Shown here: one piece after another, positions 1 to 64,000 of the stretch
Layout of the letters: every line of letters starts with the position of its first letter
Numbering within the stretch: the stretch's first letter is position 1
DNA from: Euglena gracilis
Taxonomy: Eukaryota
Direction of reading: 5' to 3'
Assembly (NCBI GenBank): GCA_039621445.1
Contig: CP154954.1
Location: forward strand, 2,418,001-2,482,000
Length of the DNA: 64,000 bases
Made by a program: the position numbers and the translations under genes
The notes under the pieces: generated by a model
What the model was told of the DNA's origin: nothing
What the model saw: the letters and a program-made list of their open reading frames with translations, nothing else
The model's database searches: none

Positions 1-2
1 GA

Positions 3-380
3 TCAGCCTCACAATGCAGTTCTCGTTTTTCACAAAATGCGCATTCGCAAAATTCAAAATATCGATCACGATCCACTTGTTCACTGTGCGGATCAACCAA
101 CCACCCCTCACCCAAATGTCGCTATGCGACTCCTCCCCACCCAAGCCAGAGTCATCGCGATATGAGTCGCAGTTCAAAAGATCATACTTCAGCCAAAAGG
201 CATATGGTAGGTCAAAGAACAACCTCTATCGAGGATTATCACCCGGCTTCGGGCAGGGAGGGGGATGATACCCCACGTAACCAAAGGGATCACCCCTACT
301 TTAGTGCTCATAAATTCAGAGACGTATATGCGTCAAGAAAGTCAATGGCTGATATGGCCACTGGTTCGTATTTTGAGTAA
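3..380 (+). CDS. 3' end of an ORF with a CCHC zinc knuckle (gag/nucleocapsid-like); 5' part lies outside the window
   Basis: The frame is open from nt 3 to TAA at 378-380 (same frame as ORF-track 162..380). Nt 78-119 translate to CSLCGSTNHPSPKC, which is C-x2-C-x4-H-x4-C. Confidence 0.6.
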   Translation, partial: SASQCSSRFSQNAHSQNSKYRSRSTCSLCGSTNHPSPKCRYATPPHPSQSHRDMSRSSKDHTSAKRHMVGQRTTSIEDYHPASGREGDDTPRNQRDHPYFSAHKFRDVYASRKSMADMATGSYFE

Positions 381-1134
381 AGACACCCGAATCCCAGGGA
401 TGCGGACTACAGAGGCTACTAGAAAGGAGGTGACAGGAGTCATGACCCTAGTCATCCCCTGCCCAGTATCCTTTCTGGTCATCGTTCCAGGAGTTTCCGG
501 TGTCCCCGCTCAAAGTTCTGCCACATTTTTGACAGATAGATAGTGTTTGTGTTTAACGGTTGTTGATGCACTAGGGGATACCCCACGAGTGTCACTTGTG
601 GTTGAATGGATTTACGCTCAAAGGATGCACACAGCGCCGCAAACTTCTTTCCCCCCCCTCAAACTTCCACTAATCATCACTTTTACATACCGTTTTTGAT
701 GACAGCAACACCGTTTTCTACAACACCAACACCGTTTTCAACCCGGGGTAAAGAGAAAGTGCCCCCCCTATCCACCGCATATCCACAAACGTTCCACATG
801 CGGTAGGGGTAACAAGTAGCTTAACCCCTGATCGTTTCACTGGGTTCCAAGACGAAAGCCCAAAGGCCTGAAATTCGAATGGTGTCGAGTAGTCGCCCAG
901 CTGCTTTCATTTTTCGTTATCCACCAGGTTTGTCGATTGCAGACAATCCTGTGCACCCCCCGCAGCTCAAATTCGCATACAACTTTTCTTACACACTCCA
1001 CCCCCCCAGACCAACATGTGCGACAAGGACAACTACTCAGCACCTCCCCCCAAGGTGTGCACTCTGGGAGAAATTTCCACACAACCAACAACCAAACACA
1101 AAAGGAAATAACTGAAACCAAACTAACCACCACC

Positions 1135-1450
1135 CCGCGCCTATGGCGCCCCCGCCACTCAAGCGCCTATGGTACCCACCACCCCGCACGCTTTTGGCGC
1201 CTCCCTTCGCATATTGCGCAAAGTGCGTATAGCACAGACGCTGCGCCTATGGCGCCAACCTCCCTCGCGCATAGCGCAAATCTTGCACATAATGCCCCCC
1301 CCCCGCGCTATATGGCGCCTCCAACCACCGCACATATGTCGCTCACACCCCCGCGCATATTGCGCTCCCCACGCGCATAACGCTCATCGCGTGCATATTG
1401 TTTTGCACACCGCGCATAGCGCACACCTCCCCACCGCGCGTATTGCGCAA
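1135..1450. repeat. Degenerate minisatellite of quasi-palindromic GCGCCTATGGCGC / GCGCATATTGCGC motifs
   Basis: The motif recurs about ten times with variation (e.g. near 1137, 1163, 1208, 1243, 1304, 1353). Confidence 0.6.
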
Positions 1451-4400
1451 CCCGCAAACAGCCCCCCCCCACCACAACACGCCCCCCCCCCCCCCCCCCC
1501 CCCACCCGTGCATACCGCAAATCTCGCACATTTGCGTACATCTTACAAACGGGTATCTGCCCAACCCAACCATATTCTTTTGGGAATAAGTCCCAAAGAT
1601 TTTTGTGTACATTTCACAATGGCACTTTTGTTGTTGATTTGCAAACCACATGCTCAAAATGCAGTTTTGGTTTACAAAAGCAACAAAAGCAGCCATCCCC
1701 CCTTCTTTGACCACGAACTTGTTAGTCAAATTGGCGAACACCAAAGGTGTTTTGATCATTCAAGCACACAATTGCGCTCACTTCAAAGAAATTTGCAAAA
1801 ACACAAGGTGTGTGATACGTTTTTTGGGATTCATTGCAAATACTGCATTTTTTCTCATGAACTTGCACAGCTTCGTGAAGAACAGCTATTTTGTGAACAA
1901 AATGGCCATTTTCTTATTGCAGAAGTGAATCCTAATAGGGAAATAAGTTGAATTGCTTGAGAAAATCTGCAACATAGTTGCCCCCCCCATTTTTGTGGAC
2001 TTAACCACTTAACCTTAGGTCTATGTGACCAATACACCCTATGATGTGCAAGGCCTATGGGCCATTACCCACGTGGTCCATGGGTCCATAGGACCAATTT
2101 GCACAAATTGCAAGGACCAAAAGGACCAAAGGCCCACAAATCCATATTATAAAGTGAAAAGTCCATAGGACCTCAAAAAATGGCACAAAAAGCCATATTA
2201 TGTAGCTGAAAGTGGCTGAATTGGCCAAAACAAGCCAAATAGGCTAGTTTTATGCAGATTTGCATAAGTGTCACTTTGGCATAGCCTCAAAACCACCACA
2301 AAAGCTTCAAAATTTCTGGCACCTCGTACCATGAGGTTTTGACTGTATGTAGTAGTGCGTATGAGATAGAAACCAAAAGTTGTCTTTGTAGAATAAATTA
2401 TGGGAGCTTATAGCAAAAGCTCACTCACACAGGCAAAAGATCAAAGACGTATCTCAGCGCCTGTAGCTGGCCGATAGGCCATGTTACCCCTCATTCGAAA
2501 GCTCGTTCGATGAGCCGTCCAGCGATGCTATCAGATCGCTGTAACTCTGCACGGTACTCTTATTTGAGGAGATCGTGAAAAATTGAATTAAGCCCAGCCA
2601 ATCCGGCCAAAAGCCAAATTATGGGCCAGATCTTGTACGATCGTGTACCAGACTGGCAAATCAGCCTGAAAGGCTTCTATACTGTTCCCCACATCGTTTC
2701 TGATGGCTAATTACCATTGGTTACCAGATTGGCTAATGGCCATTTTTTAGTACCTTTGGCAGCATTCTGCCCATTGCCCCCTCTGTATGGGCTATTAGGC
2801 CTGGTACAGTTCAGAGGGCTATAGCCCACAATTTGGAGTCATTTCGACTCACTAGAATCATTTTTAGGAGCACTTATGTGCAAATTTTCATCTAAATCAT
2901 TGATTTTCTGCAATTTTTGGTGATTTTTCCCTATTCTGGCACTCATGTCCCTAATGGGAGTGACCATGAGGCAGTATGCCAGAGTGGAATGCAAAGGAAT
3001 ATGCTGATAATGGCAATTTTTCCTTTGCTCAAGATGTCATAGACATGTTTTACTTGTATTTTCAAGCGTATTTTTGCTTTTTGCGATATTTTTGCACAAT
3101 TTTACAGCTTTTGGGGTGATGTGGTGTTATTAGACACCCAAATCCCAAAATCTGTACAACAACAAACATGCAGTGTTATTGGACACTCTCAACAAGCACT
3201 ATGTGCACTTGGCAATTGCAGTCTAAAATGACTCAAAATGCAACAAAGTTGCACTTTTGGTGACAAAAATGCAATTCTCGATGCAGAATCTGCATTTCTG
3301 CCCTAAATCCTGACAGGGATTTCCCTAAAAATCTGACAAAAGTCAGTATTTCTCAGTGGCATAGTCACAAATGATGAGATTTTGTCATATTTGCAGTATT
3401 TTTTTCTGTTTGCCACACTAACGGCATTCTTTCCCCACCCCCCCCCCACTTTATTCAGTGGACCCCCTTACCGATATAATTCAGAGGACCCAATGGTCAT
3501 CATGTGCAACACCAATGGTGTCATTCTGCAAGGTTTATGAGAACCATAGCTCAAAAATGGTGAAATCCAGCTTTTTGTGATGAATTTCACCGCAATGGAA
3601 CAATGTTCCACCATTTTATGTGCATTCACAGTTCATTTGCGGTTTTTCAAAGTGGTATAAGCCACACCAACCACAGTTGTTCTGTGAAATGGCAGCAGCC
3701 TGCCACAATTCCGCATTTTTCCACGGTTGTACACCTCAGTATGATCTTTTTGGCAATATGCCGAATTCTTTTGATTCGGGTATACACCCAGTATTTTTGT
3801 GCCATGCATATTCCGCAAGGCAAGGTTTCTGGGCGATAAAGCCTACCCCCCCATTATTTTTGGCTAAGGCCAACCCTTCAGCCTACAGGCTGCACACCCA
3901 AGGCACAAATGCCACATCTACAGTTTTTAGGGCTACTGCCCGCTATTCTGAGGTATACGCCTCTGGGGATACCCCATCGGCAACATCGTGTCCGTGCCGC
4001 GCTGCGAAGTCTTCCCCAGCGGTATAGGCCGCCATTAAGAAGACGCACAGCGCACAGCGCGCACACCGTAATAATAGTTCCCAACTTGTTACTTTTCGGC
4101 CTTAAGGCCCCAATAAGACTGCCAGACAGCAAAAATTCTTTGTAAGGTCTTTAGACCAGCCCCCCACTCCTCTCCCCTTTCCCCCCCCCGGGCAAAATCG
4201 CTGTCGCCGGCAGTTGGTTTTGTAAATAGGCTTTCTTCCCTGGTCAGGTATGACTGGCCAGGTGCCCCTCCTTCCACACCCTACCTCTACAATCTTTTCC
4301 GATCATGGAATGAGACCACCACAAGTGCCGTAGGCACACCCCAAACCGGGCGGATGGGACTTTCTGGAATGGAAACCTTCCAGCCCCATTTTCCAATGGG

Positions 4401-5391
4401 CTCTTCCACTTCCACCCCTTTACCGCAATAAGTAGGTAGCCGCATAAGCGGGTAACCTCTTTTGCGCGTTTTGGGTTTTTGGGTTCCCCTCTCTTCCTTC
4501 CGTTTCTGGTTTTCTACCTCGTGATGGAGAAGCAGACCCAAGATATGCTTTCCTGGTGTGCACTCCTCAGTCTAAGAGCTATGCTTGAATCCTTGCTGGC
4601 CTGGTCCAGTAAGGAAATCGGGCAAAGCCCTGGGAGGGGGATGTGTACCAGGCAGCATGAACATGGCACTGTGCATAGCAGCAGACTGCAGAATGTACAA
4701 TGTCATGCCAGATAGTACTATTCCATGTTCTGCAATACAAATTGCAGAATTAGGAATAGCCTATCCTATCTCGGATCTGCCTTCTCTTTTCACAGGTGGT
4801 ATTATTGTTTTGCTTTGTGTTTCATCAGCCCAAAAGGGCAAATCAAAGATTTGAAGGTTTGAACTCCGATAGGAGAACACTACTGGAACTGAAGTTCCAA
4901 AATCACACCTGGTTTGCCTTGTGCTCTGCATAAGCCCAAAGGCAATAAAAACTAATAGTTAAGTGAAAGGCTTTCTTTTTGTTACTCTCCTGGTTCTGTT
5001 CCCACGGGAGGGTGTAAGTAGGCCGACAGGCTGTGGGAATAGAGTCAGGGGACGTACACTCCCCCACCGCAAGTCTTTCCGATAGCCCTCGGGAAGCGCA
5101 AGAAAACACCCCGAAAAGGTACCCCCGATCCCCTGTCCCATCCCCACTCCCATCCCCACAATCCCCGTTTCCCGCGCTCCCAGCCCCACCCCAACTCCCA
5201 CTCATCCCCCTCCAATCCGAGTCCCTAGTCGATAGCACTCGAGACTCGTCCCAAGTCCCCCTGCTGTTCCCGAAATCAGCCCATCCCCAGAGCTGGGACC
5301 CGACCCCCTGGCTACCACCCGTGGCCCCACCCTCTCAGCTTTTCCCCGGGACCCCACCCTTCCCCCGGCTGATCCCTTCCCTGCCCCTTCT

Positions 5392-7934
5392 GTGAGCGGG
5401 CCTTCGCAGGCTTGCCGGTGCCCGTGCCCAGCCCCGGGCCACCGAGGAGCCCTGATGAGGGCATGCAGGCCACCACTTATCACCCCGCCCACGAGGCTGA
5501 GCCCCGGCGAGTCCAAGAGCCGAGACAAGATCACCGTCCCCGTGGCAGGCCTGATCCCATCTGTGCATCCGTCCCTGCAGTCTGCTCTGCCACCTGTGCC
5601 GGTGGCAGGGCCCTCGCCGTCGCAGATGGCGTCGTCGTCCAGCCAAGCCATCGCCGCACCCGTGGCAGTGCCGCCTCCCTACCGGTCCCCCAGCGAACAC
5701 CCGAGCACCACCGCCGTGCACGCGCACTTCCGCACCCCACCATCATCGGTCCGTCCGCACAAGGTGCCGCGGCTGGGCCTCTCCGATGACGAAGGAGATG
5801 ATGAGGGTGAAGGAGAAGGTGAAAGTAATCAACAACGCCGGGGAGAAGGTCCTCGTGATGACGACGAGGAGTGGCTGGCGGCCGGGGACCAGAGCGGGAT
5901 GTACGACGTCGAGGAGAAGCCGGACGAGGTCATGCAGGGTCCCCCCCGAGTGGGAGGCTGCATGCGCTGCGGTGCAGACGCGGATGGACCGCCTCTGCAA
6001 CAGCGTCGACTTTATCGGCTCCAAGGCGAAGGAGATGTGGACAGCTGGGCGGCCGTGCAAATGGCCGCCGCCGTGAAGGACAAGGTGGACGAGCAAGGTG
6101 TGGCGGTGCAAGAGCTGAAGAAAAGGATGGCGGCCCAGGAAGGTGCCCACGTGGACCTGATGGAGAACGTGGGGAAGGTAAAGGACGACATCGTCAGACT
6201 ACATCAAGGATTAACACAACTCCGCAAGCTCATGCCCATGGTGGCCACGGCGGAGGAGCGGATGACAAGAGTGGAGAAGTACACCCACGACGCGCTCGGA
6301 GACTTCGGTGAAGAACTCCGAAGGATGCGGGCGAAGGTGAAGGAGGCGGAAGACAACGCCGCGGCCGCGGTGATGGCGGTGAAGAGCGGCGTGCCGACGA
6401 GTGGACTCACCGAGCTGGTGGAGGTGGCTCACCTCAGGGCCGCCGTGCAGGAGCTGCTGCAGGAGAAGGAGCGGTGGCCTGCCGAGAACGTCCAGCTGCA
6501 GGGGAAGCTCAACGCCGTCGAGGTGCAGATGGCCGCCTTCACCGCCAAGGTGGAGGCGACCGCGGTGGCACAAGGCAAGGCGGTGGAGGTGACGGCGCGC
6601 CTGATGGAGCAGCTGCAGTATCAACAGGCCGAGAACGCCTGGCTGAAGGAGCAGGTCAAGTTCCTGCGGGCGCAGGTGTCCACCCTCACAAGCAAGGTGG
6701 AGGCAGCCGCGGCCAAGGAGCCAAAGGCCGCCGAGCTGCCGCCGCTGATCGTGGGGAAGATCCAGAAGGTGGGGACGGAGATCCAGAAGGTGGGAGCCCG
6801 AGCCCAAGGACTGACCGTGGCCGTGCAACGGCTCGCCGCGGACAAACCCGGTGACAAGATCCGGGTTGTGGAGACCGAAGTGCAGAAGGTGAACGTCCAG
6901 ACGCAAGCAGTGGTGACGGCCTTGCAGCGGCTGGACCAGATCGTCTCGAAGGTGATCGTATCCTCCCAAGCCAAGGCGGTGCCGGCAATGCTCGCCAAGG
7001 CTCCGCCACCCCCGGCTGAGCAACAGCCGGTGCTGGTGGCCCAGAAGCAACCAGTGCCAGAGGTGAGGACAGTCCAGATGGAGAAGCCCATGCAGGAGGG
7101 GTCCATGGTGCAGGAGAAGCCGTCGTCCACCCTCCGACCAGCTCTCTGGCTCGTCCGGAAGCAGGCCGCGGCGGGAGGGGGCGATGTGCCGTCCCTCTCG
7201 ATCGCGCCCTGACCACGCCGTCCGCCGTCCCCGTCGCCTGCGCGTCCGCGGTGCGAGAGGTCCGCATCGCCCCGGTGCAGGCCTAGCCAGCGGCCCTGCA
7301 CTTCCTCCCGGCGCCGCTGGTTGACTCCGTCATGGGCCTCCACCCGGGCCGGTTCTCCGGGCATCCGGAGGACTGGCCGCAGTGGCGGAGGCGGTGGCTC
7401 CTGTTCCTTCGAGAACCCAAGCAGGCGTGGCCGTCCATCACGTCAGCTCAGCGCCTCGCCATGTTCCGCGCGGCCTTGGACGAAGCAACGGTGCTGATGC
7501 TGGACGAGGAGATCGAGACCAAGGGAGAGGTGGAGTATGCCGTGCTGTTCGCGGAGGTGGTCCTGGGGAACGGCGGAGAGGACAAGGAAGTCCTGAGGCG
7601 GCGAATGAGTAAGCTGAAGCTGGTGACGAGCGGGAAGCTGACCGAGAAGTCCTGGAGGGAGTATTACGCGCAGATGGCGTCCACGGCGAGGCATGTGGGC
7701 ATGTAGCAGGAGGAGCTGGGGAAGCTCCTCGTGGAGGCCATGCCCCTCCACCCCTGGCGCCGGAAGGTGGCGCAGGAGGAGGACAAGCGGGTGGACCACC
7801 GGTCCATCGTGCTGGAGGGCCTGCCGATGGACACGACGGTGGAGGAGGTGAAGGAATGATCAAGCAAGAGACCACAGTGGCCCCCGCCTCGGTGCGGAAG
7901 GCGGGGCGCCGCTTCGTGGTGGTGCCAGTGGGCG
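5392..7934 (+). pseudogene. Decayed, 3'-truncated gag-like ORF of a probable retrotransposon: Pro/Ser-rich N-terminus, acidic tract, long coiled coil, capsid-like motif, RRM-like segment
   Basis: 606-codon open frame (5392-7212) with strong GC3 bias and heptad-like A/E/K/L/Q/V sequence. It continues after a frameshift and an in-frame TAG into GRFSGHPEDWPQWRRRW (7332 onward; resembles the gag F-x-G-x3-D-W-x2-W motif), then past TAG 7704-7706 into SIVLEGLPMDTTVEEVKE, then a 1-nt frameshift to MIKQETTVAPASVRKAGRRFVVVP. No pol is present. Confidence 0.6.
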
Positions 7935-10900
7935 CGGGGCTCCTGCCTCGCCCCCGTGTTGGCGTACTGTGGACGGCCCTGGCTGTCTGTTGGGGGGCCG
8001 CATTTGTTTGTGGTGTTCGGATCTGTTCTGTGGCCATTTCCGTTTTTTCGCTTTTGGTTTGGTTGCTCAATCCCCCCCGGCTGGTTTTTTTGATTTTTTT
8101 TTTTAAAAATAAATAATTGCGTTTTTTTCTTCCGAAAAGCAGCAAAGAAACTCCAAAAAGCAAAAGGGAAAAATAGCCAGGGGCCCGGCAACGTGATTGC
8201 CGCCGATGGCCGTTTTTCCCCCTGCGTTTTCTTTCACATTTGGAGTCAATTTTTTATGGATCAAACCTCTGGTTGGTGTGTATCGACAGAAAAGATTATG
8301 TATCGGTGTGCTCGGGGGGCTCGACCATAGCTAGTCCAACTTTTGTTTATTTGGATTATCTGCAGTCGAGTGGAATTTCTAGTGGACCCTCTGTGGGGAG
8401 GGGGTCCACTAGCAGGGCTGGCTGGTGGTAATTTTTTTTCCTGGTGACTGACGCAAAGCACCAGAATCAGAGTTTTTTGACCCCCCAAACACCATTTTCA
8501 GCCACTTTCGGGATTTTTCGGGACAAAATCAGCCAAAAACAAATTAAAAAACACCATGGCGCGCAGTGCCAGAGTTTGGGGGGGGGGGGGCTGAACCCCC
8601 CCCAGGGAGGGGGTCTAGATGGTGGCTTTTTCCCAGTGACTTGCTAATAAGGCTAATAGTCTAGCTGGCCAGTAACATTTCTGGCAAACCCCCCTGTGGG
8701 ATATAAGTTGGGGTTTTAAATCAAGGAGTTGTTGGTCAAAACACGACCCACCCAAGAATGACCCCAACACCCCCAAAATGGCAGTTTTTGGCAAAATCTG
8801 TTTAAAGAATAACGGCTTTTCAATGATGGGCAGTCACATGGAAATTGCAAAAAAAATCAGTTTTGGGGATTTGCGGCCGAAAAAAAAAACGTCCAGATGT
8901 CTTTCAATTTTCTTCCAAGTCATAAGTCAGGGTTTGCCAGATCTTAACCCGGAGAGTTTATTTGTGGGAGGCTTGTGGACCTCAAAGTATATCCCCCCCC
9001 CCCCCCCTGGGGAGCTCGGCCGGACCCACCCTTCCCCCCCCCCCCCGGGTCCAAGACAAAAAAAAACCCTGTGCAGGTCACAGGTAGTTTTTTTCCCACT
9101 ACCTGACCCTGCTGGTGGACCACTGGGGGGATTCACCGGTAGGATTTCCACTGGCCAGATTTTGAACTGGCCGTAGTCGAGCGAGCCCCCCCCCCCCCCC
9201 TCAGGGGCACTGTGAACCCTGAAAACAGAAACCTGACCTCGACGGGGAGGTTGGCCCCAGATCCCCCGGGGGCCTTCCGAGGTAAACAGAAACCTGGCCC
9301 TGGCTCGTTCTTTTTTGCCCAGGGGGAAAGCGTTGAAGGGCCAGGTAAGGCTTGTTTGGGCTGGGAAGAACAAGGCCGAGCGTAGATATGTAAAACCCGG
9401 CGTTTTCCGGGGTTCATTTAATCAGTGTGTATTTCCCCCAAGTTTCTTCACGAAACTGTTTTTTTACTCGGACAGTATGTGCTTGGCTTGTCGGGTCTGT
9501 TGGTGTACAGGGGCAACAAAAAAGGGTGATGAAAGGTGGCAGGCTTGACCAATTTTCTCCCTTTGTTGTTGTTGTTGTTGCACCCCCCCCCCCCGAGAGC
9601 AAAAAATCCATCACCGTCCAGGTGCCGTTTGGCGGCTGGACTGGACAGGAAACCAAACTCGTCAATGGACCGAAAGGGAAAAAATGGCTGGAAACAGGCT
9701 TCTGCGTAAGAACCCTGGGTCTTGGGGTCCCCCAGGCCCCCCCCCCCCCGAGGGGCCCCGCAGGGGGTGGGTGGATAGGTGGGGGGACCCCCCTTCCCCC
9801 GGTCTAAAAAAAAACTGTGGACCAGCACAAAGCATGGAACATTTTTTGTCCCCCCAAAACTGTCCAAAAATGCTTGTTTTTGTCCATTTTTTGATACAAT
9901 TTTTTGCAACAAAACCAAAGAAGAGTCAAACAAAACCAACAAAAAAAACCATGGAAACCCTCATTTCCACCTAGGCACGCAACGCCGGAGGAAAAAAATT
10001 TCCAGTCGGGGGGATCCCTGGACCATGGATTCACTGACCACCTGTGTGACACCTGTGCGGGTGGGTGGGGTTTTAAGAGTGGGTGGGTGGGTTGAGGTCC
10101 CAGGACCCTCCCCCCCCAGGAGGTGGGGTTTCGCCTTGGGTCAGGTTTTTGCCTGGCCAAAGGCCGGGCTGGAAAAAATTTTCCCGGTTTGAAGCCGATT
10201 TGGGGGGTTTTTGTGGGGGTGGGTGAGTGGGGGGTGGACGGGGGGGGGGGGGGGACGGTGTGGGTGAGTTGTTTTTTAAAAAAAAGGGGGGGGGGTGGGT
10301 TTGGGCCCCGAAAAAAAGTGCCCCCGGGGGTTATTAAGTGAATCTATGCACCAGACGACCCCGGGGGGTCTAGCCAATGGCTTTTTTCCAGCGTCTGCAA
10401 TATGGCTAGCCAGCGGACTCCCCCCCCCAGGCCCTTCAGCAAAAACCTGGTCCGCGCCGAAAGAATTCTTTGCGAAACGCCCTTAGACAGCTCGATTTGG
10501 GGGGGGTCCTGAACTCGGGCTGGGTGCGTGGGGGAACTCCATCTCAAAAAGACGCCTTGTCAGGGGTTGGCCAGCTTACATTTGTGTCAAAAATCATTAT
10601 TCCCCATAATTGGCAGTTTCTTGGAACTATTGCAGTTTCCATTTTTTCGGCACCCCATCCATATCTGCAACGCATATAAAAAGAGTTTGCCGATACTCAC
10701 TGGGCAGCCTCCAACTAAAGCCGGCCGCACGGTGTGGGGAGGTCCCCCCACCCAAGCCCGAGGAGAGTGAAGACACACGGCAACGGATCCGTTGGATCAG
10801 GAGAAGAGCCGCCATTGGGCGCGCCTAGGGCGAGCGAAAAAAAAAAAAAAAAATTTTTTGCGTTATTGAAGGAATAGGGTTAGGGTTCAGAGTTAGGGTT

Positions 10901-12151
10901 AGGGTTAGGCCTAATTTATGGATTGGGGTTAGGTGCACAAGTTAGGCCTGAAATCAGGCCGCAGTTGCGCACCCAACCCTATTCCTTTAATAACGCAAAA
11001 AAAAATTGCCGCCCCCTGATCCAACTATCGCCCCCCCCGGGGGGGGGCGGATAGTTGAATCAGGGGGCGGCAAAGTTTTTTTGAGCTGGGGTCGTTAAGG
11101 AACAACAACTTGTCAACAGATCAAGACATATTCTTTGCAGCATTTTTTTTTGTGTATTAGTGAGTGGCAGCCTCCAGCTAAAGGGGATTATCCACCCCGG
11201 GGGCCGGCCTTTAGCTGGAGGCTGCCACTCACTCATACACACACACACACACACAATGTGCAAAGAATATGTCTTGATCTGGTTGACAAGTTGTTTCTTA
11301 ACACCCCCAGCTCAACGACTGAAAGACTGGGCTGGCTGGGCTCCCCCTCCGCCTTTCAGCCCTTCTTGAACAGGGGGGGGAGTCACTTGAAAGCTAGCGG
11401 GAGCTTCTTCCGCCTATTTGTTTTTTCTTGCGGCCAACTTGGTTTCCCTGTGCCTTGAAGGGTGGGAAGAGAAGATGTATGAAAGTTTTTTTGGTGCTGG
11501 GGAGAAGATCTTTCGCTCGCAGTTTTTTTGAAACATTTTCGCACAGCAGAAATCCAAAGAAACACACCCAACAAACGGCCAACCCCCACATTTCTTTGCA
11601 AGGTGTTTGAGAAATGCAAAAATTTGTGTTGTTTCTTTATAAAACGATTCGAGCAATGGCCTGCAAACTCATTGCGCCTTTTCAGGCAAGTTGTGTGGAG
11701 GGTCACACACTGCAAGAAGTGGGAAGGTAGAAAGACGCGGAAATGGAAGAATTGTTAATGGAGGGATTTGTCGGGAAGAAACTGTATTCAGTGTATCTTG
11801 GATGCACACTGGGCCGATATCGATACACAAACAAACACACATGCACGCACACGCACACAAAACAAACACACATGCAAAAGCCCTGGATTGCAAAGGTCGT
11901 GATTTTCTGCAAAGCACAAACATCCAAAATTATGCGACTGGGTGGTTTTGGAAGGTTGGGAGTGACGTCCCCCTCCCTCAGTGGTCGGTAATAAATTGCA
12001 CCATCATGGGCCCCCTGCACCATTCCGTCGTTTGCTTTGGGCAAATGGCCCGAGGTCCGGCTGGTGTGCCATTCAGCCCAGGGTCCGGCAACCAGGCAGG
12101 TGGCACAGCAAGAGAGCTAGAAGCACCTGTGAAGGCAACAGACACAGGCAT

Positions 12152-12182
<31 letters not shown>

Positions 12183-12587
12183 GTGAAATGACTGGGTGAC
12201 CGGTGTGACTGGGCGCGAACTGCGTCTGAACTCCCCCACTTTAACCCCTCCTCATAAACCCCCAAACCTTAAACCTTGACTTATTATAACAACACGGGAA
12301 AAAATGAAAGCCGCGGGGGACGATTTTTTCGGCCGCAAACCACCAAAAACTAATTTCTTCGGCAATTTTTTGAGACTGACCATCATCAAACATGCCATTT
12401 TTAACCAAATTTGCGGAAAATTCGCCAATTCGCCAATTGGGGTCGTTTTGGAGGGTCACCAACAATTCTTCGACTCCCCCAAACCCCCCATTTACAAACT
12501 CCCCCTAGGCCGACCAACCAAACCAGACCTTGTAAACCCCAGGGGGTTTACAAGTGGGGGGGTTAGGATTCTGCATGACCATCACAG

Positions 12588-12870
12588 GTGCTCGAGACAT
12601 CCCGCACTGCACGCCGCGTTAAACCCCGGGAAGAGGCACAGCCAACCACCTTCGCACATGTGCGGCCGTTGCGCGGTTTGCATGAAGCGGGCGTCGCCCT
12701 GCCGCCATGATTTCTATGCGGCGACGGCTCACATGGCCGACGACGGCCTCTTCCTCCGGCGCCACCCACAGCTTTTCTGGCGGGGTAACGTGGACACCCG
12801 GCCGGGCGTCCCCGACGGTCAGCAGCCCTCGATTCAGCGCGCGTGTGATTCCAAGTGTGCGACTTCTGAG
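12588..12870 (+). pseudogene. Exon fragment of a probable GT90/CAP10-like glycosyltransferase, frameshifted at ~12703 (copy 29020-29302)
   Basis: Bounded by CACAG| and GAG|GTGAGT. Translates PTTFAHVRPLRGLHEAGVALP / HDFYAATAHMADDGLFLRRHPQLFWRGNVD; LFWRG matches the GT90 motif as I recall it. Confidence 0.55.
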
Positions 12871-13402
12871 GTGAGTGAATTGGTCGAGTCAGTGCCTGCG
12901 GGCCATTGTAAGCGGCGAAGTCGCCGTTGGGCAATTTCGACCTGTCCGAGAGTGCTGACATCGAAGATGTCGGTTCCTCGGCGTCGCCCGGCGCTCACGC
13001 CACAAAATTTCCACCGGGTTTCTTTTAATTCAGAAGACCGCCCCCCCCCCCCGGGTCTTTAAGAAAAACCTCCCCCCCCACCAGGCTTCCCCGTACAGCG
13101 CTGGTGCAGGGGGGTGGTACTGGGTTGATGTGGGCTCTCCCCCCTCCTGGGTGGATTCGGAGCTCGGACTTGATCCTCGGGCAATGTCCGTTTTGGTCGC
13201 TCCCCCTAGGCTGGGTCCAGGCAAGTCCCCTGGGTTCGATCTGGACCAACCCCCCACCTGCCCTCCCCGGAGGGGGGGGCGCAAATTCTCTTGAGATATG
13301 CCCTGTTTTGGACCACAAATTGCAGAAGGGCAAGAAATTTCTCCTATTTTTGATTTATTTTGGTCGAAGATGAGAGCGTTTTTTTCTCATTGGTTAGCAT
13401 TT

Positions 13403-13785
13403 ATGGCCAGTTTCCCCCACAGGACTCTGTCCTGGGGGGGTCCTGGGGGGGTCCCGCAAAAATTTTGTAGCACAAGATGGGGTTATTTTGAAGACTGGGG
13501 GTCTGGGGGGGCGGTAGCCCCCCCTCCCGGTAGCGGGCGCCGAAGGCGCCAGGAACTCCACGGTAGGTGGGTTATGTGGGTACCGCCCCCCCCCCCCCCG
13601 GTAGGTCCTGGGGGGGTCCTGGGGGGGTCCTGGGGGGGGTCCTCCACATACACAGACAAAATGAGCCAGAGGCGAACAACAGCGCCAGGCCAGAAGAAGG
13701 GATAAAAGGCACCAAAAAGCAGCCACAGTGCACACAGGGGGTCCTGGGGGGGTCCTGGGGGGAAAACTGGCCATGACTCTTGGTT
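13403..13785. mobile_element. MITE-like element of a CAGGACCCCCC/GGGGGGTCCTG-rich family (relatives at ~16615-16713, ~17975-18060 and in the duplicated copies)
   Basis: Inverted ends ATGGCCAGTTTCCCCC / GGGGGAAAACTGGCCAT with internal GGGGGGTCCTG repeats. Confidence 0.6.
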
Positions 13786-15126
13786 AGGCAATAAAAGCTG
13801 GGTTTGAGTGACTGATTCATCAACCGAGGTCACAAAGAAGGAATCAATGCCTTGTCTTCTGGAGTTCCAGGCTCAGTTGCCTTCGACACTCATCCCCAGA
13901 AAGCACCCTCTTCGAAATCCAGGCACCTGAAATTATGATTAAATGTTAATATAATCTTCTCATGTGCATTTTCCCCAAAACGGCCAAGCATGCCATTTTG
14001 GGCACTTGTTAGGGCAAAAAGAATGAAAAATGCAAAAAAAGTTTTCAGCTAGAACCGCCAGAAGGAGAAACGCTTGAGTGCTGGTTACCCCCCCCCCCCC
14101 AGGTCGGTCAGGGCCCCCCTTGTCCAGCCAATCAGCAACTTTTTTCCAACCAGCAGCTTTTTTCCAGCCCCGGCCCCTCCCCCCCTCGCCAACGAGTTTT
14201 ATTTGTTTCCAGCTGCCCAAAGGGTGGCTGGACAGTAACAGATTTTTCGCTTTCGGGGGGGGGGGGGCAAAAATGGGCCAAACCCGGGCAAAAAAATGTG
14301 TCGCAAGAGGGCAATGATATTTTGCATAATTGGCAGTTTTTTGGACGTTTTTTGCAGTTTCGATTTTTTGGTGCCTGGTTCAACCTGGTTCCGGCCCAGT
14401 TCCAGCCTGGGACCCGGGAGGGGGGGGGGGGTCAGCCAGCAACCTTTTTCCAGGCCAGCCCAAGTTTTCCAGCCTCTGAGATGGACCCCCTTGATCCAAA
14501 TGATGACCTAAAATGGCAACGGAGTTTGAGATTGCCAAAAATGTCTTTAAATAAAATAGGAAGTGTTTGTTGTTGCTTCATTTCAGGTTTTGCGCTCCTC
14601 CTTTGACCATGAATGCTTGCGGATCGGAGTTCTGTTTCAACCTTTTGGAGGAAATCGATGCGCATGGCAGTTCAACGCTGATTGGTGGAAATTCAAAACC
14701 GGATTTTTGATGGGGGAACAAATGGCCCCAAAAAATATGTTTCCGTTGTTTTTCCATTTCTCAGCCCCCAAAAGGACTAAAATGGCCAACACCGCGTTAA
14801 ATGACCTGAACCCCCCCAAATAACCTGGCGGGCCCTTGCTCCTGGCGGGGGCCGAATAACCTGGCAGGGGGGAGGGGCAAAAAAAGATGGTTCCAGTAAC
14901 TTGCACCCCCCTTTTAGGCAAATTCCTTTACAGCGCTGAAAAAAAGAGCCCAAATAACCTGGCGGGGGGCAGGGCCAAAAGTTGGTTCCAACAACCTGGC
15001 ACCCCGTCAGGGTATTGGGGCGGGAGGGTCACAATGACCTCAAATCGCCCGAAATGATCCGCCCACACGGGGCCCAAAAGTCATCTTCGGGGTTTTAGGT
15101 TTATCTACGCATTTGGGCCACTTTAG

Positions 15127-15237
15127 GGAGTGCCGATGCCCGTGGCCCATCCCGTGCGGCGGCAGCTGGTGGCGCAGTACGCCCGGCACCCGGACTTCGA
15201 CGTGGCCGACATCTTCGTGGGCAACCACAAGCGGCCT
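15127..15237 (+). pseudogene. Exon fragment, probably continuing the GT90-like sequence (copies 31558-31668, 63143-63253)
   Basis: TTTAG| acceptor in phase 0, matching the donor at 12871. GC3-rich GVPMPVAHPVRRQLVAQYARHPDFDVADIFVGNHKRP, followed by GGC-CAGTGCTGCGG (N3-CAG start). Confidence 0.5.
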
Positions 15238-16353
15238 GGCCAGTGCTGCGGGGTTCGCCTCCGCGGGGTGGGGGTGTCGCGCACAACACCGCAGAGCACA
15301 CCGCGCAGAAGCAAACTCACTTCGGGCCATAACACCGAAATTCGAATTGGAAGTTCCAGCTGTTTGTTTGGGCTGTTTGTGGGGGGGTCAAGGCTTGAAG
15401 TCAAGGAGTTTTTGGCCCAAATCCAACTCCCCCAAAATGACCCTGAAACCAAATGGGCAATTTTTAGCAAAGTACAGCATTTTTGATGTTGGTCGGTCAC
15501 ATAAAAATGGCCAGAAATAGTTTGGGGGGGTTTCAACCAAAAAAATTCGTCCCCAGCGGCTTTCATTTTTCTTCGCTGGGGTTTATGAGTGGGGGGGGGT
15601 ATGACAGCGGGGGTTTATAAATGTAGCGGCAGTTCGCCTCCCCCCATTTATAAACCTCCCCCCTTCGGCTGACCAACCAAACCAGATCTCATAAACCCGG
15701 GGGGTTTGTGGGTTGGGGGGTTCCGTCGGTCCCCGGAAATTTTGGAATCCTGACCAGGGTGTTGCTAAAGCCGAATTGGACCCCATCCAATACCACTGGT
15801 ACTGCTTCCACTGCCGCTCATGGTTTCTCCACCCCTTCGGCATTACACCAACGCTTGGCCCTTGGGGTGGTTCTCAATCACACAGCTGTTGTCCCCCGTT
15901 CCGTTCAAAAGGATGGCCCGCTTTTGGCCATTGTTTGGCACCTCCCGGGAAAAGAATTTGTTCGGCGGCTGCTGCAAAATAAGTAAAACACGTCAATGGA
16001 GGGAGGGGTTGGAAAACGGCTGTTGGCTGGCTGAACGCCCCCCGGATGTTTCCATGATAAGCCCGACAGAATGACTTTTAAGCCGGAGGGGACCCTGCTG
16101 ACACGGGGGCCGACAGCCAGCATCTTTTTTTGAACCTCGGGCGAAGGGCGGCCGGGCGGTTATGGATCTTTGGCTTTCGGCGGTGCAAAACTGGGACGGA
16201 AATGCGCAAAAATGGTCGGATTTGAGCTGACCAGGGCAATTTTGGGTCTAAAAAAAATCGATTTCTGTCTAATTTGGCATTTTGGGGGGTGTTGATTTTT
16301 TTGGCGCCCGGTTCGACTCCACGTTGTGCCCAGTTCCAGCTGGGGGACCCTTC

Positions 16354-17913
16354 TTGACCTGCATCATTTTTATGATATTTTTTGTTTTTGCTGTTCTTTT
16401 TCTGGTCGCACAGAAGCTTTTTTTTTGAGGCTTTTTGTCATGACTCATTCTGTTTCATTTGTGGTTTCTCCTCGGGGGGCTGAGGGGCCCCGCCAACACC
16501 GTCGCCCTTCTGCCCGCCCAGAAGGGCCACCTACGGCCCTCCCTCGGGCTGTACTTCTCCCCCCCCCCCCCCGGAGCCCCTCACGTTCACCGGCCTGTGG
16601 CAGCACAACCGCAACCCAACGAGTCATGGCCAATTTCCCCCCCAGGACTCCCCAAGGACCCCTCCCCCCCCCCCAGGACCCCCCAAGGCAGGGTCCTGGG
16701 GAGAACTGGCCATGTGTGACTGCAACACAGCGACGTCGTTGGAAACGGCCCAGGTGGGTGCCAGACCAAGCTGCTTTTTAACTCAGAGTCACCCTGGGCC
16801 ATGGGAGTGGTGGGTGGGTCCAGGGCTGACCCTCCCCCGGGAGGTTGGTGGTCCCTCGCCCCGGCGTCTGGGTATGGGTCGAGCCGACGTATTTTGTCGC
16901 TTCGTGTCAAAAACTACGAGGAAATGGGTTGCCAGCCAAAAAAAGATTTACATTGGTTTTTTACTGCTGATTTTTATGAATTTTATGACTTTTTTTGACT
17001 TACATCATTTTTATGATTTTTTTTGTTTTTGTTGTTGTTTTTCCGGTCGCCCAGAAAGTGTTCTAAAGAATTGAGGGTCTTTGTCATGACTCATTCTGTT
17101 TCATTTGTGGTTTCTCCTCGGGGGGCTGAGGGGCCCCGCCAACACCGTCGCCCTGCTGCCCGCCCTGAAGGGCCACCTGCGGCCCTCTCTCAGGCTGTTC
17201 CTCCCCCCCCCCCCCGGAGCCCCTCACGTTCACCGGCCTGTGGCAGCACAACCGCAACCCAACGAGTCATGGCCAATTTCCCCCCCAGGACTCCCCAAGG
17301 ACCCCTCCCCCCCCCCCCAGGACCCCCCAAGGCAGGGTCCTGGGGAGAACTGGCCATGTGTGACTGCAACACAGCGACGTCGTTGGAAACGGCCCAGTCG
17401 GCTCGACCCATACCCAGACGCCGGGGCGCGGGACCACCAACCTCCCGGGGGAGGGTCAGCCCTGGACCCACCCACCACTCCCATGGCCCTGGGTGACTCT
17501 GAGTTAAAAAGCAGCTTGGTCTGGCACCCACGACGTATTTTGTCGCTTCGTGTCAAAAACTACGAGGAAATGGGTTGCCAGCCAAAAAAAGTATCACATT
17601 GGTTTTTTACTGCTGATTTTTATGAATTTTATGACTTTTTTTTGACTTGCATCATTTTTATGATTTTTTTTGTTTTTTGCTGTTCTTTTTCCGGTCGCAC
17701 AGAAGTTGTACTAAAGAAACGTTTTTTTTGAGGGTCTTTGTCATGACTCATTCTGTTTCACTTGTGGTTTCTCCTCGGGGGGCTGAGGGGCCCCGCCAAC
17801 ACCGTCGCCCGGCTGCCCGCCCTGAAGGGCCACCTGCGGCCCTCCCTCAGGCTGTACCTCTCCCCCCCCCCCGGAGCCCCTCACGTTCACCGTTCTGTGG
17901 CAGCACAACCCCC
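16354..17913 (+). repeat. ~645-bp tandem sub-array (about 2.4 units); related units start near 32786, 33426, 34072, 40461, 41107, 41755, 49975, 50617
   Basis: Recurrent TTGAC(T/C)TGCATCATTTTTATGA ... GTCATGACTCATTCTG ... GTGGCAGCACAACC blocks at 640-650 bp spacing. Confidence 0.9.
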
Positions 17914-18191
17914 GCACAGGCCCGGGGAGGGGGTGCGGGCTCCTGTCGCGACCTCCCGCCGTTGGGGACCCCAATGAGTCATGGCTAATTTCCCCCCCAG
18001 GACTCCCCCACGACCCCTCCCCCCCCTCCCAGGACCCCCCCCAGGACAGGGTCTTGGGGAGCGGGAGTCCCGGGGGCGCCACACGCCGGTGGACTGCTCT
18101 CACCTGCTTTCCGCCCTGCCGGTCCTTCTTCGACAACGCGCTCATCTGCTGCAACACGGCGACCCGCAGAACCCCGGCCATGGCCTTTTGG
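17780..18191 (+). pseudogene. Two exon fragments of a possible GT61/DUF563-like glycosyltransferase (17780-17913 and 18124-18191); the upstream exon is repeated in every 645-bp unit
   Basis: GLRGPANTVARLPALKGHLRPSLRLYL..PEPLTFTVLWQHNP|PFFDNALI, then a 1-nt deletion, then LLQHGDPQNPGHGLL. N-x-G-H-x-L resembles GT61, but the family call is weak. Confidence 0.4.
17914..18123 (+). other. Putative non-conventional (non GT-AG) intron; copy at ~34345-34554
   Basis: Begins GCA-CAG and ends CTG-CCGGT. The ends pair with G-U wobbles (CAGG..GGGGAG..GGTG..GGGC with GCTC..CACC..CTTTCC..CCTG). Removal joins TFTVLWQHNP to PFFDNALI in frame. Confidence 0.55.
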
Positions 18192-21100
18192 GTTGGCGAC
18201 GAGGAGCGGTGTTAAGTACGTGGGCCCAGGGGATGGTGAGTGTCCAGAGGGTCAAAGGAAGTGACTGAATGCATTTGAGACAGCTGAATGGAGGTTTAAA
18301 AAAAAATCCCCCCGCATACTCAGGATGTGGTTTCACAGGTTAATTCATCTAGTTTTCGAAATTTTTTTTGTGAAGGAAAAATATTTTTTTGACATAATCG
18401 TCATTCTTTGCACCCTTCCTGCCAATCTAATTTCTCACACAATTTCCATTTTACTGTTTTTTGCAAGGGTGGATTTGTCTTCTCCTATTCGCCTCCCTCC
18501 CCCCGGATCGTGGTTGCTGTTTTTTTTTTTTTGAGGACGGACACACACTGGGGGGGAGGGGACTCCATGGGGGGTGTTTTGGCCAAGCAGTGCCAAAATG
18601 TCCAACTTTAGGTGCAAAGTCCGTCATTCCACCGTTCAGGAGGCAGGTGCCCCCCGGACTGAATTTTGAATTTTGGTGAAATGCCCCAAACGGCCCGGAA
18701 TTTGTTTGGGGGGGGGGTCCCAGCCCCCCCTCTTCAGGGGCTCGCGCCGGGCTGGGTGGGTGGGGGGAACACCCCCTCTCTCTCTTCGTATACATTAATA
18801 CATATCAAAAACTTTTATTGTATTAAATAGCCCAAGTCCACTGAGAAGGAAGGTCAAACCACCCCCCAAATGTCAGCAACCTCTCCAAATTTAAGCAGAA
18901 CCAAAATTCAAGCAACCCCTGAAATTAGGTGAAAAGAAGGGAAAATGCAGGAAAACAGCAGAGTGCCCGACCATGATATACGGGAAACACGGTGGTTTCG
19001 CTGGTGTAATTACCTCCGTTGTCTTTTTGTTGTTGCGGTTCTGAAAGGTTGAAGCCATTTTGGCATTGCGAAAATGTCAAACGAATTTTGTTGGTGCTTT
19101 ATCAATGTTGAACCTGTACCGCCCCCCCAACACCCGCCCCCCCCCTCCCGCCTGGGGGGCCCTACCTGCCCACAGCCCCCCCCCCGGCGTTCAAAAGAGC
19201 ACTTTGGGGAGCCGCTTTAGGTTCCCGAAACGTTGTCGGCATGGTGTGCCGGGACTGCTCCCCAGGTAACCACTTGGTCGAACGTGCGCTCACACACGTG
19301 CAAAAAAAGCCAGGGCCCTAGAGACCCCCAGGCTGTTTTTTTTTCAAGGGAGGGCACACCCCCTGGAACCCCGCCCACACCCCCTGCACGACCCTTTTGA
19401 ATTTTTTTTACAGAAATTCTGGGCTTTTTTAAAGGGAAACTTTGGTTAAAATTGTCTGTGAGACATTTTTTTTACCATTGTTGGACCGGCACCGGCAACG
19501 GGTTTCTGAAGCAGGAGGTTGCTGGGGGGGGGGTTGGTCTGAGGCGGACTCTGCCGTGAGGCCCAGCCCGGAGGCCTGGGGATGGCTTCGGTGCAACGTG
19601 GAAACGTTTGGTTTGGAGAATGCCTTTGGATGGCCAGATTTTCGGGGGGCCCCTGGGGGTGCCACGCCGGGGCTGGCTGGCCGGTCCCCCCCCCCAGCAA
19701 TTGGCCAAGGGTCATGCGACAATTTCCTGGGCGGGAAGGTTTGACACAACCTGGACAAAAATAATGATGATGGGGAAACAAAAATAAGGAAAATACATGA
19801 TGGGGAATCGTCGAGCAGTTGCAAGGCTAAGCCTTCTCAACAACGCCAGAAATAGGGTGCCATTGAACGGGCCTTGTGTGTGTGCATGTGTGCGTGTGTT
19901 TGTGTGGGGGGGTGTCTTTATGTTCACAAACACATGTATCCCATCTGTCAAGTAGAATGTGTTAGTGCATTTGTGTGTGTTCGTGCAAAACAGTCATTTT
20001 TTTTTGCCCACAGGCCATCACGGCTGTCCCCCCGAAGGACCAGGGCGGTGGCAAAGGCCGGAGGCGTAGGTTGGGGTTTCCTCTAGCAACTGTTCATCGT
20101 GTCCATGCATTTTGTGTACACTCCATTTCTTTTTAATCTTGATGATAAATATGTTCTGTAAATATCCCACAGCAATGTCGTCACAAGTTGCTTGTACCTC
20201 ACTCGATTTATATTCTCTTTTTTTAATTTGCATTTTTTGAAACTTGATGAAAATTTCATTAGCAAACGACAAAGTCAGTCAAGTTGGAGTTTTTTCGGCT
20301 TTTGAAAGAAGACTCTCTTTGCTTTTTCCTTGTCTCGCCTTTCCAAAATACCCCCCCCCCCAAAAGTGGGCACCCCCCACCGGTCTTTAAAGAACTCCTG
20401 CGTTGGGGCGAGTTGCCAGCGCTGATTATGGGCATCCCCCCCAAGCCCTCTTGAGGAAATTACCTTACGGGAAAAATGAACGGGTGCGAACCCAACAAAG
20501 GTTGCTTGTCGGGGCGAAGCAGGGCCACTTTGCTCCAGGGTGCTTTTTTTTTCAATCGCCAACTTTCTTTCCTTTCTGTTCCCCGGCGACCTGCCTGACG
20601 GATTTTCAAAAATTTCACTTTCATCGCAGCAGGAAAGGAAGCTGCCATCGCCCATAAAGCATCTGAATTTTTGGGTATAGGGAGGGCAATGGCGAAGCGA
20701 AGACGCCATCCCTAAGAAAAGCAACCGCTCGGCCGAAATGGGGGTTTTGTGAGCCAGCCTTTTTGTTTCGAAGATGGCCCACTCCCGCTTGGGCGGTGCC
20801 GCGGCCCCGAGAAGGCTCACCAGGGCCGTTCATGTTTCCTAGAGGGCCGGGAAGCCGAAATACAGGCTGTTTTTTTTTGGAACCGCCGCGAACGAAAACG
20901 CCCTCCCGGACCGGACCGTCCCAGGCGCCACGCGGCTCACAAGTCCGACACATTCAATGCCGGGCGAGCAGTGTGGATCCGCACCCACTAGCACTTAGGG
21001 CTTTCGGGGGCCAACCTGGGGGGGAAATGTGGGGGATGGAGGGCCGGTACCCCAGCTAGACGAACAGGTCAGAGGGCAGTGCTGAAGGAAGGGACAAGGC

Positions 21101-24100
21101 GGGGGGGATCTACAAAACATACCATGATGATGGCCCAGAACGTAAAAACACAAATTACCATGGTGGATCGTAATAGTTCACTGGATATGCGACAACATCT
21201 TAAAACAATTTATTTCCATTTTCGTGTGTATTTCATTGAAAATTTGGTTCGTCTAACCTCCCTCCGCCGATTCCCCATTACGCAGCAGAAATTTGCATTG
21301 TCTCATCTTCAACCAAAATCGACATGCAGGTTGTTCTTTCTCAAAAACATGTTTGCCTCAGCCATAGGGCTTTTTCCACAAATAAACTCTCACACAGAAA
21401 CCCATTGCTTGAATTTTTTTAATCTTATAAAATGTACATACAGCCTGTCACTCCCACCAATTGACTTGCCTTGATTATACTCTCTCTTTTTAATTTTTGA
21501 AAAATCAATTCTCCAGCAAACGAAAAAAAACTTTTTTTTCGGCCTTTTCCAAAAAGGAGACTTCATTTTTGTCGGCAGCCTCCAAGTAAAATAGATCCCC
21601 CGCACCAAATCTGACTTATGTTACAGGGAAAAACCTGAAAAACCCTTAGGGCCAGCGAAATGACCGAACAAAAGGTTTTTTTTTTTGAAATTTGCACGCC
21701 CAACCCAACTTTCCTCTCTGGATTAACAGCCTACCCGATCCCCGTCACCACCCAGGAAAAAATCTGCCATCCTCAAGCATACTTAGCACCAATAGGGCAA
21801 ATAAGCGTAATATTCGAAGAGAAATACCATTCCTCATGAACCAAAATGGTTTCGAGCCAGCCTTGAACCAAGATGGCCCACGGGCGGTGCCGCATCCCGA
21901 GAAGGCTCACCAGGGCCCCCCTAGACCAAGCCGAAATACAGGCTTTTTTTTTTGGAACCGCCCGAACGCCTGCCACCGAACCCCCTCCCCGGACCCCGGC
22001 TCCTCCGGACACATTCAAAGCCAACCACTCACTTTCTCCGAGAGGCAAATTCACCAACTAACCCCAAAAACCCCCTGTGGTGTAATTTTTGGACTCCCGC
22101 CCCCCCCCTGCTCAAACCTGTCGATTAACCGACCTTGGGTGTTCTCTCATTGGAAGGAGGAGGACAAAAAAGTGGTGGATCTCCAGCACTCAAAAACTCA
22201 AGTTTCTTTGTGAGTTGGCAGGCCGGAAAACACACCCCACATAGGTTTTTGGGGGTGCTGAGTTCAAAAAAGTGGGTCATTTTGACTCACTTTTTGTTTT
22301 GAGAAACTCGATTTTTTCCAAATGCGACACATCTCGGCGATTTGCGCCCGAAAATTTGAGGGGAAAACCAGGAAAAACGTCCAGAAAATCACATTTAGGT
22401 GTGAGCTGAAAATCCGCTGGGGAAAAGTGGAGGCCACTCTCCATTTTCTGGGTCGCAAAACTCAGAAAAAGTGTCAAAAAAACGTGGTTGCGTGAATTTT
22501 GCTGCGCTTTTGGGGGAAAGTGCACAAATATACTTTGTAGAAAGAGTCGCCGTTAAAAAAATAATAAAAAGTGACTTTGCCAACTGAAAATTTCTGGGTT
22601 GCCCAACAGTTGGCACGTCAAAGTGCACCAAACACAGGTTTCTTAGGGTGCTGAATTTAAAAAAAGTGGGTCATTTCACTTAATTTTTCGTTTTGAGAAA
22701 TTTGATTTTCCCCAATTGAGGGACATCTTGGCAATTGTGGCCACGAATTTTGATGGAAAAGTGTGGAAAACCGTTGGAAAATAGCTGGTGCACCGTTGGT
22801 TGAAAAAGTTTGGAGGAAATTTGTGGACAACCCCCCGTTTTTTGGGTCGGCGAACTCAGAAAAGCTGTCAGAAAACAGTGGTTGCCGACTTTTCCTGGAG
22901 CATTGTGCAAAAATTGCACAATTTTCTGGGGGAACGTTTTCAAATTTTGTACAAAATTGAGCACCAAACCTGGGGTTTTAAAGGTTCTGAAGGCAAAAAT
23001 TTGGGTATTTGTGCTAAATTGTTTGTTCTGAAACATGCTTTCTCCAAAAATCATGCTTTCGCCAAAATGAGGAACGTCATCCCTGAAAACACACACAAAA
23101 AAAAAGAGGACGATAACCACTGCGTCAGGGTTGCTGAAAAATATGGAAATTCCACGACCATTTTTTCGGTCTCTGAACCTAAAACGATTGCCAGAAGATG
23201 TGGTTTTACAATTTCGCTGGTGAATTTTCCGTCAAGTTTACTGACGTTTTTTTTTTTGAAAACAATATCTGCTTGTGGCACGAAGTATGCAAAGAAAAAC
23301 AAGAGTGAACACAATGTGATTGTGCAATTATTTCAACGACTGACCGCACTTTAACTTCGCATTCACCTGGAGAAATCTCGAAACAGAAAGCCTTCCAAAT
23401 GATAATTTCACCAATTTCAGACCCCCAGGGGTGAATCCTTCCGAGTCTTGGTCCCCAAGGACCAAGACTCAGAAGGATTAGCCCACACGTCTGATTTTTA
23501 GTGAGCAATGAAAGAGCAAACAAAGGACGTTGCAGTGGAGGAACATACACATCATGATCCTGACAAAATTCTCTATCCATCAAGCCAACTTTCAGATCAC
23601 GCATCCCTTTGGATCAGGACTTTTGGTGGTGTGGTGTGGGTGGCCGGAGCGCACGCACACCCAAAGTAGCGGAAATCTCCGCTACGGTCTGACGTCATCT
23701 TTTGTGCGTTTCATTCCTCAGGCTCCCCTGTTTGCATGTGGCCGATCCACCGCCCCCCCCCCCCCCCGGGGGGGTAAAGTGACTGACCAGTTTTTTTCGG
23801 AAAAAGTGACTGACTCGTTTTTTCAGAGTGGAAAGTGACCTCCCCCTCCCCCCCGGGTCGCTAAGCAATGGCATGGTCCCGGCTGACCGTCGCGATGGAG
23901 ATGACACAAGCGCTGTGCGGCGTGTCGTACTGGCGGGCGGTGCTGCCCCCGGAGGGGGACCAGGGATTTCTTGGAGTTTGAACCCACGGGGGAGGGCACT
24001 CTACCCTGGGGGTCCAGTGGGGGGTTTTCCTCCATTTTTGGCGCGAAAAGCCAGAAATTTTTTTGAGCCGACCCAAAATTGACCCCCGAAATCGGGTCCC

Positions 24101-27100
24101 TCGGACCACTCTCCAGGGGGGGGGGGACTCTAGGTGGGTGGGTGGGTGGGGGGCAGGGGTTTTTTTTTAGCCTTGGACCCCCGCCTGTGGGGTCCCAGAG
24201 GGGGGTGGGATACATTTTTTGAAAAGGGTGCTATTTTTTGGCATTTTTCGCGATTTTTTTGGGTTGTGGGTTGGGTCCCGGGACCCCCCCCAGGCCAGGG
24301 GGTGGGGGGGGACCCCCCTCCTCCCAGTCTGAAAAACCCCTAGTGGGGGATTTCCGGTGTTTCAAAAAAAAATCCCTGGCGGGGACTACCCGGTGTTCGG
24401 CCACGACTTTGCCCCGGCTCTGCCCCACGACTGCGGCCAGGTCCCCCGTTTTGCTGCCACCTCGGCCCATCCCCCTCCCGCCGCATGCCTTTTGACAGCC
24501 ACGGGCTTGAATCGGCTGGCAGCCTTTTGTCAGTCAAAATGTGGGCGTGTTCCCCGCCGGGGCTCCTGCCTCGCCCCCGTGTTGGCGTACTGTGGACGGC
24601 CCTGGCTGTCTGTTGGGGGGCCGCATTTGTTTGTGGTGTTCGGATCTGTTCTGTGGCCATTTCCGTTTTTTCGCTTTTGGTTTGGTTGCTCAATCCCCCC
24701 CGGCTGGTTTTTTTGATTTTTTTTTCAAAAATAAATAATTGCGTTTTTTTCTTCCGAAAAGCAGCAAAGAAACTCCAAAAAGCAAAAGGGAAAAATAGCC
24801 AGGGGCCCGGCAACGTGATTGCCGCCGATGGCCGTTTTTCCCCCTGCGTTTTCTTTCACATTTGGAGTCAATTTTTTATGGATCAAACCTCTGGTTGGTG
24901 TGTATCGACAGAAAAGATTATGTATCGGTGTGCTCGGGGGGCTCGACCATAGCTAGTCCAACTTTTGTTTATTTGGATTATCTGCAGTCGAGTGGAATTT
25001 CTAGTGGACCCTCTGTGGGGAGGGGGTCCACTAGCAGGGCTGGCTGGTGGTAATTTTTTTTCCTGGTGACTGACGCAAAGCACCAGAATCAGAGTTTTTT
25101 GACCCCCCAAACACCATTTTCAGCCACTTTCGGGATTTTTCGGGACAAAATCAGCCAAAAACAAATTAAAAAACACCATGGCGCGCAGTGCCAGAGTTTG
25201 GGGGGGGGGGGGCTGAACCCCCCCCAGGGAGGGGGTCTAGATGGTGGCTTTTTCCCAGTGACTTGCTAATAAGGCTAATAGTCTAGCTGGCCAGTAACAT
25301 TTCTGGCAAACCCCCCTGTGGGATATAAGTTGGGGTTTTAAATCAAGGAGTTGTTGGTCAAAACACGACCCACCCAAGAATGACCCCAACACCCCCAAAA
25401 TGGCAGTTTTTGGCAAAATCTGTTTAAAGAATAACGGCTTTTCAATGATGGGCAGTCACATGGAAATTGCAAAAAAAATCAGTTTTGGGGATTTGCGGCC
25501 GAAAAAAAAAAACGTCCAGATGTCTTTCAATTTTCTTCCAAGTCATAAGTCAGGGTTTGCCAGATCTTAACCCGGAGAGTTTATTTGTGGGAGGCTTGTG
25601 GACCTCAAAGTATATCCCACCCCCCACCCCTGGGGAGCTCGGCCGGACCCACCCTTCCCCCCCCCCCCCGGGTCCAAGACAAAAAAAAACCCTGTGCAGG
25701 TCACAGGTAGTTTTTTTCCCACTACCTGACCCTGCTGGTGGACCACTGGGGGGATTCACCGGTAGGATTTCCACTGGCCAGATTTTGAACTGGCCGTAGT
25801 CGAGCGAGCCCCCCCCCCCCCCTCAGGGGCACTGTGAACCCTGAAAACAGAAACCTGACCTCGACGGGGAGGTTGGCCCCAGATCCCCCGGGGGCCTTCC
25901 GAGGTAAACAGAAACCTGGCCCTGGCTCGTTCTTTTTTGCCCAGGGGGAAAGCGTTGAAGGGCCAGGTAAGGCTTGTTTGGGCTGGGAAGAACAAGGCCG
26001 AGCGTAGATATGTAAAACCCGGCGTTTTCCGGGGTTCATTTAATCAGTGTGTATTTCCCCCAAGTTTCTTCACGAAACTGTTTTTTTACTCGGACAGTAT
26101 GTGCTTGGCTTGTCGGGTCTGTTGGTGTACAGGGGCAACAAAAAAGGGTGATGAAAGGTGGCAGGCTTGACCAATTTTCTCCCTTTGTTGTTGTTGTTGT
26201 TGCACCCCCCCCCCCCCGAGAGCAAAAAATCCATCACCGTCCAGGTGCCGTTTGGCGGCTGGACTGGACAGGAAACCAAACTCGTCAATGGACCGAAAGG
26301 GAAAAAATGGCTGGAAACAGGCTTCTGCGTAAGAACCCTGGGTTTTTGGGTCCCCCAGGACCCCCCCCCCGAGGGGCCCCGCAGGGGGTGGGTGGATAGG
26401 TGGGGGGACCCCCCTTCCCCCGGTCTAAAAAAAAACTGTGGACCAGCACAAAGCATGGAACATTTTTTGTCCCCCCAAAACTGTCCAAAAATGCTTGTTT
26501 TTGTCCATTTTTTGATACAATTTTTTGCAACAAAACCAAAGAAGAGTCAAACAAAACCAACAAAACAAAAAAACCATGGAAACCCTCATTTCCACCTAGG
26601 CACGCAACGCCGGAGGAAAAAAATTTCCAGTCGGGGGGATCCCTGGACCATGGATTCACTGACCACCTGTGTGACACCTGTGCGGGTGGGTGGGGTTTTA
26701 AGAGTGGGTGGGTGGGTTGAGGTCCCAGGACCCTCCCCCCCCAGGGGGTGGGGTTCGCCTTGGGTCAGGTTTTTGCCTGGCCAAAGGCCGGGCTGGAAAA
26801 AATTTCCCCGTTTTCAGCCGATTTTGCGGGTTTTTGAGTGGGTGGGTGAGTGGGTGGTTGACCCGGGGGGGGGGGGGGGGGTGGGGGTGAGTTGGTTTTT
26901 GAAAGAAAAGTGGGTGGGTGGGTTTGGGCCCCGAAAAAAAGTGCCCCCGGGGGTTATTAAGTGAATCTATGCCCCAGACACCCCCGGGGGGTCTAGCCAA
27001 TGGCTTTTTTCCAGCGTCTGCAATATGGCTAGCCAGCGGACTCCCCCCCCCAGGCCCTTCAGCAAAAACCTGGTCCGCGCCGAAAGAATTCTTTGCGAAA

Positions 27101-27363
27101 CGCCCTTAGACAGCTCGATTTGGGGGGGGTCCTGAACTCGGGCTGGGTGCGTGGGGGAACTCCATCTCAAAAAGACGCCTTGTCAGGGGTTGGCCAGCTT
27201 ACATTTGTGTCAAAAATCATTATTCCCCATAATTGGCAGTTTCTTGGAACTATTGCAGTTTCCATTTTTTCGGCACCCCATCCATATCTGCAACGCATAT
27301 AAAAAGAGTTTGCCGATACTCACTGGGCAGCCTCCAACTAAAGGGCCCCGCCCGGTGGGGGGA

Positions 27364-27573
27364 GCGGATAGTTGGATCAGGGGGGCGGCAAAAATTTTTT
27401 GCGTTATTGAAGGAATAGGGTTAGGGTTCAGAGTTAGGGTTAGGGTTAGGCCTAATTTATGGATTGGGGTTAGGTGCACAAGTTAGGCCTGAAATCAGGC
27501 CGCAGTTGCGCACCCAACCCTATTCCTTTAATAACGCAAAAAAAAATTGCCGCCCCCTGATCCAACTATCCGC
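27364..27573. mobile_element. Fold-back element with ~58-bp arms enclosing TTAGGG repeats (copy at ~10850-11032)
   Basis: Arms GCGGATAGTTGGATCAGGGGG...TTTGCGTTATTGAAGGAATAGGGTT and AACCCTATTCCTTTAATAACGCAAA...CCCCCTGATCCAACTATCCGC. Inside: TAGGGTTAGGGTTCAGAGTTAGGGTTAGGGTTAGG. Confidence 0.85.
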
Positions 27574-27622
27574 CCCCCCCGGGGGGGGCGGATAGTTGAA
27601 TCAGGGGGCGGCAAAGTTTTTT

Positions 27623-27853
27623 TGAGCTGGGGGTCGTTAAGGAACAACTTGTCAACAGATCAAGACATATTCTTTGCAGCATTTTTTTTTGTGTATTAGT
27701 GAGTGGCAGCCTCCAGCTAAAGGGGATTATCCACCCCCGGGGGGCCGGCCTTTAGCTGGAGGCTGCCACTCACTCATACACACACACACACACAAATGCT
27801 GCAAAGAATATGTCTTGATCTGTTGACAAGTTGTTTCTTAACGACCCCCAGCT
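27623..27853. repeat. Long inverted repeat with ~100-bp arms and a ~25-nt loop (copy 11083-11313)
   Basis: GAGCTGGGGGTCGTTAAGGAACAACTTGTCAACAGATCAAGACATATTCTTTGCAGCAT...GGCAGCCTCCAGCTAAAGG is mirrored by CCTTTAGCTGGAGGCTGCC...CCCCCAGCTC. Confidence 0.92.
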
Positions 27854-30800
27854 CAACGACTGAAAGACTTGGGCTGGCTGGGCTCCCCCTTCCGCCTTTC
27901 AGGCCCTTCTTGCCTGTGCCTTGAAGGGTGGGCAAGAAGTGTATGAAAAGTTTGTTTGGTCTCAGGGAGAAATCTGCTCGCAGTTTTTTTGAAAGCATTT
28001 CGCAGCAGAAATCCAAAAGAAAACACCCAAAACGGCCAACCCCCACATTTTCTTTGCAAGAGATAGCAAAAATTTGTGTTTGTTTCTTTATAAACGATTC
28101 GAGCAATGGCCGGAACTCATTGCGCCTTCATTTTCAAGTTCACAACTGCAAGCAGGGGAGGGTAATCGTTGGAAAGATTTAGAAAATTGTGGGAAATTGC
28201 GGAAATTGTCGGGAGAAACCTGTATTCACGTGTATCTTGGATGCACACTGGGCCGATATCGATACACAAACAAACACACATGCACGCACACGCACACAAA
28301 CACACACATGCAAAAGCCCTGGATTGCAAAGGTCGTGATTTTCTGCAAAGCACAAACATCCAAAATTATGCGACTGGGTGGTTTTGGAAGGTTGGGAGTG
28401 ACGTCCCCCTCCCTCAGTGGTCGGTAATAAATTGCACCATCATGGGCCCCCTGCACCATTCCGTCGTTTGCTTTGGGCAAATGGCCCGAGGTCCGGCTGG
28501 TGCCATTCAGCCCAGGGTCCGGCAACCAGGCAGGTGGCACAGCAAGAGAGCTAGAAGCACCTGTGAAGGCAACAGACACAGGCATCACACACACACACAC
28601 ACACACACACACCTGTGAAATGACTGGGTGACCGGTGTGACTGGGCGCGAACTGCGTCTGAACTCCCCCACTTTAACCCCTCCTCATAAACCCCCAAACC
28701 TTAAACCTTGACTTATTATAACCCCCCGGGAAAAAATGAAAGCCGCGGGGGACGATTTTTTCGGCCGCAAACCACCAAAAACTAATTTCTTCGGCAATTT
28801 TTTGAGACTGACCATCATCAAACATGCCATTTTTAACCAAATTTGCGGAAAATTCGCCAATTCGCCAATTGGGGTCGTTTTGGAGGGTCACCAACAATTC
28901 TTCGACTCCCCCAAACCCCCCATTTACAAACTCCCCCTAGGCCGACCAACCAAACCAGACCTTGTAAACCCCAGGGGGTTTACAAGTGGGGGGGTTAGGA
29001 TTCTGCATGACCATCACAGGTGCTCGAGACATCCCGCACTGCACGCCGCGTTAAACCCCGGGAAGAGGCACAGCCAACCACCTTCGCACATGTGCGGCCG
29101 TTGCGCGGTTTGCATGAAGCGGGCGTCGCCCTGCCGCCATGATTTCTATGCGGCGACGGCTCACATGGCCGACGACGGCCTCTTCCTCCGGCGCCACCCA
29201 CAGCTTTTCTGGCGGGGTAACGTGGACACCCGGCCGGGCGTCCCCGACGGTCAGCAGCCCTCGATTCAGCGCGCGTGTGATTCCAAGTGTGCGACTTCTG
29301 AGGTGAGTGAATTGGTCGAGTCAGTGCCTGCGGGCCATTGTAAGCGGCGAAGTCGCCGTTGGGCAATTTCGACCTGTCCGAGAGTGCTGACATCGAAGAT
29401 GTCGGTTCCTCGGCGTCGCCCGGCGCTCACGCCACAAAATTTCCACCGGGTTTCTTTTAATTCAGAAGACCGCCCCCCCCCCCCGGGTCTTTAAGAAAAA
29501 CCTCCCCCCCCACCAGGCTTCCCCGTACAGCGCTGGTGCAGGGGGGTGGTACTGGGTTGATGTGGGCTCTCCCCCCTCCTGGGTGGATTCGGAGCTCGGA
29601 CTTGATCCTCGGGCAATGTCCGTTTTGGTCGCTCCCCCTAGGCTGGGTCCAGGCAAGTCCCCTGGGTTCGATCTGGACCAACCCCCCACCTGCCCTCCCG
29701 GGAGGGGGGGCAAATTCTCTTGAGATATGCCCTGTTTTGGACCACAAATTGCAGAAGGGCAAGAAATTTCTCCTATTTTTGATTTATTTTGGTCGAAGAT
29801 GAGAGCGTTTTTTTCTCATTGGTTAGCATTTATGGCCAGTTTCCCCCACAGGACTCTGTCCTGGGGGGGTCCTGGGGGGGTCCCGCAAAAATTTTGTAGC
29901 ACAAGATGGGGTTATTTTGAAGACTGGGGGTCTGGGGGGACGGTAGTAGCCCCCCCCCCCGGTAGCGGGCGCCGAAGGCCCCAGGACCTCCCCGGTGGGT
30001 GGGGTTTGTGGGTACGCCCCCCCCCCCCCCCGGTAGGTCCTGGGGGGGTCCTGGGGGGGTCCTGGGGGGGGTCCTCCACATACACAGACAAAATGAGCCA
30101 GAGGCGAACAACAGCGCCAGGCCAGAAGAAGGGATAAAAGGCACCAAAAAGCAGCCACAGTGCACACAGGGGGTCCTGGGGGGGTCCTGGGGGGAAAACT
30201 GGCCATGACTCTTGGTTAGGCAATAAAAGCTGGGTTTGAGTGACTGATTCATCAACCGAGGTCACAAAGAAGGAATCAATGCCTTGTCTTCTGGAGTTCC
30301 AGGCTCAGTTGCCTTCGACACTCATCCCCAGAAAGCACCCTCTTCGAAATCCAGGCACCTGAAATTATGATTAAATGTTAATATAATCTTCTCATGTGCA
30401 TTTTCCCCAAAACGGCCAAGCATGCCATTTTGGGCACTTGTTAGGGCAAAAAGAATGAAAAATGCAAAAAAAGTTTTCAGCTAGAACCGCCAGAAGGAGA
30501 AAACGCTTGAGTGCTGGTTACCCCCCCCCCCCAGGTCGGTCAGGGCCCCCCTTGTCCAGCCAATCAGCAACTTTTTTCCAACCAGCAGCTTTTTTCCAGC
30601 CCCGGCCCCTCCCCCCCTCGCCAACGAGTTTTATTTGTTTCAGCTGGCCCAAAGGGTGGCTGGACAGTAACAGATTTTTCGCTTTCGGGGGGGGGGGGCA
30701 AAAATGGGCCAAACCCGGGCAAAAAAATGTGTCGCAAGAGGGCAATGATATTTTGCATAATTGGCAGTTTTTTGGACGTTTTTTGCAGTTTCGATTTTTT

Positions 30801-33800
30801 GGTGCCTGGTTCAACCTGGTTCCGGCCCAGTTCCAGCCTGGGACCCGGGAGGGGGGGGGGGTCAGCCAGCAACCTTTTTCCAGGCCAGCCCAAGTTTTCC
30901 AGCCTCTGAGATGGACCCCCTTGATCCAAATGATGACCTAAAATGGCAACGGAGTTTGAGATTGCCAAAAATGTCTTTAAATAAAATAGGAAGTGTTTGT
31001 TGTTGCTTCATTTCAGGTTTTGCGCTCCTCCTTTGACCATGAATGCTTGCGGATCGGAGTTCTGTTTCAACCTTTTGGAGGAAATCGATGCGCATGGCAG
31101 TTCAACGCTGATTGGTGGAAATTCAAAACCGGATTTTTGATGGGGGAACAAATGGCCCCAAAAAATATGTTTCCGTTGTTTCCATTTCTGTCAGCCCCCA
31201 AAAGGACTAAAATGGCCAACACCGCGTTAAATGACCTGAACCCCCCCAAATAACCTGGCGGGCCCTTGCTCCTGGCGGGGGCCGAATAACCTGGCAGGGG
31301 GGAGGGGCAAAAAAAGATGGTTCCAGTAACTTGCACCCCCCTTTTAGGCAAATTCCTTTACTGCGCTGAAAAAAAGAGCCCAAATAACCTGGCGGGGGGC
31401 AGGGCCAAAAGTTGGTTCCAACAACCTGGCACCCCGTCAGGGTATTGGGGCGGGAGGGTCACAATGACCTCAAATCGCCCGAAATGATCCGCCCACACGG
31501 GGCCCAAAAGTCATCTTCGGGGTTTTAGGTTTATCTACGGCATTTGGGCCACTTTAGGGAGTGCCGATGCCCGTGGCCCATCCCGTGCGGCGGCAGCTGG
31601 TGGCGCAGTACGCCCGGCACCCGGACTTCGACGTGGCCGACATCTTCGTGGGCAACCACAAGCGGCCTGGCCAGTGCTGCGGGGTTCGCCTCCGCGGGGT
31701 GGGGGTGTCGCGCACAACACCGCAGAGCACACCGCGCAGAAGCAAACTCACTTCGGGCCATAACACCGAAATTCGAATTGGAAGTTCCAGCTGTTTGTTT
31801 GGGCTGTTTGTGGGGGGGTCAAGGCTTGAAGTCAAGGAGTTTTTGGCCCAAATCCAACTCCCCCAAAATGACCCTGAAACCAAATGGGCAATTTTTAGCA
31901 AAGTACAGCATTTTTGATGTTGGTCGGTCACATAAAAATGGCCAGAAATAGTTTGGGGGGGTTTCAACCAAAAAAATTCGTCCCCAGCGGCTTTCATTTT
32001 TCTTCGCTGGGGTTTATGAGTGGGGGGGGGTATGACAGCGGGGGGATTATAACTGAAGAGGCAGTTCCCCCCCCCCCATTTATAAACCTCCCCCCTTCGG
32101 CTGACCAACCAAACCAGATCTCATAAACCCGGGGGGTTTGTGGGTTGGGGGGTTCCGTCGGTCCCCGGAAATTTTGGAATCCTGACCAGGGTGTTGCTAA
32201 AGCCGAATTGGACCCCATCCAATACCACTGGTACTGCTTCCACTGCCGCTCATGGTTTCTCCACCCCTTCGGCATTACACCAACGCTTGGCCCTTGGGGT
32301 GGTTCTCAATCACACAGCTGTTGTCCCCCGTTCCGTTCAAAAGGATGGCCCGCTTTTGGCCATTGTTTGGCACCTCCCGGGAAAAGAATTTGTTCGGCGG
32401 CTGCTGCAAAATAAGTAAAACACGTCAATGGAGGGAGGGGTTGGAAAACGGCTGTTGGCTGGCTGAACGCCCCCCGGATGTTTCCATGATAAGCCCGACA
32501 GAATGACTTTTAAGCCGGAGGGGACCCTGCTGACACGGGGGCCGACAGCCAGCATCTTTTTTTGAACCTCGGGCGAAGGGCGGCCGGGCGGTTATGGATC
32601 TTTGGCTTTCGGCGGTGCAAAACTGGGACGGAAATGCGCAAAAATGGTCGGATTTGAGCTGACCAGGGCAATTTTGGGTCTAAAAAAAATCGATTTCTGT
32701 CTAATTTGGCATTTTGGGGGGTGTTGATTTTTTTGGCGCCCGGTTCGACTCCACGTTGTGCCCAGTTCCAGCTGGGGGACCCTTCTTGACCTGCATCATT
32801 TTTATGATATTTTTTTGTTTTTGCTGTTCTTTTTCTGGTCGCACAGAAGCTTTTTTTTGAGGGTCTTTGTCATGACTCATTCTGTTTCATTTGTGGTTTC
32901 TCCTCGGGGGGCTGAGGGGCCCCGCCAACACCGTCGCCCTTCTGCCCGCCCAGAAGGGCCACCTACGGCCCTCCCTCGGGCTGTACTTCTCCCCCCCCCC
33001 CCCGGAGCCCCTCACGTTCACCGGCCTGTGGCAGCACAACCGCAACCCAACGAGTCATGGCCAATTTCCCCTCCCGGCTGTACCCAGGCCCCCTCCCCCC
33101 CCCCCCAGGACCCCCCAAGGCAGGGTCCTGGGGAGAACTGGCCATGTGTGACTGCAACACAGCGACGTCGTTGGAAACGGCCCAGGTGGGTGCCAGACCA
33201 AGCTGCTTTTTAACTCAGAGTCACCCTGGGCCATGGGAGTGGTGGGTGGGTCCAGGGCTGACCCTCCCCCGGGAGGTTGGTGGTCCCTCGCCCCGGCGTC
33301 TGGGTATGGGTCGAGCCGACGTATTTTGTCGCTTCGTGTCAAAAACTACGAGGAAATGGGTTGCCAGCCAAAAAAAGATTTACATTGGTTTTTTACTGCT
33401 GATTTTTATGAATTTTATGACTTTTTTTGACTTACATCATTTTTATGATTTTTTTTGTTTTTGTTGTTGTTTTTCCGGTCGCCCAGAAAGTGTTCTAAAG
33501 AATTGAGGGTCTTTGTCATGACTCATTCTGTTTCATTTGTGGTTTCTCCTCGGGGGGCTGAGGGGCCCCGCCAACACCGTCGCCCTGCTGCCCGCCCTGA
33601 AGGGCCACCTGCGGCCCTCTCTCAGGCTGTTCCTCCCCCCCCCCCCCCGGAGCCCCTCACGTTCACCGGCCTGTGGCAGCACAACCGCAACCCAACGAGT
33701 CATGGCCAATTTCCCCCCCAGGACTCCCCAAGGACCCCTCCCCCCCCCCCCAGGACCCCCCAAGGCAGGGTCCTGGGGAGAACTGGCCATGTGTGACTGC

Positions 33801-36800
33801 AACACAGCGACGTCGTTGGAAACGGCCCAGTCGGCTCGACCCATACCCAGACGCCGGGGCGCGGGACCACCAACCTCCCGGGGGAGGGTCAGCCCTGGAC
33901 CCACCCACCACTCCCATGGCCCTGGGTGACTCTGAGTTAAAAAGCAGCTTGGTCTGGCACCCACGACGTATTTTGTCGCTTCGTGTCAAAAACTACGAGG
34001 AAATGGGTTGCCAGCCAAAAAAAGTATCACATTGGTTTTTTACTGCTGATTTTTATGAATTTTATGGCTTTTTTGACTTGCATCATTTTTATGATTTTTT
34101 TTGTTTTTTGCTGTTCTTTTTCCGGTCGCACAGAAGTTGTACTAAAGAAACGTTTTTTTTGAGGGTCTTTGTCATGACTCATTCTGTTTCACTTGTGGTT
34201 TCTCCTCGGGGGGCTGAGGGGCCCCGCCAACACCGTCGCCCGGCTGCCCGCCCTGAAGGGCCACCTGCGGCCCTCCCTCAGGCTGTACCTCTCCCCCCCC
34301 CCCGGAGCCCCTCACGTTCACCGTTCTGTGGCAGCACAACCCCCGCCCAGGCCCGGGGAGGGGGGGCGGGCTCCTGTCGCGACCTCCCGCCGTTGGGGAC
34401 CCCAATGAGTCATGGCTAATTTCCCCCCCAGGACTCCCCCACGACCCCTCCCCCCCCTCCCAGGACCCCCCCCAGGACAGGGTCTTGGGGAGCGGGAGTC
34501 CCGGGGGCGCCACACGCCGGTGGACTGCTCTCACCTGCTTTCCGCCCTGCCGGTCCTTCTTCGACAACGCGCTCATCTGCTGCAACACGGCGACCCGCAG
34601 AACCCCGGCCATGGCCTTTTGGGTTGGCGACGAGGAGCGGTGTTAAGTACGTGGGCCCAGGGGATGGTGAGTGTCCAGAGGGTCAAAGGAAGTGACTGAA
34701 TGCATTTGAGACAGCTGAAAAATTCCCCCGCATACTCAGGATGTGGTTTCACAGGTTAATTCATCTAGTTTTCGAAATTTTTTTTGTGAAGAAAAAATAT
34801 TTTTTTTGGCATAATCGTCATTCTTTGCACCCTTCCTGCCAATCTAATTTCTCACACAATTTCCATTTTACTGTTTTTTTGCAAGGGTGGATTTGTCTTC
34901 TCCTATTCGCCTCCCTCCCCCCGGATCGTGGTTGCTGTTTTTTTTTTTTTGAGGACGGACACACACTGGGGGGGAGGGGACTCCATGGGGGGTGTTTTGG
35001 CCAAGCAGTGCCAAAATGTCCAACTTTAGGTGCAAAGTCCGTCATTCCACCGTTCAGGAGGCAGGTGCCCCCCGGACTGAATTTTGAATTTTGGTGAAAT
35101 GCCCCAAACGGCCCGGAATTTGTTTGGGGGGGGGGTCCCAGCCCCCCCTCTTCAGGGGCTCGCGCCGGGCTGGGTGGGTGGGGGGAACACCCCCTCTCTC
35201 TCTTCGTATACATTAATACATATCAAAAACTTTTATTGTATTAAATAGCCCAAGTCCACTGAGAAGGAAGGTCAAACCACCCCCCAAATGTCAGCAACCT
35301 CTCCAAATTTAAGCAGAACCAAAATTCAAGCAACCCCTGAAATTAGGTGAAAAGAAGGGAAAATGCAGGAAAACAGCAGAGTGCCCGACCATGATATACG
35401 GGAAACACGGTGGTTTCGCTGGTGTAATTACCTCCGTTGTCTTTTTGTTGTTGCGGTTCTGAAAGGTTGAAGCCATTTTGGCATTGCGAAAATGTCAAAC
35501 GAATTTTGTTGGTGCTTTATCAATGTTGAACCTGTACCGCCCCCCCCAACACCCGCCCCCCCCCTCCCGCCTGGGGGGCCCTACCTGCCCACAGCCCCCC
35601 CCCCGGCGTTCAAAAGAGCACTTTGGGGAGCCGCTTTAGGTTCCCGAAACGTTGTCGGCATGGTGTGCCGGGACTGCTCCCCAGGTAACCACTTGGTCGA
35701 ACGTGCGCTCACACACGTGCAAAAAAAGCCAGGGCCCTAGAGACCCCCAGGCTGTTTTTTTTTTTTTTTTGTGCACACCCCCTGGAACCCCGCCCACACC
35801 CCCTGCACGACCCTTTTGAATTTTTTTTTTAGAAATTCTGGGCTTTTTTAAAGGGAAACTTTGGTTAAAATTGTCTGTGAGACATTTTTTTTACCATTGT
35901 TGGACCGGCACCGGCAACGGGTTTCTGAAGCAGGAGGTTGCTGGGGGGGGGGGTTGGTCTGAGGCGGACTCTGCCGTGAGGCCCAGCCCGGAGGCCTGGG
36001 GATGGCTTCGGTGCAACGTGGAAACGTTTGGTTTGGAGAATGCCTTTGGATGGCCAGATTTTCGGGGGGCCCCTGGGGGTGCCACGCCGGGGCTGGCTGG
36101 CCGGTCCCCCCCCCCAGCAATTGGCCAAGGGTCATGCGACAATTTCCTGGGCGGGAAGGTTTGACACAACCTGGACAAAAATAATGATGATGGGGAAACA
36201 AAAATAAGGAAAATACATGATGGGGAATCGTCGAGCAGTTGCAAGGCTAAGCCTTCTCAACAACGCCAGAAATAGGGTGCCATTGAACGGGCCTTGTGTG
36301 TGTGCATGTGTGCGTGTGTTTGTGTGGGGGGGTGTCTTTATGTTCACAAACACATGTATCCCATCTGTCAAGTAGAATGTGTTAGTGCATTTGTGTGTGT
36401 TCGTGCAAAACAGTCATTTTTGTTGCCCACAGGCCATCACGGCTGTCCCCCCGAAGGACCAGGGCGGTGGCAAAGGCCGGAGGCGTAGGTTGGGGTTTCC
36501 TCTAGCAACTGTTCATCGTGTCCATGCATTTTGTGTACACTCCATTTCTTTTTAATCTTGATGATAAATATGTTCTGTAAATATCCCACAGCAATGTCGT
36601 CACAAGTTGCTTGTACCTCACTCGATTTATATTCTCTTTTTTTAATTTGCATTTTTTGAAACTTGATGAAAATTTCATTAGCAAACGACAAAGTCAGTCA
36701 AGTTGGAGTTTTTTCGGCTTTTGAAAGAAGACTCTCTTTGCTTTTTCCTTGTCTCGCCTTTCCAAAATACCCCCCCCCCAAAAGTGGGCACCCCCCACCG

Positions 36801-39671
36801 GTCTTTAAAGAACTCCTGCGTTGGGGCGAGTTGCCAGCGCTGATTATGGGCATCCCCCCCAAGCCCTCTTGAGGAAATTACCTTACGGGAAAAATGAACG
36901 GGTGCGAACCCAACAAAGGTTGCTTGTCGGGGCGAAGCAGGGCCACTTTGCTCCAGGGTGCTTTTTTTTTCAATCGCCAACTTTCTTTCCTTTCTGTTCC
37001 CCGGCGACCTGCCTGACGGATTTTCAAAATTTCACTTTCATCGCAGCAGGAAAGGAAGCTGCCATCGCCCATAAAGCATCTGAATTTTTGGGTATAGGGA
37101 GGGCAATGGCGAAGCGAAGACGCCATCCCTAAGAAAAGCAACCGCTCGGCCGAAATGGGGGTTTTGTGAGCCAGCCTTTTTGTTTCGAAGATGGCCCACT
37201 CCCGCTTGGGCGGTGCCGCGGCCCCGAGAAGGCTCACCAGGGCCGTTCATGTTTCCTAGAGGGCCGGGAAGCCGAAATACAGGCTGTTTTTTTTTGGAAC
37301 CGACGCGAACGAAAACGCCCTGCCGGACCGGACCGTCCCAGGCGCCACGCGGCTCACAAGTCCGACACATTCAAAGCCGGGCGAGCAGTGCTGAAAACTC
37401 ACCACTCACTAGGGCTTTCCAGAGTGTCGGCCAACCAAAATGGTGTAAATTTTTGGACTCGGCGCCCTCAAAAACCCCCTGCTGCAACCTGTCGGCGATT
37501 AACCGGACCTTGGGGTGTTCTCTCATTGGGAAGGAGGAGGACAAAAAAGTGGTGGATCTCCAGCACTCAAAAACTCAAGTTTCTTTGTGAGTTGGCAGGC
37601 CGGAAAACACACCCCACATAGGTTTTTGGGGGTGCTGAGTCCAAAAAAGTGGGTCATTTTGACTCACTTTTTGTTTTGAGAAACTCGATTTTTTCCAAAT
37701 GCGACACATCTCGGCGATTTGCGCCCGAAAATTTGAGGGGAAAACCAGGAAAAACGTCCAGAAAATCACATTTAGGTGTGAGCTGAAAATCCGCTGGGGA
37801 AAAGTGGAGGCCACTCTCCATTTTCTGGGTCGCAAAACTCAGAAAAAGTGTCAAAAAAACGTGGTTGCGTGAATTTTGCTGCGCTTTTGGGGGAAAGTGC
37901 ACAAATATACTTTGTAGAAAGAGTCGCCGTTAAAAAAATAATAAAAAGTGACTTTGCCAACTGAAAATTTCTGGGTTGCCCAACAGTTGGCACGTCAAAG
38001 TGCACCAAACACAGGTTTCTTAGGGTGCTGAATTTAAAAAAAGTGGGTCATTTCACTTAATTTTTCGTTTTGAGAAATTTGATTTTCCCCAATTGAGGGA
38101 CATCTTGGCAATTGTGGCCACGAATTTTGATGGAAAAGTGTGGAAAACCGTTGGAAAATAGCTGGTGCACCGTTGGTTGAAAAAGTTTGGAGGAAATTTG
38201 TGGACAACCCCCCGTTTTTTGGGTCGGCGAACTCAGAAAAGCTGTCAGAAAACAGTGGTTGCCGACTTTTCCTGGAGCATTGTGCAAAAATTGCACAATT
38301 TTCTGGGGGAACGTTTTCAAATTTTGTTCAAAATCGACCACCAAACCTGGGGTTTTAAAGGTTCTGAAGGCAAAAATTTGGGTATTTGTGCTAAATTGTT
38401 TGTTCTGAAACATGCTTTCTCCAAAAATCATGCTTTCTCCAAAATGAGGAACGTCATCCCTGAAAACACACAAACAAAAAAAGAGGACGATAACCACTGC
38501 GTCAGGGTTGCTGAAAAATATGGAAATTCCACGACCATTTTTCGGTCTCTGAACCTAAAACGATTGCCAGAAGATGTGGTTTTACAATTTCGCTGGTGAA
38601 TTTTCCGTCAAGTTTACTGACGTTTTTTTTTTGAAAACAATATCTGCTTGTGGCACGAAGTATGCAAAGAAAAACAAGAGTGAACACAATGTGATTGTGC
38701 AATTATTTCAACAACTGACCGCACTTTAACTTCGCATTCACCTGGAGAAATCTCGAAACAGAAAGCCTTACAAATGAGAATTTCACCAATTTCAGACCCC
38801 CAGGGGTGAATCCTTCTGAGTCTTGGTCCTTGGGGACCAAGACTCGGAAGGATTAGCCCAAACGTGTGATATTCAGTGAACAATGAAAGAGCAAACAAAA
38901 GACGTTGCAGTGGAGGAACATACACATCATGATCCTGACAAAATTCTCTATCCATCAAGCCAACTTTCAGATCACGCATCCCTTTGGATCAGGACTTTTG
39001 GTGGTGTGGTGTGGGTGGCCGGAGCGCACGCACACCCAAAGTAGCGGAAATCTCCGCTACGGTCTGACGTCATCTTTTGTGCGTTTCATTCCTCAGGCTC
39101 CCCTGTTTGCATGCATTCAAAATGGGCAGCAACAGCCTGAGCTCAAGTCCAAGTGTCAGGGCCCCAAAGTGCTTCTCACACATCATATACAGTCATTCAT
39201 TCATTCTCATGCGTGCGTGCGTGCTCAGGTGCCAACTTTTTGGCACCTGAGCAATGGCCCCAAAATGGTTCGAAATGGCCGCTGCTTCCCCCTGACGATT
39301 TTGTTGAGGATGTTCATATTGTTTTGTTTGGACAAGACACATTTCAGAAAAAAATTAGAAGCTTTTTTTTTTCTGGGCAGGCGTTTGGCAAATACCCACC
39401 AGTCTGCAAAAGTGGTCACCCCACCCTTGAGCCCCCCCCCCCCAAAGCAGAAGGGAGGAATGGAATCCCCGAACCCTGGGCGGGCGGCGGGACCCCCCAC
39501 AGCAGTGCTGATTTGGCAGGTGGAAAGTTTTCTTTCCGCGCCGAAGAACCTTCTCCTTGCTCGTTTCCATGGTGGGTGGGAGAGGTCTGATCTGACCCCC
39601 CCCCACCCGAATGGTGGGGGGGTCCACCACCCCTACCCAGGCTGTGCACTAAATGAAAGTCTGGCGCGTAG

Positions 39672-39813
39672 TCTGGCGGCGGTGCCCCGGGGGCATGGGC
39701 TGTCCCGAAAGACGCTGTTCCTGATCCAATTCATGGCCCGGCAGTGCGCCGCGGTGAAGTTCGTCGCCAAGGTGGACGACGACACGTACGTCCACGTCCC
39801 GCGCCTCGCCCTT
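39672..39813 (+). pseudogene. Exon of a GT31 (beta-1,3-galactosyltransferase/Fringe-like) glycosyltransferase containing the DxD motif
   Basis: LAAVPRGHGLSRKTLFLIQFMARQCAAVKFVAKVDDDTYVHVPRLAL matches the GT31 pattern L-x2-K-T...F-x2-K-x-DDD-x-Y-V. High GC3. No other GT31 exons recognised. Confidence 0.8.
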
Positions 39814-40031
39814 GCCCAGGGGCTTGCTCGCCGGAAGGGGGGCGAGATGTCTCCCTCGGGATGACACGCCCTGCCCACCGTGCTGCTTTTTTGGCAAGGT
39901 TGGAACTTGCGACCCCCGGGTTTGGGGGGGGGGGTCGCGTTGCGCAGCATACCCCAAGATCCTGAGGCGTCGGGTCCCGAAACGGCCATCTTTAAAGAGA
40001 AATCCACCGAGATCGAGGCCCAGCTGGGACC
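39814..40031 (+). other. Putative non-conventional intron directly after the GT31 exon; copy at ~49324-49544
   Basis: Begins GCC-CAG after a pyrimidine and has CTG at 40024-40026. Bulged pairing of the two ends over about 20 nt; no TSD left. Confidence 0.5.
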
Positions 40032-42524
40032 CACAAACGCTGTGCGGCGTGTTGTACTGGCGGGCGGTGCTGCCCCCGGAGGGGGACCAGGGATTTCTTG
40101 GAGTTGGAACCCACGGGAGAGGGCACTCTACCCTGGGGGTCCAGTGGGGGTTTTCCTCCATTTTTGGCGCGAAAAGCCAGAAATTTTTTTGAGCCGACCC
40201 AAAATTGACCCCCGAAATTGGGTCCCTCGGACCACTCTCCAGGGGGGGGGGGACTCTAGGTGGGTGGGTGGGTGGGGGGCAGGGGTTTTTTTTAGCCTTG
40301 GACCCTCGCCTGTGGGGTCCCAGAGGGGGGTGGGATACACTTTTTGGCACCGAAGGAAATTTTTTGAAAAGGGTGCTATTTTTTGGCATTTTTCGCGATT
40401 TTTTTGGGTTGTGGGTTGGGTCCCGGGACCCCCCCCCCAGGCCAGAATTTTATGACTTTTTTTTGACTTGCATCATTTTTATGATTTTTTGTTTTTGTTG
40501 TTGTTTTTCCGGTCGCCCAGAAATTGTTCTAAAGAAACGTTTTTTTTTTGAGGGTCTTTGTCATGACTCATTCTGTTTCACTTGTGGTTTCTCCTCGGGG
40601 GGCTGAGGGGCCCCGCCAACACCGTCGCCCCTGAAGGGCCACCTGCGGCCCTCCCTCAGGCTGTACCTCTCCCCCCCCCCCCGGAGCCCCTCACGTTCAC
40701 CGTTCTGTGGCAGCACAACCGCAACCCAACGAGTCAATGGCCAATTTCCCCCCCAAAACTCCCCAAGGACCCCTCCCCCCCCCCAGGACCCCCCAAGACA
40801 GGGTCCTGGGGAGAACTGGCCATGTGTGACTGCAACACAGCGACGTCGTTGGAAACGGCCCAGGTGGGTGCCAGACCAAGCTGCTTTTTGACTCAGAGTC
40901 ACCCTGGGCCATGGGAGTGGTGGGTGGGTCCAGGGCTGACCCTCCCCCGGGAGGTTGGTGGTCCCGCGCCCCGGCGTCTGGGTATGGGTCGAGCCGACGT
41001 ATTTTGTCGCTTCGTGTCAAAAACTACGAGGAAATGGGTTGCCAGCCAAAAAAAGTATCACATTGGTTTTTTTACTGCTGATTTTTATAAATTTTATGTC
41101 TTTTTGTTTGACTTGCATCATTTTTATGATTTTTTGTTTTTGTTGTTGTTTTTCCGGTCGCCCAGAAATTGTTCTAAAGAAACGTTTTTTTTTTGAGGGT
41201 CTTTGTCATGACTCATTCTGTTTCACTTGTGGTTTCTCCTCGGGGGCTGAGAGGCCCGCCAACACCGTCGCCCCGCTGCCCGCCCTGAAGGGCCACCTGC
41301 GGCCCTCCCTCAGGCTGTACCTCTCCCCCCCCCCCGGAGCCCCTCACGTTCACCGTTCTGTGGCAGCACAACCGCAACCCAACGAGTCAATGGCCAAATT
41401 CCCCCCCAAAACTCCCCAAGGACCCCTCGCCCCGCCAGGACACCCAAGACAGGGTCCTGGGGAGAACTGGCCATGTGTGACTGCAACACAGCGACGTCGT
41501 TGGAAACGGCCCAGGTGGGTGCCAGACCAAGCTGCTTTTTGACTCAGAGTCACCCTGGGCCATGGGAGTGGTGGGTGGGTCCAGGGCTGACCCTCCCCCG
41601 GGAGGTTGGTGGTCCCGCGCCCCGGGGTCTGGGTATGGGTCGAGCCGACGTATTTTGTCGCTTCGTGTCAAAAACTACGAGGAAATGGGTTGCCAGCCAA
41701 AAAAAGTATCACATTGGTTTTTTACTGCTGATTTTTATGAATTTTATGAATTTCTTTGACTTGCATCATTTTTTCGATTTTTTGTTTTTGTTGTTGATTT
41801 TCCGGTCGCCCAGAAAGTGTTCTTCAGAATTGAGGGTCTTTGTCATGACTCATTCTGTTTCACTTGTGGTTTCTCCTCGGGGGGCTGAGGGGCCCCGCAA
41901 ACACCGTCGCCCCGCTGCCCGCCCTGAAGGGCCACCTGCGGCCCTCTCTCAGGCTGTTCCTCTCCCCCCCCCGGAGCCCCTCACGTTCACCGTTCTGTGG
42001 CAGCACAACCATCTGCTGCAACGCGGCGACCCGCAGAACCCCGGCCATGGCCTTTTGGGTTGGTGGCGAGGAGCGGTGTTAAGTACGTGGGCCCAGGGGA
42101 TGGTGAGTGTCCAGAGGGTCAAAGGAAGTGACTGAATGCATTTGGGACAGCTGAATGGAGGTTTAAAAAAAATCCCCCCGCATACTCAGGATGTGATTTC
42201 ACAGGTTAATTCATCTCGTTTTCGAAATTTTTTTTGTGAAGAAAAAATATTTTTTTGACATAATCGTCATTCTTTGCACCCTTCCTGACAATCTAATTTC
42301 TCACACAATTTCCAGTTTATTATTTTTTTTATTTTTTTGCAAGGGTGGATTTGTCTTCTCCCATTCGCCTCCCTCCCCCCGGAACGTGGTTGCTGTTTTT
42401 TTTTTTTTGAGGACGGACACACACTGGGGGGGGGGACTCCATGGGGGGTGCTTTGGCCAAGCAGTGCCAAAATGTCCAACTTTAGGTGCAAAGTCTGTCA
42501 TTCCACCGTTTAGGTGGCAGGTGC

Positions 42525-45500
42525 CCCCCAGACTGAATTTTGAATTTTTGGTGAAATGCCCCAAACGGCCCGGAATTTGTTTGGGGGGGGGGTCCCAGCC
42601 CCCCCTCTTCAGGGGCTCGCACCGGGCTGGGTGGGGGGAACACCCCCTCTCTCTCTTCGTATACATTAATATATATATATATATCAAAAACTTTTGTTGT
42701 ATTAAATAGCCCAAGTCCACTAAGAAGGAAGGTCCAAACCACCCCCCAAATGTCAGCAACCTCTCCAAATCTAAGCAGAACCAAATTTCAAGCAACCCCT
42801 GAAATTAGGTGAAAAGAAGAGAAAATGCAGGAAAACAGCAGAGTGCCCGACCATGATATACGGGAAACACGGTGGTTTCGCTGGTGTAATTCCCTCCGTT
42901 GTCTTTTTGTTGTTGCGGTTCTCAAAGGTTGAAGTCATTTTGGCATTGCGAAAATGTCCGACGAATTTTGTTGGTGCTTTATCAATGTTGAACCTGTACC
43001 GCCCCCCCAACACCCGCCCCCCCCCCCCCCCCCCCCCGGGGGCCCCCCCTCCCCCAGCCCCCCCCCCAGCGTTCAAAAGAGCATTTTGGGAGCCGCTTTA
43101 GGTTCCCGAAACGTTGTCGGCATGGTGTGCCGGGACTGCTCCCCAGGTGCCCACTTGGTCGAACGTACGCTCACACACGTGCAAAAAAAGCCAGGGCCCT
43201 AGAGACCCCCAGGCTGTTTTTTTCTTCAAGGGAGGGCACACCCCCTGGAACCCCGCCCACACCCCCTGCACGACGTTTTTAAGGAAATTTTTTTACAGAA
43301 ATTCCGGGCTTTTTTTAAGTCAATCTTTGTTACTCTTTTTTGGGAAACTTTGGTTAAAATCGTCTGTGAGACATTTTTTTTTTACCATTGTTGGACCGGC
43401 ACCGGCAACGGGTTTCTGAAGCAGGAGGTTGCTGGGGGGGGGGGTTGGTCTGAGGCGGACTCTGCCGTGAGGCCCAGCCCGGAGGCCTGGGGATGGCTTC
43501 GGTGCAACGTGGAAAAGTTTGGTTTGCCCCCCGGACTGAATTTTGAATTTTGGTGAAATGCCCCAAACGGCCCGGAATTTGTTTGGGGGGGGGGGTCCCA
43601 GCCCCCCCTCTTCAGGGGCTCGCGCCGGGCTGGGTGGGTGGGGGGGAACACCCCCTCTCTCTCTTCGTATACATTAATACATATCAAAAACTTTTATTGT
43701 GTTAAATAGCCCAAGTCCACTGAGAAGGAAGGTCAAACCACCCCCCAAATGTCAGCAACCTCTCCAAATTTAAGCAGAACCAAAGTTCAAGCAACCCCTG
43801 AAATTAGGTGAAAAGAAGAGAAAATGCAGGAAAACAGCAGAGTGCCCGACCATGATATACGGGAAACACGGTGGTTTCGCTGGTGTAATTCCCTCCGTTG
43901 TCTTTTTGTTGTTGCGGTTCTGAAAGGTTGAAGCCATTTTGGCATTGCGAAAATGTCCGACGAATTTTGTTGGTGCTTTATCAATGTTGAACCTGTACCG
44001 CCCCCCCCCAACACCCGCCCCCCCCCCTCCCGCCTGGGGGGCCCTACCTGCCCACAGCCCCCCCCCCCCCGGCGTTCAAAAGAGCACTTTGGGGAGCCGC
44101 TTTAGGTTCCCGAAACGTTGTCGGCATGGTGTGCCGGGACTGCTCCCCAGGTACCCACTTGGTCGAACGTGCGCTCACACACGTGCAAAAAAAGCCAGGG
44201 CCCTAGAGACCCCCAGGCTGTTTTTTTTTTCAAGGGAGGGCACACCCCCTGGAACCCCGCCCACACCCCCTGCACGACGTTTTTAAGGAAATTTTTTTAA
44301 CAGAAATTCCGGGCTTTTTTTAAGGGAATCTTTGTTACTCTTTTTTGGGAAACTTTGGTTAAAATCGTCTGTGAGACATTTTTTTTTTACCAGGACCGGC
44401 ACCGGCAACGGGTTTCTGAAGCAGGAGGTTGCTGGGGGGGGGGGGTTGGTCTGAGGCGGACTCTGCCGTGAGGCCCAGCCCGGAGGCCTGGGGATGGCTT
44501 CGGTGCAACGTGGAAAAGTTTGGTTTGCCCCCCGGACTGAATTTTGAATTTTGGTGAAATGCCCCAAACGGCCCGGAATTTGTTTGGGGGGGGGGGTCCC
44601 AGCCCCCCCTCTTCAGGGGCTCGCGCCGGGCTGGGTGGGTGGGGGGAACACCCCCCCCTCTCTCTTCGTATACATTAATACATATCAAAAACTTTTATTG
44701 TATTAAATAGCCCAAGTCCACTGAGAAGGAAGGTCAAACCACCCCCCAAATGTCAGCAACCTCTCCAAATTTAAGCAGAACCAAAATTCAAGCAACCCCT
44801 GAAATTAGGTGAAAAGAAGAGAAAATGCAGGAAAACAGCAGAGTGCCCGACCATGATATACGGGAAACACGGTGGTTTCGCTGGTGTAATTCCCTCCGTT
44901 GTCTTTTTGTTGTTGCGGTTCTGAAAGGTTGAAGCCATTTTGGCATTGCGAAAATGTCCGACGAATTTTGTTGGTGCTTTATCAATGTTGAACCTGTACC
45001 GCCCCCCCACCCCCCGCCCCCCCCCCCCTCCCGCCTGGGGGGCCCTACCTGCCCACAGCCCCCCCCCCGGCGTTCAAAAGAGCACTTTGGGGAGCCGCTT
45101 TAGGTTCCCGAAACGTTGTTGGCATGGTGTGCCGGGACTGCTCCCCAGGTACCCACTTGGTCGAACGTGCGCTCACACACGTGCAAAAAAAGCCAGGGCC
45201 CTAGAGACCCCCAGGCTGTTTTTTTTTTTTTCAAGGGAGGGCACACCCCCTGGAACCCCGCCCACACCCCCTGCACGACGTTTTTGAATTTTTTTACAGA
45301 AATTCTGGGCTTTTTTTAAGGGAATCTTTGTTACACTTTTTTTGGAAACTTGTTAAAATTGTTAAGGTTAAAATTGTCTGTGAGACATTTTTTTTTACCA
45401 TTGTTGGACCGGCACCGGCAACGGGTTTCTGAAGCAGGAGGTTGCTGGGGGGGGGGGTTGGTCTGAGGCGGACTCTGCCGTGAGGCCCAGCCCGGAGGCC

Positions 45501-45530
45501 TGGGGATGGCTTCGGTGCAACGTGGAAACG
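42525..45530 (+). repeat. Three tandem copies of a ~1001-bp segment (single copy at ~18650-19615 and ~35067-36035)
   Basis: Junction GTTTGGTTTG|CCCCCCGGACTGAATTTTG at ~43526 and ~44527. ORF-track pair 43939/44940. Confidence 0.92.
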
Positions 45531-48500
45531 TTTGGTTTGGAGAATGCCTTTGGATGGCCAGATTTTCGGGGGGCCCCTGGGGGTGCCACGCCGGGGCTGG
45601 CTGGCCGGTCCCCCCCCCCCCCAGCAATTGGCCAAGGGTCATGCGACAATCTCCTGGGCGGGAAGGTTTGACACAACCTGGACAAAAATAATGATGATGG
45701 GGAAACAAAAATAAGGAAAATACATGATGGGGAATCGTCGAGCAGTTGCAAGGCTAAGCCTTCTCAACAACGCCAGAAGTAGGGTGCCATTGAACGGGCC
45801 TTGTGTGTGTGCATGTGTGCGTGTGTTTGTGTGGGGGGGTGTCTTTATGTTCACAAGCACATGTATCCCATCTGTCAAGTAGAATGTGTTAGTGCATTTG
45901 TGTGTGTTCGTGCAAAATAGTCATTTTTTTTGCCCACAGGCCATCACGGCTGTCCCCCCGAAGGACCAGGGCGGTGGCAAAGGCCTGAGGGGTAGGTTGG
46001 GGTTTCCTCTAGCAACTGTTCATCGTGTCCATGCATTTTGTGTACACTCCGTTTCTTTTTAATCTTGATGATAAATATGTTCTGTAAATATCCCACAGCA
46101 ATGTCGTCACAAGTTGCTTGTACCTCACTCGATTTATATTCTCTTTTTTTAATTTGCATTTTTTGAAACTTGATGAAAATTTCATTAGCAAACGACAAAG
46201 TCAGTCAAGTTGGAGTTTTTTCGGCTTTTGAAAGAAGACTCTCTTTGCTTTTTCCTTGTCTCGCCTTTCCAAAATACCCCCCCCCCCAAAAGTGGGCACC
46301 CCCCACCGGTCTTTAAAGAACTCCTGCGCATGGGGCGAGTTGCCAGCGCTGATTATGGGCATCCCCCCCAAGCCCTCTTAAGGAAATTACCTTACGGGAA
46401 AAATGAACGGGTGCGAACCCAACACAGGTTGCTTGTCGGGGCGAAGCGGGGCCACTTTGCTCCAGGGTGCTTTTTTTTTCAATCGCCAACTTTCTTTCCT
46501 TTCTGTTCCCGGCGACCTGCCTGACGGATTTCAAAATTTTTACTTTCATCGCAGCAGGAAAGGAAGCTGCCATCGACCAGAAATCATCTTAATTTTGGGG
46601 TATAGGGAGGGCAATGGCGAAGCGAAGACGCCATCCCTAAGAAAAGCAACCGCTCGGCCGAAATGGGGGTTTTGTGAGCCAGCCTTTTTGTGTCGAAGAT
46701 GGCCCACGCCCGCTTGGGCGGTGCCGCGGCCCCGAGAAGGCTCACCAGGGCCGTTCATGTTTTCTAGAGGGCCGGGAAGCCGAAATACAGGCTGTTTTTT
46801 TTTTGGAACCGCCGCGAACTAAAACGCCCTGCCGACCGGACCTTCCCAGGCGCCACGCGGCTCACAAGTCCGACACATTCAAAGCCGGGCGAGCAGTACT
46901 GAAAACACCACTCACTAGGGCTTTCCAGAGTGTCGGCCAACCAAAATGGTGTACATTTTTGGACTCGGCGCCCTCAAAAACCCCCTGCTGCAACCTGTCG
47001 GCGATTAACCGGACCTTGGGGTGTTCTCTCATTGGGAAGGAGGAGGACAAAAAAGTGGTGGATCTCCAGCACTCAAAAACTCAAGTTTCTTTGTGAGTTG
47101 GCAGGCCGGAAAACACACCCCACATAGGTTTTTGGGGGTGCTGAGTCCAAAAAAGTGGGTCATTTTGACTCACTTTTTGTTTTGAGAAACTCGATTTTTT
47201 CCAAATGCGACACATCTTGGCGATTTGCGCCCGAAAATTTGAGGGGGAAACCAGGAAAAACGTCCAGAAAATCACATTTAGGTGTGAGCTGAAAATCTGC
47301 TGGGGAAAAGTGGAGGCCACTCTCCATTTTCTGGGCCGCAAAACTCAGAAACAGTGTCAAAAAAACGTGGTTGCGTGAATTTTGCTGCGCTTTTGGGGGA
47401 AAGTGCACAAATATACTTTGTAGAAAGAGTCGCGGTAAAAAAATAATAAAAAGTGACTTTGCCAACTGAAAATTTCTGGGTTGCCCAACAGTTGGCACGT
47501 CAAAGTGCACCAAACACAGGTTTTTTAGGGTGCTGAATTTAAAAAAGTGGGTCATTTCACTTAATTTTTTGTTTTGAGAAATTGGATTTTTCCCAATTGA
47601 GGGACATCTTGGCAATTGTGGCCACGAATTTTGATGGAAAAGTGTGGAAAACCGTTGGAAAATAGCTGATGCACCGTTGGTTGAAAAAGTTTGGAGGAAA
47701 TTTGTGGACAACCCCCCGTTTTTTGGGTCGGCGAACTCAGAAAAGCTGTCAGAAAACAGTGGTTGCCGACTTTTCCTTGAGCATTGTGCAAAAATTGCAC
47801 AATTTTCTGGGGGAACGTTTTCAAATTTTGTTCAAAATCGACCACCAAACCTGGGGTTTTAAAGGTTCTGAAGGCAAAAATTTGGGTATTTGTGCTAAAT
47901 TGTTTGTTCTGAAAACATGCTTTCTCCAAAAATCATGCTTTCTCCAAAATGAGGAACGTCATCCCTGAAAACACACACACAAAAAAGAGGACGATAACCA
48001 CTGCGTCAGGGTTGCTGAAAAATATGGAAATTCCACGACCATTTTTCGGTCTCTGAACCTAAAACGATTGCCAGAAGATGTGGTTTTACAATTTCGCTGG
48101 TGAATTTTCCGTCAAGTTTACTGACGTTTTTTTTTTTGAAAACAATATCTGCTTGTGGCACGAAGTATGCAAAGAAAAACAAGAGTGAACACAATGTGAT
48201 TGTGCAATTATTTCAACAACTGACCGCACTTTAACTTCGCATTCACCTGGAGAAATGATTGCTCTCGAAACAGAAAGCCTTCCAAATGATAATTTCACCA
48301 ATTTCAGACCCCCAGGGGTGAATCCTTCCGAGTCTTGGTCCCCAAGGACCAAGATTCAGAAGGATTAGCCCACACGTCTGATTTTCGGTGAACAATGAAA
48401 GAGCAAACAAAAGACGTTGCAGTGGAGGAACATACACATCATGATCCTGACAAAATTCTCTATCCATCAAGCCAACTTTCAGATCACGCATCCCTTTGGA

Positions 48501-49181
48501 TCAGGACTTTGGTGGGGTGGTGTGGGTGGCCGGAGCGCACGCACACCCAAAGTAGCGGAAATCTCCGCTACGGTCTGACGTCATCTTTTGTGCGTTTCAT
48601 TCCTCAGGCTCCCCTGTTTGCATGCATTCAAAATGGGCAGCAACAGCCTGAGCTCAAGTCCAAGTGTCAGGGCCCCAAAGTGCTTCTCACACATCATATA
48701 CAGTCATTCATTCATTCTCATGCGTGCGTGCGTGCTCAGGTGCCAACTTTTTGGCACCTGAGCAATGGCCCCAAAATGGTTCGAAATGGCCGCTGCTTCC
48801 CCCTGACGATTTTGTTGAGGATGTTCATATTGTTTTGTTTGGACAAGACACATTTCAGAAAAAAATTAGAAGCTTTTTTTTTTCTGGGCAGGCGTTTGGC
48901 AAATACCCACCAGTCTGCAAAAGTGGTCACCCCACCCTTGAGCCCCCCCCCCCCAAAGCAGAAGGGAGGAATGGAATCCCCGAACCCTGGGCGGGCGGCG
49001 GGACCCCCCACAGCAGTGCTGATTTGGCAGGTGGAAAGTTTTCTTTCCGCGCCGAAGAACCTTCTCCTTGCTCGTTTCCATGGTGGGTGGGAGAGGTCTG
49101 ATCTGACCCCCCCCACCCGAATGGTGGGGGGGTCCACCACCCCTACCCAGGCTGTGCACTAAATGAAAGTCTGGCGCGTAG

Positions 49182-49323
49182 TCTGGCGGCGGTGCCCCGG
49201 GGGCATGGGCTGTCCCGAAAGACGCTGTTCCTGATCCAATTCATGGCCCGGCAGTGCGCCACGGTGAAGTTCGTCGCCAAGGTGGACGACGACACGTACG
49301 TCCACGTCCCGCGCCTCGCCCTT
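49182..49323 (+). pseudogene. Second copy of the GT31 exon
   Basis: Same sequence as 39672-39813 with one A-to-T amino-acid change (QCATVK). Confidence 0.8.
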
Positions 49324-50962
49324 GCCCAGGGGCTTGCTCGCCGGAAGGGGGGCGAGATGTCTCCCTCGGGATGACACGCCCTGCCCACCGTGCTGCTTTT
49401 TTGGCAAGGTTGGAACTTGCGACCCCCGGGTTTGGGGGGGGGGGGGGTCGCGTTGCGCAGCATACCCCAAGATCCTGAGGCGTCGGGTCCCGAAACGGCC
49501 ATCTTTAAAGAGAAATCCACCGAGATCGAGGCCCAGCTGGGACCCACAAACGCTGTGCGGCGTGTTGTACTGGCGGGCGGTGCTGCCCCCGGAGGGGGAC
49601 CAGGGATTTCTTGGAGTTGGAACCCACGGGAGAGGGCACTCTACCCTGGGGGTCCAGTGGGGGTTTTCCTCCATTTTTGGCGCGAAAAGCCAGAAATTTT
49701 TTTGAGCCGACCCAAAATTGACCCCCGAAATTGGGTCCCTCGGACCACTCTCCAGGGGGGGGGGACTCTAGGTGGGTGGGTGGGTGGGGGGCAGGGGTTT
49801 TTTTTAGCCTTGGACCCTCGCCTGTGGGGTCCCAGAGGGGGGTGGGATACACTTTTTGGCACCGAAGGAAATTTTTTGAAAAGGGTGCTATTTTTTGGCA
49901 TTTTTCGCGATTTTTTTGGGTTGTGGGTTGGGTCCCGGGACCCCCCCCCAGGCCAGAATTTTATGACTTTTTTTTTGACTTGCATCATTTTTATGATTTT
50001 TTGTTTTTGTTGTTGTTTTTCCGGTCGCCCAGAAATTGTTCTAAAGAAACGTTTTTTTTTTGAGGGTCTTTGTCATGACTCATTCTGTTTCACTTGTGGT
50101 TTCTCCTCGGGGGGCTGAGGGGCCCCGCCAACACCGTCGCCCCTGAAGGGCCACCTGCGGCCCTCCCTCAGGCTGTACCTCTCCCCCCCCCCCCGGAGCC
50201 CCTCACGTTCACCGTTCTGTGGCAGCACAACCGCAACCCAACGAGTCAATGGCCAATTTCCCCCCCAAAACTCCCCAAGGACCCCTCCCCCCCCCAGGAC
50301 CCCCCAAGACAGGGTCCTGGGGAGAACTGGCCATGTGTGACTGCAACACAGCGACGTCGTTGGAAACGGCCCAGGTGGGTGCCAGACCAAGCTGCTTTTT
50401 GACTCAGAGTCACCCTGGGCCATGGGAGTGGTGGGTGGGTCCAGGGCTGACCCTCCCCCGGGAGGTTGGTGGTCCCGCGCCCCGGCGTCTGGGTATGGGT
50501 CGAGCCGACGTATTTTGTCGCTTCGTGTCAAAAACTACGAGGAAATGGGTTGCCAGCCAAAAAAAGTATCACATTGGTTTTTTACTGCTGATTTTTATGA
50601 ATTTTATGACTTTTTTTTTGACTTGCATCATTTTTATGATTTTTTGTTTTTGTTGTTGTTTTTCCGGTCGCCCAGAAATTGTTCTAAAGAAACGTTTTTT
50701 TTTTGAGGGTCTTTGTCATGACTCATTCTGTTTCACTTGTGGTTTCTCCTCGGGGGGCTGAGGGGTCCCGCCAACACCGTCGCCCCGCTGCCCGCCCTGA
50801 AGGGCCACCTGCGGCCCTCCCTCAGGCTGTACCTCTCCCCCCCCCCCGGAGCCCCTCACGTTCACCGTTCTGTGGCAGCTGCCGCGGACAACTGATGCCC
50901 CCAAATCGAGGGGCGTGGCAGTTTCCCGGCAGGCTCCCCCACGCTGACCTGTGGAGTGCCCC

Positions 50963-51251
50963 CAGGCTTGTGCTTCGTCGGGTGCCTACCCCACGGGGGG
51001 GGTGCTTGGGGCATGGCACCCTATAGCACCCATCCGACCCCCCCGGGGGGGGGTAGGGTTTTGGGGGTGCCTGCCCATAGCAGGCACCCCCCTCCAACCC
51101 CGGCGCAAAGGTGCCGGGGGCCCGGAAAAGGCCATTTTCAATGAAAATTTCCTGGGCCCCCCAGACCCCCCCGGGGCGTGTACCTGCTAAGGGCAGGCAC
51201 CCAAGAGCACCCACCCCCCCTCCCCCCCCCCAGTCGGTAAGCACAAGCCTG
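50963..51251. mobile_element. TIR element / putative non-conventional intron 50960-51256
   Basis: 13-bp perfect TIR CAGGCTTGTGCTT / AAGCACAAGCCTG. Flanks AGTGCCCC and TGCGCCAC (5/8 match). Confidence 0.78.
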
Positions 51252-51551
51252 TGCGCCACCCGCGACCCCAACGTTCGTCATCACAGGTCCCTCGCGGCCC
51301 ATGCGCACTCCTTCTTTGAGGGTTGACCCGCTCCCCTTCGGATCCGCGCAGCGCCGCGGTCCCAAGAAGCGGGGTCTCGTCTTTTGGTGCTCAGCGACCC
51401 GCGGGGGCATGTCCGGCCCCCTCCCAGTGCCTTCGGGCTCCAGCGCACCCCCTGGACCTGAAGTTAGCGTGGGATTGGTGGGGTATTGATCCCGGCGCAT
51501 GGCCGCCAGAGCCCCGGGAGCGGGCTCTGGCGGCCAGATCCCCGGGAGGCT

Positions 51552-51734
51552 ATTTATATTTATTTATATTTATTACTGGTGTTGTTGTCATTATTATTGT
51601 GATTATTATTATTTTTATTATTGCTATTGCTATTGTTATAGTTATTGTTATTGTTATTGTTATTGTTATTGTTATTGTTATTGTTATTGTTATTGTTATT
51701 TTTGTTATTTATTTATTCATTTGTTTGTTTGTTT

Positions 51735-51770
<36 letters not shown>

Positions 51771-51798
51771 TATTTTTTATATTTATATTTTTTTATTT
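51552..51798. repeat. Compound microsatellite (ATT)n, (ATTGTT)n, (TTTA)n
   Basis: Directly visible. Confidence 0.95.
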
Positions 51799-54700
51799 CA
51801 ATGATCGGTGACCCCCCCCCCAGGGTGTGGGGTCGAGCTGACTGGGACTCCTGGGCAACCGTCAATCAAATGCCAGGGGGGCATTTGATTGCTCCATTCA
51901 GAACCATTATGGCCATTGCCAAGTCTTTTGGATCAATGGGGGCTATTTTGGTCATTTTTTGGCCACTGCTGGCCACTACCCTTTTTTGGCAAATCAACTG
52001 TTATTTTGGTCATTTGAGCCGTTTTCCATTGATAATCATCGTAATTTTCCGGAAACGGCTGAAATGGCCGAAAAAAAGTTGTTAAACCTGGTCTAAATGG
52101 CCCCAAAATGGTTCGAAATGGTCGAAAATGGTCCGAGGTTGATTGTTGTTTGTTATCGCATGGAATGGCCCCAAAGTGGCCCAAAATGGCTTGAAATGGA
52201 TTGCCAGTTGGTAACCTAAACATGTCCAAATATGGCCCAGTTCCAGAAAAATCGCATATTTTCCGCACATTTTTCCGTATTTAGCGTGTATTCCCGCATG
52301 ACCCCCCAAATGACTTTGCAATGCCCTAAAGCTTTGCGTGCCCGAAGAACTTCGCTGGGGGGAAGGCCGAAAAAGGTCGGTCCAAATCACATTGCCCGCC
52401 CCTTTCAATGAAAAAGACACGAAAAATGATGCATCTTTTTTTGGGAAATCAGGACGTGGTCAGCGCAAAAAAAAAATGCCATAAAATTTGCCACACTGCT
52501 CTGTATTTGATGAACAGAAGCATTAAATTATGTTACAGATAGATACAAATGAACAGAATGTGACAACAAATTTCTTTTGGGAAATGTGATCAATCGGTCT
52601 ATCAATGGTTTTGGGTGCTTCCAAATAACTTTGCAGGGGGTCGGGGCCAAAAATATCCATCCACTAATTTTTGAAAAGAGTTATTTGGGGGGGGTTATTT
52701 TTGCGCATATTTGGGGGGGCTTTTAGTGCACATCCCTCCCCAGAGGGTTGCTCGCAATTTTTTTCACCTCCATGTGTTTATTTCCAGACTTACAAACCTA
52801 GACCATGTTAAGCCAAGGTTGGAACGTTTTCAACAAAAAATGATGGAAATTGATGGAGATTGAATTTGCATGTTTCTTTAAGAACACAACAGAAGATGAA
52901 GTGTTCCATTTTTTCCAAAAAACAGGTTTTTTTTATTTTGTTTTAAACGAGCTGCCAGCTATGCCAGAAACACATACCAAGAAAGGTCAGCAGACATGTT
53001 AACAAACAACCCCCCACAGCACAGGGCAGCATCCCTCCTGGCTTTAATCCCCTAAAACTTGTACACCGTGTGTCGTGTGGATCTCAGGCAGGTTCAACGT
53101 CCATGGATTCGAAACATGACCATTTTCAAAGGAAAATTGGCGGGTCATCAGGCACTGGGGTCCAAAACTGACCCCCGGGGGGGGGGTGCCTGCTATATGC
53201 AGCCACCCCATAGCACCTCGCCTCCCCCAGGGTTGTTCAAAAAAACAGCCTGCACACAGGAAAAAAATAAATCTGGAAACCCAGCTGGTTTTTTCGCACC
53301 CCTTCTCCGTTGTCCGTGGTGCCAACCGCTTTGCTTGCCCCATCCCATCGTCCCCGCAGGAATGCTGGCCTCTCTCGCACTATGGTTTTGCTTCCTCTCC
53401 GTGGCGATGAGCAAGTCCAAGACGCGGCCCTCCTCCACCCAGCCTTGGGGACAGAGCATGTGTGGCGGGATGGAGCAGCATGGCGCTGGAGGCGAGGAGC
53501 GGCCGGTTGGAATTGAAAGGGACACCCACGCCTGAGCAGACCTGTTCGTAGGACTGTGTTGTTTGCTGCCGCCCACAAAGCATGGGGGTGTTTTAGACTG
53601 CGGTGGAATGGCTGGCAGAGCAGGAAGAATTGGGAGTGCCTTTGCCAGATGGCTCCAAGCACCTTCGATGACGCAAGGCGATGCGAGGGCGATACCGGAG
53701 TTTTGGAGGGCAAAGGTGGGGCTCTGAAGCAGGGCAGGGTTTTTTTGGCCATTGTCTTACAGCTTCAGCCGTTTTGGCTGCATTTGTCCAATTTTTGGCC
53801 ACTTTTGGTCACTTTGGCCGTTGGTTGTTTTTGGCCATATTTCGGCCACTTTAAGCCACTTTTGACTGTTTTTTTTTTGCTGTTGTTTTTTGCCCATTTT
53901 TTTTGGTCATCTTTTACCCATTTGACCATTTTTTTGCACAATTGTGAGCCGCTTTTTGTGCTTTTGGTCATTTTACAGTCAGGACAAAAATGACAGGAAA
54001 CAAAAATGATGGGGGGGTAATGAAGACAAAAAAAAAGTGGGAAATTTTCTATTTTGATGATGGGAAAATTCAACTTTCCGCAGAAAATGTTGATAACTTT
54101 TCCCTCTTATAATGAAAGTTTTTGAGCAAAAAAGCAAAGTTTCAAAAAAAGTCAAAATGGTCTTCTGGGTGTCTTTTTTGTGATTTTTTATGAGAAACAG
54201 ACCCAAAATCGACCATATGTTATATCTCCCCGTCTTTTTGTGTGTTAAATTTGACCACCTTGAACGTGGCCCCTTTAAAGGGGCATTGAAAGGGTTCGGG
54301 GGGCAAAAATGGCGGGGGAAAATATGGAAGAAATGGGTGTTTTCCCATCATTTTTGTTCCCCGTCATTTTTGTCCGGACAAGAAACTCATTTTCTGCTTT
54401 TGGCCACTTTTGACTGGACACCCACCCACCTTTGGAGGCCATCCAAGGCTGGATGGGAATACCTGGCCGCACGAAGGGCGGATCGTTTATTTGGATTTGG
54501 GACAGGGTGCATGTGTGCAGGCGCTCGGGGTTCAGATTCATGATGTCTATTTGGGGCAAGGATGCAACAGGGACACGTTTGATCAGGTGCGTGGCAGGTG
54601 CACACTCATCTAAGCTTGTGCACGGAAGTTTCGGAGAATTTGACAGGGGGCCAAACTGGGCCAGAAGCGAAGTTGGGCACTGGCCATGAACAGACAAGTT

Positions 54701-55753
54701 AGTTCATGGAAGGGAGGGAGAGGGTCCCAAGGTCCCAAAAAGTTCCAAAAACAGCATTTCTTCCTGAACTGTACCGAGATATGGGGGGGGGAGGGTCCTG
54801 GGGTCCCAACTGTGCTGCCAACCCCTTCTTGTTTTCGCCGTTCTGTGGAGTGCATGAAGCAAACACTTTTTTCAGTGTCCCATGGACAATGGGAAATGAG
54901 GGATTGAATTTATTTTGAGACCCTTTTTGCGCACAAATGATTGAAATTACACTCCTTTGCACAATTACCCAAATAACTTTTTCGTTTTTGTTTGCGCAGT
55001 TATGCAAGTGAATACAGATAATTAAACCTCACTGGAACCTTTCCTGACGTATTTTTTATTGCATTTAAAATGGATGCATGATTGGGCGGTCTTCTGTCAT
55101 GTTCCCTGAAATGTATTTTCAACCCTCTTACTCATCTTTCCGTCAGCCATTGGACAGGAATCAGATTTCGATGTCTTACAGCCTGACCCAAAAAAATAGA
55201 GTCTTCGCACCCCCTTCTTCAAAGACCTCATTCGCATGCCTTGAAATGCTGCACAAAAGAGCACTTGTGAACCAGGGCAGTTCTCAAGGGACAGAAACGC
55301 CTTTTTTTCTCTTCAGCACCCCCCCCCTTGCGGACCGCACATTAGGCCAAAGGGACAGCCAAAGGCCGATCTGGTGATTGAATGGGGGCAAAATGAAAAT
55401 TCCAAAACCACAGTTTTGACGTTCTGGATGGATGGGCGATGGGGGTCAAGAGGCCCAAGGCATTCCCCCCCCCCAGATTCGACCCATTTTTGCCAAATAT
55501 GCCATTTGCGGCCTTCTTTTTCCCCTGGATTTTGCATTTAATGGGACCGGGTTTTTTTTTTCAAATGTGGTTTTGGGGGGGGGCCTGATGTGAACCCCCC
55601 CAAAATCGGTTCTGCAAAGAGTGTGTGTGGGAACTGGACGGCTGGAGGTATTGCTCCCTTTCCTGTTTCCTGTGGCCAGTGACGGCCTCGTGGGATCGGA
55701 ACGCCCCGGGTTGGGATGGGAGGTGACGCTCGACCCCCAAGGCTGTCCCCCAG

Positions 55754-56931
55754 GTCGGAGGGCACCCCCCTCAGGCTTCTTTTTAAAAAAGTTCGCCCCC
55801 CCCGGGGGGGGTGCTGTGGGTTGTGACGGGGATGAGCAACCCCAAACCCGGGGGGGGGTCGGGTTTTGGGATGGGTGTGGGTACCTCCGCCCCTTGAGGA
55901 GCGGGGCGCTTGGCCCCGCTCCTCCTTACATACAAACTTGGCCCCCCCCTTAAGGTTGGTTTTTGGCCTTTAATTTTAGCGCATGGCCGCCAAAATTCTT
56001 AACATGCAAACTTGGCCCCCGTAAGGTTGGCCCCCGGCCTCACCTTCAATCATGGCCCAGGCCAAGCGCCCGGGGGGGAGGTAGCGCTAACCCCCCCCAA
56101 ATTAAGACACCCCCCCGATTTTCAGCAAAAATCCAAAAAAAACGACCCCCACAACAGTAAGACCCCCCTCGGGATTCTTTGGGGAAAATCCAAAATAGAA
56201 CCCCCCCCCAAACTGTGAAATTGTCCCTGAAATGGTGATTTTTTTTACGTTTTTTTCCATTTTGCCTATCATGTATGTGTCAAAATTGGCATTTTGCAGA
56301 CGTTTTTTTGCTCATTGCCAAAAATCGCCCCAAAACCCCCTTTAGGATTTTCAACAACAAACCCAAAAAGGACACCTGGGGTCTTATTATTTCAAAAATA
56401 AAATATTATTTATTAATATTAATGTTGATATTAATATTAATATTAACATTAATATTAATAATTATATATTATATTAATAATATATTAAAATATATATAAT
56501 ATAATATAGTATAATACAATATAATATAATACAATGTAATATAACATAATATAATATTATATTATATTATATTATATTATATATAATAATATAATATATA
56601 ATATAATATAATATAATATATAATATAATATAATATCTCTATCTAATATATCTAATATATACTATAATATAAATATAATATCTCTATTATATATCTCTCT
56701 CTCCTCTCTCTCCCCTCTCTTCCTATTATATTATTCCTTACAGGGGTGCGCCAGCAATGGGGAGGCACCCCGTAGCACAAGCCACCCACCTCCTCCCCAG
56801 GGTTATTGAGAAGAAGCCTGACCCCCCTGCAGCGGCTTTTCGCTCACAGCAAAGTCACCCGCGAGCGCCATTTCCTGTGGCTGAATGTGCAGAACTGGAA
56901 CCAGGCTGTATTGGCGAATCCTGATGTCTGA
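55754..56931 (+). CDS. Coding fragment of unknown product interrupted by the 55772-56820 element
   Basis: CCCCCAG| acceptor at 55753. The empty site reads SEGTPLQRLFAHSKVTRERHFLWLNVQNWNQAVLANPDV then TGA. Confidence 0.5.
55772..56820. mobile_element. Non-autonomous TIR element (hAT-like) with perfect 8-bp TSD and an internal AT-rich microsatellite; putative intron 55769-56825
   Basis: TIR CAGGCTTCTT / AAGAAGCCTG. TSD ACCCCCCT at 55764-55771 and 56821-56828. Confidence 0.85.
56395..56735. repeat. AT-rich low-complexity tract: (ATATA)n, (ATTAT)n, then CT-rich
   Basis: Directly visible. Confidence 0.95.
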
Positions 56932-58028
56932 CACCCTGCCATCAACCCCCCCCCCGAGAAAATGTTATTCACCCATGTGGGGCTGGAAGAGAGTAACCCC
57001 AGCCCCAGAAACATTGCCCCTCTTCCCCCCGTAAACACCGCTAAGGTTTTGTCCTCATGGGAACCTGTCTTCCCCCCCCACCCCCCCCCCCCCCCCCCCC
57101 CCCCCCTAAGGTGTCCTCATGGGAACCTGTCTCTTCTTCCAGCCATTTCTGAACTCCCACATGCATTAGATTTTTGATAATGCTGAGCTCTCTGAGTTCT
57201 CACATTAATTGCTCCTCTTATGCCCCACCCCACACAGCCCACAAAAAAGGTATTTCTGGTAAGTTTTTTTTAAAGAAAAATTGTGTATTTGCAAAAAGAT
57301 GGTGGATTTGCAAAAAAACAATGGTGGATTTCTTTGCCAAAGAGTGATTTTATTAAAATTATTTTTTTAAAAAAATCCAAAAATCAGGGAAAATTTTTTT
57401 GCATATTCTTCAAAAACAACAGAAATGCTCTGTGATTGAGTTGTTCCTGTCTTTCCTGCTGGAAAAGCTCGGGGTGGAGGGGGGCATCATGACACGAGGT
57501 AGGAAGCAGGTCTCTGAGGACTCTGAGGACAGGTCAGCGACCACAGGACCAGAAGGCAATTTCCCAGAGGTCCGTCAGAGGAAAAGCATTTGGCATCGAG
57601 AGACATTTGTGACCCTCCCCCTGCTGAGAAAAAATTCCGAAAACCTTGGTTCTTCAACAACTCACGAAACATGCTTTTTCAAGAAAAATATCAAGCAATT
57701 AATAGGAGACAAGTTAGCAGGTGCAAAACGTACAACCATCAAGACCATCAAAGGCAAGTCTATCAAGGCCTCAACATACGAATTAAATATTGGGTTATAA
57801 GATGGCTGGTATCAGTCTTTTGGGAGGGAAGAAGAGGACAAGGATCATGTTTCGTCAGTATGAGAGGCCGGCGCATTTTCAGGGTGATAACCTGGGCAAC
57901 ACAGAGGTGGGTGTAGAACAGGGTCAGGTGGTGCCTCCAAAAATTTATTTGCGCTCCCCCAGAGATGTGAGAATTATCGACATCATCAATGTGCTTTTGT
58001 TTACCAAATGGTCATATTCCATTTACCT

Positions 58029-58078
58029 GGTGTGTGGGTGTGGGTGGGTGGGTGGGTGGGTGGGTGGTGTTGTGTGTG

Positions 58079-58138
<60 letters not shown>

Positions 58139-58284
58139 GTGTGTGTGTGTGTGTTGTGTGTGTGGGTGGGTGGGTGTAGGTGGGTGTGGGTGTTGTGGGT
58201 GTGGGTGTGTTGTGTGTGTTGTGTGATGTGTGTTGTGTGTGTTGTGTGTGGGTGGGTGGTTGGGTGGGTGGGTAGGTGGGTGTG
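58029..58284. repeat. (GT)n / (GGGT)n microsatellite
   Basis: Directly visible. Confidence 0.97.
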
Positions 58285-58393
58285 CAGTGTCATTATTTCC
58301 TTCTAACATTCACCTCTAACCACTTAAAGGGTTTAATTGTTGGAACACACATTTTGAGTCATTTTTGCTCATTTCGGAAGAGGAAAGGGTTCA

Positions 58394-59340
58394 AGGCGGC
58401 CTGCCACAAGTGTCACAGTCCGGTTCCGGCACGCCGGGTTCATGTCCCGGCCATGCCATTGCTTAACACCTGTCCCCCCCCCCGGGGGGGTGACTGACTG
58501 GTTTTTTGGCCCAGAGCCCCCCCCCCCGGGGGGTGGGATGGGCCCGAAAATGAAAAAGTGGCTGGCCTGGCGCCGAAGGCGCTGGAAATTTTTTAGATTT
58601 TTTTGAGATTTTTTTGGCAAATTTTCATTGCCTCCAGGAGAGTGGCCGATCCACCCCCCCCCCCCGGGGGGTAAAGTGACTGACCGGTTTTTTTCGGAAA
58701 AAGTGACTGACTCGTTTTTTCAGAGTGGAAAGTGACCTCCCCCTCCCCCCCCCCGGGTCGCTAAGCAATGGCATGGTCCCGGCTGACCGTCGCGATGGAG
58801 ATGACACAAGAGCTGTACGGCGTGTTGTACTGGCGGGCGGTGCTGCCCCCGGAGGGGGACCAGGGATTTCTTGGAGTTGGAACCCACGGGGGAGGGCACT
58901 CTACCCTGGGGGTCCAGTGGGGGGTTTTCCTCCATTTTTGGCGCGAAGAGCCAGAAATTTTTTTTGAGCCGACCCAAAATTGACTTCCGAAGTTGGGTCC
59001 CTCGGACCACTCTCCAGGGGGGGGGGGACTCTAGGTGGGTGGGTGGGTGGGGGGCAGGGGCTTTGTTTAGCCTTGGACACTTTTTGGCGCCGAAGGCGCT
59101 GAAATTTTTTGAAAAGGGTGCTATTTTTTGGCATTTTTCGCGATTTTTTTTGGGTTGTGGGTTGGGTCCCGAGACCCCCCCCCCCCAGGCCAGGGGGTGG
59201 GTGGGGGGACCCCCCTCCTCCCAGTCTGAAAAACCCCTAGTGGGGGATTTCCGGTGTTTCAAAAAAAAATCCCTGGCGGGGACTACCCGGTGTTCGGCCA
59301 CGACTTTGCCCCGGCTCTGCCCCACGACTGCGGCCAGGTC
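58394..59340 (+). CDS. Three-exon coding fragment of unknown product (58394-58448, 58781-58857, 59281-59340); partial copy 23881-24443
   Basis: After removing two TIR elements plus 8 nt each, the frame reads RRPATSVTVRFRHAGFMSRLTVAMEMTQELYGVLYWRAVLPPEGDYPVFGHDFAPALPHDCGQV. GC3-rich. The outer boundaries are uncertain. Confidence 0.6.
58452..58775. mobile_element. Non-autonomous TIR element (hAT-like MITE) with perfect 8-bp TSD; putative non-conventional intron 58449-58780
   Basis: 14-bp perfect TIR CATGCCATTGCTTA (58452-58465) / TAAGCAATGGCATG (58762-58775). TSD GTCCCGGC at 58444-58451 and 58776-58783. Confidence 0.9.
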
Positions 59341-62300
59341 CCCTGTTTGCTGCCACCCTCGGCCCATCCCCCTCCCGCCGCATGCCTTTTGACAGCCACG
59401 GGCTTGAATCGGCTGGCAGCCTTTTGTCAGTCAAAATGTGGGCGTGTTCCCCTCCGGGGCTCCTGCCTCGCCCCCGTGTTGGCGTACTGTGGACGGTCCT
59501 GGCTGTCTGTTGGGGGGCCGCATTTGTTTGTGGTATTCGGATCTGTTCTGTGGCCATTTCCGTTTTTAGCTTTTGGTTTGGTTGCTCAATCCCCCCCGGC
59601 TGGTTTTTTTTGGTTTTTTTTCCAAAAAATAATAATTGTGTTTTTTTAATTCTGAAAAAGCAGCAAAGAAACTCCAAAAAGCAAAAGGGAAAAATAGCCA
59701 GGGGCCCGGCAACGTGATTGCCGCCGATGGCCGTTTTTCCCCCTGCGTTTTCTTTCACATTTGGAGTCAATTTTTTATGGATCAAACCTCTGGTTGGTGT
59801 GTATCCACAGAAAAGATTATGTACCGGTGTGCTCGGGGGCTCGACCATAGCTAGTCCAACTTTTTTTTATTTGGATTATCTGCAGTCGAGTGGAATTTCT
59901 AGTGGACCCTCTGTGGGGAGGGGGTCCACTAGCAGGGCTGGCTAGTGGTAATTTTTTTTCCTGGTGACTGACGCAAAACACAAGAATAAAAGTTTTTTGA
60001 CCCCCCCAAACACCATTTTCAGCCACTTTCGGGATTTTTCGGGACAAAATCAGCCAAAAACAAATTAAAAAACACCATGGCACGCAGTTCCAGAGTTTGG
60101 GGGGGGGGGGCTGAACCCTCCCCCCAGGGAGGGGGTCTAGATGGTGGCTTTTTCCCAGTGACTTGCTAATAAGGCCAATAGTCTAGCTGGCCAGTAACAT
60201 GACTGGCAAACCCCCCTGTGGGATATAAGTTGGGGTTTTAAATCAAGGAGTTGTTGGTCAAAACACGACCCACCCAAGAACGACCCCAACGCCCCCAAAA
60301 TGGCAGTTTTTGGCAAAATCTGTTTAAAGAATAACGGCTTTTCAATGATGGGCAGTCACAGGGATAAGCAAAAAAAATCAGTTTTGGGGATTTGCGGCCG
60401 AAAAAAAAAAAGTCCAGATGTCTTTCAATTTTCTTCCAAGTCATAAGTCAGGGTTTGCCAGATCTTAACCCGGAGAGTGTATTTGTGGGAGGCTTGTGGA
60501 CCTCAAAGTATATCCCACCCCCCACCCCTGGGGAGCTCGGCCGGACCCACCCTCCCCCCCCCCGGGTCCAAGACAAAAAAAAACCCTGTGCAGGTCACAG
60601 GTAGTTTTTTTCCCACTACCTGGCCCTGCTGGTGGACCACTGGGGGGATTCACCAGTAGGATTTCCACTGGCCAGATTTTGAACTGGCCGTAGTCGAGCG
60701 AGCCCCCCCCCCCCCTCAGGGGCACTGTGAACCCTGAAAACAGAAACCTGACGGGGAGGTTGGAGGTTGGCCCCAGATCCCCCCGGGGCCTTCCAAGTTA
60801 AACAGAAACCTGGCCCTGGCTCGTTCTGTTTTGCCCAGGGGGAAAGCGTTGAAGGGCCAGGCAAGGCTTGTTTGGGCTGGGAAGAACAAGGCCGAGCGTA
60901 GATATGTAAAACCCGGCGTTTTTCCGGGGTTCATTTAATCAGTGTGTATTTCCCCCAAGTTTCTTCACGGAACTGTTTTTTTACTCGGACAGTATGTGCT
61001 TGGCTTGTCGGGTCTGTTGGTGTACAGGGGCAACAAAAAAGGGTGATGAAAGGTGGCAGGCTTGACCAATTTTCTCCCTTTGTTGTTGTTGTTGTTGCAC
61101 CCCCCCCCCCGAGAGCAAAAAATCCATCACCGTCCAGGTGCCCTTTGGCGGCTGGACTGGACAGGAAACCAAATTCGTCAATGGACCGGAAGGGGAAAAA
61201 ATAGCTGGAAACAGGCTTCTGCGTAAGAACCCTGGGTTTTTGGGTCCCCCAGGACCCCCCCCCCCAATTTCGACCCGTCCGAGAGTGCTGACACCGAGGC
61301 CGTCGGTTCCTCGGCGTCGCCCGGCGCTCATGCCACAAAATTTCCACCGGGTTTCTTTTAATTCAGAAGACCCCCCTAAGCGGGGTCCAGGCAAGACCCC
61401 TGGGTTCGATCTGGACCAACCCCCCACCTGCCCTCCCGGGAGGGGGGGGGCAAATTCTCTTGAGATATGCCCTGTTTTGGGTCACAAATTGCAGAAGGGC
61501 AAGAAATGTCTACTATTTTTGATTTATTTTGGTCGAAGATGAGGGCGTTTTTTCTCATTGGTTAGCGGGTCCTGGGGGGGTTCTGGGGGGGTCCCGCAAC
61601 TTTTTGGCAAAAATTTTGCAGCACAAGATGAGGTTATTTTGAAGACTGGGGGGTCCGGGGGGGCGGTAGCCCCCCCCCCCCCGGCAGCGGGCGCCGAAGG
61701 CGCCCGGAACTCCACGGTCAGTGGGTTATGTGGGTACCGCCCCCCCCCCCGGTAGGTCCTGGGGGTCCTGGGGGGGGGGAACTGGCCATGACTCTTGGTT
61801 AGGCAATAAAAGGTGGTTTTGAGTGACTGATTCATCAACCGAGGTCACAAAGAAGGAATCAATGCCTTGTCTTCTTGAGTTCCAGGCTCAGTTGCCTTCG
61901 ACACTCATCCCCAGAAAGCACCCGAAATCCAGGCACCTGAAATTATGATTAAATGTTAATATAACCTTCTCGTGTGCATTTTCCCCAAACCGGCCAATCA
62001 TGCCATTTTTGGCGCTTGTTAGGGCAAAAAGAGTGAAAAATGCAAAAAAAGTTTTCAGCTAGAACCGCCAGAAGGAAAAACGCTTGAGTGCTGGTTACCC
62101 CCCCCCCCCCCGGGTCGGTCAGGACCCCCTTGTCCAGCCAATCAGCAACTTTTTTCCAACCAGCAGCTTTTTTCCCAGCCCCGGCCCCTCCCCCCCCCCC
62201 CGCCAACGAGTTTTATTTGTTTCCAGCTGCCCAAAGGGTGGCTGGACAGTAACAGATTTTTCGCTTTGGGGGGGGGGCAAAAATGGGCCAAACCCGGGCA

Positions 62301-64000
62301 AAAAATGTGTCGGAAGAGGGCAATGATATTTTGCATAATTGGCAGTTTTTTTGGACATTTTTTGCAGTTTCGAGTTTTTGGTGCCTGGTTCAACCCGGGT
62401 CCGGCCCAGTTCCAGCCCGGGACCCGGGGGGGGGGGGTCAGCCAGCAACCTTTTTCCAGGCCAGCCCAAGTTTTCCAGCCTCTGCGATGGACCCCCTTGA
62501 TCCAAATGATGACCTAAAATGGCAACGGAGTGTGAGATTGCCAAAAATGTTTTTAAATAAGATAGGAAGTGTTTGTTGTTGCTTCATTTCAGATTTTGCA
62601 CTCCTCCTTTGACCATGAGTGCTTGCGGATCGGAGTTCTGTTTCAACCTTTTGGAGGAAATCGATGTGCATGCAGTTCAACGCTGATTGGTGGAAATTCA
62701 AAACCAGATTTTTGATTGGGAAAAAAATGGCCCCCAAAAATATGTTTCCATTGTTTCCATTTCTGTCAGCCCCTAAAAGGACTAAAATGGCCAACACCGC
62801 GTTAAATGACCTAAACCCCCCTCCAAATAGCCTGGCGGGGCCCTTGCTCCTGGCGGGGGCCGAATAACCTGGCGGGGGGCAAAAAAAGATGGTTCCGGTA
62901 ACTTGGCACCCCCCTTTTTAGGCAAATTCCTTCACAGCGCTGAAAAAAAAAAGAGAGCCCAAATAGCCTGGCATGGGGGAGGGGCAGGGCCAAAAGTTGG
63001 TTCCAATAACCTGGCACCCCGCCAGGGCATTGGGGGGGGGGGGTCACAATGACCTCAAATGGCCCGAAATGATCCGCCCATACGGGGCCAAAAAGTCATC
63101 TTCGGATTTTTAGGTTTTTTTACGGCATTTGGGCCACTTTAGGAAGTGCCGATGCCCGTGGCCCATCCCGTGCGGCGGCAGCTGGTGGCGCAGTACGCCC
63201 GGCACCCGGACTTCGACGTGGCCGACATCTTCGTGGGCAACCACAAGCGGCCTGGCCAGTGCTGCGGGGTTCGCCTCCGCGGGGTGGGGGTGGCGCACAA
63301 CACCGCAGAGCACACCGCGCAGAAGCAAACTCACTTCGGGCCATAACACCGAAATCCGAATTGGAAGTTCCAGCTGTTTGTTTGGGCTGTTTAGGGGGTC
63401 AAGGCTTGAAGTCAAGGAGTTTTTGGCCCAAATCCAACTCCCCCAAAATGACCCTGAAACCAAATGGGCAATTTTTAGCAAAGTACAGCATTTTTGATGT
63501 TGGTCAGTCACATGGAAATGGCCAAAAATAGTTTGGGGGGGGGTTTCAACCAAAAAAAATCGTCCCCAGCGGCTTTCATTTTTCTTCGCTGGGGGTTTAT
63601 AAATCAAGCTTTGGTTGGTCATCATGGGGGGGGGGGTTATGAGTGGGGGGGGGTATGACAGTGGGGGGATTATAACTGAAGAGGCAGTTCCCCCCCCATT
63701 TATAAACCTCCCCCCTTCGGCTGACCAACCAAACCAGATCTCATAAACCCGGGGGGTTTGTGGGTTGGGGGGTTCCGTCCATCCTTTTGAACGGAACGGG
63801 GGACAATAGCTGTGTGATTGAGAACCACCCCAAGGGCCAAGCGTTGAGGTAATGCCGAAGGGGTGGAGGAACCATGAGCGGCAGTGGAAGCAGCACCAGT
63901 GGTATGGGATGGGGTCCAATTCGGCTTAAGCGACACCCTGGTCAGGATTCCAAATTTTCCGGGGACCAAAGAAAAAAAGCCTGTTTTGCAATTGAAGATG
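58642..64000 (+). repeat. Large segmental duplication, copy C (more diverged, lacks a ~3.2 kb block, has one inverted segment)
   Basis: 58642-61265 matches 23738-26370, then jumps to the equivalent of ~12932 (CAATTTCGACC). Many substitutions relative to A and B. Confidence 0.92.
58861..59275. mobile_element. TIR element / putative non-conventional intron 58858-59280 (second copy 23961-24378; right-truncated copies at ~40088 and ~49601)
   Basis: TIR CAGGGATTT / AAATCCCTG. Flanks AGGGGGAC and GCGGGGAC (6/8 match). Confidence 0.8.

Follow-up and report, generated by a model that had tools for sequence, protein, structure and literature searches.

Transposon-type insertions with 8-bp target-site duplications in Euglena gracilis nuclear DNA and their possible relation to nonconventional introns

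Nonconventional introns of euglenids follow an experimentally defined rule, N3-CDG...CH'G-N5-6 followed by R, in which the donor spacer is strictly 3 nt and the acceptor spacer has an optimum of 5 nt (Nomura et al., 2025; PMC12501133). A MITE-like origin of these introns has been proposed earlier (PMC12501133; Milanowski et al., 2014, PMC3935182), and the locus described here raises the question of whether the asymmetric spacers could be the trace of an 8-bp target-site duplication. A sequence-only reading of a 64,000-nt stretch of DNA, hereafter the window, had picked out four elements (E1 to E4, Table 1) as hAT-like MITEs, each placed in a GC3-rich coding island and removable as an intron. 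The four elements, their CA...TG ends and their flanking matches of 5/8, 8/8, 8/8 and 6/8 were all reproduced. We consider it likely that positions 50955-59290 hold non-autonomous DNA-transposon-type insertions in repeat-rich, segmentally duplicated E. gracilis-like nuclear DNA that is silent in the RNA sampled, and from their geometry we infer a link to introns.

Table 1. Coordinates of the elements, their flanks and related features in the window
Feature	Coordinates	Strand	Description
E1	50963-51251	.	289 bp; TIR 13/13; begins CAGGCTT, closes AAGCCTG
E1 flanks	50955-50962 and 51252-51259		8-mers, 5/8 identical
E2	55772-56820	.	1049 bp; perfect 10-bp TIR CAGGCTTCTT; begins CAGGCTT
E2 flanks	55764-55771 and 56821-56828		ACCCCCCT; 8/8, perfect 8-bp target-site duplication
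E2 internal AT-rich microsatellite	56385-56693
E3	58452-58775	.	324 bp; perfect 14-bp TIR CATGCCATTGCTTA; begins CATGCC
E3 flanks	58444-58451 and 58776-58783		GTCCCGGC; 8/8, perfect 8-bp target-site duplication
Segment between E3 and E4	58776-58860	+	85 bp; exon-like GC periodicity
E4	58861-59275	.	415 bp; perfect 9-bp TIR CAGGGATTT; begins CAGGGA
E4 flanks	58853-58860 and 59276-59283		8-mers, 6/8 identical
Paralogous copy	23738-24378	.	Right part of E3 (to 23875), same 8-mer, 85-bp segment, full E4 (23961-24378)
Right-end-only relative of the E1/E2 family	53172-53251	.	Ends ...CAGCCTG; from alignment
Lone galactosyltransferase (PF01762) exon	39694-39813	+	95% identity to residues 120-159 of an E. 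gracilis transcript protein
Second copy of the galactosyltransferase exon	49204-49323		97.5% identity to E. gracilis transcript protein

Candidates were perfect inverted repeats 9 bp or longer that lay 60-3000 bp apart, collected with their ends trimmed by 0-3 nt and with low-complexity arms dropped. The flanks of the resulting 1263 candidates were compared with six sets of shifted flanks and with the expectation from the window's own 8-mer spectrum. Flanks identical at 8/8 positions were found for two of the 1263, E2 and E3, versus none in each of the six controls; from the 8-mer spectrum about 0.2 would be expected by chance (Poisson P ~0.02). Both repeats are perfect at length 8 only, as lengths of 2-7 and 9-12 were imperfect. 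The E2 duplication (ACCCCCCT) is C-rich and occurs 16 times within the window, and its individual significance is therefore weaker. E2 and E3 are clearly genuine insertions of transposon type, bounded by inverted repeats and flanked by an 8-bp duplication.

An origin of such flanking repeats by double-strand-break repair or by microhomology-mediated insertion of hairpin-forming DNA, with no transposase involved, was proposed by Milanowski et al. for the eight-nucleotide repeat of a new gapC intron (Milanowski et al., 2016; PMC4770533), and E2 and E3 are indeed composites of abundant palindromic C-run/G-run modules. We nevertheless regard a repair origin as improbable, because two independent insertions are both flanked by exactly 8 bp, set against perfect 10- and 14-bp TIRs with CA...TG ends. 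An exact 8 bp is what a staggered cut by a transposase leaves behind, whereas repair footprints would differ in length. Against transposition counts that E1, E2 and E3 each occur at full length only once in the 64-kb window, and that neither an empty-site allele nor an empty-site paralogue was seen for any of the three. The interior of E3 consists of motifs of very high genome abundance, with a summed DNA contig word depth of 390,000-543,000 versus approximately 600-700 on unique stretches, values that reflect abundance and not copy number. Likeness to E3 in 69 DNA contigs starts no further left than 58474, 22 nt in from the left end, indicating that the abundant repeat is the interior of E3 and not the whole element.

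The imperfect flanks of E1 and E4 behaved differently from those of E2 and E3. Matches of 5/8 were at background (36 observed, 32-48 in the controls), as were matches of 6/8 (11 observed, 3-18 in the controls), and the proposed decayed duplications of E1 and E4 are thus indistinguishable from chance. E1 and E4 could be no transposon insertions at all but short inverted repeats that face each other by chance in GC-rich, repetitive sequence, with an old intron or spacer of the ordinary kind as a further option for E4, and we give this explanation appreciable but minority weight. In addition to the background frequency of their flanks, it draws on E4, which is low-copy, moves with its flanks and has a predicted minimum-energy RNA fold that leaves its terminal repeat unpaired. 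The termini are paired in the folds of E1 (13 bp), E2 and E3, and perfect terminal repeats of 9-14 bp provide for pairing just inside the CAG/CTG positions in all four elements. A chance origin is at odds with the 13/13 TIR of E1 and with the terminus and subterminal module that E1 has in common with the clear insertion E2. It is also at odds with the 58 CAG...CTG pairs that have a repeat of at least 9 bp, since four of these rows have flanks identical at 6/8 or more positions versus 0-2 in the controls, although only two of the four (E2 and E4) are independent events. The row 11117-11281 is a foldback, and its own flanks form a palindrome.

The four elements had been described as having different TIRs, which is correct except for E1 and E2. 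These two have the same first 7 nt and a right-subterminal module of approximately 80 nt, which alignment also detected at 53172-53251, where no matching 8-bp duplication was found in the flanks. Judged from the shared terminus and module, E1 is probably an older relative of E2.

E4 has a different history. The element and its flanks are common to four paralogous copies, the others lying at 23961-24378, 40088-40445 and 49601-49956. The copy given in Table 1 (23738-24378) is 91.5% identical over 141 bp of the E3 part and 91% over 426 bp of E4, and DNA depth over 58873-59063 within E4 is about 6 times the unique level. Because the flanks travel with E4 in the paralogues, E4 is older than the segmental duplications and no fresh insertion. 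It is an old low-copy segment with inverted-repeat bounds that was already in place when the local duplications occurred.

The 85-bp segment between E3 and E4 has GC contents of 0.68/0.43/0.93 by codon position, compared with 0.68/0.35/0.90 for the only verified exon, and by its composition it is possibly a relic exon. Between two of its paralogous copies (A and D), all three differences fall at second codon positions and are non-synonymous. Of the claim that each element sits in a GC3-rich coding island, the composition of this one segment is what stood, and the flanks of none of the elements had a protein match. GC periodicity was weak to the right of E2 (0.62/0.38/0.72) and was not clear in either flank of E1, to the left of E2 or E3, or to the right of E4.

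When the window's 30 longest open frames were scanned against Pfam, a single one had a match, a weak one to PF01762. A profile built from seven Euglena galactosyltransferases matched at 39694-39822 and 49204-49335 only, with no match beside E1, E2, E3 or E4. The open frame to the right of E4 had no relative in two protein libraries, and the conceptual peptide obtained by splicing out E4 showed no similarity to the galactosyltransferase family (shuffle p of at least 0.06 for all seven proteins). The lone galactosyltransferase exon, whose 95-97.5% identity to the transcript protein marks the DNA as E. gracilis-like, does bear on splicing. Its alignment to the transcript protein ends at 39813 and is followed by gcc-CAG from 39814, which makes 39814, as the earlier reading had held, a credible nonconventional-type 5' intron boundary on the strength of this alignment.

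We then asked how the elements relate to the splicing code. A cut from 3 nt before CAG to 5 nt after CTG removes the element plus exactly 8 nt, and this 3+5 geometry is that of the published N3-CAG...CTG-N5 rule (PMC12501133). The arithmetic advanced for the locus is thus correct, and the equation of 3+5 with an 8-bp duplication was not found in print in the literature searched. CAG...CTG ends are present on three of the four elements (E1, E2 and E4). E4 conforms to the whole published cis-code (N3-CAG...CTG-N5, then G), and E1 conforms to it with an N6 spacer only. E2 carries the motif, but whether its spacer is taken as N5 or as N6, the exon would begin with C; in the published assay, a C at the acceptor exon start led to an unstable transcript (PMC12501133). 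E3, with CAT...ATG, is missing the G/C of the CAG/CTG motif and lies outside the CDG/CH'G code. The two youngest elements therefore fit the code worst, which speaks against the idea that such insertions are neutral from birth. The suggested ageing series was not supported either: the 5/8 and 6/8 flanks are at chance level, E4 and its flanks are common to the paralogues, and the 233-bp indel at 17910-18142 (cited earlier as 17914) is a misfit, having its CAG 7 nt inside and not 3.

In its full form, the proposal places all four elements in the exons of a gene that is transcribed and has them spliced out as nonconventional introns, with junctions 50959/51257, 55768/56826, 58448/58781 and 58857/59281, so that the pre-insertion mRNA is restored. 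RNA from three runs was mapped to the stretch 58300-64000, the region of E3 and E4, with E1 and E2 lying outside it. RNA depth was 0-3, and 343 of 359 reads overlapped the stretch only partly, on abundant submotifs. Neither 58448/58781 nor 58857/59281 was among the 15 joints listed of 228, and removal by splicing is thus not supported at the locus. The exact arithmetic, the agreement of E4 with the whole cis-code and of E1 with an N6 spacer (PMC12501133), and the exon-like periodicity of the 85-bp segment speak for the full proposal. Set against them are the flanks without protein homology, the three of three non-synonymous paralogue differences, the CAT/ATG ends of E3 and the C that E2 leaves at the exon start. 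A weak further point is that, with the E3 site restored exactly to its pre-insertion state, the V-H-V-P-like frame upstream and the GC3-rich frame downstream do not share a register. Taken as a whole, we consider the full proposal highly unlikely.

The assignment to hAT was considered separately. Elements of this superfamily make 8-bp duplications and have short terminal inverted repeats, and their first five terminal bases are usually pyrimidine-A-purine-any-G. Non-autonomous hAT elements such as Ds are like the present elements in both duplication and TIR, and the terminus of E4 (CAGGG) fits the pattern, but those of E1 and E2 (CAGGC) and of E3 (CATGC) deviate at position 3 or 5. We know of no hAT transposase from Euglena. 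No report of hAT elements in Euglena was found in the literature searched, and no transposase domain, including the hAT and IS1595 types, was detected in the 30 longest open frames of the window, 64 kb being small for judging this. A different superfamily that makes 8-bp duplications, Merlin or P, could have generated the elements, in which case the argument from the 8 bp would survive. The Merlin families F1 and F2 with 8-bp duplications are documented in E. gracilis, and apart from Merlin no transposons with 8-bp duplications were found documented for this organism in the literature searched (PMC8101967). Merlin elements have duplications of 8-9 bp, ends that begin with 5'-GG and an IS1595-type DDE transposase (PMC8101967). 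The duplication length would fit, but all four elements begin with CA and not GG, at odds with Merlin. That the elements belong to Merlin or P we hold to be rather unlikely, given these ends and a scan of 30 frames without a transposase domain, from a stretch too short for judgement; the documented Merlin families, the lack of reported hAT elements and a hAT pattern that fits E4 only weigh in its favor.

In the reading that we prefer, E2 and E3 are cut-and-paste insertions that have TIRs and have kept their 8-bp target-site duplication; E1 is probably an older relative of E2, and E4 is a low-copy segment that predates the segmental duplications. The CAG...CTG termini of E1, E2 and E4 are the ends recognised by Euglena nonconventional splicing, and the length of an 8-bp duplication is that of its 3- and 5-nt spacers together. 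On both counts, elements of the E2/E1/E4 type are plausible present-day members of the pool from which nonconventional introns arose. Such an element, transcribed as part of an exon and with a purine as position 6 of the duplication, would be predicted to be excised together with one copy of the duplication. We suggest, tentatively, that the asymmetric 3-/5-nt spacer rule may be the footprint of a DNA-transposon lineage with 8-bp duplications and CAG...CTG ends, of which nonconventional introns would be aged copies and E2-like elements living members. If so, the excision machinery would take out the element with exactly one duplication copy, insertions into exons would be harmless from the start provided that a purine occupies duplication position 6, the intronic half of the duplication would have decayed with age in the hundreds of thousands of nonconventional introns, and E2 (CAGGCT...AGCCTG, perfect 8-bp duplication) would exemplify a living member of the lineage.

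Several known systems resemble these elements. Like E1, E2 and E4, euglenid nonconventional introns have CAG...CTG at the ends of a terminal stem, and their 3+5-nt spacers equal an 8-nt duplication (PMC12501133; PMC3935182). They are defined from transcripts, whereas E1 to E4 are known from genomic sequence, and E3 with its CAT...ATG falls beyond the code that was tested. Neither main text uses the terms "target site duplication", TSD or hAT, and a maize Ds-derived intron is cited in one of them (PMC3935182). Merlin F1 and F2 occur in the same organism with inverted-repeat ends and 8-bp duplications as found here, but they have GG ends and encode a transposase (PMC8101967), whereas E1 to E4 start with CA and have no coding capacity. 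The E. agilis strain ACOI 323 has recently gained a nonconventional intron, intron 4 of gapC, whose junctions carry direct repeats of eight nucleotides (Milanowski et al., 2016; PMC4770533). In length, the repeat agrees with the E2 and E3 duplications and with what the 3+5 model predicts for a new intron; the intron lies in an expressed gene and was read there as a footprint of double-strand-break repair. A recent review treats CAG/CTG as inverted-repeat ends and the junction repeats as duplication-like, and describes introners, DNA transposons turned spliceosomal introns that draw a splice site from the duplication (Mob DNA, 2024; PMC11282704). Like the elements here, introners are non-autonomous and have TIRs and a duplication, and the message is restored when the element is removed with some or all of the duplication. 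Introners rely on the spliceosome and GY-AG sites, and their duplications differ in length (3 nt in Micromonas; PMC11282704), whereas the route proposed here would be the non-spliceosomal, stem-dependent pathway of Euglena.

The sequence-only reading had proposed four elements with inverted-repeat ends (E1–E4), interpreted as hAT-like MITEs that may act as introns. We measured ends and flanks directly on a reading of 50800-59500, and all four were confirmed exactly as described, both in their ends and in their flanking 8-mers (the 8 nt to the left compared with the 8 nt to the right; see table). CA at the start and TG at the end are found in 4/4 elements; E1, E2 and E4 have CAG at the start and CTG at the end, and E3 has CAT and ATG. 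The flank identity of E2 and E3 is perfect at length 8 only, and their 8-bp duplicated sequences are ACCCCCCT and GTCCCGGC, respectively.

Features of the window, with terminal inverted repeats and matching positions of the flanking 8-mers
Feature	Positions	Strand	Terminal inverted repeat	Flanking 8-mers	Remark
E1	50963-51251		13/13 bp	5/8	
E2	55772-56820		10 bp	8/8	
E3	58452-58775		14 bp	8/8	
E4	58861-59275		9 bp	6/8	
E1/E2 right-subterminal module, further occurrence	53172-53251				as right end
E4 with its flanks, further copy	23961-24378				
E4, truncated copies	40088-40445; 49601-49956				
E3 right part with its 8-mer	23738-23883				
27-nt internal motif	58568-58594 (E3); 59085-59110 (E4)				96% identity
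Foldback, first copy	11117-11281		23 bp, perfect, starts CAG	6/8	(CA)n run inside
Foldback, second copy	27656-27822		23 bp, perfect, starts CAG		(CA)n run inside
Lone galactosyltransferase (PF01762) exon, two copies	39694-39813; 49204-49323	+			weak Pfam match first
658-residue open frame	5236-7212	+			66% GC island
~16.6-kb unit	7935-21005; 24558-37419				98% identity
~9.5-kb unit	35863-41367; 45366-50879				98% identity
Further duplication	23753-26370; 58651-61264				95.6% identity
~650-bp unit, many repeats	16351-17910; 32783-34341; 40445-42010; 49956-50879				
233-bp segment, two paralogues	17910-18142; 34342-34573				
1072-bp stretch	21005-22078				21 bp in the other paralogue (37419-37441)
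Long microsatellites	58029-58284; 51580-51798; 56385-56693				(GT)n with GGTGTGTG variants, TGTTAT/TTAT arrays, AT-rich array inside E2

We then searched the whole window for perfect inverted repeats, 9 bp or longer and spaced by 60-3000 bp; after trimming of the ends by 0-3 nt and exclusion of low-complexity arms, 1263 candidates were obtained. Flanks matching at 8/8 positions were found for two of these, exactly E2 and E3, and for zero candidates in any of the six shifted-flank controls; from the 8-mer spectrum of the window itself, ~0.2 such cases would be expected (Poisson P ~0.02). Because their flanks exceed both controls and expectation, E2 and E3 are sound transposon-type insertions. 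The 5/8 and 6/8 classes are background, with 36 candidates observed versus 32-48 in the controls for the former and 11 versus 3-18 for the latter, and the flanks of E1 and E4, which had been described as decayed duplications, are therefore statistically weightless on their own. Among the 58 pairs that have CAG...CTG ends and a repeat no shorter than 9 bp, flanks of at least 6/8 occur in four rows versus 0-2 in the controls, namely E2, E4 (twice, via its paralogue) and the first copy of a long foldback. The foldback was rejected as a duplication since its flanks continue the palindrome. In a scan for Merlin-like ends starting with GG, palindromes of G-runs and C-runs swamped the output and no reading was possible. 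We regard E1 as probably a real element; E4 is old, and its status as an element is ambiguous.

E1 and E2 have their first 7 nt in common, as well as a right-subterminal module of ~80 nt that also occurs at one other place in the window; because they share this module, all three are members of a single family. For E1, E2 and E3, no further full copy was found within the window. E4 recurs together with its flanks and in truncated form, and the right part of E3 recurs with its 8-mer; given these paralogous copies, E4 and E3 are older than the local segmental duplications. Summed word depth in DNA contigs (run X1), which is not equivalent to copy number, was ~600-700 for unique stretches, ~4100 for the left half of E4, and 390,000-543,000 for the interior of E3. 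In 69 DNA contigs the likeness to E3 starts only at 58474, 22 nt inside the left end. The abundant part is the modular interior of E3; the whole element is not demonstrably so. A 27-nt internal motif is common to E3 and E4, and each of E1-E3 contains palindromes in which a C-run precedes a G-run, modules that are extremely abundant in the DNA contigs.

The published code for nonconventional splicing is N3-CDG...CH'G-N5-6 followed by a purine, with a donor spacer of strictly 3 nt and an acceptor spacer that performs best at 5 nt; pairing inside the CAG/CTG motif is needed, single substitutions in CAG or CTG lead to loss of splicing, and an exon that starts with C gives an unstable transcript (Nomura et al., 2025, PMC12501133). 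The arithmetic at the core of the proposal is correct, in that cuts 3 nt before CAG and 5 nt after CTG remove the element plus one 8-nt duplication. E4 fits the code in full and E1 fits with a 6-nt spacer only. E2 has the motif, and its exon would start with C under either spacer; E3, with CAT/ATG, falls outside the tested code. Thus, the two youngest insertions, E2 and E3, are the worst candidates by the published code, which goes against the suggestion that such insertions are neutral from birth. In the proposed model, position 6 of the duplication becomes the first exon base downstream of the intron, and neutrality would therefore depend on the target site.

The elements had also been placed inside coding islands, for which we found no support: exon-like composition is restricted to the 85-bp segment 58776-58860, and no protein match was found for the flanks. 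GC by codon position is 0.68/0.43/0.93 in this segment, compared to 0.68/0.35/0.90 in the verified galactosyltransferase exon. Copies A and D of the segment differ at three positions, each a second codon position, a pattern as would be expected of a dead gene. Open frames across the excised sites do not exceed the length expected by chance for GC-rich DNA. For the open frame on the right side of E4, no relative was found among longer proteins, and a search of 1.84 billion representative proteins (E up to 0.001) returned 0 matches. When the conceptual peptide across E4 was compared with 7 galactosyltransferase-family proteins, it showed similarity to none of them (shuffle p 0.06 or higher). Galactosyltransferase exons in the E3 and E4 flanks were considered and rejected, as the family profile finds the lone exon only and the E4-spliced peptide is dissimilar.

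We mapped RNA from three runs (X21, X22, and X24; ~5-6% of each was read), together with the DNA contigs of X1, to the stretch 58300-64000, which was chosen to be free of the long microsatellites and which covers E3 and E4, not E1 and E2. RNA depth in these samples was 0-3, and 343 of the 359 mapped RNA reads lay only partly on the stretch, at abundant submotifs. Among the 15 of 228 joints listed, at this depth, none provided RNA support for 58448/58781 (E3) or 58857/59281 (E4), nor was there an empty-site joint for either element. Judged by the sampled RNA, this locus is silent or almost silent. At a depth of 0-3, splicing of E3 and E4 is therefore neither shown nor refuted, and a role of the elements as introns at this locus is not supported.

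Segmentally duplicated units form a mosaic in the window, over 7935-50879 and 58651-63600. Scans of the full window against Rfam and for tRNAs returned nothing, and the ~650-bp unit is therefore not of the SL-RNA/5S type. The 1072-bp stretch present in one paralogue has no obvious inverted repeat or duplication at its visible ends. A Pfam scan of 30 long open frames resulted in one match, the frame of the galactosyltransferase exon. Its copies share 95% and 97.5% identity with residues 120-159 of a protein listed in EukProt as an E. gracilis transcript; the organism is therefore E. gracilis itself or one of its very close relatives. When a profile of seven Euglena galactosyltransferases was compared with the six-frame translation at E up to 10, only the lone exon was recovered. 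Because no other exon is detectable in the 64 kb, it is a gene fragment carried by the duplications. The 658-residue open frame is proline-rich at its start and includes an acidic stretch and a long part that resembles a coiled coil; it matched no Pfam family and may represent either a genuine gene or a frame carried by a repeat.

Two further sites had been suggested as possible aged introns that no longer carry a duplication. The exon that ends at 39813 is followed by gcc-CAG, which makes 39814 a credible nonconventional 5' boundary without a duplication. The same reading of 17914 is unsupported, since in the 233-bp segment there the CAG lies 7 nt in from the boundary. This segment is cleanly missing in a third paralogue (42010); its boundary slides by one base, without a flanking repeat, and the difference may reflect a deletion, an insertion or intron loss. 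With this CAG misplaced and the flanks of E1 and E4 at background, the proposed ageing series of duplications finds no support.

To our knowledge, no source element for nonconventional introns has been shown since a MITE-like origin was proposed in 2013. The authors of that proposal noted that transposable elements had yet to be identified in the genomes of euglenids (PMC3935182), and the idea was put forward again in 2025 in a study in which nonconventional introns account for 71.8% of E. agilis introns (PMC12501133). CAG/CTG are described as the inverted-repeat ends in a 2024 review, which calls the repeats at the junctions duplication-like (PMC11282704). One recent gain is documented, gapC intron 4 of a single E. 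agilis strain, with eight-nucleotide direct repeats that its authors ascribe to double-strand-break repair (PMC4770533). Junction repeats render 69.1% of nonconventional introns 'slidable' (PMC12501133); one-base slides often arise by chance. Neither the equation of 3+5 with an 8-bp duplication nor a hAT assignment of these introns was found in the main texts of the literature searched, which included PMC12621601 and PMC11170887 besides the papers cited above. The hypothesis sharpens an idea already in print and is consistent with two independent findings from the literature, namely the 3/5 spacers and the 8-nt repeat in the new gapC intron.

These observations bear on how Euglena removes nonconventional introns and where they arose. 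The window offers at least one concrete candidate source element; by virtue of its CAG...CTG ends and intact 8-bp duplication, E2 is the most useful object in it and the kind of source element that the MITE hypothesis has lacked. The relation 3+5=8 is a sharp numerical prediction that is testable on existing data sets. If true, it would account for the asymmetric splicing code as well as the slidable borders of most nonconventional introns, and would provide a mechanism of intron gain with no cost at birth; if it fails, the elements would be ordinary miniature transposons in junk DNA. The usual hAT terminal pattern is fitted by E4 alone, and the case for a hAT label is weak. The only E. gracilis transposons with 8-bp duplications that we found documented are two Merlin families (PMC8101967). 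Their duplications match those of E2 and E3 in length, but Merlin ends are described as starting with GG whereas those of E1-E4 start with CA.
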